Source of the DNA: Tubulanus polymorphus
Taxonomy: Eukaryota > Animalia > Nemertea
DNA: 64,000 nucleotides
Reading direction: 5' to 3'
Assembly (NCBI RefSeq): GCF_964204645.1
Contig: NC_134032.1
Span: 10,466,275-10,530,274 of the forward strand
The translations under genes and the position numbers were made by a program. The notes beneath the pieces are model-generated. The model saw only the letters and a list, made by a program, of their open reading frames with translations. It made no database searches and had not been told where the DNA came from. Positions 1 through 64,000 of the stretch are shown here, one piece after another. Position 1 is the first letter of the stretch, and every line of letters starts with the position of its first letter.

Positions 1-367
1 GAATTATGACGGTCAAATAATTACGAAACAACAGAAATCCTTTGTAAAACATGCTACCCCATATGTTCAAGTACACCGGTGAAATTCGGTAATTAGGAAA
101 TTTCATGATTGATTCGCCATACCACGCGTAGTGGATGTAATAACGGACGGGAAACGTGATAAACATTGTTAGCAAAAACATAATGTCGACGAGTGCGAGG
201 CATTTCAGTAAATCGAAGCAGCGGTTTTTAGTTTTCAGTTTGTGAAATACAATGATAACCATCACATTGAATATAACACCGACTAGGACTATCGTAGGTA
301 CGATGTATGCTATGCCAATCCACACCAAAGAATACGTACTCAATCTCGGGTTGTTAGTTTTATTCAT
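1..367 (-). CDS. Partial class A GPCR (FMRFamide-receptor-like/Srw-like), subtype A, N-terminal part; runs off the window
   Basis: ATG at 367; reads MNKTNNPRLSTYSLVWIGIAYIVPTIV...KNRCFDLLKCLALVD...NYLTVII, near-identical to the full copies. Confidence 0.85.
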   Translation of the reverse strand, partial: MNKTNNPRLSTYSLVWIGIAYIVPTIVLVGVIFNVMVIIVFHKLKTKNRCFDLLKCLALVDIMFLLTMFITFPVRYYIHYAWYGESIMKFPNYRISPVYLNIWGSMFYKGFLLFRNYLTVII

Positions 368-819
368 TTTTGTTTTCAAAGTATCCGATTCATCTGCAGC
401 TATCTAAACCAGGGAGCACCTACCAACTGAAACCGAATTTCATAACTGAAACGGTTCGTAGATTCTCATATCCCACAAAACACAGAGCTTAATTCGTGCA
501 TAAAGTCACTATATTTGAGTCGGAGTCAGAGACACTTTATTCAATGTGAACGTCGAATATGATAAACAGTATGCAAACTACCTGATGAACATTCAAGGCT
601 TTTATGACGAGAACGAAAATATGACACAGAGCAGTTAGATTGCTACAGAAAAACTTCGCGCATGCAGAAATTATAGCTTGCAATACAGAGCAGCTGATTA
701 TAGTGATACATTTACACATAGAAATATGTACAAGTTTTATTCAGGTCGAAAAAAGTGTGATTCAAACGCTTCATGTTAGTCAGTATATATACACTGCGGC
801 AGAAACGTAGCTGCATTAA

Positions 820-1023
820 TTAAATGCCTCCCTCTTCCAAAACTTCAATATCCGTCGTCTGCGAAACTGCGTTATCAATGCCGATGACGTCATCATTTTT
901 TGTGCCGACTGGTCGGAAACAGCAAGGAGGCATGGTGAAGCATTCCCTCATTCCCGCACCCGGGCAACAGCAAATACTGCATCTATCCTCACACATATAA
1001 TAGGCCTTGTCCCCGGAGTCGAC
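820..1023 (-). pseudogene. Cys-rich peptide exon 2, copy 1 (frameshifted, no local signal exon found)
   Basis: Acceptor tttttccaag|GTCGAC. A 1-nt deletion plus a 5-nt insertion before MCEDRC shifts the frame relative to the 8783-8982 copy. Confidence 0.65.
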
Positions 1024-1627
1024 CTTGGAAAAAATTGCTTGATAAAAATTTTTCAACATGAATGGCACAACGTATTGAATGATTCATAAACCACTGAAAC
1101 ATATTCAAAATGGACGGCGCGGTAACGTATTGAATAAATTAACCACTAAAACACGTACAAAATGGGTGATGAAATATTCAAATAGTACGTGAAAAACTAC
1201 TGGTATATTCAAAAAAGCATGACAATACTACTAAACGTATCCATTTAAACTGATTGACGAATTGCAAATTCTGCCACGAGAAACTTCTTGAATTTAGAAA
1301 TTACGGTGCGCAATGGCGAAAGGCTTATGATGTATTGCCATGTAAGTTATAAGAAGTTTGAAATAATATATAACATAAAATCCATTCCCTTCCACAACAA
1401 TGCATTGAAAACATTTATATATCATTGAATATTTGATTTCATTACTTTTCGATAGTAGTCAAAAGCAGGTCTAACATAACTTTAATTAAGGTTTGCCTAA
1501 TTGGGCCCCTTAAAAACGACGAAACAACCAATGGACGCGCAGGTAAGGTGCAGGGGATGTATTTTCAACTTTTAGCATTCGAACCCGATACGTCACTAGC
1601 TATTATTATTCAAATCCTTGGTAATCT

Positions 1628-2566
1628 TCAACAAATAAATAAATGAAACAGCGTATTTCTGAATTGTCTACTTACGATTACATAAAGTATACAAATCACG
1701 CATGAATTGAAGAAAGATGTCCAAGTGTAAATTTGATTGAATACAATATTAAAAGATGCACTTCCTCCGAATTTAGCGAGGAAACCTGGGAATTCTAAAA
1801 CGGCGAATACAATACATATTGTAAGCACCATTTTAGTGGCTTTCGTTTGATTTTGAGACGGTGAAATCTTGGTCGATGAAAGAGTTTTGCGTTGCTTACT
1901 TTTGACACATAAGACAATAATGAGAGCAATGTTTGCCGCGAAAACAAAGGTATTTGAAATGATAACACGGATGATCGGGTCGATGTACTTGTTCATTAAA
2001 TTGTAAATTCGTTTATAAGAAATTGAAGATATGTGATGAACAAACCGAAATTCTTTATATCCACGCAAATATGTTTCCCTCATTGTAATCGGGTAATAAG
2101 CACCTATAGACATCGATAAGAGACCCGTAATGATGACAAGCGGCTTCAAGCTACGTTTCACATGTAGTGGAAAGCTGATAGTAACCAATCTTTCACATTG
2201 AATTATGACGGTCAAATAGTTTCGAAACACCAGAAATCCTTTAGAAAACATACTTCCCCATATGTTTAAGTGTGCCGGGGAAATGTGGTAATTAGGAAAT
2301 TTCATGACAGATTCGCCATACCACGCGTAGTGTATGTAATAACGAACAGAGAACGTGATGAACATAGCCAGCAAAAGCATCATGTCGACTAGTGCGAGGC
2401 ATTTCAGTAAATCGAAGCAGCGGTTTTTAGTTTTCAGTTTATGAAATACGGTGATAACCATCGCGTTGAATACAACACCGACTGTGACTAGCGGAGGTAC
2501 AACGAACGCGTAGATCATCCAAGCATACACCCTAACTGAATCGTAAACATATGAAGTCATATTCAT
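1628..2566 (-). CDS. Intronless class A GPCR, FMRFaR-like/Srw-like, subtype B (312 aa)
   Basis: Seven hydrophobic segments; GxxFN (TM1), LAxxD (TM2), CERL at the DRY position, KATKM before TM6, LEFP, NSCVxxILY..SRQFR (TM7/H8). Confidence 0.9.
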   Translation of the reverse strand: MNMTSYVYDSVRVYAWMIYAFVVPPLVTVGVVFNAMVITVFHKLKTKNRCFDLLKCLALVDMMLLLAMFITFSVRYYIHYAWYGESVMKFPNYHISPAHLNIWGSMFSKGFLVFRNYLTVIIQCERLVTISFPLHVKRSLKPLVIITGLLSMSIGAYYPITMRETYLRGYKEFRFVHHISSISYKRIYNLMNKYIDPIIRVIISNTFVFAANIALIIVLCVKSKQRKTLSSTKISPSQNQTKATKMVLTICIVFAVLEFPGFLAKFGGSASFNIVFNQIYTWTSFFNSCVICILYVIVSRQFRNTLFHLFIC

Positions 2567-3363
2567 TTTCAGATTAATCTAATTCGTCTGCGGGACGCGC
2601 CTACTTGCTGAAACTTATTATCCTATCATAACCCACCGCGTAAGTTTTTAACGGACAATACGCAGAGCTCGTATAACTTGTACAGGTTACATCTGATTTT
2701 GTCGCTTCGGAAAGCAAATTATTTTATGTCAATGTTGAATATTATAAACTTGACTATACAAACTAGCTGGTGTATATTCAAAGCTTTTAGAATGAAAAAG
2801 AAAAGATAGACGCGAACTTAGTTTGAGTTAAGCTGAGAATTCTGGAATTCAGAATATACGCTTCACCACAACAACATTGGACAACCCTCACATCGTTTTA
2901 GTTCTGAGGCAGAGCAGCAATTCACCACAGTGATCCATACAGCTCTACGATCCTAGTGTGACAACTACATGAGCAGACAATTTCTTATAATTTTACAAAT
3001 TCTCCAATCCACTCAGATATTCCTTCTCTAACATTTCCAGTTTTAAGTGTTTTTCAGTAATCCTACCTAACTTCATTTTTCTAAGCTATCGCATATATAT
3101 TGAATTTAAATCAGAGTGAAACTATGACTTTTGAAATATGAATTCGACGTAAAAAAATCCATTAAATCTTGTTTTGATGCGGAAATAATGAAATAGTGAT
3201 AAATTACTGGTTTATTATGTACAGTAACTGGCTGTGACCACGTTGATGAACATGTATAGCATGTCTCATGAGTCAATGACTCGATGACAAATATTTCCAA
3301 TTTCTATGATAGGACCCGCATACGATGATACGTCACAAGCTACCGTTCCTATCGTCTGGTATA

Positions 3364-4302
3364 TCAATTGATTTTAAATAACTGAAACAACGTATTTCTG
3401 TATTGTTTACTTACGATTACATAAAGTAAGAAATTCACGCATGAATTGAGGAACGACGTCCATCCGTAAATGTCGTCAAATACTCGATTAAAGGATGTGC
3501 TTCCTCCGATCTTACCGAGGAAACCCGGAAGTTCTAATACGGCGAATACGATACTCATTGTTAGCGCCATTTTAGTAGCTTTCGTTTGATTTTGAGATGG
3601 TGAAATCTTGGTCGATGAAAGAGTTTTGCGTTGCTGACTTTTGACACACAAGACAATAATGAGAGCAATGTTTGCCGCGAAAACAAAGGTATTTGAAATG
3701 ATAACACGGATGATCGGGTCGATGTATTTGTTCATTAAATTGTAAATTCGTTTATAAGGAGTGAAAGTAATGTAATGAACGAATCGAAACGCTTTATATC
3801 TGCCCGAAAACCTTTGTCTCATTAAAATCGGGTAATAGGCACCTAAAGCCATCGATAATAAACCCGTTATGATGACAAGTGGCTTCAAGCTACGTTTAAC
3901 ATGAAGCGGATAAGTGATAGTAACCAATCTTTCGCATTGAATGATGACGGTCAGATAATTCCGAAACACCAGAAATCCTTTAGAAAACATACTTCCCCAT
4001 ATGTTCAAGTACACCGGAGAAATTCGGTAATTAGGAAATTTCATGATAGATTCGCCATACCACGCATAGTGGATGTAATAACGGACGGGATACGTGATAA
4101 ACATTGCTAGCAAAAACATAATGTCGACTAGTGCGAGGCATTTCAGTAAATCGAAGCAGCGGTTTTTAGTTTTCAGTATGTGAAACACGACGATAACCAT
4201 CGCGTTGAATATAACACCGACTAGGACTATCGTAGGTACGATGTACGCAATGCCGATCCATACCATAGAATATGGGCTTCTCGGGTTGTTAGTTTTATTC
4301 AT
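3364..4302 (-). CDS. Intronless class A GPCR, subtype A (312 aa)
   Basis: Same 7TM motifs, NSCVNFLLY. Confidence 0.9.
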   Translation of the reverse strand: MNKTNNPRSPYSMVWIGIAYIVPTIVLVGVIFNAMVIVVFHILKTKNRCFDLLKCLALVDIMFLLAMFITYPVRYYIHYAWYGESIMKFPNYRISPVYLNIWGSMFSKGFLVFRNYLTVIIQCERLVTITYPLHVKRSLKPLVIITGLLSMALGAYYPILMRQRFSGRYKAFRFVHYITFTPYKRIYNLMNKYIDPIIRVIISNTFVFAANIALIIVLCVKSQQRKTLSSTKISPSQNQTKATKMALTMSIVFAVLELPGFLGKIGGSTSFNRVFDDIYGWTSFLNSCVNFLLYVIVSKQYRNTLFQLFKIN

Positions 4303-4758
4303 TTCTTATTCAAAGAATCCGATTCATCTGCAGCTATCTGAAACCAGGGAGCACCTACCAACTGAAACCGAATTTCATAAGTGAAACGGTCGCGTAAATT
4401 TATATATCACACAAAACATAATGTGTGCACGAAGAAAACATATTTGTGTTGGACTCAGATACACTTTATTCTATGTGAACGTCGAATATGATAAACAGTA
4501 TGCACACTATCTGATTTGCATTCAAAGCTTTTACGATTTGAACGAAAATATGACACAGAGGAGTTAGATTGCGGCAAATAAACTCGCGCATTCAGAAGTG
4601 ATAGCTTGCAATACTGAGCGGCTGATTATAGCGATACATTTACTCATGGAAATATATGTACACGTTTTACTCAATTCACAACAAGGCGTTGTTAGTCCGC
4701 ACAGACAGTGCAGCAGAAACGTAGCTGCATTAATCAAATACCCGTCTCTTCCAATACT

Positions 4759-4961
4759 TCAATATTCGCCGTCTGCGAAACTGCTGACGAATCGAGCAGC
4801 CAAATCGTCTTCGTTGTCAATACCGATGACGTCATCAGTTCTATCGCGGCATGGTCGGAAACAACAAGGATGTATGGTGAAGCATTCCCTCATTCCCGCG
4901 CCCGGGCAACAGCAAACACTGCATCTATCCTTGCACATAGGCCTTGTCCTCCGGAGTCGAC
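4759..4961 (-). CDS. Cys-rich peptide exon 2, copy 2 (frame intact, no adjacent signal exon found)
   Basis: Strong acceptor tttttccaag|GT; (G)RLRRTRPMCKDRCSVCCCPGAGMRECFTIHPCCFRPCRDRTDDVIGIDNEDD...stop. Confidence 0.5.
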
Positions 4962-5643
4962 CTTGGAAAAAATTGCTTGATAAATGTTTTTCAACATGAA
5001 TGGCACAACGTATTGAATGATTCATAAACCACTGAAACGTTTTCAAAATGGACGACGCGGTAACGTATTGAATAAATAAACCACTAAAACACGTACAAAA
5101 TGAGAGATGGAATATTAAGATAGTACGTGAAAAACTACTGGTATATTCAAAAAAGCATGACAATACTACTAAACGTATCCATTTAAACTGATTGACGAAA
5201 TGCAAATTCTGCCACGAGAAACTTCTTGAATTTAGAAATTACGGTGCGCAATGGCGAAAGGCTTATGATGTATTGCCACGTAGGCTAAAAGAAGTTTAAT
5301 AATATATAACATAAAATTCATTCCCTTCCACAACAATGCATTGAAAACATTTATGTATTATTGTTCGAAGGCACAGCAGCATCAATAAATCCGATTTCTA
5401 ATTTCAAACTCTTCTTTTTTTCACTTGATTTAAGTACTTTTCAATACTTGATTTCAGTACTTTTCGATAGTAGTCAAAAGCAGGTCTAACATGACTTTAA
5501 TTAAGGTTTGCCTATATTGGGCCCCTTAAAAACGACGAAACAACCAATGGACGTGCAGGTAAGGTGCAGGGGACGTTTTTTCAACTTTTAGCATTCGAAC
5601 CCGTTACGTCACTTGCTACTATCATTCAAATCCTAGATAATCT

Positions 5644-6582
5644 TCAACAAATAAATAACTGAAACAGCGTATTTCTGAATTGTCTACTTACGATTACATA
5701 AAGTATAAAATTCACGCATGAATTGAAGAAAGATGTCCAAGTGTAAATTTGATTGAATACAATATTAAAAGATGCGCTTCCTCCGATTTTAGCGAGGAAA
5801 CCTGGGAATTCTAAAATGGCGAATACGATACTCATTGTAAGCACCATTTTAGTGGCTTTCGTTTGATTTTGAGACGGTGAAATCTTGGTCGATGAAAGAG
5901 TTTTGCGTTGCTCACTTTTAACACATAAGACAATAATGAGAGCAATGTTTGCCGCGAAAACAAAGGTATTTGAAATGATAACACGGATGATCGGGTCGAT
6001 GTACTTGTTCATTAAATTGTAAATTCGTTTATAAGAAATGAAAGATATGTAATGAACAAACCGAAATTCTTTATATCCGCGCAAATATGTTTCCCTCATT
6101 GTAATCGGGTAATAGGCACCTATAGACATCGATAATAAACCCGTAAGGATGACAAGCGGCTTCAAGCTACGTTTCACGTGTAGTGGAAAGCTGATAGTAA
6201 CCAATCTTTCGCATTGAATTATGACGGTCAAATAGTTTCGAACCACCAGAAATCCTTTAAAAAACATACTTCCCCATATGTTTAAGTGTGCCGGGGAAAT
6301 GCGGTAATTAGGAAATTTCATGACAGATTCGCCATACCACGCGTAGTGTATGTAATAACGAACAGAGAACGTGATGAACATAGCCAGCAAAAGCATCATG
6401 TCGACTAGTGCGAGGTATTTCAGTAAATCGAAGCAGCGGTTTTTAGTTTTCAGTTTATGAAATACGGTGATAACCATCGCGTTGAATACAACACCGACTG
6501 TGACTAGCGGAGGTACAACGAACGCGTAGATCATCCAAGCATACACCCTAACTGAATCGTAAACATATGAAGTCATATTCAT
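5644..6582 (-). CDS. Intronless class A GPCR, subtype B (312 aa)
   Basis: Paralog of 1628-2566 at a 4016-bp offset. Confidence 0.9.
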   Translation of the reverse strand: MNMTSYVYDSVRVYAWMIYAFVVPPLVTVGVVFNAMVITVFHKLKTKNRCFDLLKYLALVDMMLLLAMFITFSVRYYIHYAWYGESVMKFPNYRISPAHLNIWGSMFFKGFLVVRNYLTVIIQCERLVTISFPLHVKRSLKPLVILTGLLSMSIGAYYPITMRETYLRGYKEFRFVHYISFISYKRIYNLMNKYIDPIIRVIISNTFVFAANIALIIVLCVKSEQRKTLSSTKISPSQNQTKATKMVLTMSIVFAILEFPGFLAKIGGSASFNIVFNQIYTWTSFFNSCVNFILYVIVSRQFRNTLFQLFIC

Positions 6583-7385
6583 TTTTCAGATTAATCCAAT
6601 TCGTCTGCGGTAAACCTTGGACGCGCCTACTCGCTGAAACTTATTATCCTATCTTAACCCACCGCCTAAGTTTTTAACGGACAATACGCAGAGCTCGTGA
6701 CACGTGTACAGGTTACATCTGATTTTGTCGCATCGGAAAGCAAATTATCTTATGTGAATGTTGAATATTATGAACTTGACTATACAAACTAGTTGGTGTA
6801 TATTCAAAGCTTTTAGAATGAAAAAGAAAAGATAGACGCGAACTTAGTTTGATTTAAGCAGAGAAAATTCTGGAATTCAGAATATACGCTTCACCACAAC
6901 AACATTGGACAACCCTCACATCGTTTTAGTTCTGAGGCAGAGCAGCAATTCACCACAGTGATCCACAGCTCTACGATCCTAGTGTGACAATTACATGAGC
7001 AGACAATTTCTTATAATTTTACAAATTCTCCAATCCACTCAGATATTTCTTTTCTAACATTTCCAGTTTTAAGTATTTTTCAGTAATCCTACCTAACTTC
7101 ATTTTTCTAAGCTATCGCATATATATTAAATCAGAGTGAAACTATGACTTTTGAAATATGAATTCTACGTAAAAAAAATCCATTAAATCTTGTTTTGATG
7201 CCAAAATAATGAAAATAGTAATAAATTACTGGTTTATTATGTACAGTAACTGGCTGTGACCACGTTGATGAACATGTATCGCATGTCTCATGAGTCAATG
7301 ATTCGACGACAAAAATTTCCAATTTCTAGGATTCGACCAGCATACGATGATACGTCACAAGCTACCGTTCCTATCGTCTGGTAAA

Positions 7386-8327
7386 TCAATTGATTTTAAA
7401 TAACTGAAACAACGTATTTCTGTATCGTTTACTTACGATTACATAAAGTATGAAATTCACACATGAATTGAGGAACGACGTCCATCCGTAAATGTCGTTA
7501 AATACTCGATTAAAAGATGCGCTTCCTCCGATCTTACCGAGGAAACCTGGAAGTTCTAATACAGCGAATACGAAACTCATTGTAAGCGCCATTTTAGTAG
7601 CTTTCGTTTGATTTTGAGATGGTGAAATCTTGGTCGCTGACAGAGATATGCGTTTCTTACTTTTGATGCATAAGACAATAATGAGAGCAATGTTTGCCGC
7701 GAAAACTAAGATGTTTGAAATGATAACACGGATGATCGGGTCGATGTATTTGTTCATTAAATGATAAATTCGTTTATAAGGAATGGAAGATATGTAATGA
7801 ACGAATCGAAATTCTTTGTACCCGCGCGACAATTTTACCCTCATTGTAATCGGGTAATAGGCACCTAAAGCCATCGATAATAAACCCGTAATGATAACAA
7901 GTGGCTTCAAGCTACGTTTCACATGAAGCGGAAAAATGATAGTAACCAATCTTTCGCATTGAATTATGACGGTCAAATAATTACGAAACACCAGAAATCC
8001 CTTCGAAAACATGCTACCCCATATGTTCAAGTACACCGGAGAAATTCGGTAATTAGGAAATTGCATGACAGATTCGCCATACCACGCGTAGTGAATGTAA
8101 TAACGGACTGAGAACGTGATAAACATTGTTAGCAAAAACATAATGTCGACTAAAGCGAGGTATTTCAGTAAATCGAAACAGCGGTTTTTAGTTTTCAGTT
8201 TGTGAAATACAATGATAACCATCACATTGAATACAACGCCAACTAGGACTATCGTAGGTACGATGTATGCTATGCCAATCCATACCATAGAATACGTACT
8301 CATTATCGGTTTGTTAGTTTTGTTCAT
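7386..8327 (-). CDS. Intronless class A GPCR, subtype A (313 aa)
   Basis: Paralog of 3364-4302 at a 4022-bp offset. Confidence 0.9.
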   Translation of the reverse strand: MNKTNKPIMSTYSMVWIGIAYIVPTIVLVGVVFNVMVIIVFHKLKTKNRCFDLLKYLALVDIMFLLTMFITFSVRYYIHYAWYGESVMQFPNYRISPVYLNIWGSMFSKGFLVFRNYLTVIIQCERLVTIIFPLHVKRSLKPLVIITGLLSMALGAYYPITMRVKLSRGYKEFRFVHYISSIPYKRIYHLMNKYIDPIIRVIISNILVFAANIALIIVLCIKSKKRISLSATKISPSQNQTKATKMALTMSFVFAVLELPGFLGKIGGSASFNRVFNDIYGWTSFLNSCVNFILYVIVSKRYRNTLFQLFKIN

Positions 8328-8782
8328 TTCTTTCTCAAAGTATCCGATTCATCTGCAGCTATCTAAGACCAGGGAGCACCTACCAACTTAAACCGAATTT
8401 CATAACTGAAACGCCGCGTAGATTCTCATATCCCACAAAATACAGAGCTTATAATTCGTGCATAAAGTCACTATATTTGAGTCGGAGTCAGAGACACTTT
8501 ATTCAATGTGAACGTCGAATATGATAAACAGTAGGGAAACTACCTGATGAACATTCAAAGCTTTTATGACGAGAACGAAAATATGACACAGAGCAGTTAG
8601 ATTGCTACGGAAGAACTTCGCACACTCAGAAATTATAGCTTGCGATACTGAGCAGCTGATTATAGTGATACATTTACACATAGAAATATGTACAAGTTTT
8701 ATTCAAGTCGAAACAAAGTGTGATTCAAACGCTTCATGTTAGTCAGTATATATACACTGCGGCAGAAACGTAGCTGCATTAA

Positions 8783-9533
8783 TTAAATGCCCTTCTCTTC
8801 CAAAACTTCAATATCCGTCGTCTGCGAAACTGCGTTATCAATACCGATGACGTCATCACTTCTTGTGCGGACTGGTCGGAAACAGCAAGGAGGCATGGTG
8901 AAGCATTCCCTCATTCCCGCGCCCGGGCAACAGCAAATACTGCATCTATCCTCACACATAGGCCTTGTCCACCGGGGTCGACCTTGGATTAATAGATAGC
9001 TTATATTATAAAAGACTGTATTGAACATGGATGGCATAACGTATTGAATGATCTTAAAGATATTCAAAATGGACGACATTGACGTATTGAATAGATTAGT
9101 TCTATATTGCGTATATAGAAAAAAAGGACGACTAATTCAGTGAATTCACTACATTTATATTGAAAAAGTGCGAAAATACTACCGATTCAAAATGGATGCA
9201 CGAAACCCACTTATATGTGTATTCCATGTGGCTGAAGCATTGAATAGACCTATGTTCTGGATATCTTTCGTTCGTAACAGCAACCATTTTATGGTCACGA
9301 TAGGCACTCGACGGTCTTTCATTTCTAAATTAACTTCTGAAAAAGCCGACGCGCTTTCACCAAAGATGACTATTTCAATTGAAATTATTTTAGGAACCGT
9401 CTAAAGATGTAAATTTCTATCATTTAAAACGAAATGCAAAAAGAATTGGTACTTTACCTTGAGTTGAGTGAAGCGTGGCCAATAACATTAACAGAGTGAG
9501 GGATACGCGTCTTACGGTTCGGTGCTGCTGCAT
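8783..9533 (-). CDS. Two-exon secreted Cys-rich prepropeptide (91 aa), AMP/toxin-like; exons 9533-9458 and 8982-8783
   Basis: Exon 1 MQQHRTVRRVSLTLLMLLATLHSTQ(G) with AAG|GTAAAG donor, phase 1, joins in frame to CCAAG|GT-CGA; 8-Cys core plus acidic tail; AATAAA at 8698-8703. Confidence 0.75.
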
Positions 9534-10797
9534 AGTTACGCGAATTTGTCGATTGTTATTGCAAAAAAGCCTTTGACTCGATTATATTATTCTTGATATA
9601 TGCGCAAAAGTAACAGCGACTACTGACTGTATGAACACATGAACTAAAATGATCTGGCTGATAATGAACTGAAGGAAGTAGTTATTGCTACCAGCAGAAT
9701 TCTACCAGTAAAGGAGGCCCGTGTGATATAAACAGGGTGCGCGAGTGTAATCTGCCTACGAATTTGTATTAATTGCTGGACGAAATCATATGGTTTGTGA
9801 TGCAACAATTAGTCAGGAAATGCCGCATCAAAATTATCTATAGCAATTCTGCGTTCCTTCGCAACCATTATCAATTCTGTGTACCGGTATTATTCCGGAA
9901 CCGGTTTCACAGTGTGAGGAGTTAAGTCTTGCAAAGCATCGTAGAAAGATTTTTGAAGATTTTAACCTATTTAAACTTTGGAATCGAGCGGACGTGGTTT
10001 TTCATCATAGGGAATGGGTGTTAAATTCTAGTTTAACAACTTGTCCCATTATTTCTACAAATAGTATGAAAATGCCTAGCACTGTTTTTAACCATCTAGT
10101 GCCTCAGCCCTAAAAATGTGTGATATTTCTTATTGACCTATATTTTCTGCATCCTCTTGCTGCATACAACACAAATTCAATATCAGTTTCTAAAATCTGA
10201 AAAAAATTGTCTCCATATTTCAATTAACATTACGTGGACATCAGGTTATAAAGAATGGTTCAAAAGCTTCGATTTATGACCACACTTGGCACAAGTATGT
10301 ACTAAGTGTCAACTTGCGTGGACAACAGGCTTTCCAGCCAGTTGTTTACGATACTTTGATACGTGCATGGCAGCTATTATGTCGAGTATCAGTTTGCTGC
10401 GAAAAAAGACGTAAGTTGGTGCTCAGGTAAAGTTACATAATCCGCGTCCGCAGTTCCTATATATAGTAATGATGAGAGATCATACCGCGGTACACCAGTC
10501 CCTGACTTGAATCGTTGGCGTTAATCTACATGCTAAGTTACAAACTAGGTCATAGCCAGAAAGCTTCAATGACTATTCTTAATTCGAAAAGTGGAACTTA
10601 ATTCCACGTTTTCGACAGCAATTTAGTTTCGATTTTTGGCATTCGCATCTGATGCGAAGATACGTCACACGCATCCATTTTCTTCCGGATGAACTTTGCC
10701 AGCAAAGGTTGCGAGGTATTTCAGTAAATCGAAGCAGCGGTTTTTATCTTTTTAGACTTTTCGCATTTTAAATATATAAGCTATTCATTTTTCCAAG

Positions 10798-10964
10798 GTC
10801 GACCCGAGTAAAAGGCCTATGTGTGAGGATAGATGCGGTGTTTGCTGTTTTCTGGGTGCGGGAATAAGGGAATGATGACGTCATCGATATTGATCATTCG
10901 CATGTTTACGTCAGTAGTTTTGCAAACGACGGATATTGAAGTTCTGGAAGATATGTACATTTAA
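10798..10964 (+). pseudogene. Cys-rich peptide exon 2, copy 4 (inverted; early stop and internal deletion)
   Basis: tttttccaag|GTCGACCCGAGTAA; the segment encoding CFTMPPCCFRP is missing. Confidence 0.65.
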
Positions 10965-11394
10965 CTAATGCAGCTACGTTTCTGCTGCACTGTCTGTGCG
11001 GACTAACAACGCCTTGTTGCGAATTGAGTAAAACGTGTCTATATATTTCCATGAGTAAATGTATCGCTATAATCAGCCGCTCAGTATTGCAAGCCATAAC
11101 TTCTGAATGCGCGAAGTTTTTTTGGGGTAATCTAACTGCTGTGTGTCATATTTTCGTTCAAATCGTAAAAGCTTTGAATGTTCATCAGGTAGTATGCATA
11201 CTGTTTATCATATTCGACGTTCACGCGGAATAAAGCTTCTCTGACTCCGACTCAAATATATTCACTTCGTGCACAAATTGTGTATGTGTGAGATAAGAAT
11301 TTACGAGACCGTTATTACTGAAATTCGGTTCCAGTTGGTAGGTGCTCCCTGGTTTCAGATAGCTGCAGATGAATCGGATTCTCTGAAAACAAAA

Positions 11395-12333
11395 ATGAAT
11401 AAAACTAACAACCCGAGAAGCCCATATTCTATGGTATGGATTGGCATTGCGTACATCGTACCTACGATAGTCCTAGTCGGTGTTATATTCAACGCGATGG
11501 TTATCGTCGTATTTCACAAACTGAAAACTAAAAACCGCTGCTTCGATTTACTGAAATACCTCGCACAAGTCGACATTATGTTTTTGCTGGCAACGTTTAT
11601 CACGTTCTCAGTTCGTTATTACATCCACTATGCGTGGTATGGCGAATCTATCATGAAATTTCCTAATTACCGAATTTCTCCGGTGTACTTAAATATATGG
11701 GGAAGTATGTTTTCTAAAGGATTTCTGGTGTTTCGCAATTATTTGACCGTCATAATTCAATGCGAAAGATTGGTAACTATCATTTTTCCGCTCCGCGTAA
11801 AACGTAGCTTGAAGCCACTTGTAATCTTAACGGGTTTATTATCGATGGCTTTAGGTGCTTACTACCCGATTTCAATGAGGGTAAAATTGTCGCGCGGATA
11901 TAAACAATTTCGGTTTGTTCATTACGTTACTTTCATTCCGTATAAACAAATTCATAATACAATGAACAAATACATCGACCCGATCATCCGTGTTTTTATC
12001 TCAAACATTTTAGTTTTCGTTGCAAACATAGCTCTCATTATTGTTTTATGCGTCAGGAGTGAGCAACGCAAAACTCTGTCAGCGACCAAGATTTCATCGT
12101 CTCAAAATCAAACGAAAGCCACTAAAATGGCGCTTACAATGAGTTTCGTATTCGCCATTTTAGAATTTCCGGGATTCCTCGGTAAGTTCGGAAGAGGTAC
12201 ATCTTTTAGTAGATTATTTAATGACATTTACGGATGGACATCGATTCTCAATTCATGTGTGAATTTCATACTTTATGTAATCGTAAGTAAACAATACAGA
12301 AATACGTTGTTTCAGTTATTTAAAATCAATTGA
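11395..12333 (+). CDS. Intronless class A GPCR, subtype A, inverted copy (312 aa from MNKTNN)
   Basis: Same motifs; start assigned by alignment with paralogs rather than the ORF-track start at 11269. Confidence 0.9.
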   Translation: MNKTNNPRSPYSMVWIGIAYIVPTIVLVGVIFNAMVIVVFHKLKTKNRCFDLLKYLAQVDIMFLLATFITFSVRYYIHYAWYGESIMKFPNYRISPVYLNIWGSMFSKGFLVFRNYLTVIIQCERLVTIIFPLRVKRSLKPLVILTGLLSMALGAYYPISMRVKLSRGYKQFRFVHYVTFIPYKQIHNTMNKYIDPIIRVFISNILVFVANIALIIVLCVRSEQRKTLSATKISSSQNQTKATKMALTMSFVFAILEFPGFLGKFGRGTSFSRLFNDIYGWTSILNSCVNFILYVIVSKQYRNTLFQLFKIN

Positions 12334-13200
12334 TTTACCAGACGATAGGAACGGTAGCTTGTGACGTATCATCGTATGCTGTTCGAATCCTAGAAATTGG
12401 AAATTTTTGTCATTGAGTCATTGACTCCCGAGACTATACATGCTATACATGTTCATCATCGTGGTCACAGCCAACTGTTACTTTACATAGTTAACCAGTA
12501 ATTTATCACTTTTTCTATTATTTACACGTCAAAACAAGATACTTTCACTTAAAAGATTTGATAGATTTTGAAATTCATATTTCAAAAGCAATAGTTTCAC
12601 TTAGATTCAATTTCAATATATATGCTTTAGCTAAGAAAAATGAAGTTAGGTATAGGAATACTGAAAATCGTCGATATCAAAATTGGAAATCTAAGAAAAG
12701 AAAAATCTGTGGATTGGAGAATTTGAGAAATTATTTGAAATTGTAAGCTCATGTAGTTGTCACACTAGGAGCTTCGTGGATCACAGTGGTGAACTGCTGA
12801 TCTGCCTTCGAACTCAAACGATATGAGGATTTCTCAAGTTGTTGTGGTATAAATTGAAGTACTAATACATCACAGACATCTCTCTACATCCAATCAATGT
12901 ATATCAATGTATACAAACTTTACGGAAACGGTTTATACGGCGTCAAAAACTATGATACTTTGCGTAACGTCTTAAACGGAACCTTGCAAAGTCTATTGTG
13001 GGATCAACTGGACAATGACATCGTCACGCAAAATTAATACATGTTACGAACCGACGGAAAATGTGCGCAATCTTGTCGAAAAATAACAGTGACGAATGTG
13101 GTTAGAAAATCACGAATGTATTCAACTACGTTATTGCTTACAAGGGCTCAGATGATCTTAATTGTTTCCTTCGGGATGTTCATTTTCGGTGTCATGGCGG

Positions 13201-16200
13201 TCAGGTTTCGGTTCCTTTGTAGCAGACAAAATGTATATTTTCGTCACAGCTGACGTCGGAGATGCGGTTGATCGCTGATTCGTCACCTCCGACGAGTAAA
13301 GCCACGCATGCGCCGTCATCAGGTTTTCCAAAGGCCCAGTTCAGGTATTCCACCTGAAATTTGAAGAAAATGAAAAATGATCAATTATTGGTTATTGAAA
13401 CCGAAAGATCGGATTTCAGGTTGAACTCACGTCCCAGGTGTAACCTCCGTTAGGTTTCGACTCGTGGGAACCAATCCAAACATCGCACGACGACAGCGCT
13501 GAAATTTTGAAATGATGTTTGATTGTGAGCAGGTTAAAAATGAATGAAATAAATTCAGTCCCGTAGCAATATATAATGATTTACTTTTCATGCATTCATT
13601 TTACAAAATTAATCGAAAAAATGCTGCAAAACAGCGACGGGTTTCTGCTTTGCTGCATCATTCATATATAAACCTTAAAAGTTATTGCAAAACCCTACTA
13701 TTACTTTCGATATGAAAAGGGAACTATGAGACTATTGAATAAAAGTGAACTTCAATGTCGGATTCAAACCAAGAACTTATACGAATGAAGACAGCTCTCA
13801 AATAATATAGAAAACAAAGTAAATTGAGTACGGAGAGATTTTAATTCTGCAAAGAGTAATCCTATGCTATGTTCATTGTATAAAAAGCCTACCTTTAACG
13901 GCGGTGTTTTCTGCCGGTGTAGTAATATGCACGAGACCGGTTCCTCCTAAGTGACGACATTTCTTAGAGGCAGACGACCACGACAGCAAATCGTGAATCA
14001 CTAGATGTCCTTTATTACCGAATCGACTCCACGAACTGTCAGAACAAAGCGAACCTATGGATTCAAATATTTACGACTTAAAAACCTCGTGTATATCATA
14101 GACGATATTGTGCTTTTATATGGGAAAAAGAAGTGAATTTATTTGATTTAGGTAGATGGCGCTATTAGGTTGATTGTACCCTGGCATTGGCAGACGGCTT
14201 TGAGTTTAACGATGCAGTCCTCAGTGTTCCATAAACCGTCGCTGTGTTGGAGAAATGCGCATTCGGCATTATTCGGATCAGCTCCGGGTTTATTCGGCAT
14301 CCAGTTTGTGTATTGCAGCTATAATAGAATGCCATACGAGATATTGGGCGAATGTAATGTTTCCAGATGAAGCTAGTATCGATATATTACGTGACACGGT
14401 GGCACACATTTCGATCATTGAAGCCTGAACGAAATTAGGATAAGTTACTACAACCTTATGATGCCCTCTTAATGCCTGGGAATTTCCATGGGTAAGTGAA
14501 ATTGTGATATGGTTTTTAATGACAGCCTTTTCGATTTCAACTTCAATGGCTATGTAAAACCCCATGACTATTTTTTCGATAAACTATAAAAGTGAGCCGA
14601 TACTTCGCTATGTCAACAGATGGTGCATTGGTATTACATTGGACGAACCCTACTTTCGGTATGTATCATCGTAGTTCCATCTATTGACGATAGATGGCGA
14701 TTACCCCTATATTTTACCTTTGATGTGTAGCTACCGTCGTCATTCCGTTTCACTCCAATTAGTGCCTTATAAATAGACCCACGTTTAAGTTCATCTAGAA
14801 TTAAGATTTAACTTTTGATTTTTTTTTTTCGAAAGCCAACTTCGATATGGTTCATTCATTATAGGATGACTGGAGTTTTCCAAAATTTCTACTCTTTACT
14901 TCAGCTCATTCAAACACCTGCTGTGATTGGCGTGAAAACAAAAATACGTCATCAGTAGAGTTATGGAAGCCTCCATCTTTTTTTCGTGTAAACTCACTAG
15001 CAACAATAAGAGATTCCGCCTTGTCAGTCAATACAGCGGGCCACGCCCCCAAACGCGCGCAAACATTGCCGACCAAACTCCCTAAAGTGGCTACCGTCGA
15101 AATGATGTAACAATGATTTCCGCCGCCATGTATCCATCCGCTACTGCACGGACCTACAAGTAAACGCACTATTTTGTTAAAAACTAACCCCAAAACTATA
15201 ACAAAAAAGAAGATGGCGCATACACACGCAAAAATACCGATGCACTGAAAAATTGTTACCAGTTTGACAACGATTTCCCGTATATCCCTCAGGACATACG
15301 CAGTATACATTATAACCGGAAATAGCCGTACACGAGCCACCGTTTAGACAAGGATTCACGCTGCATGGGCCACCTGTCGGCAAAATAGAGAACGAATTTA
15401 GTCTAGTTCAAGAGTTTCAATTAACGAACGATCTAAGACGAAATTTTCTATTTGCAACCTGACATTGTATCTTAATCTCACAGGAAACGAAAATCATTAG
15501 TAAAATGATTAGGCAGTAATAACTGACGGATATACAAAAAGCCTACCGCGTTCACAGTTCTGTCCATGGTAGTTGTTCTCACAAACACATGTATGGCCAC
15601 CACCAAAATCAATCAATTTACACGTGCCCCGGCTGGAGCACGTGATTCCCGAACAAAGACCTATCCGTGTGGTAGAGAAAAACGAGTCACACAATCAGGG
15701 GTTTCTTGGAAAGAAAAAGTGAACCGTTTAAAAAGATAAGCGTCGTACTTACTGTTTTCGCAATACGTGCCGGATGTTCCTGTCATGCACATACACGAGG
15801 GAACGTACGTGCCCGTCGATGTCTCCATAACCGTACATGATCCGAAATTCTTACACGGGCTGCATACGCACTGAGCTGTATAGAATCATCAGAAAGATTT
15901 GGGTGAAATCGATTGGTTCGTCACGGTAAACGCATTTTGCAAAAGGATATACCTCGATTCATCCCTATTTTCGTATTTAGGCGGCCACTTGGATCACGAA
16001 CGATTATGATCTGTATGCGAGACTTAAACAGAATCGATGTTGCGCAAGTCTCTCGTCGATTGTTCAAGATCCAAGATGGCTGTTAAAAAAGACTTACGTA
16101 CTAGCACATAGGACCCAGTTCCACAGTCTGAGTTTTCTGAGATTGTACTCAAGAGTTAAACTCAATGAAAATGAACTGACTTTACCCACTGACAGTTAAC

Positions 16201-16852
16201 TCTAATTCACAGTTTTGGTGCTGGATTCTGGTCACTTACATTTTACTTGAACTGCTATTCCGTTATTGCCGTTAACACGTGCCGTTGCAACAGCAATGGC
16301 GTCGAACATCCGGCAGGTGGTGCTGTCTGCCACATACTCGTATCCCAAACACGAATGGTCGGCAAAACAACTATTTTCACATAGCATCGATTCAAGAAAC
16401 TGTTCAGAGGCGAAAACCCTAGCATCATACTTCAAATATACAGTACCAAATTTAGCCGCTAGGAAAGGAAACAAATATAAAACAGAGGAGACAAATATCA
16501 AAATCGAAGATATATTTCAATCTAGGCCCAAATTGTAACCTCCATGGCTGCATCCTAAATCCCATACACAAACATGCCCTGAAAAGCCACTAGAATAGTT
16601 CTAGATTATCGGAATTTTCTGGGGAGGGGCCCTGTATAGTTGCCGGTCTGCACCCCTCCTTGAAGAAACCCTAGATCCGCCTGTTTGGGCATACGTCTTT
16701 TTGGAAGACGGAAGGTAATTTGATGATGCCGTTACGCTCGCGTATACGGCATAAATGGCATTAGACTCACGAGTATCGAGATGTACATTGATTGTTAACA
16801 CCGAAACAATGATAAACGTCACGCCGAACGCTAACAGGCTTGTCCTCAACAT
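13201..16852 (-). CDS. Secreted PAN/apple + 3xEGF + 2x C-type lectin domain protein, copy 1 (11 coding exons, 468 aa)
   Basis: Exons 16852-16771, 16458-16240, 15875-15753, 15660-15547, 15373-15260, 15153-14998, 14794-14718, 14318-14180, 14054-13893, 13498-13431, 13353-13201; all GT-AG and in frame; signal peptide; EGF CxNGGxC..CxCxxGYxGxxC; CTL YTNW..EC..W...C and VWIG. Confidence 0.85.
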
Positions 16853-17199
16853 TATCTTAAAAACCAAAAAAGTACATTGCAAATTTTAGAAAGATTTACA
16901 AAGGGAATTTAGTTTGAAGGACAATATAAATACGTACCTTTATCAGCAATATTTTGAATGGATAAACTTGTTCCGTCTATCAAACCAACATTTCCAACTA
17001 CTCCAAATTCCACGCGTAAATTCTTCTTCGTTTTTAATGATGAACACCAGCTGGACCGGAAGTCATACATCCAACCTGGTGCATACTTAATGTCTGTATA
17101 TATATATTCACATCACATATATATTACATCACATATATATCTAACTGAAAGATGGTGTCTCCCACTTGAGAAATTACCGCTAAGGCCCACATTGTTTTG

Positions 17200-17640
17200 A
17201 ACCAGGTCCTAGAAAATTGGCACTGGATCCAATTCAATCTACTGTTCAAAGCGTTTAATTGAACTGACCCAGTTTACATTTGCCTTAATCTTATTCAACG
17301 CTGAGTCTCAGTTCCACAATTATTGTAGATCTTATTTTTCTATGGGTCCAGTTCCACAGTTGTCTGGCTTTCATTTGACACCGGACCCATTTCTACAGTT
17401 AAGTGGATTTGAGTTTTTCTGAACCCAGTTCTGCAGTTGTGTGGCTTTAATTTGACTCTGGGTCCAGATCCATAGTTGTGTGGGTTTCATTCGACTCTGG
17501 AGCGCTAGTTCCACGGTTGTGTGGGTTTGATGTGACTCTGAACCCAGTTCTACATTTGCGTTGGTTGAATGAGTCTCTGAAACCCGTTGCACAATTGTGT
17601 GGGTTCAATTTGACTCATTCATCCAGCCAGCTCCACCATT
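17200..17640. repeat. Degenerate ~40-bp minisatellite (ccagttccacagttgtgtgggtttaatttgactct family)
   Basis: Repeated ccagttccaca units; same family at 22860-23340 and, inverted, at 53900-54770. Confidence 0.7.
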
Positions 17641-18612
17641 GTTTGGTATTTTGGATTACGTTGTCGTAAGACCAGAACATTACAATTGACACATTAAATT
17701 CATCTGTTGTACTTTTTAATCGCAATTGATTGTGTACAGAATATCGTGTAGTTGTTTATGTCGCTTATGTGCCAGGGTATCCTACGAAACCCATTAAATC
17801 AAAGTCCACAGTTTGACTTGCATAAGAATGCGGATGATAAACAATGATTTGACCACCTAAAGCAAAAAACCATTTCATTATCATTTGACCTGATGAAATT
17901 GAAATTACTTTTTAGTCAAAGATCAATCAATTGCGTTGGTAGGTACCGAGGGACTGAGTAGTATAATCTATTTCTAAAACAAGTTCCATTATTCCCATCG
18001 AGAAGAATCCGTTGTCGACAATAAATAATACAGAAAATCATATAATATCAACGATCAATAAAGTTATTTTAGGTTTGAACATTTATTAATGAATTGAATT
18101 GACCGGCAACCAGTCTAGTCCCGATATATTGATGATGTAGCGCGCATCTTACCAAAATGATTATCAAAATCTTATCAAAATGAATAAAGGGTTCTGATAT
18201 ATATTTAATAACAAAATTAACCTCAAAATTCAAAATTGGGATTGTTATTTCGAAACGCCAATATTGATTACTTTGTGCACATCGACTCACACAGAACCAT
18301 ACCAGAATAAGAATGCATACCAGATAAAAATGTACACAATCATTATTTTTACGGTTTTTACGGCGTCAAAATACTCCGATTCTTTACGTAACGTTTCAAT
18401 AGGAACCTCGCAAATAATTTCAAAGCCTATTGTGGGATCAAGTGGACAATGACACGGTCACGCAAAACTAATACATGTATACGAACCAACGAGAAATGTG
18501 CGCAATTGTTTCGAAAAATTAACAGTTACGACTATGGCTAGGAAACAATAAGGAAGTGACGAATGTATTCAACTATTTTATTGCTTATATGTGCTCTAAG
18601 TATCAAAATTGC

Positions 18613-21600
18613 TTATGACAGTCCTTCGGTTCCTTTATAGCAGACAAATTGTATATTTTCGTCACAGGTGACGTCAGAGATGCGGTTTATCGCTGATTGG
18701 CCACTTCCAACGAGTAAAGCCACGCATGCGTCGTCACCAGGTTTCCCAGTGGCCCAATTCAGGAATTCGACCTGAAATTTGTAGAAAATAAAGAATTATC
18801 AAGAAGTATGATAAATGAAACCGACGGATCGGATTTCAGGTTGAACTCACGTCCCAGGTGTAACCTCCGTTAGGTTTCGACTCGTGGAAACCAATCCAAA
18901 CATCGGACGACGACAACGCTGAAATATTTTTTGAAATAATTTTTTTTCTGAACCAAGGCAGATGCGCAACTGTATAGGTTTAATATGAATGAAAAAAATC
19001 AGTCCCGTAGCTATGTGATCATTTTCTTCTCATGTATAAATTTTACACACTTGGAAAAAGGCATTGATTAAAAGATGGCCGCAAGGCAGCGATAACGGGT
19101 TTTCTGCTTTACAGCATCATTGATATGCAAAGCTTTGGAAGTTATTAGGAATAGAATAGAAATTAAACAAAGTTTTTTGTCGAGGTTTCAAAGAACCTGA
19201 TAGAACTGGTACATTTACTTCAATGACTCATATCAAAATAAAACCGTACAAATTACTTTTGATATGAACAGGCACTATGAGACCATTGAATAAAAGGTAA
19301 CTTGAATTGACGTGTACCGGATTCACAAACCCAAAGCTTATAAAGATGAATTCAGCCCTCGAATCAGAAGAAATATGAAGTAAAATCTGAATAAGGATAA
19401 TGTTGATTCTGCCAAGAGAAATCCTATTACATTGTATAAAAAGCCTACCTTTAACGGCGGTGTTTTCTGCCGGTGTAGTTATATGCACGAGTCCGGTTCC
19501 TCCTAACTGACGACATCTCTTAGAGGCAGACGACCACGACAGCAAATCGTGAATCACTCGATGTCCTTTATTACCGAATCGACTCCACGAACCGTCAGAA
19601 CAAAGCGAACCTATTGATTTAAAAATTAACAACTTAAATACCTCGTGTATATCATAGACGATATTGTGCTTTTTAGGATTTCAATTGAATTGGGTAGATG
19701 GCGCTGAATTGATTGTGTACCCTGGCATTGGCAGACGGCTTTGTGTATAAGGTTGCAGTCCTTAGTGTTCCATAAACCGTCGCTGTGTTTAAGTAATGCG
19801 CATTCGTTTTTATTGGCATCAGTTCCGGGTTTATTCGGCATCCAGTTTGTGTATTGCAGCTATAAAAGAAACACCAGAAAATACCAGACGAGAGATATGG
19901 CGAATGCAATGTTTCCAGGTGGAGCCAGTATCGACATACGAAAGACGGCGGCACAAATTTCTCTCTGAAGTTAGGATTAGTTACTATAACGATGGCCTAT
20001 TGATACCTTCATGATGTTTGAGGATTTTAATGGTTCAGGGTGTTTAAGGTTGTGATATGACGGCCTTCTCATTTTCGATAAACATATGAGCTAATATACA
20101 TTTCGCTTTGTCAACAGATGGTGCATTAACATTAGATTAGATGAGCCTTACTGCCGGTATGCGTCATCGTACGTAGTTCCACCTATTGACGATAAATGGC
20201 GATTACTCGTATAGTTTACCTTTGATGTGTAGCTGCCGTCGCCATTCCGTTTCACCCCAATTAGTGCCTTGTCAATAGACTCACGTTTAAGTTCATCTAA
20301 AATTAAGAGGTAATATTTTATTTTTTCGGAAGCCTACTAACATGGTTCCTTCATCGAGATGACTGGAATTTTCCAACATTTCTTCTCTTCGTTTCAACTT
20401 ATTCAAACACGAGAACAAAATACGTCGGTAGAGTTATGGAGGTCTCCATCTTTTTTTTCGGGTAAACTCACTAGCAATAACAAGAGATTCTGCCTTGTCA
20501 GTAAATACAGCGGGCCACGCTTCGAAATGCGCGCAAACATTGCCGACCAAACTCGGTAAAGTGGCTACCGTCGAAATGATGTAACAATGATTTCCGCCGC
20601 CATGTATCCATCCATTACTGCACGGACCTACAAATGAACGCACTTATTTTGTTAATCTGAAAATGGACTCCGAAAGTGTGGCGCATACACATGCAAAACT
20701 AACGAAGCACAGACAAATATTTTACCAGTTTGACAACGACTTCCCGTGTGTCCCGCAGCGCATGCGCAATGTATATTATTACCGGAAGTAACCGTACACG
20801 AGCCACCGTTTTGACAAGGATTCACGCTACACGGGCCACCTGTCGGCAAAATAGAGAACGAATTAGTCCGGTTCATAAGTTGAATTAACGAACGATGTAA
20901 CGTCTTCACATTTTCTAATTACAACAACTATCTTAATTTAGTAGGAAAGTTGGTCTTAATTATCCTTTTTTCCGTCATTTAGGGATTAATGAAGGAAATA
21001 TAAAAAGCCTACCATGTTCACAGCTCGGTCCATAGTAGTTGTTCTCACAAACACAAGTATGGCCACCACCAAAATCAGTCAGTTTACACGTGCCGTGATT
21101 AGAGCACGTGATTCCCGAACAAAGACCTATCAGTGTGGTAGAGAAAAACACGTGATTCAGGAGTTTCTCGGAAAACAGAGTACATAAAACAGAGTTTACA
21201 AAGATGAGCGGCGTACTTACTGTTTTCGCAATACGTGCCGGAGGTTCCTGTCATGCACATACACGAGGGAATATGCGCTCCCATTAACGTCACTATGACC
21301 GTACACGATCCAAAATTCTTACACGGGCTGTTTACGCACTGAGCTGTATAGAATTATCACGGAGATTGTACGTTAATTCAGAAAAATGGGTCAATTTGGT
21401 CGGTTCGTTGCGGTTAAAGATTTTCAGGTGCATTTACGTAAGGATTTTTTATCTGTTTGTTTTCGTATATAGGCGGCTATCTTGGATCTCGAACGAATTT
21501 GATCATCACGCGAGACTTAGAAAAAATCTATGTTGCGCAAGTCTCGCATCCATTGCTCAGAATCCATAAAGGCTTTAAAAAAAAATCTTACCAGCACAAA

Positions 21601-22488
21601 GAACCCAGTTCCACGGTTCAGAGTTGAGATTTGACTCAAGAATTAAAAAAAACTCAATGAAAATGAACTGACTTTACTCACAGTTAACTCTAACTCTCCG
21701 TTTTGGTGCTGGATTCTGGTCACTTACATTTTACTTGCACTGCTATTCCATTATTGCCGGAAGCACGTGCTGTTGCAATAGAAACGGCGTCAAACATCCG
21801 GCAGGTGGTGCTGGCTGGAACATATTGGTATCCCATACACGACTGGTCGGTATAACAACTACTTTCACATAGCATTGAGTCGAAAAACTGTTCAGACGCG
21901 AAAACCCTAGCATCAGACTTCAAATATACAGTACCGAATCTGACCGCTAGGAAGAAAACAAAAAGAAGACATATCTAAACTAAATCTGTCGATTGCTCAG
22001 AATCTAGGACACATGATGGATTGTGGCCAAATTTCAACCTCTTCTTCCTAAGATCCTCTACACCATGTATAAAAAGTGGTCTGAGTGTCATTGGTGATTT
22101 AGGGAACGAAATGCATGAGATTGGCAAAGAAAATATATAGGCAGGAAATCGATGTAGCTAAACGATATCATAGGAACATTTTTTGGAGCAGCCGTATCTT
22201 CTCTTGAAGACGGACGAGGCAACTTGATGGTGTCATATGGACTCAGAGGCATGCATTTTTGGAAGGTGGAAGAAAATTTCATAATGCCGTGAGGATATTC
22301 ATTTAGGCAATTAATTCGGTGATGCCGTAAGATTTAGGGGATCTATCGATTGAAGTAGTGATCGTCGGGGAAGTGTACACGTAAATGGCATTGGACTCAC
22401 GCGTAGATAGATGTGCAGAAACGTTGATTGTCAACATCGCAACAATGATAATGGTCACGCCGAACGCTAACATGGTCGTCCTCAACAT
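18613..22488 (-). CDS. Secreted PAN + 3xEGF + 2x C-type lectin protein, copy 2
   Basis: Same exon series and splice sites as copy 1; ends CYKGTEGLS-stop. Confidence 0.85.
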
Positions 22489-24530
22489 TATCTAAAAAAC
22501 CGAACCACAAATAGTATTGCAAAATTCATTTCTGTAGACGAGACTGGTTTCCTAAGACTCAAAACGAATAATACTTAAAGCTTTAAGCTTCATTTACAGA
22601 TTTAACAAGACAAATTTACTGCGAGGGTCAAACGTACCTGCATTAGCAATATTGTGAATAGATAAACTTGTTTCGTCTATCAAACCAACAACTCCAAATT
22701 CCACGAGTAGATTCTTCTTCGTTTTTAATGATGAACACCAGCTGGACCGGAAGTCATACATCCCACCTGGTGCATACTTAATGTCTGTATATATATATCA
22801 CATATCTAACTGAAAGATGGTGTCTCCCAATTGAGAAATGACCGCTATCGCCTACGTTGTTTTGATCCAGTTCCTAGAAAATTGGCACTGGACCCAATTC
22901 AACCATACAGTTCCGAGCGTTTAAATGAATTGACCCAGTTTACATTTGCCTTAGTTCAGTTCAACGCTTAGTTTAATTCGTCTCTGAATCTAGTTCCACA
23001 ATTATTGTAGATTGTATTTTACTATGGGCCCAGTTCCACCTCTGTATGGCTTTCATTTGACACTGGGCCTACTTCTACAGTTAAGTGGAACTTCTACAGT
23101 TAAGTGGATTTGAGTTTTTTGAACCCATTTTTACAGTTGTGTGGCTTTGATTCAAATCTGGGTTAAGTTCCACAGTCATATGGCTTTCATTTGACTCTGG
23201 GGCCAGTTCCACGGTTGCTGATGTGGCTCTGGACCAAGTTCTACATTTGCGTTGGTTATATGAGTCTCTGAAACCCGTTGCACAATTGCTTGGGTTCGTT
23301 GACCCCAGTTCTAGTAGTGTAGGTTTAATTTGACTCGTTTATCAAACTCCACCATTGTTTTGTATTTTGACTAGCGTTGTTGTAAGACCAGAACGCTACA
23401 ATTTACACATTAGATTCATCTGTTGTACTTTTTAATCGCAATTTATTTTGTACGGAATATCATAGTGTTGTTTATGTCGCTTATGTGCCGGAGTATCCTA
23501 CGAACCCATTAAATCAAAGTGCACAGTTTGACATGTATAATGTGTACGGATGATAAACGATGACTTGACCACCTGAAGCAATAAACCTTATTATTATCAT
23601 TTCACCTGTGTATGCAGACCATAATGTTTTAATATCAACTTTGTTTAGTTTATCAGCTGGGAATGACGGGGTGATCGCCTGGGCCCAGTAGAGCTGTCCA
23701 ATCTAGTGTCCAATCTGCCCCACCATCTAAGATTTTTGTTCAAGTAACTGTTATTTGTTCGGAAACCTGGCAGTGTCAAGGTCATATTTATTCAAAACAG
23801 TTATAAATCACAGTTGAATGAATGAATGAATATATTTTCTCAAATGTATAATACATAATAACATAGACATTACAATTAGCATACATGATTACTGAATATG
23901 TACATTCAAGCAGGACACCCCCGAGCCCTAAGGGCTGCACCTAATTGGGGGGGGGGGGGTGCTCTCGTATGATTTGATAATTGATAGTTGAAATCTTCAG
24001 AATAAGAAATCTTCAGAGTGTGTTTACTTTTAAATAATTAGGAATTATGTTCGAAATATACACTGCCACGCAACAGCTTACGTCCTTGTTCAGTGCTACA
24101 CACTCACAGGTGCAGTTATGGGAACTTGCCACCCAGGTATGAAACCCGAAACCTATCATATAATAGAAATACATCTTTTAGCATAATGCGATGTAGCTAG
24201 AATTAGTTTTTTAGTCGTTTCAATGCTTTTTTCAAAGATACTTTGCATTTTTACTTAAGAAATTGGTAATCAGCGATTTGCCTCGTTTCGTCTTGACGAC
24301 TTTCGGCAAAATGTGAGGTGGTCGTGAATCTGGTGACTCAAGATCGTCCAAGATCTGGCTCTTGATAATAGTAGGATGTACGGGAGGAGCGCCTACTTTA
24401 TAATAACAAAATCAAATTAAATAGAGATAATTATCATAGCAATGATAACAAAGAAAATAATGATAATGGTAAATATAGCTGCATAGCAGCGATAACGGGT
24501 TTTCTGCACAGTCTTGAATCCTGTTCAACG

Positions 24531-24720
24531 GTGGATTTCGACAAAGCATTTGATAAGGTTCAACATCAGCCATTACTAAACAGGCTATTAGAAAACGGTA
24601 TCAATGATAGGTCGCTCAAATGGCTCAGCAGTTATCTCTAAACGAAAACTTGTAGCCGAAATCAACGGAATCTTGGAATAAGTCGGTCTAACTAGTGGAG
24701 TCACGCAAAGTAGTATCCTA
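24531..24720 (+). mobile_element. Decayed non-LTR retrotransposon reverse-transcriptase fragment (CR1/L2/Jockey-like)
   Basis: VDFDKAFDKVQHQPLLNRL...LKWLSSYL*...ING...GVTQSSIL matches the DFxKAFD..H / GVPQGS RT motifs, with a stop and frameshifts. Confidence 0.75.
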
Positions 24721-25180
24721 AGTCGACAAGAAAATCTTGTTCGAATGAAAACAATTCTGTTTGATCGAACAATACGCTTTTTGTTTGAACCAAAATTTTC
24801 TTCATTATGACAAAAATATGTTCGAATAAAAAGCTATGTTATTGTTGAAATGAAGAACTTTTTGTCCCGGCAAATAAATTTGGTTGAGCGAAAACAACTT
24901 CTTTGGAACAAATGTTTGAATGAAAGCAATTCTGTTCGATTGAACGAAATACTTTTGGTTCGGAGAAAAAACTTTTTATAATATACTTGTTCGAACGAAA
25001 AACCTTTCGTTTGGACAAAAAAAAGTTTGTTCAACTTTGTTCTAACGATTTTCAAATTGGTTCAATCGAACAGAATATTATTGATTCGAACAAAATAAAT
25101 TTTGTTCCGACGAAAGGATTTTCAAGCGAAAGGTCTTATGAACGAAAAAAAGATATTTCTGGGGCTCCGCAGTAACTTAA

Positions 25181-25508
25181 AGCCGGACGTAGGTCGGCCT
25201 TGCGACGCGATGCGATCCTCGCGTTGCATCGCAAGTTTCACTGCAAGTCGGTTGCGATACGATTGTCAGCGACTGTGTGCGACTAGTTTCTGCCAGTCGC
25301 AAGAGCGCGTAGGTCGGTTGTGACAGCCGTGTCGCGTCGCAGAAAGTAGAACACGTGCGACTTCTTGTGACTGGCGTTGCTGACAGTCGCAACCCGTCGC
25401 AAGGGAGCGTAGGTCGATAAGTCGCTGCGACACAATCGTCGCTGGCGGTCGCAGTGAATGGCGTCGCAGTGAGTCACAAGCCTTCGCAAAGCCGACCTAC
25501 GTCTGGCT
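25181..25508. mobile_element. PIF/Harbinger-type MITE
   Basis: TIRs AGCCGGACGTAGGTCGGC / GCCGACCTACGTCTGGCT; TAA target-site duplication on both sides; internal gtcgc/gcgac subrepeats. Confidence 0.85.
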
Positions 25509-26939
25509 TAAGTCATAAGCAATTAATGAAATACCTGTTTCATTTATGATGAAAAAACTCAAATGAAGAGTCTGGCTTATAAAGCTGTCTGCTCAGACAA
25601 AATTTTCAAAAAAAAAAACTCTTCATTTCTGCCAATGAATCTAATAATTGTGATTGATCGTTGCAAGTCAGAACCAGTTAATCACTAATTAACATGCATT
25701 TTAATAAATCTGATTCCTCCTTTACAGTGAACTTAGCTTTAACCTAGTAGAGGCTACTAGCCTATGCGTAGACCTAACATCCGGACAGATTGGTCGTAGG
25801 CCTATTGAATAAGAACCCTCCTAAATATCGTAAATTTTGTTTTGAAGTTCAATCATCCAATGAGTCCGTTAATAAACGCAACAATTATACTGTGTTTGTT
25901 TGAGACAGTAAAGGTCAGTTCCGGTAGGCCTAAGCCTTAAGGTCGCGTAATCTTCAAGCGACACAGCGAACGATCTCCTTTCCTCCACAGCGAATGCTTA
26001 CTCCGAATGTCAAGTGTGAGTCCAGCATACGGATAGGAGTGTGTTATATACTTATATTTTGTAAATACCTTGTGCATTTGACAATGATCGGTATGTACTG
26101 TAGGAAATATAGAGTATTGATGGTATTGATATAGAGGTTGAAGCCCGCGGCCGAATAAAGTAATATATTCTTTTATTTTGATACCTCGTCGACATAACAG
26201 CTTTACTCCGCTATATATCTTCGGCGTGTTTAGTTTAGGCCTACGACTCCCCGGTACACTTATGATTTATCTTAGTAAATACACGGTTAATTTGATAAAG
26301 AAAAATAGGTATTGCTAAACTAACGGCTTGACACCAGCAGCCAATTCACTGGTAGTAATAAATTAATTTGTACTCGATTTGATTCTCATGATGAGGTGAA
26401 ACTCGCAGCTGATCCCGGAACGACGATGTAGTGACACTCGTCGATTCGTCGATGTTTACGGCTCGACAGTGCTTTTAAAATCTAAAGCAGTAAATTTCCT
26501 GTATATCGGTAATACGATTTGATGGGGAAAATGGGCTATTGTTAAAATTAGTTTTTAAAAACCGCGACAGAATGTGCAATCTTTGGGTAATAAATTTGTT
26601 AATTTATGCTTGAATTGATAATTGATGTGACAAGAAACGTGCGGTAGCTAGATTTCGGAAAGAGGACTTAGAAAAACATGTCGGCTCTTTGAATGGGGTT
26701 TCGACAGGGCTTTTGTAACGATGATTCTTCAAAATACGCACGGGGTATTTGTAGATCGAAGTGAGCTGAATGATATCAGACGGATTGTATCGACAACAGC
26801 GGCAAGGTAACAAAGCCTTTGTTCTTTTAGTAAAAATAGTGTGGAAGAAAATAATAATAATAATAATCACGCGGATATCAATAGGGTTTTCTGTGAAATA
26901 ACAGAAAACCCTAATAATAAAAACAACATATTTTGTGCA

Positions 26940-29900
26940 TCAATTTCCTCTCGACTTCGGCTTCAGACGGATCACTTTTCGAAAAATGATGCAGCCTATT
27001 CTATGAAACAATTCCTGGCAGCTTCGTGATAACAACTGAAAACAAGAAATGAAAGTGTACGTATAAAGATATCTCTCTCAGTCGTAGGGACACGAACCTG
27101 ATGGACACTCTGTCATCACATCCGCTCAGTATACGGAGACGTAAGAAATATAACGAAAGGGGTCACTACAATCTTTTAGAGCGAAAAATATGTTACGTTA
27201 CCCTTTCAATTTCTCGTGGTTTCATCGTTCTGTCGGTAAACAGCCGTCTGGGTATGCACACGCGGTCGAGGTCATGTGGATCGATATTGATCACGCCGAC
27301 TAAGGTCATCTGAACTTCTTCCAAATCTGAAGAGCAAAAGAAGCATAAATTCATTCCATTCAGTCAACTATTTGGGCGTTTAGAAAAACCAGTAAAAATT
27401 ATTGCATTTCGATGCACATTTCATTTTGACAGGTGTTTTTTAAGAGTTACCAGAATTTCCCACAATCGCGTTTACATCAGTGACATAGGATAAAGTGGAA
27501 ATCGTGTCGTTCTGGAAAATACGCACGTATACAAATAAATGAAAAGCTTTATGCGATGAATTAAAATGATGCCACAACGTTTCAATTCTTAACTAACAGC
27601 CATCATTTTTTATTTGTCTACAGTTTTGATACGAACTAGGGTGTTTTATTCATAAATTAAATCCGAAAGATAAGAACTCATACAGACCACAGTAAAAAGT
27701 TGAAATTTTTGAACCGAAAAACTTATTTTCTCTTAGAATAAGTATTTAGATTAATAAGGTAGGCTTATTGGCACAGTCTAATTAATCAAGGACCACCCTT
27801 TTGTTTACCATGTTAACTTTATTGATATTCAACGCTTGATCTACATCCTCGTAAAGTATATCTCCATAGTCTAACAGAACGTTACTGACTGCAGCTGCAA
27901 GAACCACCGGACCAGGAGTGAGAACATCTTCTTCATTGAACTGTGTAATGAAAACAAGGAATGGAATTAATATTGACTCTTACGGAAAAGTTTCCGCCAA
28001 AACTGACCTTTGTCATTTAATTGAATGTCCCTTGTACGTGTGGACTAGATTACTGTATTCAGCAAATGTCCCTATGATATCATTTGATTATTCCTAAAGA
28101 CCCTTATAGAAAAGATAGCTGCCTCCATAAAATCCCCGAATGACAACATCATATTACCCCTATAGACTATTCAAGAAAAATTGAAATCCCCTATGACATC
28201 ATCCAAATTACTCTTGATGAAATTCTTACGCGGGTGATATTAAAATGATGGCTGTTTATTGCCCGGATGTTGGTGCTCAGCTTCCAAATCTCTGTTGGAC
28301 TAAATGGTTTGACAGATCTATGGACAAAAACCTGAAAAGTAACGAAAAGATTACGTTGGGAGCTCTTAAGTCAACAGAATTACCATGCAAGGTTGTTTTG
28401 TCCCATTTATATTCAAAGTCCAAAAATCGACGAAATCACGATTCAATATTCCTCACCTTGCCAATGCGTTTTGCAATGTCTGGATTTTCACTGACGCAGA
28501 CGGTTCCGTGTTTTGCTGACTGCACTATGAAATCTCGCAGACATTTTACATGCTAAAAACAGTCAAAATCAACTAGAAAATATCGTAACTGATCCCTTTC
28601 AAGACTGCTTTTCATTTGAAAAATGAGATTAACCTAAAGGACTTAGCAGAAATGTGCCGAACATGATGCCCATCTATTGGTTCCCGATGAGCATATAATG
28701 TGATCGATACATGAATGCAAGAGCGCATTTCTGATTGACTAAAAACGATAAAGCCATCTCTAGCCACAATACACAGAAGTTGAAAGAGATGGAAACGTTT
28801 CCCACTGTAAAAGGACGCTGCACAGAATTCATACCTCAGGGTTTCCGACAATCTCTTCGTCACCGCCCGCCTCAAATAAGGGACAGTCTTTCGAGGCAAA
28901 CGCTGTGCGTTTCTCTGCGCTGAATACCACATCTCCTGTTTGGTCTACAATCACGTGATGGGTTGTGACAACCTTATGACCACCTGCAGATACCGTCGTT
29001 GATTTAGTCGCCGTCACTGCTGTAACGGCGCATCTTGCCCTCAGTGTGTCACCGATGTAAACCGGCTTGCGTTGCGTAATTTTGTAGAAACCCAAATGGT
29101 AACTTGCCATTTCGGAAAATCTGCAAAAAATAAAAAGTCGTTTGTCACGAACAAACAAAGGAAATGCTTCCCATTTCAGCTTTGGTATTTATAACTTGTT
29201 CTTGTCCCCAAATACATCTTGGCACTTTTAATGCAGCTTCGCACTCCGGTATCTTTTAACCTGCTCACCTATTTCATCTATATATGGCTCCCTTCCCGGC
29301 GTAAAAACCCGGTTCCCGATGAAACCATCCCTTCCTCATTTATATACGGCTATCCCCTTGGCGGTGCACCTCTTCTTGCTTTGGTATTTGTACCTCTTTC
29401 TCCGTGTAGCCTATCTTTGCAACATTTTTATGGGTCATTAGTCCTCACAATTTCCCCGAATAGCCCCAACCCTTCTGAGACACCAATTGTTCTTACCTAA
29501 TAACCATTAAACCAGCGCACAATCCAGCCAAATGATAAAAATTCACCAGTCGCGATTTCAGACCTAATTTCCGACTGAACGCATCACTAGAATTCACTTT
29601 AAAACCATTGATAAACGACTCTTCCCAAGTTGACGCGCACGATGCGTCAAGTGTCACCTCAAACGGAGAGTGCGTCATCTTGGTTAGTACCCCAGCCATT
29701 CCCGGGAGTAATTCTGTCTGAACAAGTTCATCGCTGTCGTTTTCATCCTCGACTGTCGTAGTTCTTTGCTGCGCTGCCATATCAAGAAGTTTCTGTGCGT
29801 GCTTGACATGCGGTGGTCCAATACCCTGCGCGCTATCGTAGGCCGAGCGTTTGTAGATGTGCATTCTACCATCATCGTTAGGGTTCCAACTTGTGATCGT

Positions 29901-30719
29901 TTGGGCTGATTTCAGATCGTGACCTTTGATCGTCAGTATATCGTTAGCCAGTATCGTCTGCGCCGGCGTTAAAGTACACCTCGTGTAGAACCCAAGTTCT
30001 TTGGCGCGTTTGGTCTGACGTATGAAATGCGAATGGCTCTCAATGTTACAGTCAGCCCCGAATATCGGCGTGATGTTTGCTCGGCGACATGCTCTTACGA
30101 TTTCTATCTGAGCCGATTGGGCCACCTGCTCATCCACGTGCGCCATAGTTTCCGATGCATAGTCATAGTTACCGTGAATCAGAGACACCACACGGTCCGA
30201 ACTGCGCACTATTTGCGCGCAGTTTTCCAAACCTTCAATCGATTCGATCATTCCAACTATTGTCGTCTGGCCGACCTCCATGCCCATCCGCGATTCAATT
30301 CGGTCAATCAGCTCCGCACATCTCCGAACATCGTCACCATTGGTCAATTTAGGAACGACAAAACCGCTCAAGCGTGGATTGACGAGCTCGGTGACGTCAT
30401 GGATCCATGTGGAGTCATCTGCTACCACTTCGTTGATGCGGATGAATATCGGAACCGGACAAACGATACTGTTAACTAGTTCTTTGAAATTTCGCCTGGT
30501 CGTGCTCTTATGGTCTGGGTGGACGCTGTCCTCCAAATCGAGAACGACACAATCCGCTTGCAAAAGCCACAACTTCTCATCGGTTAGACGTTCTTTTTTG
30601 ACGAATTGAAACGTTCTCGGTAGATTATTACTGAAGGCGGTGGTTGAGCGACACCTGGCGATGACCGATGCATTTGCCGCGGATTTAAAACCGAAAGTCA
30701 CCGAATATCGCAGCAACAT
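26940..30719 (-). CDS. CitE/malyl-CoA-lyase-family domain fused to mesaconyl-CoA-hydratase-like double hot-dog (MaoC) domain, copy 1 (8 coding exons, 706 aa)
   Basis: Exons 30719-29497, 29120-28835, 28552-28457, 28331-28230, 27940-27809, 27511-27451, 27326-27202, 27035-26940 (2121 nt, in frame). Lyase motifs DLEDSV, IRIN, VPK, IES, GNYD; hot-dog motifs SSDAFSRKLGL, HLGF, KPVYIGDTL, HHFN, PGPVVL. Confidence 0.85.
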
Positions 30720-31024
30720 CTGAAATTGGACAATGAAAGATTTATGGGTTAATTCCTAGACCTGACATGGCGTGGCATTTGGCATTGGCACCACATGAAC
30801 TGCTGCAGTGTTAATCAGGAACAACCTTAAAAATCACACTCAATTTATCAAGGGCACTGATGTATGGTTTGTGGATCAAGCTCTCACGCCTCCTATCCTC
30901 TAGCAATATTTTGCTTGTGTATATTTTCCGCCTGCTAACTCTCCGATTCATGAGAGTTCCCAGATAGGTATGTTTGATCCAGTTTATAACGATGTTGTAA
31001 TGTACTGTCACAACAATTACATCC

Positions 31025-31285
31025 TGGAGTTCGGCGATTTTAATTCTCGTATTTTCACTCTAAAGGATTTTATTCATGCTAGTGAAAACTCACCTGTAGA
31101 CCATACTGTTTCGGATTCCAGTTTTGAAAAAAAACACCGATAAAAAAGGCTCCTTTGGAAAAAACTCATTGATTCATACGCTGTTTGTAATCTAAGAATT
31201 ATAAACGGTAGAACTATAGGCGATGACAACATACAATGAAACGTACAATGGTTTCAGCGCCGTTGATTTCTTTATTTGCAGCAAT
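31025..31285 (+). mobile_element. Decayed LINE apurinic-endonuclease domain fragment
   Basis: GDFNSR ... GKKLID...NLRIINGRTIGD ... NGFSAVDFFICS motifs. Confidence 0.7.
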
Positions 31286-31915
31286 TTAGAATAAACCGAT
31301 CAGATACATCTGATGGGGAATAAACGAGCTTAACGTCGTAAGTGCTTTCGAATCCCTGGAAACAGAAATCGAAGAGTACAACATAGGCGTCCCCAGGACC
31401 CCCTAAGGACGCCCATGCAAACAGATGACACAATCAGTTTGGACTCAAGCTCTCTGCTAGAAAAATGTACGAATAGCGAAACTCCGAATGTCATGTCATA
31501 ATCTTAAAATGGAAAAATGAAGGAAACGTGGCATCGATCAATCAAATGGTATCTGCCCACACTGTATAGTCATTGGCGTTGAAACTCATTTCGTCTTATA
31601 CTGCAAACTTAAAGATAACCTAAGAATTAAATATAACATTATTAATTTACACCTAGATACTTTTCATTCGACCTACATCCATCCTAGCAAACTAATTTTC
31701 TTAGATATTGCGCAATTTATATATCATTGACTTGTAAATATCAAGTAAAGAATATTGTATGTATATCAGATATTAAATGCCTTCTTCTTTTCCTTTATCG
31801 CTTTATAATTGATCCTTTTTCAATCACATACTTTTTATTTATGACGAATAAAATGAATTTGAAATTTCAATTGTCTAGTGTAGCCGTTATTCCCCAAATA
31901 CGGAGCCCGTAACAG

Positions 31916-32208
31916 CAGGGGTGGATCCAGAGCTTATATTGAGGGGTAGTACCCGATGAAAAGGGCAATGATTATTAAGAAATGCGCTATCCACGAGTAG
32001 CGAAAAGGGGTCTGTTTGCCCTTTTGCAGGAAAATTTTGAAAAATAAGCCCCTGCAGATGCCATTCCCAAGTATTTGAGCTAGTTTCAACCACAGAAAAA
32101 TGCAATAAGAGCCTTTAGATGTCTTCGGATGGTACTGAATTTTCGGGGGCCAACTGAAAGTTTAGAGGGTTGCACGTGCCCCAGGGGCTACCCTCTGGAT
32201 CCTCGCCT
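31916..32208. mobile_element. MITE with CAGGG-type termini (hAT-like)
   Basis: CAGGGGTGGATCCAGAG ... CTCTGGATCCTCGCCTG imperfect TIRs. Confidence 0.6.
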
Positions 32209-32619
32209 GTAACAACGTCTGGTATTCCGACTATATCATGCATACACTCAGTAGATGCTAGATACAAGAAGATTGCAGATTCAACGGGAAAGAAACAGAA
32301 ATTATAAATTCATGAGATTCGATATAAGTTTTTAATTGAAATAATGGATATACGAGAGACTTCAGACTTGGCAAACTGTCCAAAAATTTTTACAGAAAAT
32401 TGCGTTTCGGTGACAATTCCTTTTTCTAGTTGAACGCTAGTTAAGTGTATATATTGTTATGCGGCCCGAAGAAGGAACCGAAATATCGTGGGAGAGCGTA
32501 TCCTTCCTCAGCTCCGCACAACGACACAAATTGAAATTGACCCGAGACCAAAAATAAATAAACGACTAAGATGTATATACTTCGGATTCTAAATACTCAC
32601 AACTATTTATTATATCAGT

Positions 32620-34290
32620 TCCGTCTTCCCTATGTATCGACACCTTTTACAATTTCTGTTTCTAGTTTCTTACGGTTGTCCTTTCCCTCTTGGTTTCCCA
32701 GGTGCTCTCCCACTAGTTCAGCTATGTCTCTTAGTTTTATACTATCAAAAATTTGGTTTCCAAGGAACTATTCTCGTGACCAACGCCACCGCATTTGGGG
32801 AGGGCCGACGACCAACCTCGGGACCTGATTCGCCCACCAGGCCCCCAAGAATTAATGTTCTTAGCAACCTGGTTAAGAAACAAGCCCGGAGTTGTCTCGG
32901 TTTCCAAACATGTAGACGTGGACACTTGACTAATCCCTTAGGATTTTTTATTATTGTCTTGAAAACTAACTCCAAAATATTTCTTATTAATCGAGACATA
33001 AACTGAACCAGTAACAAAGGCAAATAACATTAACTGATGGTAATGCCAAAACTTGCCCGTTTATGAATTTCTAGTAAACAATAACAAATATACATTGAAA
33101 AACCGTTATAATGCCATCATTTTTAATGCCACCGCTCACTGTCTTAACGCCAGCATTTTTCAGAGAATAAATTTGCGCAATCTAACTCAATTTCATTGAA
33201 AATGCCATTCGTTTATAACAGTGCCGTTATAACGGACTTTGGCTGTTAATACTTCAAGGATGCAGTAAAATAATAAGCAGTAATAAACTTGTTGTTTTCA
33301 AGTTAAACGATTCAGTAAACGTGATTGTTACTCAAATGTTACCTCAGAAAAGAACTCGTGCTGATCAGCAAGAAATTCAATTGATCAAATAAGTTGCAAG
33401 TATAAGGCGTATGCTATATACGTATGTCCCCGGCCGTGCTAAGGCATAGACTATATAACAGCAACCGCTTTCACTGGAGTGATCTCGTCTGATTCATTTG
33501 TTGCGGTCACGAGTCATCGCCAACCTGTTACGCACGGGCGGGGATTTTAGACGGTACATATATAAGTGTTTTCTTGAAATGTATATATAATGATAATCTT
33601 GTGGAAAAAGAGATTTTGATTACATTTCATGTATTGTAAGCATGCCTGCTTGCTTTATGTCGTTCGGATCTTGGTTTCCCAAGACTAAAACCCTGATTAT
33701 TCATTATTGCTTTGTCTATATATTTTACCGACCAGTTTTTTTAGGTGTTTCTATGAATTGTTTGACCAAATTACCAAAATAACCCAGAAATAAATATATA
33801 AGTCAACTACTGAATACAAATCCCGACAAATACTCATAATCCTTCATTTTGTTTATTATGAGTTTCCTATCTCTGTCGACACCTTACAATATCTGTCACA
33901 ACGTAAGTTTCTTCATAAATTATGACTAGCTTTCTTGGGTGGGTTTTCCTGATCTTTTCCCAGAGCGCTCTCCCGGAGCGCCCCCTTGCTCACCGGCTAG
34001 TTCAGCTATGTCTCTTATTTTCATACTATTAAAAGTCAGTATCCGAGGAATTATTCTCGTGACCAACGCCGCCACATTTGGGAAGGGCCGACGAGACCAA
34101 CCCCGGAACCGTATTCGCCCATCAAGCCACAAGAACTAATATTCTTAGAAACTTGGTGGCGAAATGAGCCCGGAGTTGTCTTGGTTCCCAGACATGTAAA
34201 CATTGCAACTCGAATAATCCCAGGATTTTTACTAATTGTCCCGAAAACCTAAATCCAAATTGTTTATCAGAGACCAGTAAAAAAGCGAAT
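32620..34290. repeat. Two diverged direct copies (~400 bp; ~32620-33020 and ~33850-34290) of an unclassified repeat
   Basis: Shared ctagttcagctatgtctctt, attctcgtgaccaacgcc and agcccggagttgtct blocks. Confidence 0.7.
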
Positions 34291-35049
34291 AAATATCAAG
34301 CACAATGAGTTGTATGTGTTATGAACAACTGCTATAGATTTATGCATGTTTATATAGATATCAAAAATTGCTTATCATAACAATATAAACATGTTTATTG
34401 TCAATACATCTGTGTCTATGCAGACTATGACATTTCAGTATCAAATCCATATTCCTAACCGGTTGGGGTGAGTTGCACAGACAAGTTTAGAATTGAGACC
34501 AGTCTAAGACCATGAGCTCTATAATAAACAATCCAAGAACTTCTCACCAGTCTTGTGATTTAAGACCACCTCCGCACTTAAATCAGGCGCGTTCGAACGG
34601 GCCCGGGCGGTAGTGATGGCCACGACTGTGAAGCCATGGAGGATTCTGAACCTTCTTCGACTTATATATAAATCGCCCATTTAGACCACTTGACACTGAA
34701 AATTGCAGTCGAAAATATATCCTGGTGGGTGCGATTTATGGTGAGAATTTGTAACGCTGAGGTTATTTCAAATATTCTATGTTCAGTGCATCCAGGCATT
34801 GATGCAGTTATAAATAAAAATTCGAAAATTGTATTATAATACATTTTTGGTGTGTTTATTGAGTGATCAGTTGAGTGCAAACGAGCAATAAAACCATCTC
34901 GCGACATATGAGACTTGTTGATACCGAAATATTATTTCAGTAAAAGCAATAAAAACTGGCATAAACTTTGTATATAAGTTCGAAGTATCAATTGGTTTCG
35001 AGTTTGACTGCTATCGAGGTAAGTGGAAGGTTAGAATATTGGTTTTAAT

Positions 35050-35370
35050 AGCTGGCGGTGTGGTTCGAGCGTTCGGCTATCGGAAGGCAGGTCATAGTTT
35101 CGAACCCCGTACATAACCGACTGTGTCCCCGGCCAAGACACTTTATCTTCATTGCCTCACTTCACCCGGGAAATAAGACGGGTACCTGGCCTGATAGATG
35201 GTGACTCCTGAACACCGCACCTAGTAGTTGCTCGGGTATGTTACTTCTCCCCAAGGAGAGATGACTGATATATGGTTAGAGTAATAGGCTGGGGGTAATA
35301 CATGTAATACCAATTGGAAAGCACATTTCAACATTGTATCACAGTGAAAAGGGCGCTATAGAAATAAGAT
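35050..35370 (+). mobile_element. tRNA-derived SINE in the first (5'UTR) intron of the toxin-like gene
   Basis: A-box-like tggcggtgtggt, B-box-like gtttcgaaccc, CORE-like tgtgtccccggccaagacact, followed by cacccggg...gggtacc. Confidence 0.65.
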
Positions 35371-35682
35371 TACTTGATATTTAGAACATCAATCATTTTT
35401 ATTAAAAGTAACTGACATGGAGTGATGTTCTTTTCAATTTACTTCTCTTTGCGAAAGGGGAAACTAACTGTCAATCGCGATTTAAATCCGATTCGTTGCA
35501 ATTCCAGAATAAATTCAACACTAATAATCAAGCATTTCTGATTTTTAGTATAAAGCTTTTACATCCGAAGAATGTTGCAGTTACTTGGCAAAAAAAGTTT
35601 GGACAGGTTTTTTTTCTGTATTTGCGTTCAAGATTTTAGGTTAAATTGACTGAATCAAATTTAGGAAGCAAACGACTTAACA

Positions 35683-36963
35683 ATGACGGGGCTACTCGGA
35701 AATAGGAAAGTGATTGGACGGCTGAGCGTCATAGCTCTGATTCTGCATTCGATTATCTGGGCCAATGCCAAGGACGTTGCCGCGCAGCAGGTGAGTTTCA
35801 GGCCCCAGTTGCTCAGTTCTGTCCAGAGGTAGTAAATATCAAGATTGGCTTTATGACTAAGTTAGTAATTAGATTGATCTTAAATCAAAGCCATCGCTGT
35901 GCAACTGGCTCCAGCAGTTTTGCAAGTTGGTATGAATTCAGAATCTTTCAAAATAAAAAGCCTTACGTACATCTTGCAGAAAATACAACAAGTGGCTTCT
36001 TTATTTCAGTCCAAAGGCGACGCCGCGCACTCACTAACTGAAAGGGCGCTGAACGCGGATATTAAAGGCTTTTTAGAACAGGCACTTGGAAGAGGTAACG
36101 TAACCATACACCAGCCACATGCTCGTGTAACCATTACTGGGGTTCGTTGCTAGCTAATGTATACCCCGGGCCCGGTTTTATAGACTGGTATTACCTTTAA
36201 CCGGGAGGCTAACTCAATTGATAATGAATTAAGTTAGCCCCGGGTTAAAGTTAATACTAGTCTATAAAACCGGGCCCTGGTGAATACCATAATGACAAAT
36301 GATTTTGAAACTCGGCACAACCATAGCAAAATTGATTGATGATACATGTATGATGAAAATGAACTGAAAACCTGAAGGGGTTTCGACGAGATTGCTAGGT
36401 TGCGGGTTCAATCTGCCAATTCCTATCTTCGTAGGAAATCAGCTCGATCTTACCATCAGACAAAGATTCATTCCACTAGCTTGATTTATTTTCTATTTTC
36501 AACAGACGAAAGACATGCGCTGTTTAAGCGGCGACTCACCGCGGACTTCAAAGGCAAGCATTTCATGACAACGTCCACATTCCACAGCCTGGGAACTCGA
36601 CAGCGAAATTGGGATAATGAAATGACCGCGCGGCTGCGGTACTATCGTCGAGATCCTAATGTCATTTCATTGATAGTAGCAAATAACGATGCCCGATTAC
36701 AGACCGATATAGCGCGCCCGGCAAATACGGTTCCCGGTGGACATGGCAATCTGTATCGCGCAAGCAACAGTTACCGCGTATACGACGCGTCGATCCGGGT
36801 TAGGATACAGCACGGTAGGAAACGAGCCACGGTGACCAGTCTGATCGATCGAGGATTGGTGAATTTGATTTTGGGTCATAAAACATCGAGTATGGGCATT
36901 ACGATGCACTACGACCGCATCGATGGCGCAAGAGGCAACACACGAATTCACCTGCATCCGTAA
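35683..36963 (+). CDS. Secreted prepro-protein (216 aa) with cationic Ntox50-like (bacterial polymorphic-toxin RNase-like) mature domain; exons 35683-35790, 36010-36094, 36506-36963
   Basis: Canonical GT-AG junctions, phases 0 and 1, in frame; signal peptide ending WANA|K; dibasic site LFKR|R; TATA at ~34971 and a non-coding exon donor at ~35018; AATAAA at ~37018 and ~37038. The domain call comes from motif recall only. Confidence 0.8.
36169..36276. mobile_element. Short palindromic MITE (Harbinger-like, CWG-type flanks)
   Basis: GGCCCGGTTTTATAGACT ... AGTCTATAAAACCGGGCC; nearly the whole element is a hairpin. Confidence 0.8.
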
Positions 36964-37134
36964 TGGGGAAGGTGTCCACCGAATCTGGACAATTCAATTC
37001 ACCGAAATATCCAATTCAATAAAAATCAACCGACTGAAATAAAACTAATATTAGCATGTATACTCTTTTTAATTTTCTTCTGTATATCAACATGACACCG
37101 GAAGAGCTCTGGACAACGGGTTATCTTTTGTGCA

Positions 37135-40100
37135 TCAATTTCCTCCCGTATTCGGCTTCAGACGGATCACTTTTCGGAAAATGATGCAGCCTATTCTATG
37201 AAACAATTCGGGGCAGCTTCGTGATAACAACTGAAAACAAGAAATGAACATGCACGTATAAAAAGGTCTGTCTTGGTAGTAGAGATCCGAACTTGATTGG
37301 CACTCTGTCATCACATCCGGTCAGTATAATAAACACGTGAGAGATATAACCAAGCAGGGGGCGCTGCAAATTTTTCAGCACAAAAAAAATGTGTTACCCT
37401 TTCAATTTCTCGTGGTTTCATCGCTCTGTCGGTAAAGAGCCGCCTGGGTATGCGCACGCGATCGAGGTCATGTGGATCGATATTGATGACGCCGACTAAG
37501 GTCATTTGAACTTCTTCCAAATCTGGAGAGCACAAGAAACATCAATCAATGATCTGGCCGATAAATCGAACCCTAAAGTTACGAATTTCGATATATATTC
37601 CCTTTCTCGGTTAAGGCTGTTTTTAAGTCTTACCAGTATTATCTGCAATCGTATTCATGCCAGTGACACAAGAAATAGTTGATATTGTGTCATTCTGGAA
37701 AATACATAAACGAAAAAGTTTATGAAATTTATAAAAATGAAGCCACAACGTCTCAGTTCTTGACTAAGAGTCATCGTATTTCATTTGCTGACACGGCCTA
37801 TTGAACCAGTCTATATTGAACCAAAAGTCTGTCATTTCATTTATTACCAAGTTAACTTTATTAATATTCAGCGCTTGATCTACTTCCTCGTAGAGTATAT
37901 CACCATAATCTAACAGAACGTTACTGGCTGTAGATGCCAGAACCACTGGACCAGGGGTTAGAACATCTTCTTCGTTGAACTGAGTAAAAGAATACAAAGA
38001 ATTGAAATAATATTGACTCTTACGTACAAAATTGCTCCAGAATTCCCTTTTGACATCAAATTGTCCCTTGGCATGTCTAAGAGATTGCTTTAATCAGCAC
38101 ATACCCATTCGACATGATCCGATAAGTCTATAAGGCCCTTCGATAAAAGATGGCTGCTTTTAGAAAACTTATGTCATCCAAGTTACTCCTATAGATCCTT
38201 CCAAGAAAATGGGCCGACTCCATAAATCCCCCTATGACATCATCGAATTACCCCTAGACTTACCCGGATGGTGTTGAAATGATGGCTGTTAATTGCCCGG
38301 AGGTTGGTGCCTAGCTTCCACACCTCGGTTGAACTGAATGGTCTTACAAATCTATGAACGAAAACCTGCAAAAATAACCATAAAATTGCGTCGGAAGCAA
38401 AATTAAGTCTTGACAATTACCGTGCGAGGTAATTTAGTCCTATTTTGTTATTTCAACATTCGAAAAAGTCAGATATTCCTCACCTTGCCAATGCGCTTTG
38501 CAATGTCTGGATTATGACTGTCGCGGACGGTTCTGTGTTTTGCTGACTTCACTATCAATTCACGCAGACATTTCACATGCTATAAAACAGTCAAACGCAA
38601 CTAAAAGACGGTGCAGGGATTGATCCCTTTCAAGACGGCTATTCATTTGCAAAATTAAATTAACGTAGGTCTTAGCAAGCACATCGAGTAAAACTCGCTG
38701 ATTTGTCTAAAACAATGAAGCGAAACCCCGCCAGGTGTATAGGATTAGAGCGTTGCAAAGCTTTCCAACTGGGGTATGACACACTGCTTAATTTATACCT
38801 GAAGTTTTCCTACAATCCCTTTGTCACCACCAGCCTCAAATAAGGGACAGTCTTTCTGTGCAAACGCTGTGCGTTTCTCCGCGCTGAATACAACATCTCC
38901 CGCTTGGTCTACAATCACGTGCTCAGTCGTGACCACCTTACGACCCTCGTCGGATACCGCAGACGATTTAGTGTCAGTCACCGCTGTAACGGCGCATCTT
39001 GCTTTCAGTGTGTCGCCGATGTAAACCGGCTTGTGTTGCGTAATATTGTAGAAACCTAAATGGTAACTTGCCATTTCGGAAAATCTGTAAGAAAAACAAA
39101 ATGAAGCTTGGCAAAAACGAACAAAGGAAATGCTCCTCATTCTAACTTCGGTATTTATGTATCGTTCTAATTCACCCGAATCATCTAGCCCCAACCCTCC
39201 GAGACACCAGCCGAGACACCACAATGTTCTTACCTAATAACCAAAAGACCAGCGCACAATCCAGCCAGATGATAAAAATTCGCCAGTCGCGATTTCAGAC
39301 CTAATTTCCGACTGAAAGCATCACTAGAATTCACTTTAAAACCATTGATAAACGACTCTTCCCAAGTTGACGCGCACGATGCGTCAAGTGTCACCTCAAA
39401 CGGAGAGTGCGTCACCTTGGTTAGTGCCCCAGCCATTCCCGGGAGAAATTCTGCCTGAACAAGTTCATCGCTGTCGTTTTCATCCTCGACTGTCGTAGTT
39501 CTTTGCTGCGCTGCCATATCAAGAAGGTTCTGAGCGTGCTTGACATGCGGTGGTCCAATACCCTGCGCGCTATCGTAGGCCGAGCGTTTGTAGATGTGCA
39601 TTCTACCATCATCGTTCGGGTTCCAACTTGTGATCGTTTGGGCTGATTTCAGATCGTGACCTTTGATCGTCAGTATATCGTTAGCCAGTATCGTCTGCGC
39701 CGGCGTTAAAGTACACCTCGTGTAGAACCCAAGTTCTTTGGCGCGTTTGGTCTGACGTATGAAATGCGAATGACTCTCCATGTTACAGTCGGCCCCGAAT
39801 ATCGGCGTTATGTTTGCTCGGCGACATGCTTTTACGATTTCTATCTGAGCTGCTTGGGCCACAAGCTCATCCACGGGAGCCATAGTTTCCGATGCATAGT
39901 CGTAACTACCGTGAAACAGAGACACTACTCGGTCCGAGCTGCGCACTATTTGCGCGCAGTTTTCCAAGCCTTCAATCGATTCGATTATCCCAACTATTTT
40001 CGTCTGACCAACTTCCATACCCATCTGCGATTCAATCCGGCCAATCAGGTTCGCGCATCTCCGAACCTCGTCGCCATTGGTCAATTTAGGAACTAAAAAA

Positions 40101-40456
40101 CCGCTCACGCGTGGATTGACGAGCTCGGTGACGTCATCGATCCACGTGGAATCGTCTGCTACCATTTCATTGATGCGGATGAATATCGGAACCGGACACA
40201 CGATACTGTTAACTAGTTCTTTGAAATTTCGCCTGGTCGTGCTCTTGTGGTCTGGGTGGACGCTGTCCTCCAAATCGAGAACGACACAATCCGCTTGCAG
40301 GAGCCGCAAGTTCTCGTCGGTTAAACATTCTTTTTTGACGAATTGAAATGTTCTCGGTAAATAACCGCCGAAGGCGTTGGTTGAGCGACACCTGGCGATG
40401 ACTGATGCAGTTGCCACGAATTTACTGTGGAAATTCGCTACACATCGAAGCAGCAT
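37135..40456 (-). CDS. CitE-family lyase / mesaconyl-CoA-hydratase-like fusion, copy 2 (8 coding exons, 706 aa)
   Basis: Exons 40456-39234, 39084-38799, 38579-38484, 38365-38264, 37979-37848, 37694-37634, 37522-37398, 37230-37135; exon lengths identical to copy 1. Confidence 0.85.
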
Positions 40457-41945
40457 CTGAAATTGGACAATTAACGAATCATCAAATGAAATACTCACGA
40501 GCACGTAGATTTGTTTGTAAAGTTATTTCAGTTATTTTTCGACAACCAGTTTAGCCCCATTATATTGTTGACGTATATCGCTTGCGAGGGGTATTGCTCA
40601 CCGAACCCAGCTCTCGCCAGCCTTCTGAACTTATTCTTAAAGGCTGGCTTATGTCGACAAGCAACGCGACGCCTACCGAAGCAACTGAGTTTATCGCCGG
40701 TTAGCGGCAATAGCGGCCTACGAGAGGCCGCAAGATGCTGCTCTATCGGTTCGACCTAAATCAAACACTCTGGTAGTAGAAATGTATCTCTTGAATATCA
40801 TCTAGGATGATATGCAAGCGATACAGATACCTTATTATCTGGACCTTATTATTAAAGGCTGGCTTATGTCGACAAGCAACGCGACGCCTACCGAAGCTAC
40901 TGGGTTTATCGCCGATTTAGGGGCAATACCTCTTGCATATCATCTAGGGATGATATGCAAGCGATACAGATACAGAAATATACAGAAATTACAATATTCA
41001 TCACGCGCATATGTATTTTCTTGAAGTTATTGATCTACACAAGAGATTTTTATAGACAATTATTTTGGCAAATTGTTCCAGACAACAGGTGAAGCAATAA
41101 CACAACAGAAAATTTGTTTCGGTGGTCATAAATCTACCAATGCGCAAAGAATTCCAGTATCTACGTAGTTGCAAGCGAGTGTCCATACTTCATACACTCT
41201 GTTACGGTATAAATGACGACATTTCATTCACGTGATCTTACTGCGATGATTCAGTGCAATTTGCATAGTTGCGAATGATGACATTCTCTTCCTTAATACA
41301 TAGCCTTCTCATTCTCAAAGCATACAATTCAGTAAGCGTGAACTCGAGTGTTACCTTCTGATGATTAATCTTGGTGATCAGCTAGCTGAAATTCAAGTTA
41401 CCGTTCTAGTTATGCCCTTCTAGTTCCGCATACCGATAAAGTAACGATGTATGGTTTTCTCGCCTATTCATTTCGCGCAAACAAATGTTGCAGACAGTCA
41501 TCGCACACCTGTCACACGGTGCGCGGGATTCCACTACGGACAAGTAAATCGGCTAAGGTTTATTCAATCTAGGGCATATATGGAGGGGTAGCACCTGCTG
41601 ATGAAAAAAGCACTGCAAAGGAGTCACAACCAAAAAGGAAACCAGAACACATAGGCCTATTTCCTCTATGTTAAACCTGTATATATTTCTACTTTATATT
41701 GCTCTATTTTATCCAATTCTTTGAAAAAAAATAATCAGATTTGTGCTGTCCTATAATTTATTACTGTTATACCGAGGATATGCTTCGTATTCTATAATAA
41801 GGTGTAATAAAGTTATTTTGAATTGGATTGGACTCCTGGCAAGCGGGGGTGACTTCGGTTATAAAAATACATATTTCTCAAGGACGTAGACTATGCCGTA
41901 AACAAACTGAACGAAACTCAAACTTAAATAGTCTAGTACCTATCC

Positions 41946-42062
41946 TAGTCTGAATACCAGTCGTTGTTACGGTTCCGTAAAACGGTTTCAGGAACAACGA
42001 CTATTTAGTACCCGTCGTTCTACAAACAAGGGAACCGGTAACAACGACTGGTATTCAGACTA
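41946..42062. mobile_element. Small MITE/hairpin directly upstream of VCPKMT
   Basis: 25-bp perfect TIR TAGTCTGAATACCAGTCGTTGTTAC. Confidence 0.75.
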
Positions 42063-42110
42063 CACAAATAATTTTAGTAAAATCTGACCACTTTGCATGA
42101 AGAATATTGA

Positions 42111-43272
42111 ATGATCGATCAGTTCACCGAGATGGACCCGAAACATATTTTCGTGCGTGAATTCGAGAAAGACGACGGCTCTATTTTAAAAATCAACCAG
42201 TACGAAATAGGCGATGTAGGCTGCGTCGTGTGGGACGCGGCTTTAGTTCTCAGTTCGTTCTTAGAAACCGGTAATCTACGTAAATACTACGCCGATAAAC
42301 CGCTATCCACGTGCACGGTCATCGAGCTCGGTGCTGGAACTGGAATTGTCGGATTAGAATTAGCTTCGCTCGGGTAATTATCGTTTAATCGATCATTATA
42401 GATAGATCATTAACCCCCAATGACATCATCATCACCAGCCTCAACACCATTCAGATTCCTGGAAGTATGCATCAGCATGGTCTATGGGGCACTTCGGTGA
42501 TGTCATAGGAAGACGCTAATAGGTGATGTCATAGGGTGATTTATGGAGGCAGCTATCTTCACAATGCTCTTTTAAGTCACCTCCATCCCTACTGTCAGGT
42601 TATTTCCATTTTAGAGCGAACGTCATTGTAACGGATTTAGAGGAATTTGTGCCTTTGCTGAAAATGAACGTCGACGCAAATGAAAACTTGCTCGCTGCGG
42701 GTAGCGCTGCAGTGCGAACACTAAAATGGGGCCAAGACTTGAGTCCGGAATTCGAGAGACCCGATTTAATTTTCATGGCCGACTGTATCTACTATGAAGA
42801 GGTCAGAAAAACATTACTTTTTCAATTAAAAATATTTTCTGAAAAGATTGCGCGGATTTTGAGGTTTAAAATTTCAGATACTTGTAACCATTCTTTATTT
42901 TCAGTCGCTTGAGCCCCTCGTGAAAACCATCAAAGATCTTTGTCGCGCTGACACTTGCGTTTTCTGCTGCTTCGAGCAACGAACTACCGGAAATAAACCC
43001 GAGTTGGAACGCAGGTTTTTAGAGGTAAGTTTTACCAGCAGGTTTTCACAATGTACATCTCAATACAAACACCCCCGATACGCCGCCATACTATCTATAC
43101 CGCTAAAATCGTTCTGCACCGATGTGGGCGGTATATCGGGGGTTGACTGTAGTTTTAATTTTTTTTTCAGCTTATTGGAGAGAATTTTACGATAGACACG
43201 ATTCCGCATCGCGATCATCATGTCAATTTTACCAGTTCTGATATTCAAATATTGAAATTCTCACCGACTTGA
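42111..43272 (+). CDS. VCPKMT: Protein-lysine methyltransferase METTL21D/VCP-KMT (4 exons: 42111-42373, 42615-42801, 42905-43024, 43171-43272)
   Basis: GDVGCVVWDAALVL, ELGAGTG, VTDL, LKWG, ADCIYYEE and EQRTTGNKPELE motifs; in-frame splicing; start could instead be the ATG at 42132. Confidence 0.9.
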
Positions 43273-44983
43273 CATGAATTTCAATAATTAATCCTAGATT
43301 TCACAAATGGGATTAAAACCAAGATACGAGTCTTCGATGGTATATATCAGCCCGTGTATATATACGATGCCACTCAGCTGAAAGTTTCCATTCCTTGTCA
43401 CTGAAAAGCCTAACACGTCTCAAACTTTCCAAGACAAATAAATGATTATCTAATTATAGCATTAAATTTTTGTTTTTCATTTGATAATTTTGGATTATTC
43501 TATAAACACAGATAGTCCAACGAACTACCCCCAAGTCTGTGGTTGGTGGGCTATCAACGCTTGTAGTGAACTGATCTAAATCTCAGCATAGTTAACGAAT
43601 TAAAACCCACAGTAGATTTGAAGAAACAGTTTTACTCTATTTCCTTAAAATTCCTTATTTCCTTAAAATATTTTTTGTTCCTCTGAAGAAATTACATGTA
43701 ACTGTTTCTACAAATCTACTCTAGGTTTTATTCGCTATCAACAATGTGGCTTTATGGCCTACATATGTGACCCAAATATGCAGATTACACAAAAAGTGTG
43801 GGTTTATTGAATGACCTGATGAATCGGGTAAAAATGTTTTTTTTTTAAGGATAATCAGCAGATCTCATAATTTTAAGCAGTGGTACATAAGGGGCGAAAA
43901 TAAAGATTTTTCATTTTCCACGGAAAAATTTGTAATGAAAAAACAAGAACTGTTTGAATGGCGAAAGAGTAAAACGCTTGCAACGCCAAAAATGTTCAAC
44001 TGCCAAAACACGATTCAAATAAGAAATTGATTTTTTTCCATATCATTGCTTTTATTATATTAATATCAATATTATTATCAATATTATCGTTACTATTAGA
44101 TTTAAAGCATAAAAACGAGAGAAAAAAAACACATTTACAATGCATTAAACGGTAAAGTAGTAAATTCATACCGGGTACATGTATTTACAACTGAGTTAGA
44201 GTGAAGAAAACACCGGTGCCACTTTCAGCCCTAACTTAACTAGTTCTTTAACAGGTTCCAGCTAAAGCCTGCCCCCTCCCCGCCCCTGCAAGAGATCGCC
44301 TCCGTATGATCTTGCAGGGTGGCATATTGTGGTAATTGTATCAGAAACTAATCACTATCATTTTACATTTTGAAAATGCCACAGGAGAATTTGCACAAGC
44401 AACCATATCTAACCAGAAATTCCTGACAGTAATTTATTGATGTCATAGGGGGATTTACGAAGGTGGCGGCCATCTTTAATGTGGAGCTCAATATCAACTA
44501 TCGGTGTAGTGCAACAAACAATCCTGTTGAGTAATTAAAGAAAAAACATTCGGAAAATTAGAGAAAAAAATGTGTTTCACGAGAAAAATCACTAACTCAT
44601 CGCAATACAGAGACTAAACTAGGTCTTACTTCGAGTCTAGACTGTGAAATTGGGCACGGATTTACACATAGTTCAAGAATGGATGATTCAATCGAAAGAA
44701 CGAAAGCATAATAGCTTAAGAAAAGAGATAGCATTCACGTTAAAAAACAATGCTCGTTTTGATATGTACTACTTACAATAGAACTGGAGGGAGCAAGCAC
44801 TTATTTCAGAAATGACCGGTCAGCCCAATTCCACAGTCAAAACTTAGCTAAGCTAAGTCCACTATGCTGTGACCGGAGTGGACTCCGCGTGGCGAGACAG
44901 GCAAATTCCGGGGCAATCAGAGCCAGATCCGAGTTGGAAAATCAGCTCTGCGGCAAACGACTGAATAACCAATCTACCTACTA

Positions 44984-45202
44984 CAGTGGAACCTCGTTAT
45001 AGCAAACTTCACGGGACCAGAAAATATGTCCGTCATAACCGATAGTACGCAAAATCGGCCATTTTTTCATATACATTAAGCATTACAGTACGCAATTGCA
45101 CTGACCCCTCCCCCCTCCCCTAATGCGTACGTAATAAATGAATGATCCCTATTATATCCGTTGAATGGTTGTATCAGAGTTCGTTATAACGAGGTTCCGC
45201 TG
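44984..45202. mobile_element. Tc1/mariner (pogo/Tigger-like) MITE
   Basis: TA|CAGTGGAACCTCGTTATA ... TATAACGAGGTTCCGCTG|TA. Confidence 0.8.
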
Positions 45203-45454
45203 TAGTTAATATCAGTTTTAAGATGAAGACTCCAACTCTTTGACCTCGATATCAACCGTGGGACCCCGGTTTAGAGAATTTTTCATGGCCTCTTCGAGGT
45301 TAAAGATAAGATACACCGTGGGAAAACCCTACATTCGACGATGGCAGGGTTCATAGCGTCCATGACCGATCTCATTTAATTACTTTCAAGGACATTTTTG
45401 ACTCCGATTCCAGGACTTGCATATAATAGTTATATTTGTATTGTCCAGAATCGG

Positions 45455-45582
45455 GGGCCAGTTGCATAATCGTGACTTAAGTTCAAAAGTGGTCTTAAAT
45501 CTTAAGACTGGTTAGATTAGCTATAGAACTAAGTTGGTCTTAGACTGGTCTTAAGTCTAAGCCATGACTATGCAACTGGCCC
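45455..45582. mobile_element. Harbinger-like palindromic MITE family 1
   Basis: GGGCCAGTTGCA...TGCAACTGGCCC; other copies at 47945-48082 (CTG TSD) and, degraded, at ~35801-35912 and ~34470-34630. Confidence 0.8.
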
Positions 45583-46769
45583 CAGGAGTCGCAGGGAGTT
45601 GAGATAAATAATCTAGACTAGTAGTAATAGACCTAACAATACCATGATCTAATAAACTGTACATCACGATGATAGGTGACCAGAATCTTCAAATTGTAAT
45701 CGCTAATTGTCAAGGACCATGACAATGATTTAAGCATTTAGACCCCATTCCATGATACTCGAGGCCTTGAATTGACCCATACCCATTTCAAAACTTTCAA
45801 GGCGCGCTATGAACCCTGCGATGGTCTGCACAGCAAAATATATCTACAAAAACCACTTCTAGTGTTTTTCCACTAGAATAGCTGTTTAAATGAAAAAAAA
45901 AACATACACTGATCATATCTAAAAAATACAACACAAGACTAAACAAAATCTCAATATTCAACATCGGCAACAAACTGGGTTTGTTTCTTCTTTCTTTTTT
46001 TTTAAAGATAGGGATCGGAAGGAAAAGGGTTAATTTATAATCTATCACCGCAAATCGATAAATTTTTCGGCGCTCCGCCGGAACGTTCTACAAAACATCC
46101 GAGCCAAACGGCCGAAAACACCATGCTTCTTTTCAAGGAATAAATAGAATTTAAACTATCTTACATAAATTTGGCAACAACGCTGAGAAAAATGAGCTTT
46201 CATCACACGAGGGGTTTACACGAATGAAACACTTATTCATACTTTCGACAATATCATTTCGTCATTTCTTCTGATTTTCGACCACGAGAAACAGAAAGAA
46301 ATCAAATAACTCGCTAAACTTTTAATGAGATATATATATATATATATAATATCAATTGAAGCGTTCGTATTATTTCGTTTTTTTTTTCAAACTTTTTTCT
46401 TCATAAAAATATTTGAATTTCTAGAATGTATCTAACAACACGACCCAAAGTCTATCGACCATCGTCAGACGCTGTCACGCGAAGCTCGCCACGTGAAGGC
46501 AACGAGACTCGTGAGCGAGGATGAATCCATGTATGCCCGCATCCGTATACAATACTATGACCATAATTAACCTAACCCGGATTACCTTAGCTCAGGATCT
46601 AGTTCCTCCGGATGTTGGGTATAAGTATTGCCCGGTCTATGAACCCAAAGGCTGGCGGTTGTACATAGGCCTAATGCAACCGAGACAATAAAACTGGGCC
46701 CCAAGGATTTCAGTGAAATTCACTCTATAAAACCTGGGTTTAAGCTGAAGTCCATAAAACTAATTTCTG

Positions 46770-46892
46770 GGCTCAGTTTCACAAAAAACACAAATTTTTG
46801 GTGTAATTGCCATTGGTTACTTCATGTTTTCAATGAGGACAACAATTCAAACTTAACCGTTTTAGGCTTTAACTCTTTCGTGAAACTGGGCC
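46770..46892. mobile_element. Harbinger-like MITE family 2
   Basis: GGCTCAGTTTCAC...GTGAAACTGGGCC; near-identical copy at 50662-50790 with CAG TSD. Confidence 0.8.
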
Positions 46893-47446
46893 CAGTTGTA
46901 TAAGTCGTAGTTATTAGTTTAAGCCTACCGGTTGTCTAAAACCATCTTAGTTGTATTACCAACCTATAACCATTCTTAAGTTTGGGCCCAAAGTCGCAAC
47001 TGCGCACTGGCGTTAAAGTATAAATCAGGCCTAGGGTAAAATGAAAACCCTATCTACGAAAGCTTACAAAGTGCCGCTCAACAACTGGATCCAGTGGTGA
47101 AACTAACACCCAGTCTATAAATCCCGGCCTAACAAGGGTTAAAAATACCTATCACCAAAATCTATGAAATCAGGTTAAGTATAACGCGACGACCAGGGAC
47201 CACGGGTTCGCGAGGGTGTTCCCATCGATTAAACCTATAAAGCTGGGTCCCCGAGGAATCGCACCCCTCCCCGGGGACATCGGATAATTTTGATTTTCTA
47301 ACGGGAGCCCGTCGATTGAGCAGGTATCATCTATCTCTATTTCGATTCGTTTTGTAAACAAGGTCACTTTTCTAAAATCATCTTTTCATCGTTATTTTCG
47401 TTTTCGGTGAATAACGCCTTTTGATCTTTTTCACGACGACAAATTT

Positions 47447-50400
47447 CTACGTCAATTTTTCTTTCGCGCCGTCGGTGTCACTTGATGGCGCCGCTGAAGT
47501 TTGATTGTCCGATGATGATGTTGTCGACGTGGCGGCGGGTTTTAGGTCGCCGTTATTTTTTTTCTGCGTTTTCCCCGAATGCGGCACCGGCGCGACCAGA
47601 ATCAGCAGGACTGATATATGCATGAACCAATAAAATGAACTGCGGAAGAAGAAATTTAACGGTGAAATAAAATTAGCAATTTTCATTCAGTTTTCCAAAT
47701 TTTCGCACGAGTTCCGAAATTAATCGTATTTTAAAAATTTGTCATATAAGTTTTCGTTTATATGCACATATGCAGGGTGGCTACTTTCCCCTTTTACAAA
47801 TCCCCTGAGTTTTCCCTGATTATTCCATGTTATAACAGTAAATCCAAGGAATTTCATCGTTTGAAATGTTAAATCTATTAATTTTTTTATGAATTACATA
47901 TTGATAAAGAAACACGTGGTCAATAGCATTTTCCGAATTCCCTGGGGCCGGTTGCATAGTCATGGCTTAGACTTAAGACCAGCCTAAGACCAACTTAGTT
48001 CTATAGCCAATCTAACAACGTAAGACCATTCTTAAGATTTAAGACCACTTTTGGACTTAAGTCACGACTGTGCAACTGGCCCCTGGGCTTTCCAGGTTTT
48101 TTTGCAAAATTTGTCATCCCTGAGTGTGAGCTGACTTTCCCCTTGAGTTTTACAGATTTTCTCATGTCAATGGCCTTTTGCTCTCGTTACTAGCATTTGC
48201 CGGTTTTTGTAAATACTTACTTGAAATACTGTACACACCAAACAAATTCTAACAGTGAAAACGGTACAACTAAATGCCCGAGGGTGAGCTGACAAAAAAA
48301 CCAAGTGATCACGTCGTAGATCGACTTCAAAGTCGGCGACGCTAGGAAATATGGACGTATATGACGACGGACCTGAAAAATAAACGAAAAATACCAAACA
48401 TTTTAACAGCACACTTTTCAAAAAGTGATCAACGACACTTCGCATAATAATGAATGTCGGAAAAGAGGTGGTATCGGGCTGCATGTTGTCTGATAGGGTG
48501 GTACCAGGCTGCATGTTGTCTGAGGGGGTGGTACCAGGCTGCATGTTGTCTGATAGGGTGGTACCGGGGTTTAGATTGTTTGTTTCAGGGAGTGGTACCA
48601 GGCTGTAGATTGTTTCAGGGGGTGGTACCACGCTGTAGATTGTCTTGAGGGGTGGTACCAGGCTGTAGATTGTTTCAGGGGGGTGGTACCACACTGTAGA
48701 TTGTCTTGAGGGGTGGTACCACAGGGTAGATTATCTGAAGGGGTGGTACCAGGCTGAAGATTGTTTCAGGGGGTGGTATCACGGTGTAGATTGTCTTGAG
48801 GGGTGGTACCAGGATGTAGATTGTTTCAGGGGGGTGGTACCACGCTGTAGATTGTCTTGAGGGGTGGTACCAGGATGTAGATTGTTTGAGGGGGTGGTAC
48901 CGTACCACGCTGTAGATTGTCTTGAGGGGTGGTACCAGGATGTAGATTGTTTCAGGGGGGTGGTACCACGCTGTAGATTGTCTTGAGGGGTGGTACCACA
49001 GGGTAGATTATCTGAAGGGGTGGTACCAGGCTGTAGATTGTCTTTAGGGGTGGTACCAGGCTGCAGATTGTCTGATAGGGTGGTACCAGGCTGTAGATTA
49101 TCTGAAGGGGTGGTACCAGGCTGTAGATTGTTTGAGGGGGTGGTACCGTACCACGCTGTAGATTGTCTTGAGGGGGGGTACCAGGCTGTAGATTATCTGA
49201 AGGGGAGCGGTACTAGACGGTAGATCGAAACGTTTCCGAACGAAACTCACCTTACGAGAGGCAGCCAAGAAGAAAGAACCACTAATGAATGTGAAGTAAT
49301 ATCCCGGGTAGAACCCGTGCCAGATGGCGCTCAAACCGAACGTCAGAACGGTTTTCTGAGCCGGCGCCCGATCGTAGCAAACGTAACGCAGCCATTTCGA
49401 AGTCATTATATTCCAGCTGTCGAACACGAGTTTAACGCTGGTCGCCATCTACAAACAAAATATCAGCGAAACGTAACGATATGTAGACAACAGTGAAAAA
49501 ACAGCCTGGAAAAGAACTTCAAATTTTGCAATTTACCGGTAATCAATTTTCGGTAATGCAAATGTCACCAGTAAGTAATGCAAAAGTATCCACCCGGATT
49601 CGACCGAACTTACTTCGAGATTTCGAATTTTTACGTTATTAACGAGGTCCCACCGCGCGTTTCCCGATTCGTCGAATCCGTCGAAACCTAAACCGGCCGC
49701 ATTGTTGGCTGCCTCGGCTGAAAAAAATTATTCAAACGATTTTCTAATCGCAATTTGATAACCGAGTCTCAATCATTTCACGACGGACACTGGCCCTTGT
49801 TTTGAACCTAAAAACAGGACTTAAGACACGTGAATTAGCTATAAGAGGGAATTGCCCGTTGACAATTTTTTCTCAGATATTCATAATTTCAGGGACCACA
49901 GAGCAGGGGGTTTCCAGGCCTCCTTCCCCAACATTGAGCTTCATCAAAAATGTATTGAATTCAGTAGTTTTTATTTAACACACTGTATACCGGTATGGAT
50001 TTCTTAGTAAAATTGTCCTTTGTTGTCTATGTTGATGGTTCTTTATTGAAAAATGGGGGGCAATTGACCTAGAATCCTAAAACATTCCTACAACCTTCCT
50101 ACAAACTACAAGGATTAGCTAAGAATCATCCATGAGATACAATTTCCAAAAATTGAACTTACAAAGTTTCCAGGCGAAATAGTATTTGGCCCTCGCCAAC
50201 GCGACGACGAGAATCGAGTAGAGCACTCGATAGAAGAACCCGCTCACCGCTATAAACTTTGGATCTGAAAAAACGAGCGAAAAAAAAAAAAATTGCACGG
50301 AAACTCACGGAGAAATGATCGAGTATCAAGCGGCGAGATCTTTACTTACCCATTATCGACGGCTCCGGATATCGTACGGCTAAACCGAACACAATAACTA

Positions 50401-53400
50401 CACAAACCACCGATATACACAACTTCTCGATAACGGCTCTCTGCAATTTACGAGTTAGAAAACGCTGAACAACAAACACCAAACACCGTTGGACATTTTA
50501 TCGACACACTTTCGAAAAATAGATCACCCACACTTCACACTGTCAAGTATGTTGCATATACAGACATTTCTCATTTCAAATTGACTACAAACATCAGAAA
50601 CATTAGACATCTGATCAGCACACTTTCGAAAAATTATCGTCCACATTTCACATGTTTTCAGGGGCCAGTTTCACAAAAAAGTTTAACTCAAATTTTTGGT
50701 GTAATTGCCATTGGTTACTTCATGTTTTCAACGAGGACAACAATTAAAACTTAACTGTTTTAGGCTTAAACTTTTTCGTGAAACTGGGCCCAGAACTTCA
50801 TCAGAGACATTTTCAATCGAAATTGAACTACATGCACAAACAAGACACTTCATCAGTACACTTTCATTCAAAAAGTGGTAGTCCACATTTCACATACATG
50901 TATTGTGTTCAGTACTTCCCCCAAGACATTTCTGAGTGAAAGTGAACTACAAACACCAGACTTCGTAAAACATTTCATAAGCACACTTTCAAAAACTGAT
51001 CTCTAGACGGCACAACTTCACCGGATACATTTTTATTGAAAATGAACGCCAGACATTAGACAGTTTATCAACACACAATCAAATGAAGATCATCCACACT
51101 TTACACGTTGCAGGACCTCAGATGCATATTTTCATAAGATAAAAACCCACCATCTACAGATTAAAAGAATTTAAAAACAAGAATTTATTTATTCAATCTA
51201 AAATATATATAAAACACGACATTTCGATCTCACCCTAGTACCTGACAATGATCTCTAGGGTGAGAACGAAACGTCGTGTATTATATATATTTTAGATTGA
51301 ATCAATAAATTCTTGTTTTTAAATTCTTTTAACCCTTTCAGTGCTGGCTAATTAATACCATTAAGTGCTGAAGATAATTTGAAAATTCTGAAAAATTCCA
51401 CCCTAGTGTATTGAATAACGGGAATAGCACTATAGTGCATCTACACCCTGGCGCAGTATACCATTAGTTACTAATATTTCACTGTTTAACAGGTGCTGCC
51501 ATCTTTCAAGAGATAACTAGTAATTACTAATTAGATCAATACACCGCAGTGCGGTGTACTAGCAAAATCCATCACTGATTCGTACACCGCACTGTGGTGT
51601 AGACACACTGAAAGGGTTAATCTGCAGATAGTGGGTTTTCATCTTATTATCCGTTCACCACGTTTGAGTGTGGTTATCGTTCTATCAAAGCACATTTTCA
51701 TATACGATGACTACACGAACACGAGACACTTACATTAGGCGATGGTTCGGGTACGTTCGCGGCGTACTGATCAGGAGCGTAATGCTGCATCGTACGACCT
51801 TCGATGTAAACGATGTAATCATCGAAGAAACAGAACGGCCCGACGAGCATGCCGTGAAAATATAACAGATAACTAAAATACGTCAGCAAATTCGGCAGTT
51901 TACTGAAAGATCAAAAACAAGGAACAACGTTAAGAACTACAATCTCATCCAAGACCTAAAAACCTGCATCTAAAACTTATTTCATGTAGAAATTTACTCA
52001 TCGTATGGAAGAGGTGGGTATTTTGGTAATGCTCATTTAAAGGGCGAGAGCTGTTTTGATAATACTTCGGTAATACAGTAAGCTATTTTGGCATTACTCA
52101 TTGAAGCATGGGATGATAAGATGGGGTATTTTGGTAATACTCATTGAATGCAAGTGGGTTTCTTGGTAATAATATTCATTGAAATGAAGGAGCATTTTGG
52201 TAATATATATTGATAAGGAAGTTAGAGGGGGTATTTTTGCAATATTAATGCAAGGACCAAAAGTGATTTTTGTGGAACTCATTTGGTACTACTACCCATT
52301 GAAGGGGCGTTTGAAATACTCACTCCACTGCTCTGCGTTTCTGTTCAACGTTCAATTGCGAAAATGCTTCTTTTGACTGCATCCCATCTTTCAGCGCGAA
52401 CGCTAAACTGGTCAATTTCATCGTGGTCACCATCAACGGACTGAAAATATATACAGTATGATGTCATAAGGGGAACGCACCAAGCTGGCAGTTGTCTTTT
52501 GATGTGATAGAGCATGTTATGGAGAGTTATTCGACGATGTCATAGGGCCATTTACAGATGGTTATTTGATGATGTAACAGGATTTATCAAGGCAGCCATC
52601 TTTCCGAACCGATCTATATAGGAAGTGAGAATTGATGTCACAGGGGGATTCATTAAAACGACCATCTTTAGTGACAATTTCATAATGTCATTCGGGGATT
52701 TATGAACGTAGACGTGTTTTCCAGGGACGGGCATCGATGGGTAAAGCGATGACATCAAAGGGGCATTTACGAAGGGGTGGACGACGTCATAAAGGGGGTA
52801 GGGGGCGTGGGTACGAGGGGCTTACCCGGTTATATCTAGAGTATAACTACGATAGTCATATATTTGACGGAATATATGCATTGCTGATAAATACACCATC
52901 GACCACGCGAACACTAACCTGTCAAACATAATTAGGCAAACCGTTAGAAAAGTCATCCGATGAAAATCAACGATATCATACAATGTACTTTGGCCGTGGA
53001 AATGTAACCTCTATTACATATAATTACTAAAGTCTATTACGTGTATATTCTCTAAAATTAACGTTTATGTCATTATTAAAATGATAAATCAATAAAAATA
53101 ATCGTAACAACCTCCCTCTCGACCCCCCCCCCCGGCCACTTTACGCAAATAGCAACATTAGTGTATTTTTTTTTGCTTTTTGACACTCTAGTTGTAACAT
53201 CAAAACGAATAGATGAAATCCTTCAAAGACCTGAACCATAAAAATCCCACGAAGTTGTACTTACTTGTGTCTGATTTTTTCACCGGAAAATTTTAAGAGA
53301 AGGTAACACACGGTCGATTGTAAAAATACGTGTATCATTTGACTGCAAAAAATCAAAAGTTAAATCCTAAAAATAACTTCCCCAACATTATTTGGGTTTT

Positions 53401-56042
53401 TTTTTATTGCTCCCTGTGTTTTTCTTTAAAAAACATTAGGTTTTTCTTTTAAAAACATTAGGAACAATAAATAAATAAATAGACATTTCCCAATTCTGTT
53501 ACTCAAAACAAAATATTCGTTAACATTTCAATATTTTTTCATTATTCCCTAATGCTATATCAACTAGAGGCCATCGGTTGTTCGCGGCAAAAAATTAATA
53601 ATCGTTCTCGAACTCTGCATAAGGTCTTTAAGATTCTTTGCATGCCGGCAACCCGTGCATTGTGTTGTACGCCTATACGTACTACACTCGCGACACGTCG
53701 GGAATCATGACTTACCGACCGAAACAGAAAAGTCCCAGCGAGGTTCCGAGGAAAAACGCGACGCCATGTCGAATGTTAGCGCTGACTTTCGTCGGGTGCA
53801 AATAAATCCGATACAGAACACCCACACATATCGCTATTATCTGACTGCACACAAAATTCAACTGCAAAAAAAAGTGAGAGAAAGAGTTGAAAATATGTGA
53901 ATTTAAATTGTGGAACTCAAATGATGTAGGGTCTAATTTCACAAACTGCAGAACTGTGGAACTGGAGACTCGAATTAAACCCATCCAACTGTCGAAGTGG
54001 ATTGGTAGTGAAAATTAAACCCAGACTACTGTGGAACTTGGATCTAGGTCGAAGGATCAAATTACACAAACCACACAACTGGATCTAGAAGTGGAACTGG
54101 ATCTAGAGTCAAATTAAATCCACATAACTGTGGAACTGGGTCCAGAGTCAGATTAAACCCACACTACTGTGGAACTGGATCTAGGGTCAAATTAAACCCA
54201 CTCAACTGTGGAACTGGATCTAGAGTCAAATTAAACCCACACAACTGTAGAACTGGTCCAGACTCAGATTAAACCCACAAACCTGAGGAACTGGGTCCCA
54301 GGTCAAATTAAACCCACGTTACAGTGGAATTGACTTGGATCTAGAGACAAATTAAAGCCACGCAACTGTGGAGCTTGGATCCGAATCAAATCAAACCCCA
54401 CACAAGTACAACTAGGTCCAGTCAAATTAAACCCACATATACATAGGCCTAACTGAGGAACTGATCTAGAGTCAAATTAAACCCATACTACTGTGGAACT
54501 GGCTCTAGAGTCAAATTAAACCCATACTACTGTGGAACTGGCTCTAGAGAGAAAGTAAACCTCTACACAACTGTGGAAGTGGGTGTAGCGCGAAAACAAA
54601 ACCCACACTAGTGGAACTCGCGGATCTGAATCAGAATTAACCAACACATCCGTGGAAATGGGTCCAGGGCGAAATCAAAATTACTGATGGAACTTGGATC
54701 TGCATCAAATCAAACCCACAAATCTGTGGAACTGGGTCCAGTGTAGAAGGGTCATATCAAACCCATGACTGGTGAACAAGGTTACAGTATACGTAGTCAT
54801 TGAAACCCTGGACCTATAAAGCACACTCGAGTACAAATCAACTAGGAACCCATGATCAAATTAGACTTTAACACAAACCACATACAGTTATTTTTAAACA
54901 AATTATCTTTCTACGATTCATATATTGCGCACAACCATTGATTACTATATTAAGGGTTATATATCATCACCATTTGACAGGGTTATCAAACTAATGGGTC
55001 ATACGCAGTTGGTTGCTGATAAGTTTTTTACTCTGAAGTTCGTCAAGGTAGACTAATCGATAAGATTAATCCACTGTCAACTGGTTTAAGAGATCGTGGA
55101 AAATTTCACCAAGCCCTTTTCTAATTACCATGTACTCAGGTAATTCAACCCTTACACATGAAAGTTAGTCTTTCACGAAATCGGTTCAATCGGAGGGGGG
55201 AAACACAAAAACTGTATGAGGGTTTTACTCTAACTCTAAAAGGGTAGGACTAGGCCAAACTAAAAATGCTACTAAGTCCTGATCATCGAAAACAGACACA
55301 TAGGCCTACAACTCGTTCATTATCAAAACTTTGGTTGAATGGAAACACCTAGGCGACAACACCGTCCAGTGGAAGCCTTCAGAGCAAGGCTCTGCTTTGT
55401 TGCTAGCCCTACAGTAGGCCTAGCCCTCTCTCAGCCGCCGATCCCATGCCAGAATTGGTTATTACATTTTCAGATTCAGCAGAAGAAAATCGTAACCCCT
55501 TTCAATGAAAAAGTGCTTTTATCTTTAAAAAATCAAGGTCTTGCACGTTGCGGAAATCTGGAAAAAACTTTCAATCTCATTTTTTCCATACCCTGCCTGT
55601 ATTGTATTGAATTACAATAGATATAGACAAAAGTTCTCTTGTACAGGGAGGGCACCAGACCCACGTTCTGTTCCAGCTAAATCAATTAAACCCACCGACC
55701 AGCCAGCAGTGGAATCACTAACACTTTACCACAATAATATTTCTCACGTTACACCAGATGCCGTCCCCTTTTTTTCACAGGGGCTTATCACACCCCTTCG
55801 AAACGATATCCAAGAATGAAATAAACATATAACACAGCAAAATATAGAACGATGTAATAGTAAACAGGTAAACATGAGTGCTAGCACTAACTTATTAATT
55901 AGGCAAAACAACGTCAACGAGCGAGTGTGTGTGGTCGCTGAATGAAGAAGCCAACTAACAAACTGACCTGATCTATCGGTATACTGAGTATCTCAGCGAC
56001 TGGGTTCAACATTCGAGACCCTGCGTAAACTGTTGACGGCAT
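47447..56042 (-). CDS. MBOAT1/2: Membrane-bound O-acyltransferase MBOAT1/2-like lysophospholipid acyltransferase (about 12 exons)
   Basis: Exon 1 MPSTVYAGSRMLNPVAEILSIPIDQ (56042-55968); exon 2 LNFVCSQ..RH..FCFG (53861-53716); PLMVTTMKLTSLAF..DG, GPFCFF, KYYFAW, AANNAAGLGF, WNIMTSKWLR, catalytic SAIWHGFYPGYY. Confidence 0.9.
47945..48082. mobile_element. Harbinger-like MITE family 1 copy
   Basis: TIRs plus CTG target-site duplication. Confidence 0.85.
48465..49220. repeat. Intronic 30-31-bp minisatellite (ggtggtaccaggctgtagattgtttcaggg)
   Basis: More than 20 tandem units; degenerate units also at ~59520-59650. Confidence 0.95.
51135..51683. mobile_element. Penelope-like hairpin element interrupted by a piggyBac-like MITE (51333-51616, TTAA TSD)
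   Basis: ~100-bp inverted arms; insert TTAA|CCCTTTCAGTG...CACTGAAAGGG|TTAA. Confidence 0.75.
53900..54770. repeat. Intronic ~41-bp minisatellite (ctgtggaactggatctagagtcaaattaaacccacacaa)
   Basis: About 20 tandem units. Confidence 0.9.
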
Positions 56043-57535
56043 TCTCCTCTTGTTATCACAACCATTTAGAGTCGATTAATCAGCGCGAACAGTCCCGAGA
56101 TATTCACGTTTTTATGCTCACCTCTCTCGATATTTTTATCAACTATGAATTGTGAACTGATCGCGATTTTCGTGGCTGAATCAGCGTAGAAACGGTCAGA
56201 CGAAACGTCACGTGCTAAAAGTCTACCGAAAATTTTGAATTCAAACAATTTTGCAATTCTGAACCGAGAAAATATTTTTGAATTAAGATTCAATCGAAGA
56301 AACTGATTTGAAGATTTCTATCGGCACTATACTTCGAATTCTTGCTACGATATTTCATCTATACGATTACTCAAAAGTGACCGCAATATTCATTAACTTG
56401 AGATCAAACAATGAAAAGCGTCTACTGAAACGTCGTCCATCTACTTAAATGTTTTTGATATTTAAACGCATCGAATTGGAGTGATATACCCCAGAAATAG
56501 CAATACAAACATGTTTTAGGTGCATATTTTTAGGTGAAAAAGATTTAGAAAAGAAAATATGACCGACGACGAAGTTTCGGGTTCGGGCTAATAAGGCTAG
56601 GCCCGGGCCACAGAAACGTGTTAAAATCTAAAAAAATATTTGGCTAAATTTTCAAATAAAGATATACCGGACAGCCAATAAAGATCAAAAGTTCTGCCAA
56701 ACAGAAATTTTTTAAACGGTTTTACTCGCTACTTAGGTTGATATGATTTCGGTCAAGGTCACAGGGAAGTGGGAAAGCAAAACGCACAAATTAAATCAAG
56801 TATATTGAATGAAATTACGTTCACTAACTCGACTGATAAGCTGATAACCCAGCAATTCTTAAAGCAGTGGATTATCCTGCGCCGTCCATATAGAGAACAA
56901 AGGCCGAAAGGGTGAACAGGAATTATCTGTTGTGGGGTAAGACTAAAATTTCGTTTTTTAGTTTTTCGTTTAGCTCTCGTCGACTAACTTAGACAGTAAC
57001 TAAACTAACTAACTTAACCAAATCGTTTCTGTTCTTTCTGATGATTGATTGATTTGATATGGCAAATCAACCGTGACTAAAACCGGAACGGTACTCAAGT
57101 ACTCATGAGTCCGTCAATGCATCTGAGCTTTATTGAATTGAAAAGTTTAAAATGTTGTAGGGCCTAAAAAGACAATCAAAAAGTGATGTCCTATTTTTCT
57201 TGATGAATTCTGTAGTAGTAGGATTGGTTGGTGAGAAAGGAATACCATTGTATTTTGTATTCATTTATAATCTAATAATTTAGGCCAATTAGGTAATATG
57301 CAAAATTGGTATTCACGATTTTTAAAACATTTACATTCCCATATCAAATTGATTTTATTATAAGGTCTTTGATAATGAAATGATAGATTAGAATCAAAAT
57401 AATGAAAAATGGGTCTAACTGCAGTTGTCAAATATTAAATCTTTCTAATCATTTTGGCCATCTGTTATTAGTTCTGGGTGTTGCTTTGTCTAACTTAAGC
57501 TATCTTCTAGTAGTTTTCTCTACTTTAGAGGCCAT

Positions 57536-57988
57536 TATAGCGGGTCATCCTTATTACCGAGATGACGTATTTTACCGAGATGAACCGAGACGAACCGAGA
57601 TGAAATGAAATATAGCATATTTATTTATTCCTTATCGATTTTAACACTTGAAATCATGTTATATCAGTAATAAATACCTTTTAGAGTCATATTTTACATA
57701 TTTTTTTTATTAAAAAAAATTTTGACTTCAAATACGTAAACTCGGTTAGCAATGAAATTTCATTGAATTTGATTGATCGACGATCTCATCTCGGTAAAGT
57801 TAAGTTATTTTTCTACAAAAATATCCGACAAAATATGTAAAATATGACTCCAGCAGGCATTTATTACTGATATAATATGATTTCAATTGTTAAAATCGAT
57901 AAGGAATAAATAAATATGTTATATTTCATTTCATCTCGGTTGATCTCGGTAAAATACGTCATCTCGGTAATAAGGATGACCGATTATA
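57536..57988. mobile_element. Foldback/MITE with long inverted arms
   Basis: ggtcatccttattaccgagatgacgtattttaccgagat mirrored at the 3' end; arms extend about 170 bp. Confidence 0.8.
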
Positions 57989-58247
57989 GCCTACACTTCA
58001 GGATCCAGTGCCGCAATGGTCATCAGTGGCAGTGAATTAAAATCAATTACATCTAATAAAACTTGAATTTTTCGAATAGTTGAATTCCAAAATTGTTGAA
58101 TAATCAAACTTACTTTCTTTTTGAGAATGGGAAAAAAAGGAACTGGAATGAACTGTTGAAAATCACAAAGTTGTGGAACTGGATCCAGAACATCCATAGT
58201 AACTAGGCCTGTACTTTGACTGATCAGGTCGAACCTTTCATTGGCTA

Positions 58248-58762
58248 ACCCTTTCAGTGCATATACACCGGCAGTGCGGTGTATTAATCAGCGTTTTACT
58301 TTGCTTGTACACGGCGATACACCGCATTGCGGTGTGTAACAATGCTGTTATTATAAGATTAGTTTTTGTCTGTATTGAAAGATGGCAGCACTTGTCAAAC
58401 ATGATGAACTAAGATAAAAACCCACTATCTACAGGTTAAAAGAATTTAAAGACAAGAATTAATTTATTCAATCTAAAATTTATACAAGACACGACGTTTC
58501 GATCTCACCCTAGAGATCATCGTCAGGTGAGATCGAAACGTCGTGTATTCTATATATTTTAGATTGAATAAATTAATTCTTGTTTTTAAATTCTTTTAAT
58601 CTGTAGATAGTGGGTTTTTAATCTTATTATCCGTTCACCACGTTTGAGTGTGGTTATCATTCTATGATGAACTAACGGTACCGCTTAAAAGTGGCGTGTC
58701 AATATCAAACAGACTGGGGTGGAATTTCTGGGGTAAGTATAAATTTGATGGCATTGAAAGGG
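58248..58762. mobile_element. piggyBac-like MITE containing an inserted Penelope-like hairpin element (~58410-58663)
   Basis: CCCTTTCAGTGC ... GCATTGAAAGGG|TTAA termini; insert is the same family as 51135-51683; a third MITE copy lies at ~60313-60530. Confidence 0.75.
58490..58530 (-). ncRNA. Minimal hammerhead-ribozyme-like motif (Penelope-associated type)
   Basis: Minus strand: cac-CTGACGA-t-GATCTC-tagggt-GAGATC-GAAAC-GTC-gtg. Confidence 0.55.
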
Positions 58763-58974
58763 TTAATCTCTGCCTCTATGAATTATACATATTCTAATCT
58801 GCTCATATTTTCTATGTTGTATTTATCAATTTAGACTATGTCTACTCTATGCTTCACCGCTCACGTCCGGGACTAAGTCGTCGCTTGTACTAACCACACT
58901 TCTGTCCTAAAAACACTGTAAAGCACTACAACCGCACCACTTCTTATCGGGGCGGAAATTCTATTCGTTCGAAA

Positions 58975-61900
58975 ATGGCCGAAATTCTTCGCGGAGGCGC
59001 GGGTGCTCGCGCCTCGGTGGTCGGAATACTGAGTCCAGTCGCTGATCATATCGGACTCCCCGTCGATAAGGTAGGTATAACAGTTCAACAAGCTGAACTG
59101 TCCAGGTCAACCCCGGCGTTTGAAATCGGGGCTAATTATTTAAAAAGAACCATATTTTCAGGGCCCTGCAATGCTCTGTGAGTATGGCCATTTCCTAGAA
59201 CAGCAATGAAGGTATCTACTGCCTTGAACCACTTCAGACTTAAAATACTCCAATCAGCATTCTTTCAATTTTTTATTATCCGGACTTCACTCTACAATAG
59301 TAAATCTAGGGAGGCTGGTTCCAGGTTTTAGGTTCATTCATTCATTAAGATACTCCAGCACGCTTGCTTTCGCGATTCGTTTTTGGAAGGTGGGCGTGTG
59401 TGGTAAGAGAGGAAGAAAAAGAATTTCCCTAGAAAATTGAATTGATAATGATAAAAGAATTAATATATACATTTTAAAAACACTTAACAGGATTTCAGAA
59501 TTCAAGGTTGTGTCACAGATACGGTACCAGCCTCCTGAAGGTGGATGGTGCCTGCTTGCAATTAGTCTGAGGAGTGTGGTTCCTGGCTGCAGGTTGTCTA
59601 TAAAAGGGTGATTCTAGGCTGAAGATTGTCTGAAGGTTTGGTGGGTGGGTACTGACAGCAGAATGATACGCGCATTTGAGGCGCTCCCTTGAAAAAAAAA
59701 GTTAAGGTTTAATTTTGTTTTTGAAGCTATTTCCGTCGCACCAAATTAGTTGGTTCAAGGTGGGAAAATCGCTTAATGAATCATTTGAAATCCGTTTACA
59801 CTTTTTATGAAGTTTAAATCAAATTTAGAAAAAGAATATCCAGTTTTATGTTTAAACTTATCTTCTGTTTTCATGTCACATTTATAGGCCTATATTCCGT
59901 CGCCAAATTCTATTGTCGTTACAAAGTTTTGTCGATAATTGAGGTCGACAAAAATCTGCTTAAATCTAATGAAAACAGTGTCGTTTTATGGAACTCGCCC
60001 TCGAAAACAACTGGATTTTTCCAGATTTTTAAATCTTATCTGATTCCGGCACAAAAGTTGAAGTCCAACTATTTAGTTTCTTACACGCCGTGAACCTAAT
60101 AAACGTCAAATTCATAGAAATGTAACCAATCACAAGCTGCCATATGTATCAGACTTCCTAATTTAAAGCTTCGAACTGATATAAGTTTCGAACCTTTTAT
60201 TGCAATTGTTTTAGAGGAAAATTATGATATCATTCGAAATGATATTGAAAACGGCCGATGTTGTTATTAGCTTAATGTGAGAATTAGATTTGGGGGATTT
60301 CAGATTTCTTAGCCCTTTCTGACTAATTAATACCCTATAGTGCTGGAGATAATTTGAAAATTTAAGAAATTCTTGCTTGGTGTGGTGTATCGCTAGTTAC
60401 TAATATTTCACTATAATTGACAGGCACTGCCATCTTTCATTAGAGATAAAAATTAATTACACCTATATACCGCAGTGCGGTGTACTAGCAAAATCTATCA
60501 CCGATTAATACTCCGCACTGAAATGGTTAAGGTGTACAGGGTTCAGTTTTATAGACCGTGACCCATGAGTTCTGCAGTTGTTCTGTTCCTGGGGTACAAT
60601 GAGTCCATTTCAGTCAATATAAGGTTATACGCTTAGTTCATGATTTATAGGTGTGGAACCGGGCAGGCTATACTCCTTGCAATGAATTGAATTGACCCTC
60701 GAGTTAGGGTCCTGTAGATTTGTTTTTACCCACTTTTAAAGTTTCGGATTTAACTTATATTTGCGCGCTATGAAACTAGATAGATTTGATAGTTTTTATC
60801 CTCGCAAAAAAAATCATCAGGTTCCAAATTTGAGATCGACTCAGGAAGACATCAATCATTGACCTGAATGCCTTCTCTTGATGGCTATGAAGCACTTATG
60901 TCGTTATATTTCAAAAGAATATCTAGGCTATACCTACAATTATCAACAAAACTCTCCCTATTATTATTATTGAGAGCTTTACGGGAGTGAACTAGGTCGC
61001 ATGCCTTTTGCATTGAAAAAGCCCTGAAAATACGTGTGATCAACATGTACTATCTAGTATTGTAGGTCTATATTACAGCAGTGCGTGCGCGTAGGCAGCT
61101 ATATTGTAGTACATATATCTATAGCGGTATTCTTAATCTCTACGCGACACCACCGGTTTCCACGGACGAACATCTAGATATTGTTGTAAAATACCGGTTT
61201 TATACGTGCGCGTGCATAGTTAGAGTTGCCACTCATTTACATTTTGACCGAGCTATAGGTTGTTACGTCCTACTCGAGTCATTTGTTCGCTACCGTACGA
61301 CGGATTACGGTAAAATATGATCCACGATAATCGGAATTACATTCCGTATTTGGCTGGCACGGGACTACTGACACCGATCGGGGACTTTTTCGGATTGAAA
61401 CAATATCAGGTAGGCCTTACGCATTAACCTCCAGGGGTAAAGTATGATGCGTGTATTAGAATTGTATCATACTATGTATAGAGGATGTACATATGCGATG
61501 TAGGCAAACCCGGTAGCCTGTGTGTATTGCTAATCCCGGTATGTACCATATAGCCTATGCACAGACTCACTGTCCAATACTGAATGAGAGGTTGCAAAAT
61601 ACAGTAGACTCTGTCTCTTAATGCCATGAAGTTGAAATCGGTAAAATTCTACCTAGAGTTGGTGCCAAATACTAAGTAAGAGTTTGTGAAATACAGTGGT
61701 CTCTGTCTCTTTCTGCGGTAAAGTTGAAACTCGTAGAATTCTACCCGGAGTTGGTGTCACATACTGTGAGAAATACAGTAGACTCTGGGTCTTTCTGTGA
61801 ATGAACGTTGAAACTGGTAAAATTCTAGCCTAAGTTCGTGTCAAGTGCTGAGTAAAAGTTTATGAAATACAGTAGACTCTGTCTCTTACTGTCATAAAGT

Positions 61901-63987
61901 TGAAACTGGTAAAATTCTACCCCGATTTGATGTTAAATACAGAGTGAGAGTTTTGTGAAATACAGTAGACTCTGTCTTTTACTGCCATATAGTTGAAACT
62001 GGTAAAATTCTACCCCAAGTTGTCAGGTACTAGGTAAGAGTTTGTGAAATACAGTAGACTCTGTCTCTTACTGCGGTAAAGTTGAAACTGGTAAAATTCT
62101 ACCCCGATTTGGTGTCAAATACAGAGTGAAAGTTTGTGAAATACAGTAAAATCCGTCTCTTACTACGGTTAAGTAAAGACTCATAAAATTCTACCACGAG
62201 TTTGTGTCAAGTACTGAGTAAGAGTTTGTGAAATACAGTAGAATCTGTCTCTTACTGCGGTAAAGTTGAAACTGGTAAAATTCTACCCCGATTTGGTGTC
62301 AAATACAGAGTGAAAGTTTGTGAAATACAGTAGAATCTGTCTCTTACTGTGGAGACTAGAGTTGTCTCATCGGTATCGAGAAGGTACCGGAGACCAACCA
62401 GGCATTAAAGAGCGCAAATTCTCGCTCTGCTTAAATGCATTTGACAGCTGGTCTAATGGCTGTTTAGTTCGTATAGACGTAATAATCCAGACGCGCATTT
62501 CGTTTTTGCCTCGTTTAAAAAAACAGTAACACATGTTAAACGTCAAATAGAATGGAATAATGCGATTAATGTCCGGGCGCTTTCATTTGAATAATAGGTA
62601 CGACTTAGAGACCGAATTTCATATACAATGATACAATTTCACGAATAAAAGATACGAAAAAAAAGTATAGCGTTTTGTTGTCAACTTAAATGAAGGCGTA
62701 TCTATACCCTTTTGTATTGATAGAATTGGAAATTTTCCTATCGGGGTTCTGGTAAAAAATTTGTTTATGCAGGAATGAGTCAAAAATAATTCGATGCCTT
62801 CAAATTATTGTTACGGTAGTTACAAATACGGGGGGGGGGGAATCTTGGAAATGCGAGAGGCCGGGTTCCAGAAGATAAGAAAAGGCATATCTCAGATAAA
62901 ACAGCCCGATCGTATTAGATACCTCGGTATTAGATATTTTGAAGGAATCAACTCGAAAATGATGCAATTTCTCTGAGAGGATGTGTGTCAAATTTGTGGG
63001 CTTTCACGACCTCCGTCTTAGCAAAAAAGGACAACCTCAATGGGAGGGCCCCTCGAGACCACTCCCGCTAAATCCACCCCTGAACTACCATACGTTTTGT
63101 CCGCTATAAAATACCATTATTGCGTGATTTAAGGAGAATTTCCCCTAATTTGTCCAGTAAAATGACGATTATTATGTTACAAATGTCGATCTTCTCATTC
63201 TCGATTTAACTTCAATGATTGAGTAAAATACGATTATAAACAGTTGCATGAAACTGCGTCCAAGTCTTAAGCCGGGCGCACACCTTTGCGATCATCGCGT
63301 CATCGTATCATCGCATGCGATGACATGAGGAAAATCGCATCATCACCTTTGCGATTTTTATGAGGGCCTCGAGTTGGATTCAATCACGTGACTGAGCCGC
63401 CATTTTGAACATCACGTGATTGCTTCATCCTCAATTCTGATTGGCTACTAAAAATTTTCCTTCGGAAAACCGACAGCGTAGCCCGCACAGCTTTACGATT
63501 TTCATCTCACGGAAAATCGCATGCGAAAATATCAAACAAGTTTTATTTGTTGCGATGAAGCGATGAAATCGGCCCCGGATGCCACCGCATCATACCTTTT
63601 TGATGATGCGATAAAACCATGCGATGAAGCGATTATATACGATCAATCGCAAAGGTGTGCGCCGGGCTTTACGAAATTCAGGCTATAAAACTAGCCTCAG
63701 AAGACCTCCAAATTTGCGCGCGTATTTGTTACTGCGAACATATCCCACCTAACAACTCTACTAACAGCTTTATATAGGCACATTCGCGAGAATGTTACTG
63801 ATAATGAATAATTGAAAAAAAGATATTCTTTGTCGTTTTAGGTGAACTTCTTGACGTGTCAATTCTTGGCGTTGTTGCTCAGTTACCCATTGCGTTCGGT
63901 TTTGAGTCCGTTGAAAACGTCGTCTAACGCACGCCTAGCGTATGAACTGTTCGTGGGGTTGTTTTTATGCACATTCTGTTTCGGATA
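58975..63987 (+). CDS. MBOAT1/2: Second MBOAT1/2-like paralog, 5' part (first exon 58975-59070 or alternative 61317-61409; exon 2 63842-63987); continues beyond the window
   Basis: GILSPVADHIGLPVDK|VNFLTCQFLA...FCFG; exon 2 is 146 nt, the same as in the minus-strand paralog. Confidence 0.85.
61580..62350. repeat. Intronic ~91-bp tandem repeat (about 8 units)
   Basis: Unit tttgtgaaatacagtagactctgtctcttactg...aagttgaaactggtaaaattctacc. Confidence 0.9.
63270..63668. mobile_element. PIF/Harbinger-type MITE
   Basis: TIR AGCCGGGCGCACACCTTTGCGAT (one mismatch); TTA TSD. Confidence 0.85.
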
Positions 63988-64000
63988 GTAAGTTCACACA

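What the first reader, a model, noticed from the sequence alone, without database searches (positions are those of the whole stretch)
26940..40456. Intron-containing, probably mitochondrial fusion of a CitE/Mcl-type lyase and a mesaconyl-CoA-hydratase-like domain in an animal
Seen in sequence: two intact 706-aa genes with an Arg/Ser/Ala-rich N-terminus lacking acidic residues (presequence-like), a CitE-family TIM-barrel domain, an acidic linker (EDENDSDE) and a double hot-dog region. Established knowledge: animal CLYBL is a stand-alone CitE-family enzyme. The hot-dog part (SSDAFSRKLGL...HLGF...KPVYIGDTLRA) parallels bacterial mesaconyl-CoA hydratase Mch (recalled as SSDEFARACGL...NLGY...KPVFPGDTLRA). 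Mch and beta-methylmalyl-CoA lyase Mcl catalyse consecutive steps (mesaconyl-CoA to methylmalyl-CoA to glyoxylate + propionyl-CoA) in the ethylmalonyl-CoA pathway, 3-hydroxypropionate bicycle and methylaspartate cycle. An analogous MaoC + CitE pair degrades itaconate. Inference: a bifunctional C5-dicarboxylate (mesaconate/itaconate) metabolising enzyme not part of textbook animal metabolism, possibly of bacterial origin. Consistent with that, the whole lyase domain sits in one 1223-nt exon.
Basis: partly seen in the sequence, partly recalled or inferred. Interest (0 to 1): 0.87.

Follow-up and report, generated by a model that had tools for sequence, protein, structure and literature searches.

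The report
Ancient lyase-hydratase fusion of invertebrate mitochondria
A ribbon worm has two copies of a gene that joins two bacterial-type enzymes for small dicarboxylic acyl-CoAs; the fusion is old, shared with amphioxus, brachiopods, sea anemones, sponges, protists and some bacteria, appears undescribed, and lacks a catalytic residue thought universal in its enzyme family.

Summary
Observation confirmed: two intact 8-exon, 706-aa genes (87% identical, dN/dS 0.28). Copy B equals a RefSeq 'uncharacterized protein' of the nemertean Tubulanus polymorphus, and a public contig splices all seven introns. The N-half is a CitE-family barrel, the C-half a mesaconyl-CoA-hydratase (Mch)-type double hot-dog (Z 34 to Mch, 19 to HSD17B4). 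It is not CLYBL: an ordinary CLYBL lies on another contig. The hint of recent bacterial origin fails: about 55 full-length relatives exist (amphioxus, Lingula, anemones, sponges, a foraminifer, bacteria), and amphioxus has introns at all seven Tubulanus sites (six exactly aligned). New here: the lid aspartate reported as conserved across the CitE superfamily is glycine in 41 of 46 fusions, while the Mg ligands and catalytic Arg are invariant. Stand-alone lyases with this glycine lie beside a MaoC hydratase in 10 of 10 bacterial loci, mostly in amino-sugar acylation clusters. Best reading: a mitochondrial enzyme coupling hydration of a dicarboxylic enoyl-CoA to aldol cleavage or synthesis; substrate and direction untested. 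No paper on it was found; the scan had not noted it elsewhere in this genome.

The parts
29497..30719 (-). Copy A exon 1 (aa 1-407): presequence-like leader, CitE-type barrel with lid, acidic linker, start of hot-dog 1
26940..29120 (-). Copy A exons 2-8 (29120-28835, 28552-28457, 28331-28230, 27940-27809, 27511-27451, 27326-27202, 27035-26940): rest of the double hot-dog domain and stop
   Evidence: all GT-AG, frame intact
39234..40456 (-). Copy B exon 1 (aa 1-407), same content as copy A exon 1; the ATG follows an acceptor-like sequence conserved in both copies
37135..39084 (-). Copy B exons 2-8 (39084-38799, 38579-38484, 38365-38264, 37979-37848, 37694-37634, 37522-37398, 37230-37135)
   Evidence: splice joints seen in run X5
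40367..40456 (-). Copy B aa 1-30: Arg/Ser/Ala-rich leader without acidic residues, low model confidence, fast evolving (putative mitochondrial presequence); copy A 30630-30719
   Evidence: no targeting predictor available
39497..40366 (-). Copy B aa 31-320: CitE-family TIM barrel and lid; D61, E63, D64, R94, E159, D186 kept; lid Asp replaced by G301 (codon starts 39556), H304 (39547); copy A 29760-30629
37150..39436 (-). Copy B aa 341-702: Mch-type double hot-dog; S410, K478, H539, E549, H564, G579 match Mch sites; Mch Asn226 site is A559; copy A 26955-29699
39257..39756 (-). Tract of exon 1 (nt 701-1200) with only 10 differences in 500 nt between the copies, against 4-14% in nt 101-700 and 6-31% in exons 2-8: probable gene conversion

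Best explanation
An old, vertically inherited, probably mitochondrial two-domain enzyme of an unnamed family. The Mch-type half adds or removes water at C2=C3 of a short enoyl-CoA with a terminal carboxylate (fumaryl- or mesaconyl-CoA type), using His564 with Ser410 and Lys478 holding the carboxylate. The CitE-type half binds the resulting 3-hydroxy-3-carboxyacyl-CoA (malyl- or citramalyl-CoA more likely than methylmalyl-CoA in this species) on Mg2+ through Glu159 and Asp186 and cleaves or forms the C-C bond with Arg94, giving an acyl-CoA plus glyoxylate or pyruvate; His304 or water stands in for the missing lid Asp. Likely role: clearing C4/C5 dicarboxylyl-CoA side products or dietary acids, with glyoxylate going to the malate synthase this genome has. 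Shown: gene, splicing, folds, residues, distribution, age. Inferred: location, activity, substrate, direction.
For: Folds: Z 34.4 to Chloroflexus 4E3E and 32.6 to Mcl 5UGR; family profile matches full-length Mch at E 1e-24 and 8e-22. D61, D64, R94, E159, D186 invariant in 46 fusions. Mch carboxylate and catalytic sites (PMC10164722) map to S410, K478, H564, G579. Gly-lid lyases lie within two genes of a MaoC hydratase in 10 of 10 loci; an annotated mch-citE pair also occurs unfused. Purifying selection in both halves. Presequence-like N-termini in eukaryotic, mostly not in bacterial members. Malate synthase exons found, isocitrate lyase not.
Against: The lid Asp is the proposed acid/base and is called conserved in the whole superfamily (PMC3832036); CLYBL D320A is used as a catalytic null (bioRxiv 2024.09.25.614871). 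His304 is kept in only 28 of 46 fusions and is Met/Leu/Ile in stand-alone Gly-lid lyases. Mch Asn226 is not kept in the animal proteins. Bacterial members sit in biosynthetic, not catabolic, neighbourhoods. No upstream pathway for mesaconyl-CoA or itaconate was found in the genome. Identity to any characterised enzyme is 25% or less by structure.
Confidence: 0.5

Rival explanations
1. The Gly-lid barrel is a decarboxylative aldol synthase: it makes the enolate from malonyl- or methylmalonyl-CoA by CO2 loss, so no lid base is needed and the Gly leaves room for the carboxylate; the hot-dog half then dehydrates the product. The enzyme would run one way, making malyl/fumaryl- or methylmalyl/mesaconyl-CoA as acyl donors.
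For: Asp-to-Gly change marks a clade (SH-aLRT 93) with all barrel residues intact. Stand-alone members lie with a NeuD-type acyltransferase (9 of 10 loci) and an amino-sugar aminotransferase (8 of 10); N-malyl amino sugars are known from marine bacteria (PMC3210612). Fusions lie beside an NRPS with SbnA/SbnB, or a CADD-like oxidase and thioesterase. One locus has an acyl-CoA carboxyltransferase next door.
Against: Pure inference from one residue and gene context; the carboxyltransferase occurs in 1 of 10 loci; no link between these loci and a known polysaccharide structure was made; no acceptor is known in animal mitochondria.
Confidence: 0.22
2. The barrel does thioester chemistry rather than C-C cleavage (like the malyl-CoA thioesterase Mcl2 or the repair activity of CLYBL): hydratase plus thioesterase would turn fumaryl-/mesaconyl-CoA into free malate or citramalate and recover CoA.
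For: The only reported exception at the lid position (Glu) is the thioesterase clade, which has His three residues later like His304. [quoted passage not shown]
Against: The Glu-lid enzymes branch among Asp-lid lyases, apart from the Gly-lid clade; in bacteria a thioesterase would destroy the acyl donor the neighbours seem to need; an intact CLYBL already exists.
Confidence: 0.13
3. One half is a pseudo-enzyme (binding or scaffold role) and only the other is active.
For: Each half lacks one residue held catalytic in its closest characterised relative; in five bacterial loci a second CitE-like gene lies beside the Gly-lid one, four with a Glu lid; stand-alone versions of the hot-dog half with presequence-like leaders exist.
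Against: Mg ligands, Arg94, His539 invariant in 46 of 46; the Asn seems shifted rather than lost (559 in 11 proteins, 561 in 31, never both).
Confidence: 0.1
4. Recent horizontal transfer, contamination, or a chimera of animal CLYBL and HSD17B4.
For: Long first exon; bacterial relatives at about 30% identity.
Against: Spliced transcript; introns at all 7 sites in amphioxus; groups with Lingula (88/89); CLYBL is a separate gene with Asp lid and other intron sites; Z to HSD17B4 hydratase only 18.6.
Confidence: 0.02

Closest known systems
Malyl-CoA/beta-methylmalyl-CoA lyase Mcl (PDB 4L9Y, 5UGR, 4L7Z)
   Same: CitE-type barrel and lid, Mg ligands, catalytic Arg; best sequence hit among solved structures (E 1.7e-15)
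   Different: Lid Asp is Gly; Ala167 site is Tyr; fused to a hydratase; about 24% identity; far below family cut-off
Mesaconyl-CoA hydratase Mch/MeaC (PDB 4E3E, 8HGN)
   Same: Double hot-dog of the same layout (Z 34.4, 329 residues); Ser79, Arg142 (as Lys), His231, Gly249 sites kept
   Different: 14-16% identity; Asn226 site is Ala; separate clade on a very long branch; Mch is stand-alone
Animal CLYBL (PDB 5VXC)
   Same: Same fold (Z 32.1), mitochondrial leader, same organism group
   Different: Separate gene in this genome with Asp lid; no shared intron sites; no hydratase domain
RipB/Ich plus RipC/Ccl itaconate degradation pair; Rv2499c-type MaoC plus Rv2498c
   Same: MaoC-type hydratase acting with a CitE-type lyase
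   Different: Separate genes; RipB is a single hot-dog, Pseudomonas Ich scores only Z 18.2; scores 23 of 340 and 96 of 375 bits
Other CitE-MaoC fusions (P0142; a mostly diatom cluster in the ESM Atlas)
   Same: Same two superfamilies in one chain
   Different: P0142 has a single hot-dog and an Asp lid; apparently an independent fusion

Membership tests
CitE-like superfamily (PF03328) | TIM barrel with C-terminal lid | tested here: met
   PF03328 96 bits; Z 29-33 to Mcl, CLYBL, RipC
CitE-like superfamily (PF03328) | Mg-binding Glu and Asp, water-binding Glu-Asp, catalytic Arg | tested here: met
   E159, D186, E63, D64, R94 in both copies; invariant or nearly so in 46 fusions
CitE-like superfamily (PF03328) | Catalytic lid Asp (Mcl D299/D318, CLYBL D320) | tested here: not met
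   G301 aligns with it by profile and by end register of the structural alignment to 5VXC and 5UGR; Gly in 41 of 46
Mcl | Ala before the Mg-binding Asp, admitting propionyl-CoA | tested here: not met
   Tyr185 in both copies; Ala in 22 of 46 relatives
Mcl / RipC-Ccl / CitE equivalogs | NCBIfam curated cut-off | tested here: not met
   NF041626 36/500, NF038242 96/375, TIGR01588 86/443 bits
CLYBL orthologues | Orthology: stand-alone gene, shared introns, Asp lid | tested here: not met
   A separate intron-rich CLYBL-like gene with Asp lid at G000:C1:9.256 Mb; its exon borders do not match amphioxus fusion introns. CLYBL itself was not placed in the tree.
Mch (PF19315, NF041625) | Double hot-dog fold of Mch layout | tested here: met
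   Z 34.4, rmsd 3.1 over 329 residues to 4E3E; Foldseek top hit
Mch (PF19315, NF041625) | Carboxylate site Ser79/Arg142 and His231, Gly249 | tested here: met
   S410, K478 (conservative), H564, G579
Mch (PF19315, NF041625) | Asn226 of the Asn-x4-His pair; family HMM cut-off; placement inside Mch | tested here: not met
   A559; NF041625 14/560 bits, no PF19315 hit for P0001; separate clade, support 100
HSD17B4/MFE-2 hydratase 2 | Asp-x4-His motif, close structural match, peroxisomal signal | tested here: not met
   No Asp at 559; Z 18.6-20.1; no SKL-type end
Mch + Mcl function | Converts mesaconyl-CoA to glyoxylate plus propionyl-CoA | not testable with these tools
   needs enzyme assay
Mitochondrial matrix proteins | Cleavable presequence and import | tested here: inconclusive
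   Composition fits in about 20 eukaryote-type members and mostly not in bacterial ones; no predictor or import data

The most novel reading that the evidence does not exclude
Gly-lid CitE enzymes are a mechanistically distinct class (for example decarboxylative aldol synthases using malonyl- or methylmalonyl-CoA), used by bacteria to make dicarboxylyl-CoA acyl donors, and many invertebrates have kept the fused form in mitochondria as a route to or from fumaryl/mesaconyl-type CoA esters that textbook animal metabolism lacks.
Probability: 0.2. Interest if true: 0.85.

Novelty: new variant of a known kind. Interest (0 to 1): 0.62.

Why it matters
It points to a step of mitochondrial acyl-CoA metabolism present in sponges, cnidarians, lophotrochozoans and amphioxus that is absent from textbook (vertebrate-based) pathways and is mis-annotated in databases (the amphioxus protein is labelled CLYBL). 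It also defines a CitE subfamily that breaks the rule that the lid Asp is universal, with a clear bacterial gene module (MaoC, Gly-lid lyase, sugar acyltransferase) that could explain how N-malyl and related groups on surface polysaccharides are made. Both are directly testable with one recombinant protein.

Tried and rejected
Recent gene transfer: rejected by shared introns. Two separate genes: rejected, the domain junction is inside exon 1 and a transcript joins all exons. CLYBL or HSD17B4 origin: rejected. Part of a complete ethylmalonyl-CoA or methylaspartate pathway: no Ccr over cut-off, no methylaspartate ammonia-lyase, one mutase locus only; these exon-wise searches cannot prove absence. 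Endogenous itaconate: no PrpD/IRG1 match. His304 as a universal substitute for the Asp: weakened. Word-based protein searches missed most of the family; the search for related loci gave one bacterial locus and nothing for the sponge query. A scan of 401 genomes around a Pseudomonas MAG used too strict a threshold and shows nothing. No full-length fusion in the plasmid collection; no E. coli match for the polysaccharide module. Five paper searches aimed at the fusion or module found no description; the original CLYBL structure paper was not held. Simple orthology of all animal copies: not established; a cnidarian-plus-bilaterian clade is rejected (p-AU 0.0003).
Full report
Observation. The window holds two tandem minus-strand genes, copy A 30719-26940 and copy B 40456-37135. 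Each has eight coding exons of the same lengths and seven GT-AG introns, giving 706 aa without internal stop. Copy B is identical to RefSeq protein P0001 of the nemertean Tubulanus polymorphus. The copies are 87% identical in protein, dS 0.24, dN/dS 0.28 (0.19 in the lyase, 0.25-0.29 in exons 2-8, 0.85 in the leader), with a nearly identical tract in exon 1 that suggests gene conversion. Only these two copies were found in the genome. In run X5, a 2014 data set from another study, one 980-nt contig skips all seven introns at the predicted sites and is B-like; a second, exon-only contig carries five A-type letters, a weak sign that copy A is transcribed too. Contigs do not show level or strand.

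How the sequence was searched. My own joined exon model was not sent to any search tool; that step was left out. Exons were searched by reference, the joined coding sequence was used only inside a script to count stops and substitutions, and full-length searches used the public record P0001 by its id after one search returned it. Joined copy A and the joined CLYBL gene were therefore not searched or placed in trees.

Anatomy. AlphaFold gives pLDDT 87.7 with a poorly modelled first 26 residues, a barrel with lid (about 31-320), a loose linker and a double hot-dog (about 341-702). The barrel matches malyl-CoA lyases, CLYBL and RipC about equally (Z 29-33). The C-half matches Chloroflexus 4E3E (Z 34.4, 329 residues) and Rv0216 (30.3), far ahead of MFE-2/HSD17B4 hydratase (18.6-20.1) and Pseudomonas Ich (18.2); Foldseek and the family profile also rank 4E3E and MeaC 8HGN first for that half. 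That 4E3E is the Chloroflexus Mch rests on my knowledge and its likeness to 8HGN; the entry says only 'MaoC domain protein dehydratase'.

Distribution and age. A full HMMER search returned about 55 clusters of 650-950 aa aligning over both domains at 24-35% identity. The amphioxus gene has ten introns; six match Tubulanus introns exactly in aligned position and phase, the seventh has the same phase five residues away in a gappy linker, and three more lie in the region that is one exon in Tubulanus. The fusion was thus an intron-bearing gene in the protostome-deuterostome ancestor, and the long exon says nothing about transfer. Tubulanus groups with Lingula (88/89); sponges and anemones form another clade (100/99); all eight named animals together have only 71/91, and cnidarians plus bilaterians is rejected (p-AU 0.0003; long branches are a caveat). 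Several proteins of the sponge-cnidarian clade were called as single long ORFs on large contigs, so they may lack introns (DNA not examined). Old paralogy or two ancient acquisitions remain open. An ordinary intron-rich CLYBL-like gene with an Asp lid lies on contig C1 and shares no intron site with the amphioxus fusion.

Active sites. In 46 fusions D61, D64, R94, E159 and D186 are invariant; these are the Mg, water and Arg sites of Mcl (PMC3832036). The lid Asp, which that paper calls conserved across the superfamily except for Glu in the Mcl2 thioesterase clade, is Gly in 41 of 46, in an I-G-P-P-H motif; the structural alignments to CLYBL and 5UGR end in the register that puts G301 on their Asp. 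His304 is present in 28 of 46 and in six of the eight named animal proteins. The Ala that admits propionyl-CoA in Mcl is Tyr185 in both Tubulanus copies, which argues against methylmalyl-CoA here. In the hot-dog half the MeaC sites Ser79, Arg142, His231 and Gly249 (PMC10164722) map to S410, K478, H564 and G579, and the Mch His-Glu pair before them to invariant H539 and E549; Asn226 maps to A559. Eleven mostly bacterial members keep Asn there, while 31 have Asn at 561 instead. The domain forms its own clade far from Mch.

Bacterial context. Stand-alone lyases with the Gly lid group with the fusions (SH-aLRT 93, quick tree). They occur in 8 of 401 genomes of the phylum of a Flavobacteriia MAG. 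In all ten loci examined a 152-158-aa MaoC with an Asn-x4-His motif lies within two genes; nine have a NeuD-type acyltransferase, eight a DegT aminotransferase, three an asparagine-synthase-like gene, five a second CitE-like gene, one an acyl-CoA carboxyltransferase. N-malyl amino sugars are known in marine bacterial polysaccharides (PMC3210612), but I did not tie any locus to a structure. Bacterial fusions lie next to an NRPS with SbnA/SbnB, or with CADD-like oxidase, thioesterase and Sua5/YrdC genes, or cupin and TauD genes; some carry Sua5/YrdC or cNMP domains. So the two domains are functionally coupled, and in bacteria the setting looks biosynthetic.

Mechanism. Both halves point to a short acyl-CoA with a free carboxylate, and MaoC-type hydratases give the stereoisomer that CitE-type lyases take (established knowledge). 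I give 0.5 to coupled hydration and reversible aldol cleavage with His304 or water replacing the Asp, 0.22 to a one-way decarboxylative synthesis from (methyl)malonyl-CoA, 0.13 to hydratase plus thioesterase, 0.1 to one inactive half. The genome has malate synthase exons and one methylmalonyl-CoA mutase, while isocitrate lyase, methylaspartate ammonia-lyase, Ccr and PrpD/IRG1 were not found, so a clean-up role feeding glyoxylate or pyruvate back fits better than a full bacterial pathway. None of this chemistry was measured.

Verdict. Real, expressed and old; works like Mch (or Ich) plus Mcl (or Ccl) but fails the membership tests of each. No paper describing the fusion or the Gly-lid subfamily was found in the open library, which lacks most subscription journals; the ESM Atlas has unnamed clusters of it. 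Less startling than a fresh bacterial gene in one animal, but a broader and testable gap in animal metabolism and CitE enzymology: new variant of a known kind, interest 0.62.

Noticed in passing
window 36400-36963 (+): 187-aa open frame between the two copies, on the opposite strand; no Pfam match. An earlier scan note proposes an Ntox50-like RNase gene here; not tested further.
   Followed up: partly
window 1628-12333: Tandem cluster of at least five intronless 312-aa seven-transmembrane receptor genes (Srw/Srx-like).
   Followed up: partly
window 12906-23608: A duplicated multi-exon unit about 5.5 kb apart with C-type-lectin-like exons.
   Followed up: no
window 42111-42377 (+) and 49098-49448 (-): Exon of a lysine methyltransferase (PF10294) and exon of an MBOAT acyltransferase; ordinary animal neighbours.
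   Followed up: partly
window 40440-40480 and 30700-30740: In both copies the start codon directly follows a conserved acceptor-like sequence, implying an unseen upstream exon, probably non-coding.
   Followed up: no
L055, L057, L079-L086: Recurrent bacterial module: MaoC, Gly-lid CitE lyase, often a second CitE-like gene with Glu lid, NeuD-type acyltransferase and DegT aminotransferase in surface-polysaccharide loci; candidate source of malyl-type N-acyl groups.
   Followed up: partly
L013 5715-18010: Bacterial cluster with SbnA, SbnB, MatE, the fusion and a two-module NRPS: candidate for an N-dicarboxylyl-diaminopropionate peptide.
   Followed up: partly
L023 3675-13901 and L020: Conserved Marinobacter/Pseudomonas cluster: ABC transporter, second HpcH-like gene, nitroreductase, the fusion, CADD-like oxidase, thioesterase, Sua5/YrdC; other members have Sua5/YrdC fused to the enzyme.
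   Followed up: partly
P0079, P0080, P0097, P0128, P0149: Stand-alone version of the hot-dog half with presequence-like leaders, resembling a mostly diatom cluster of the ESM Atlas.
   Followed up: partly
G000:C5:3226569-3228050: Intron-containing malate synthase gene; no isocitrate lyase found.
   Followed up: partly
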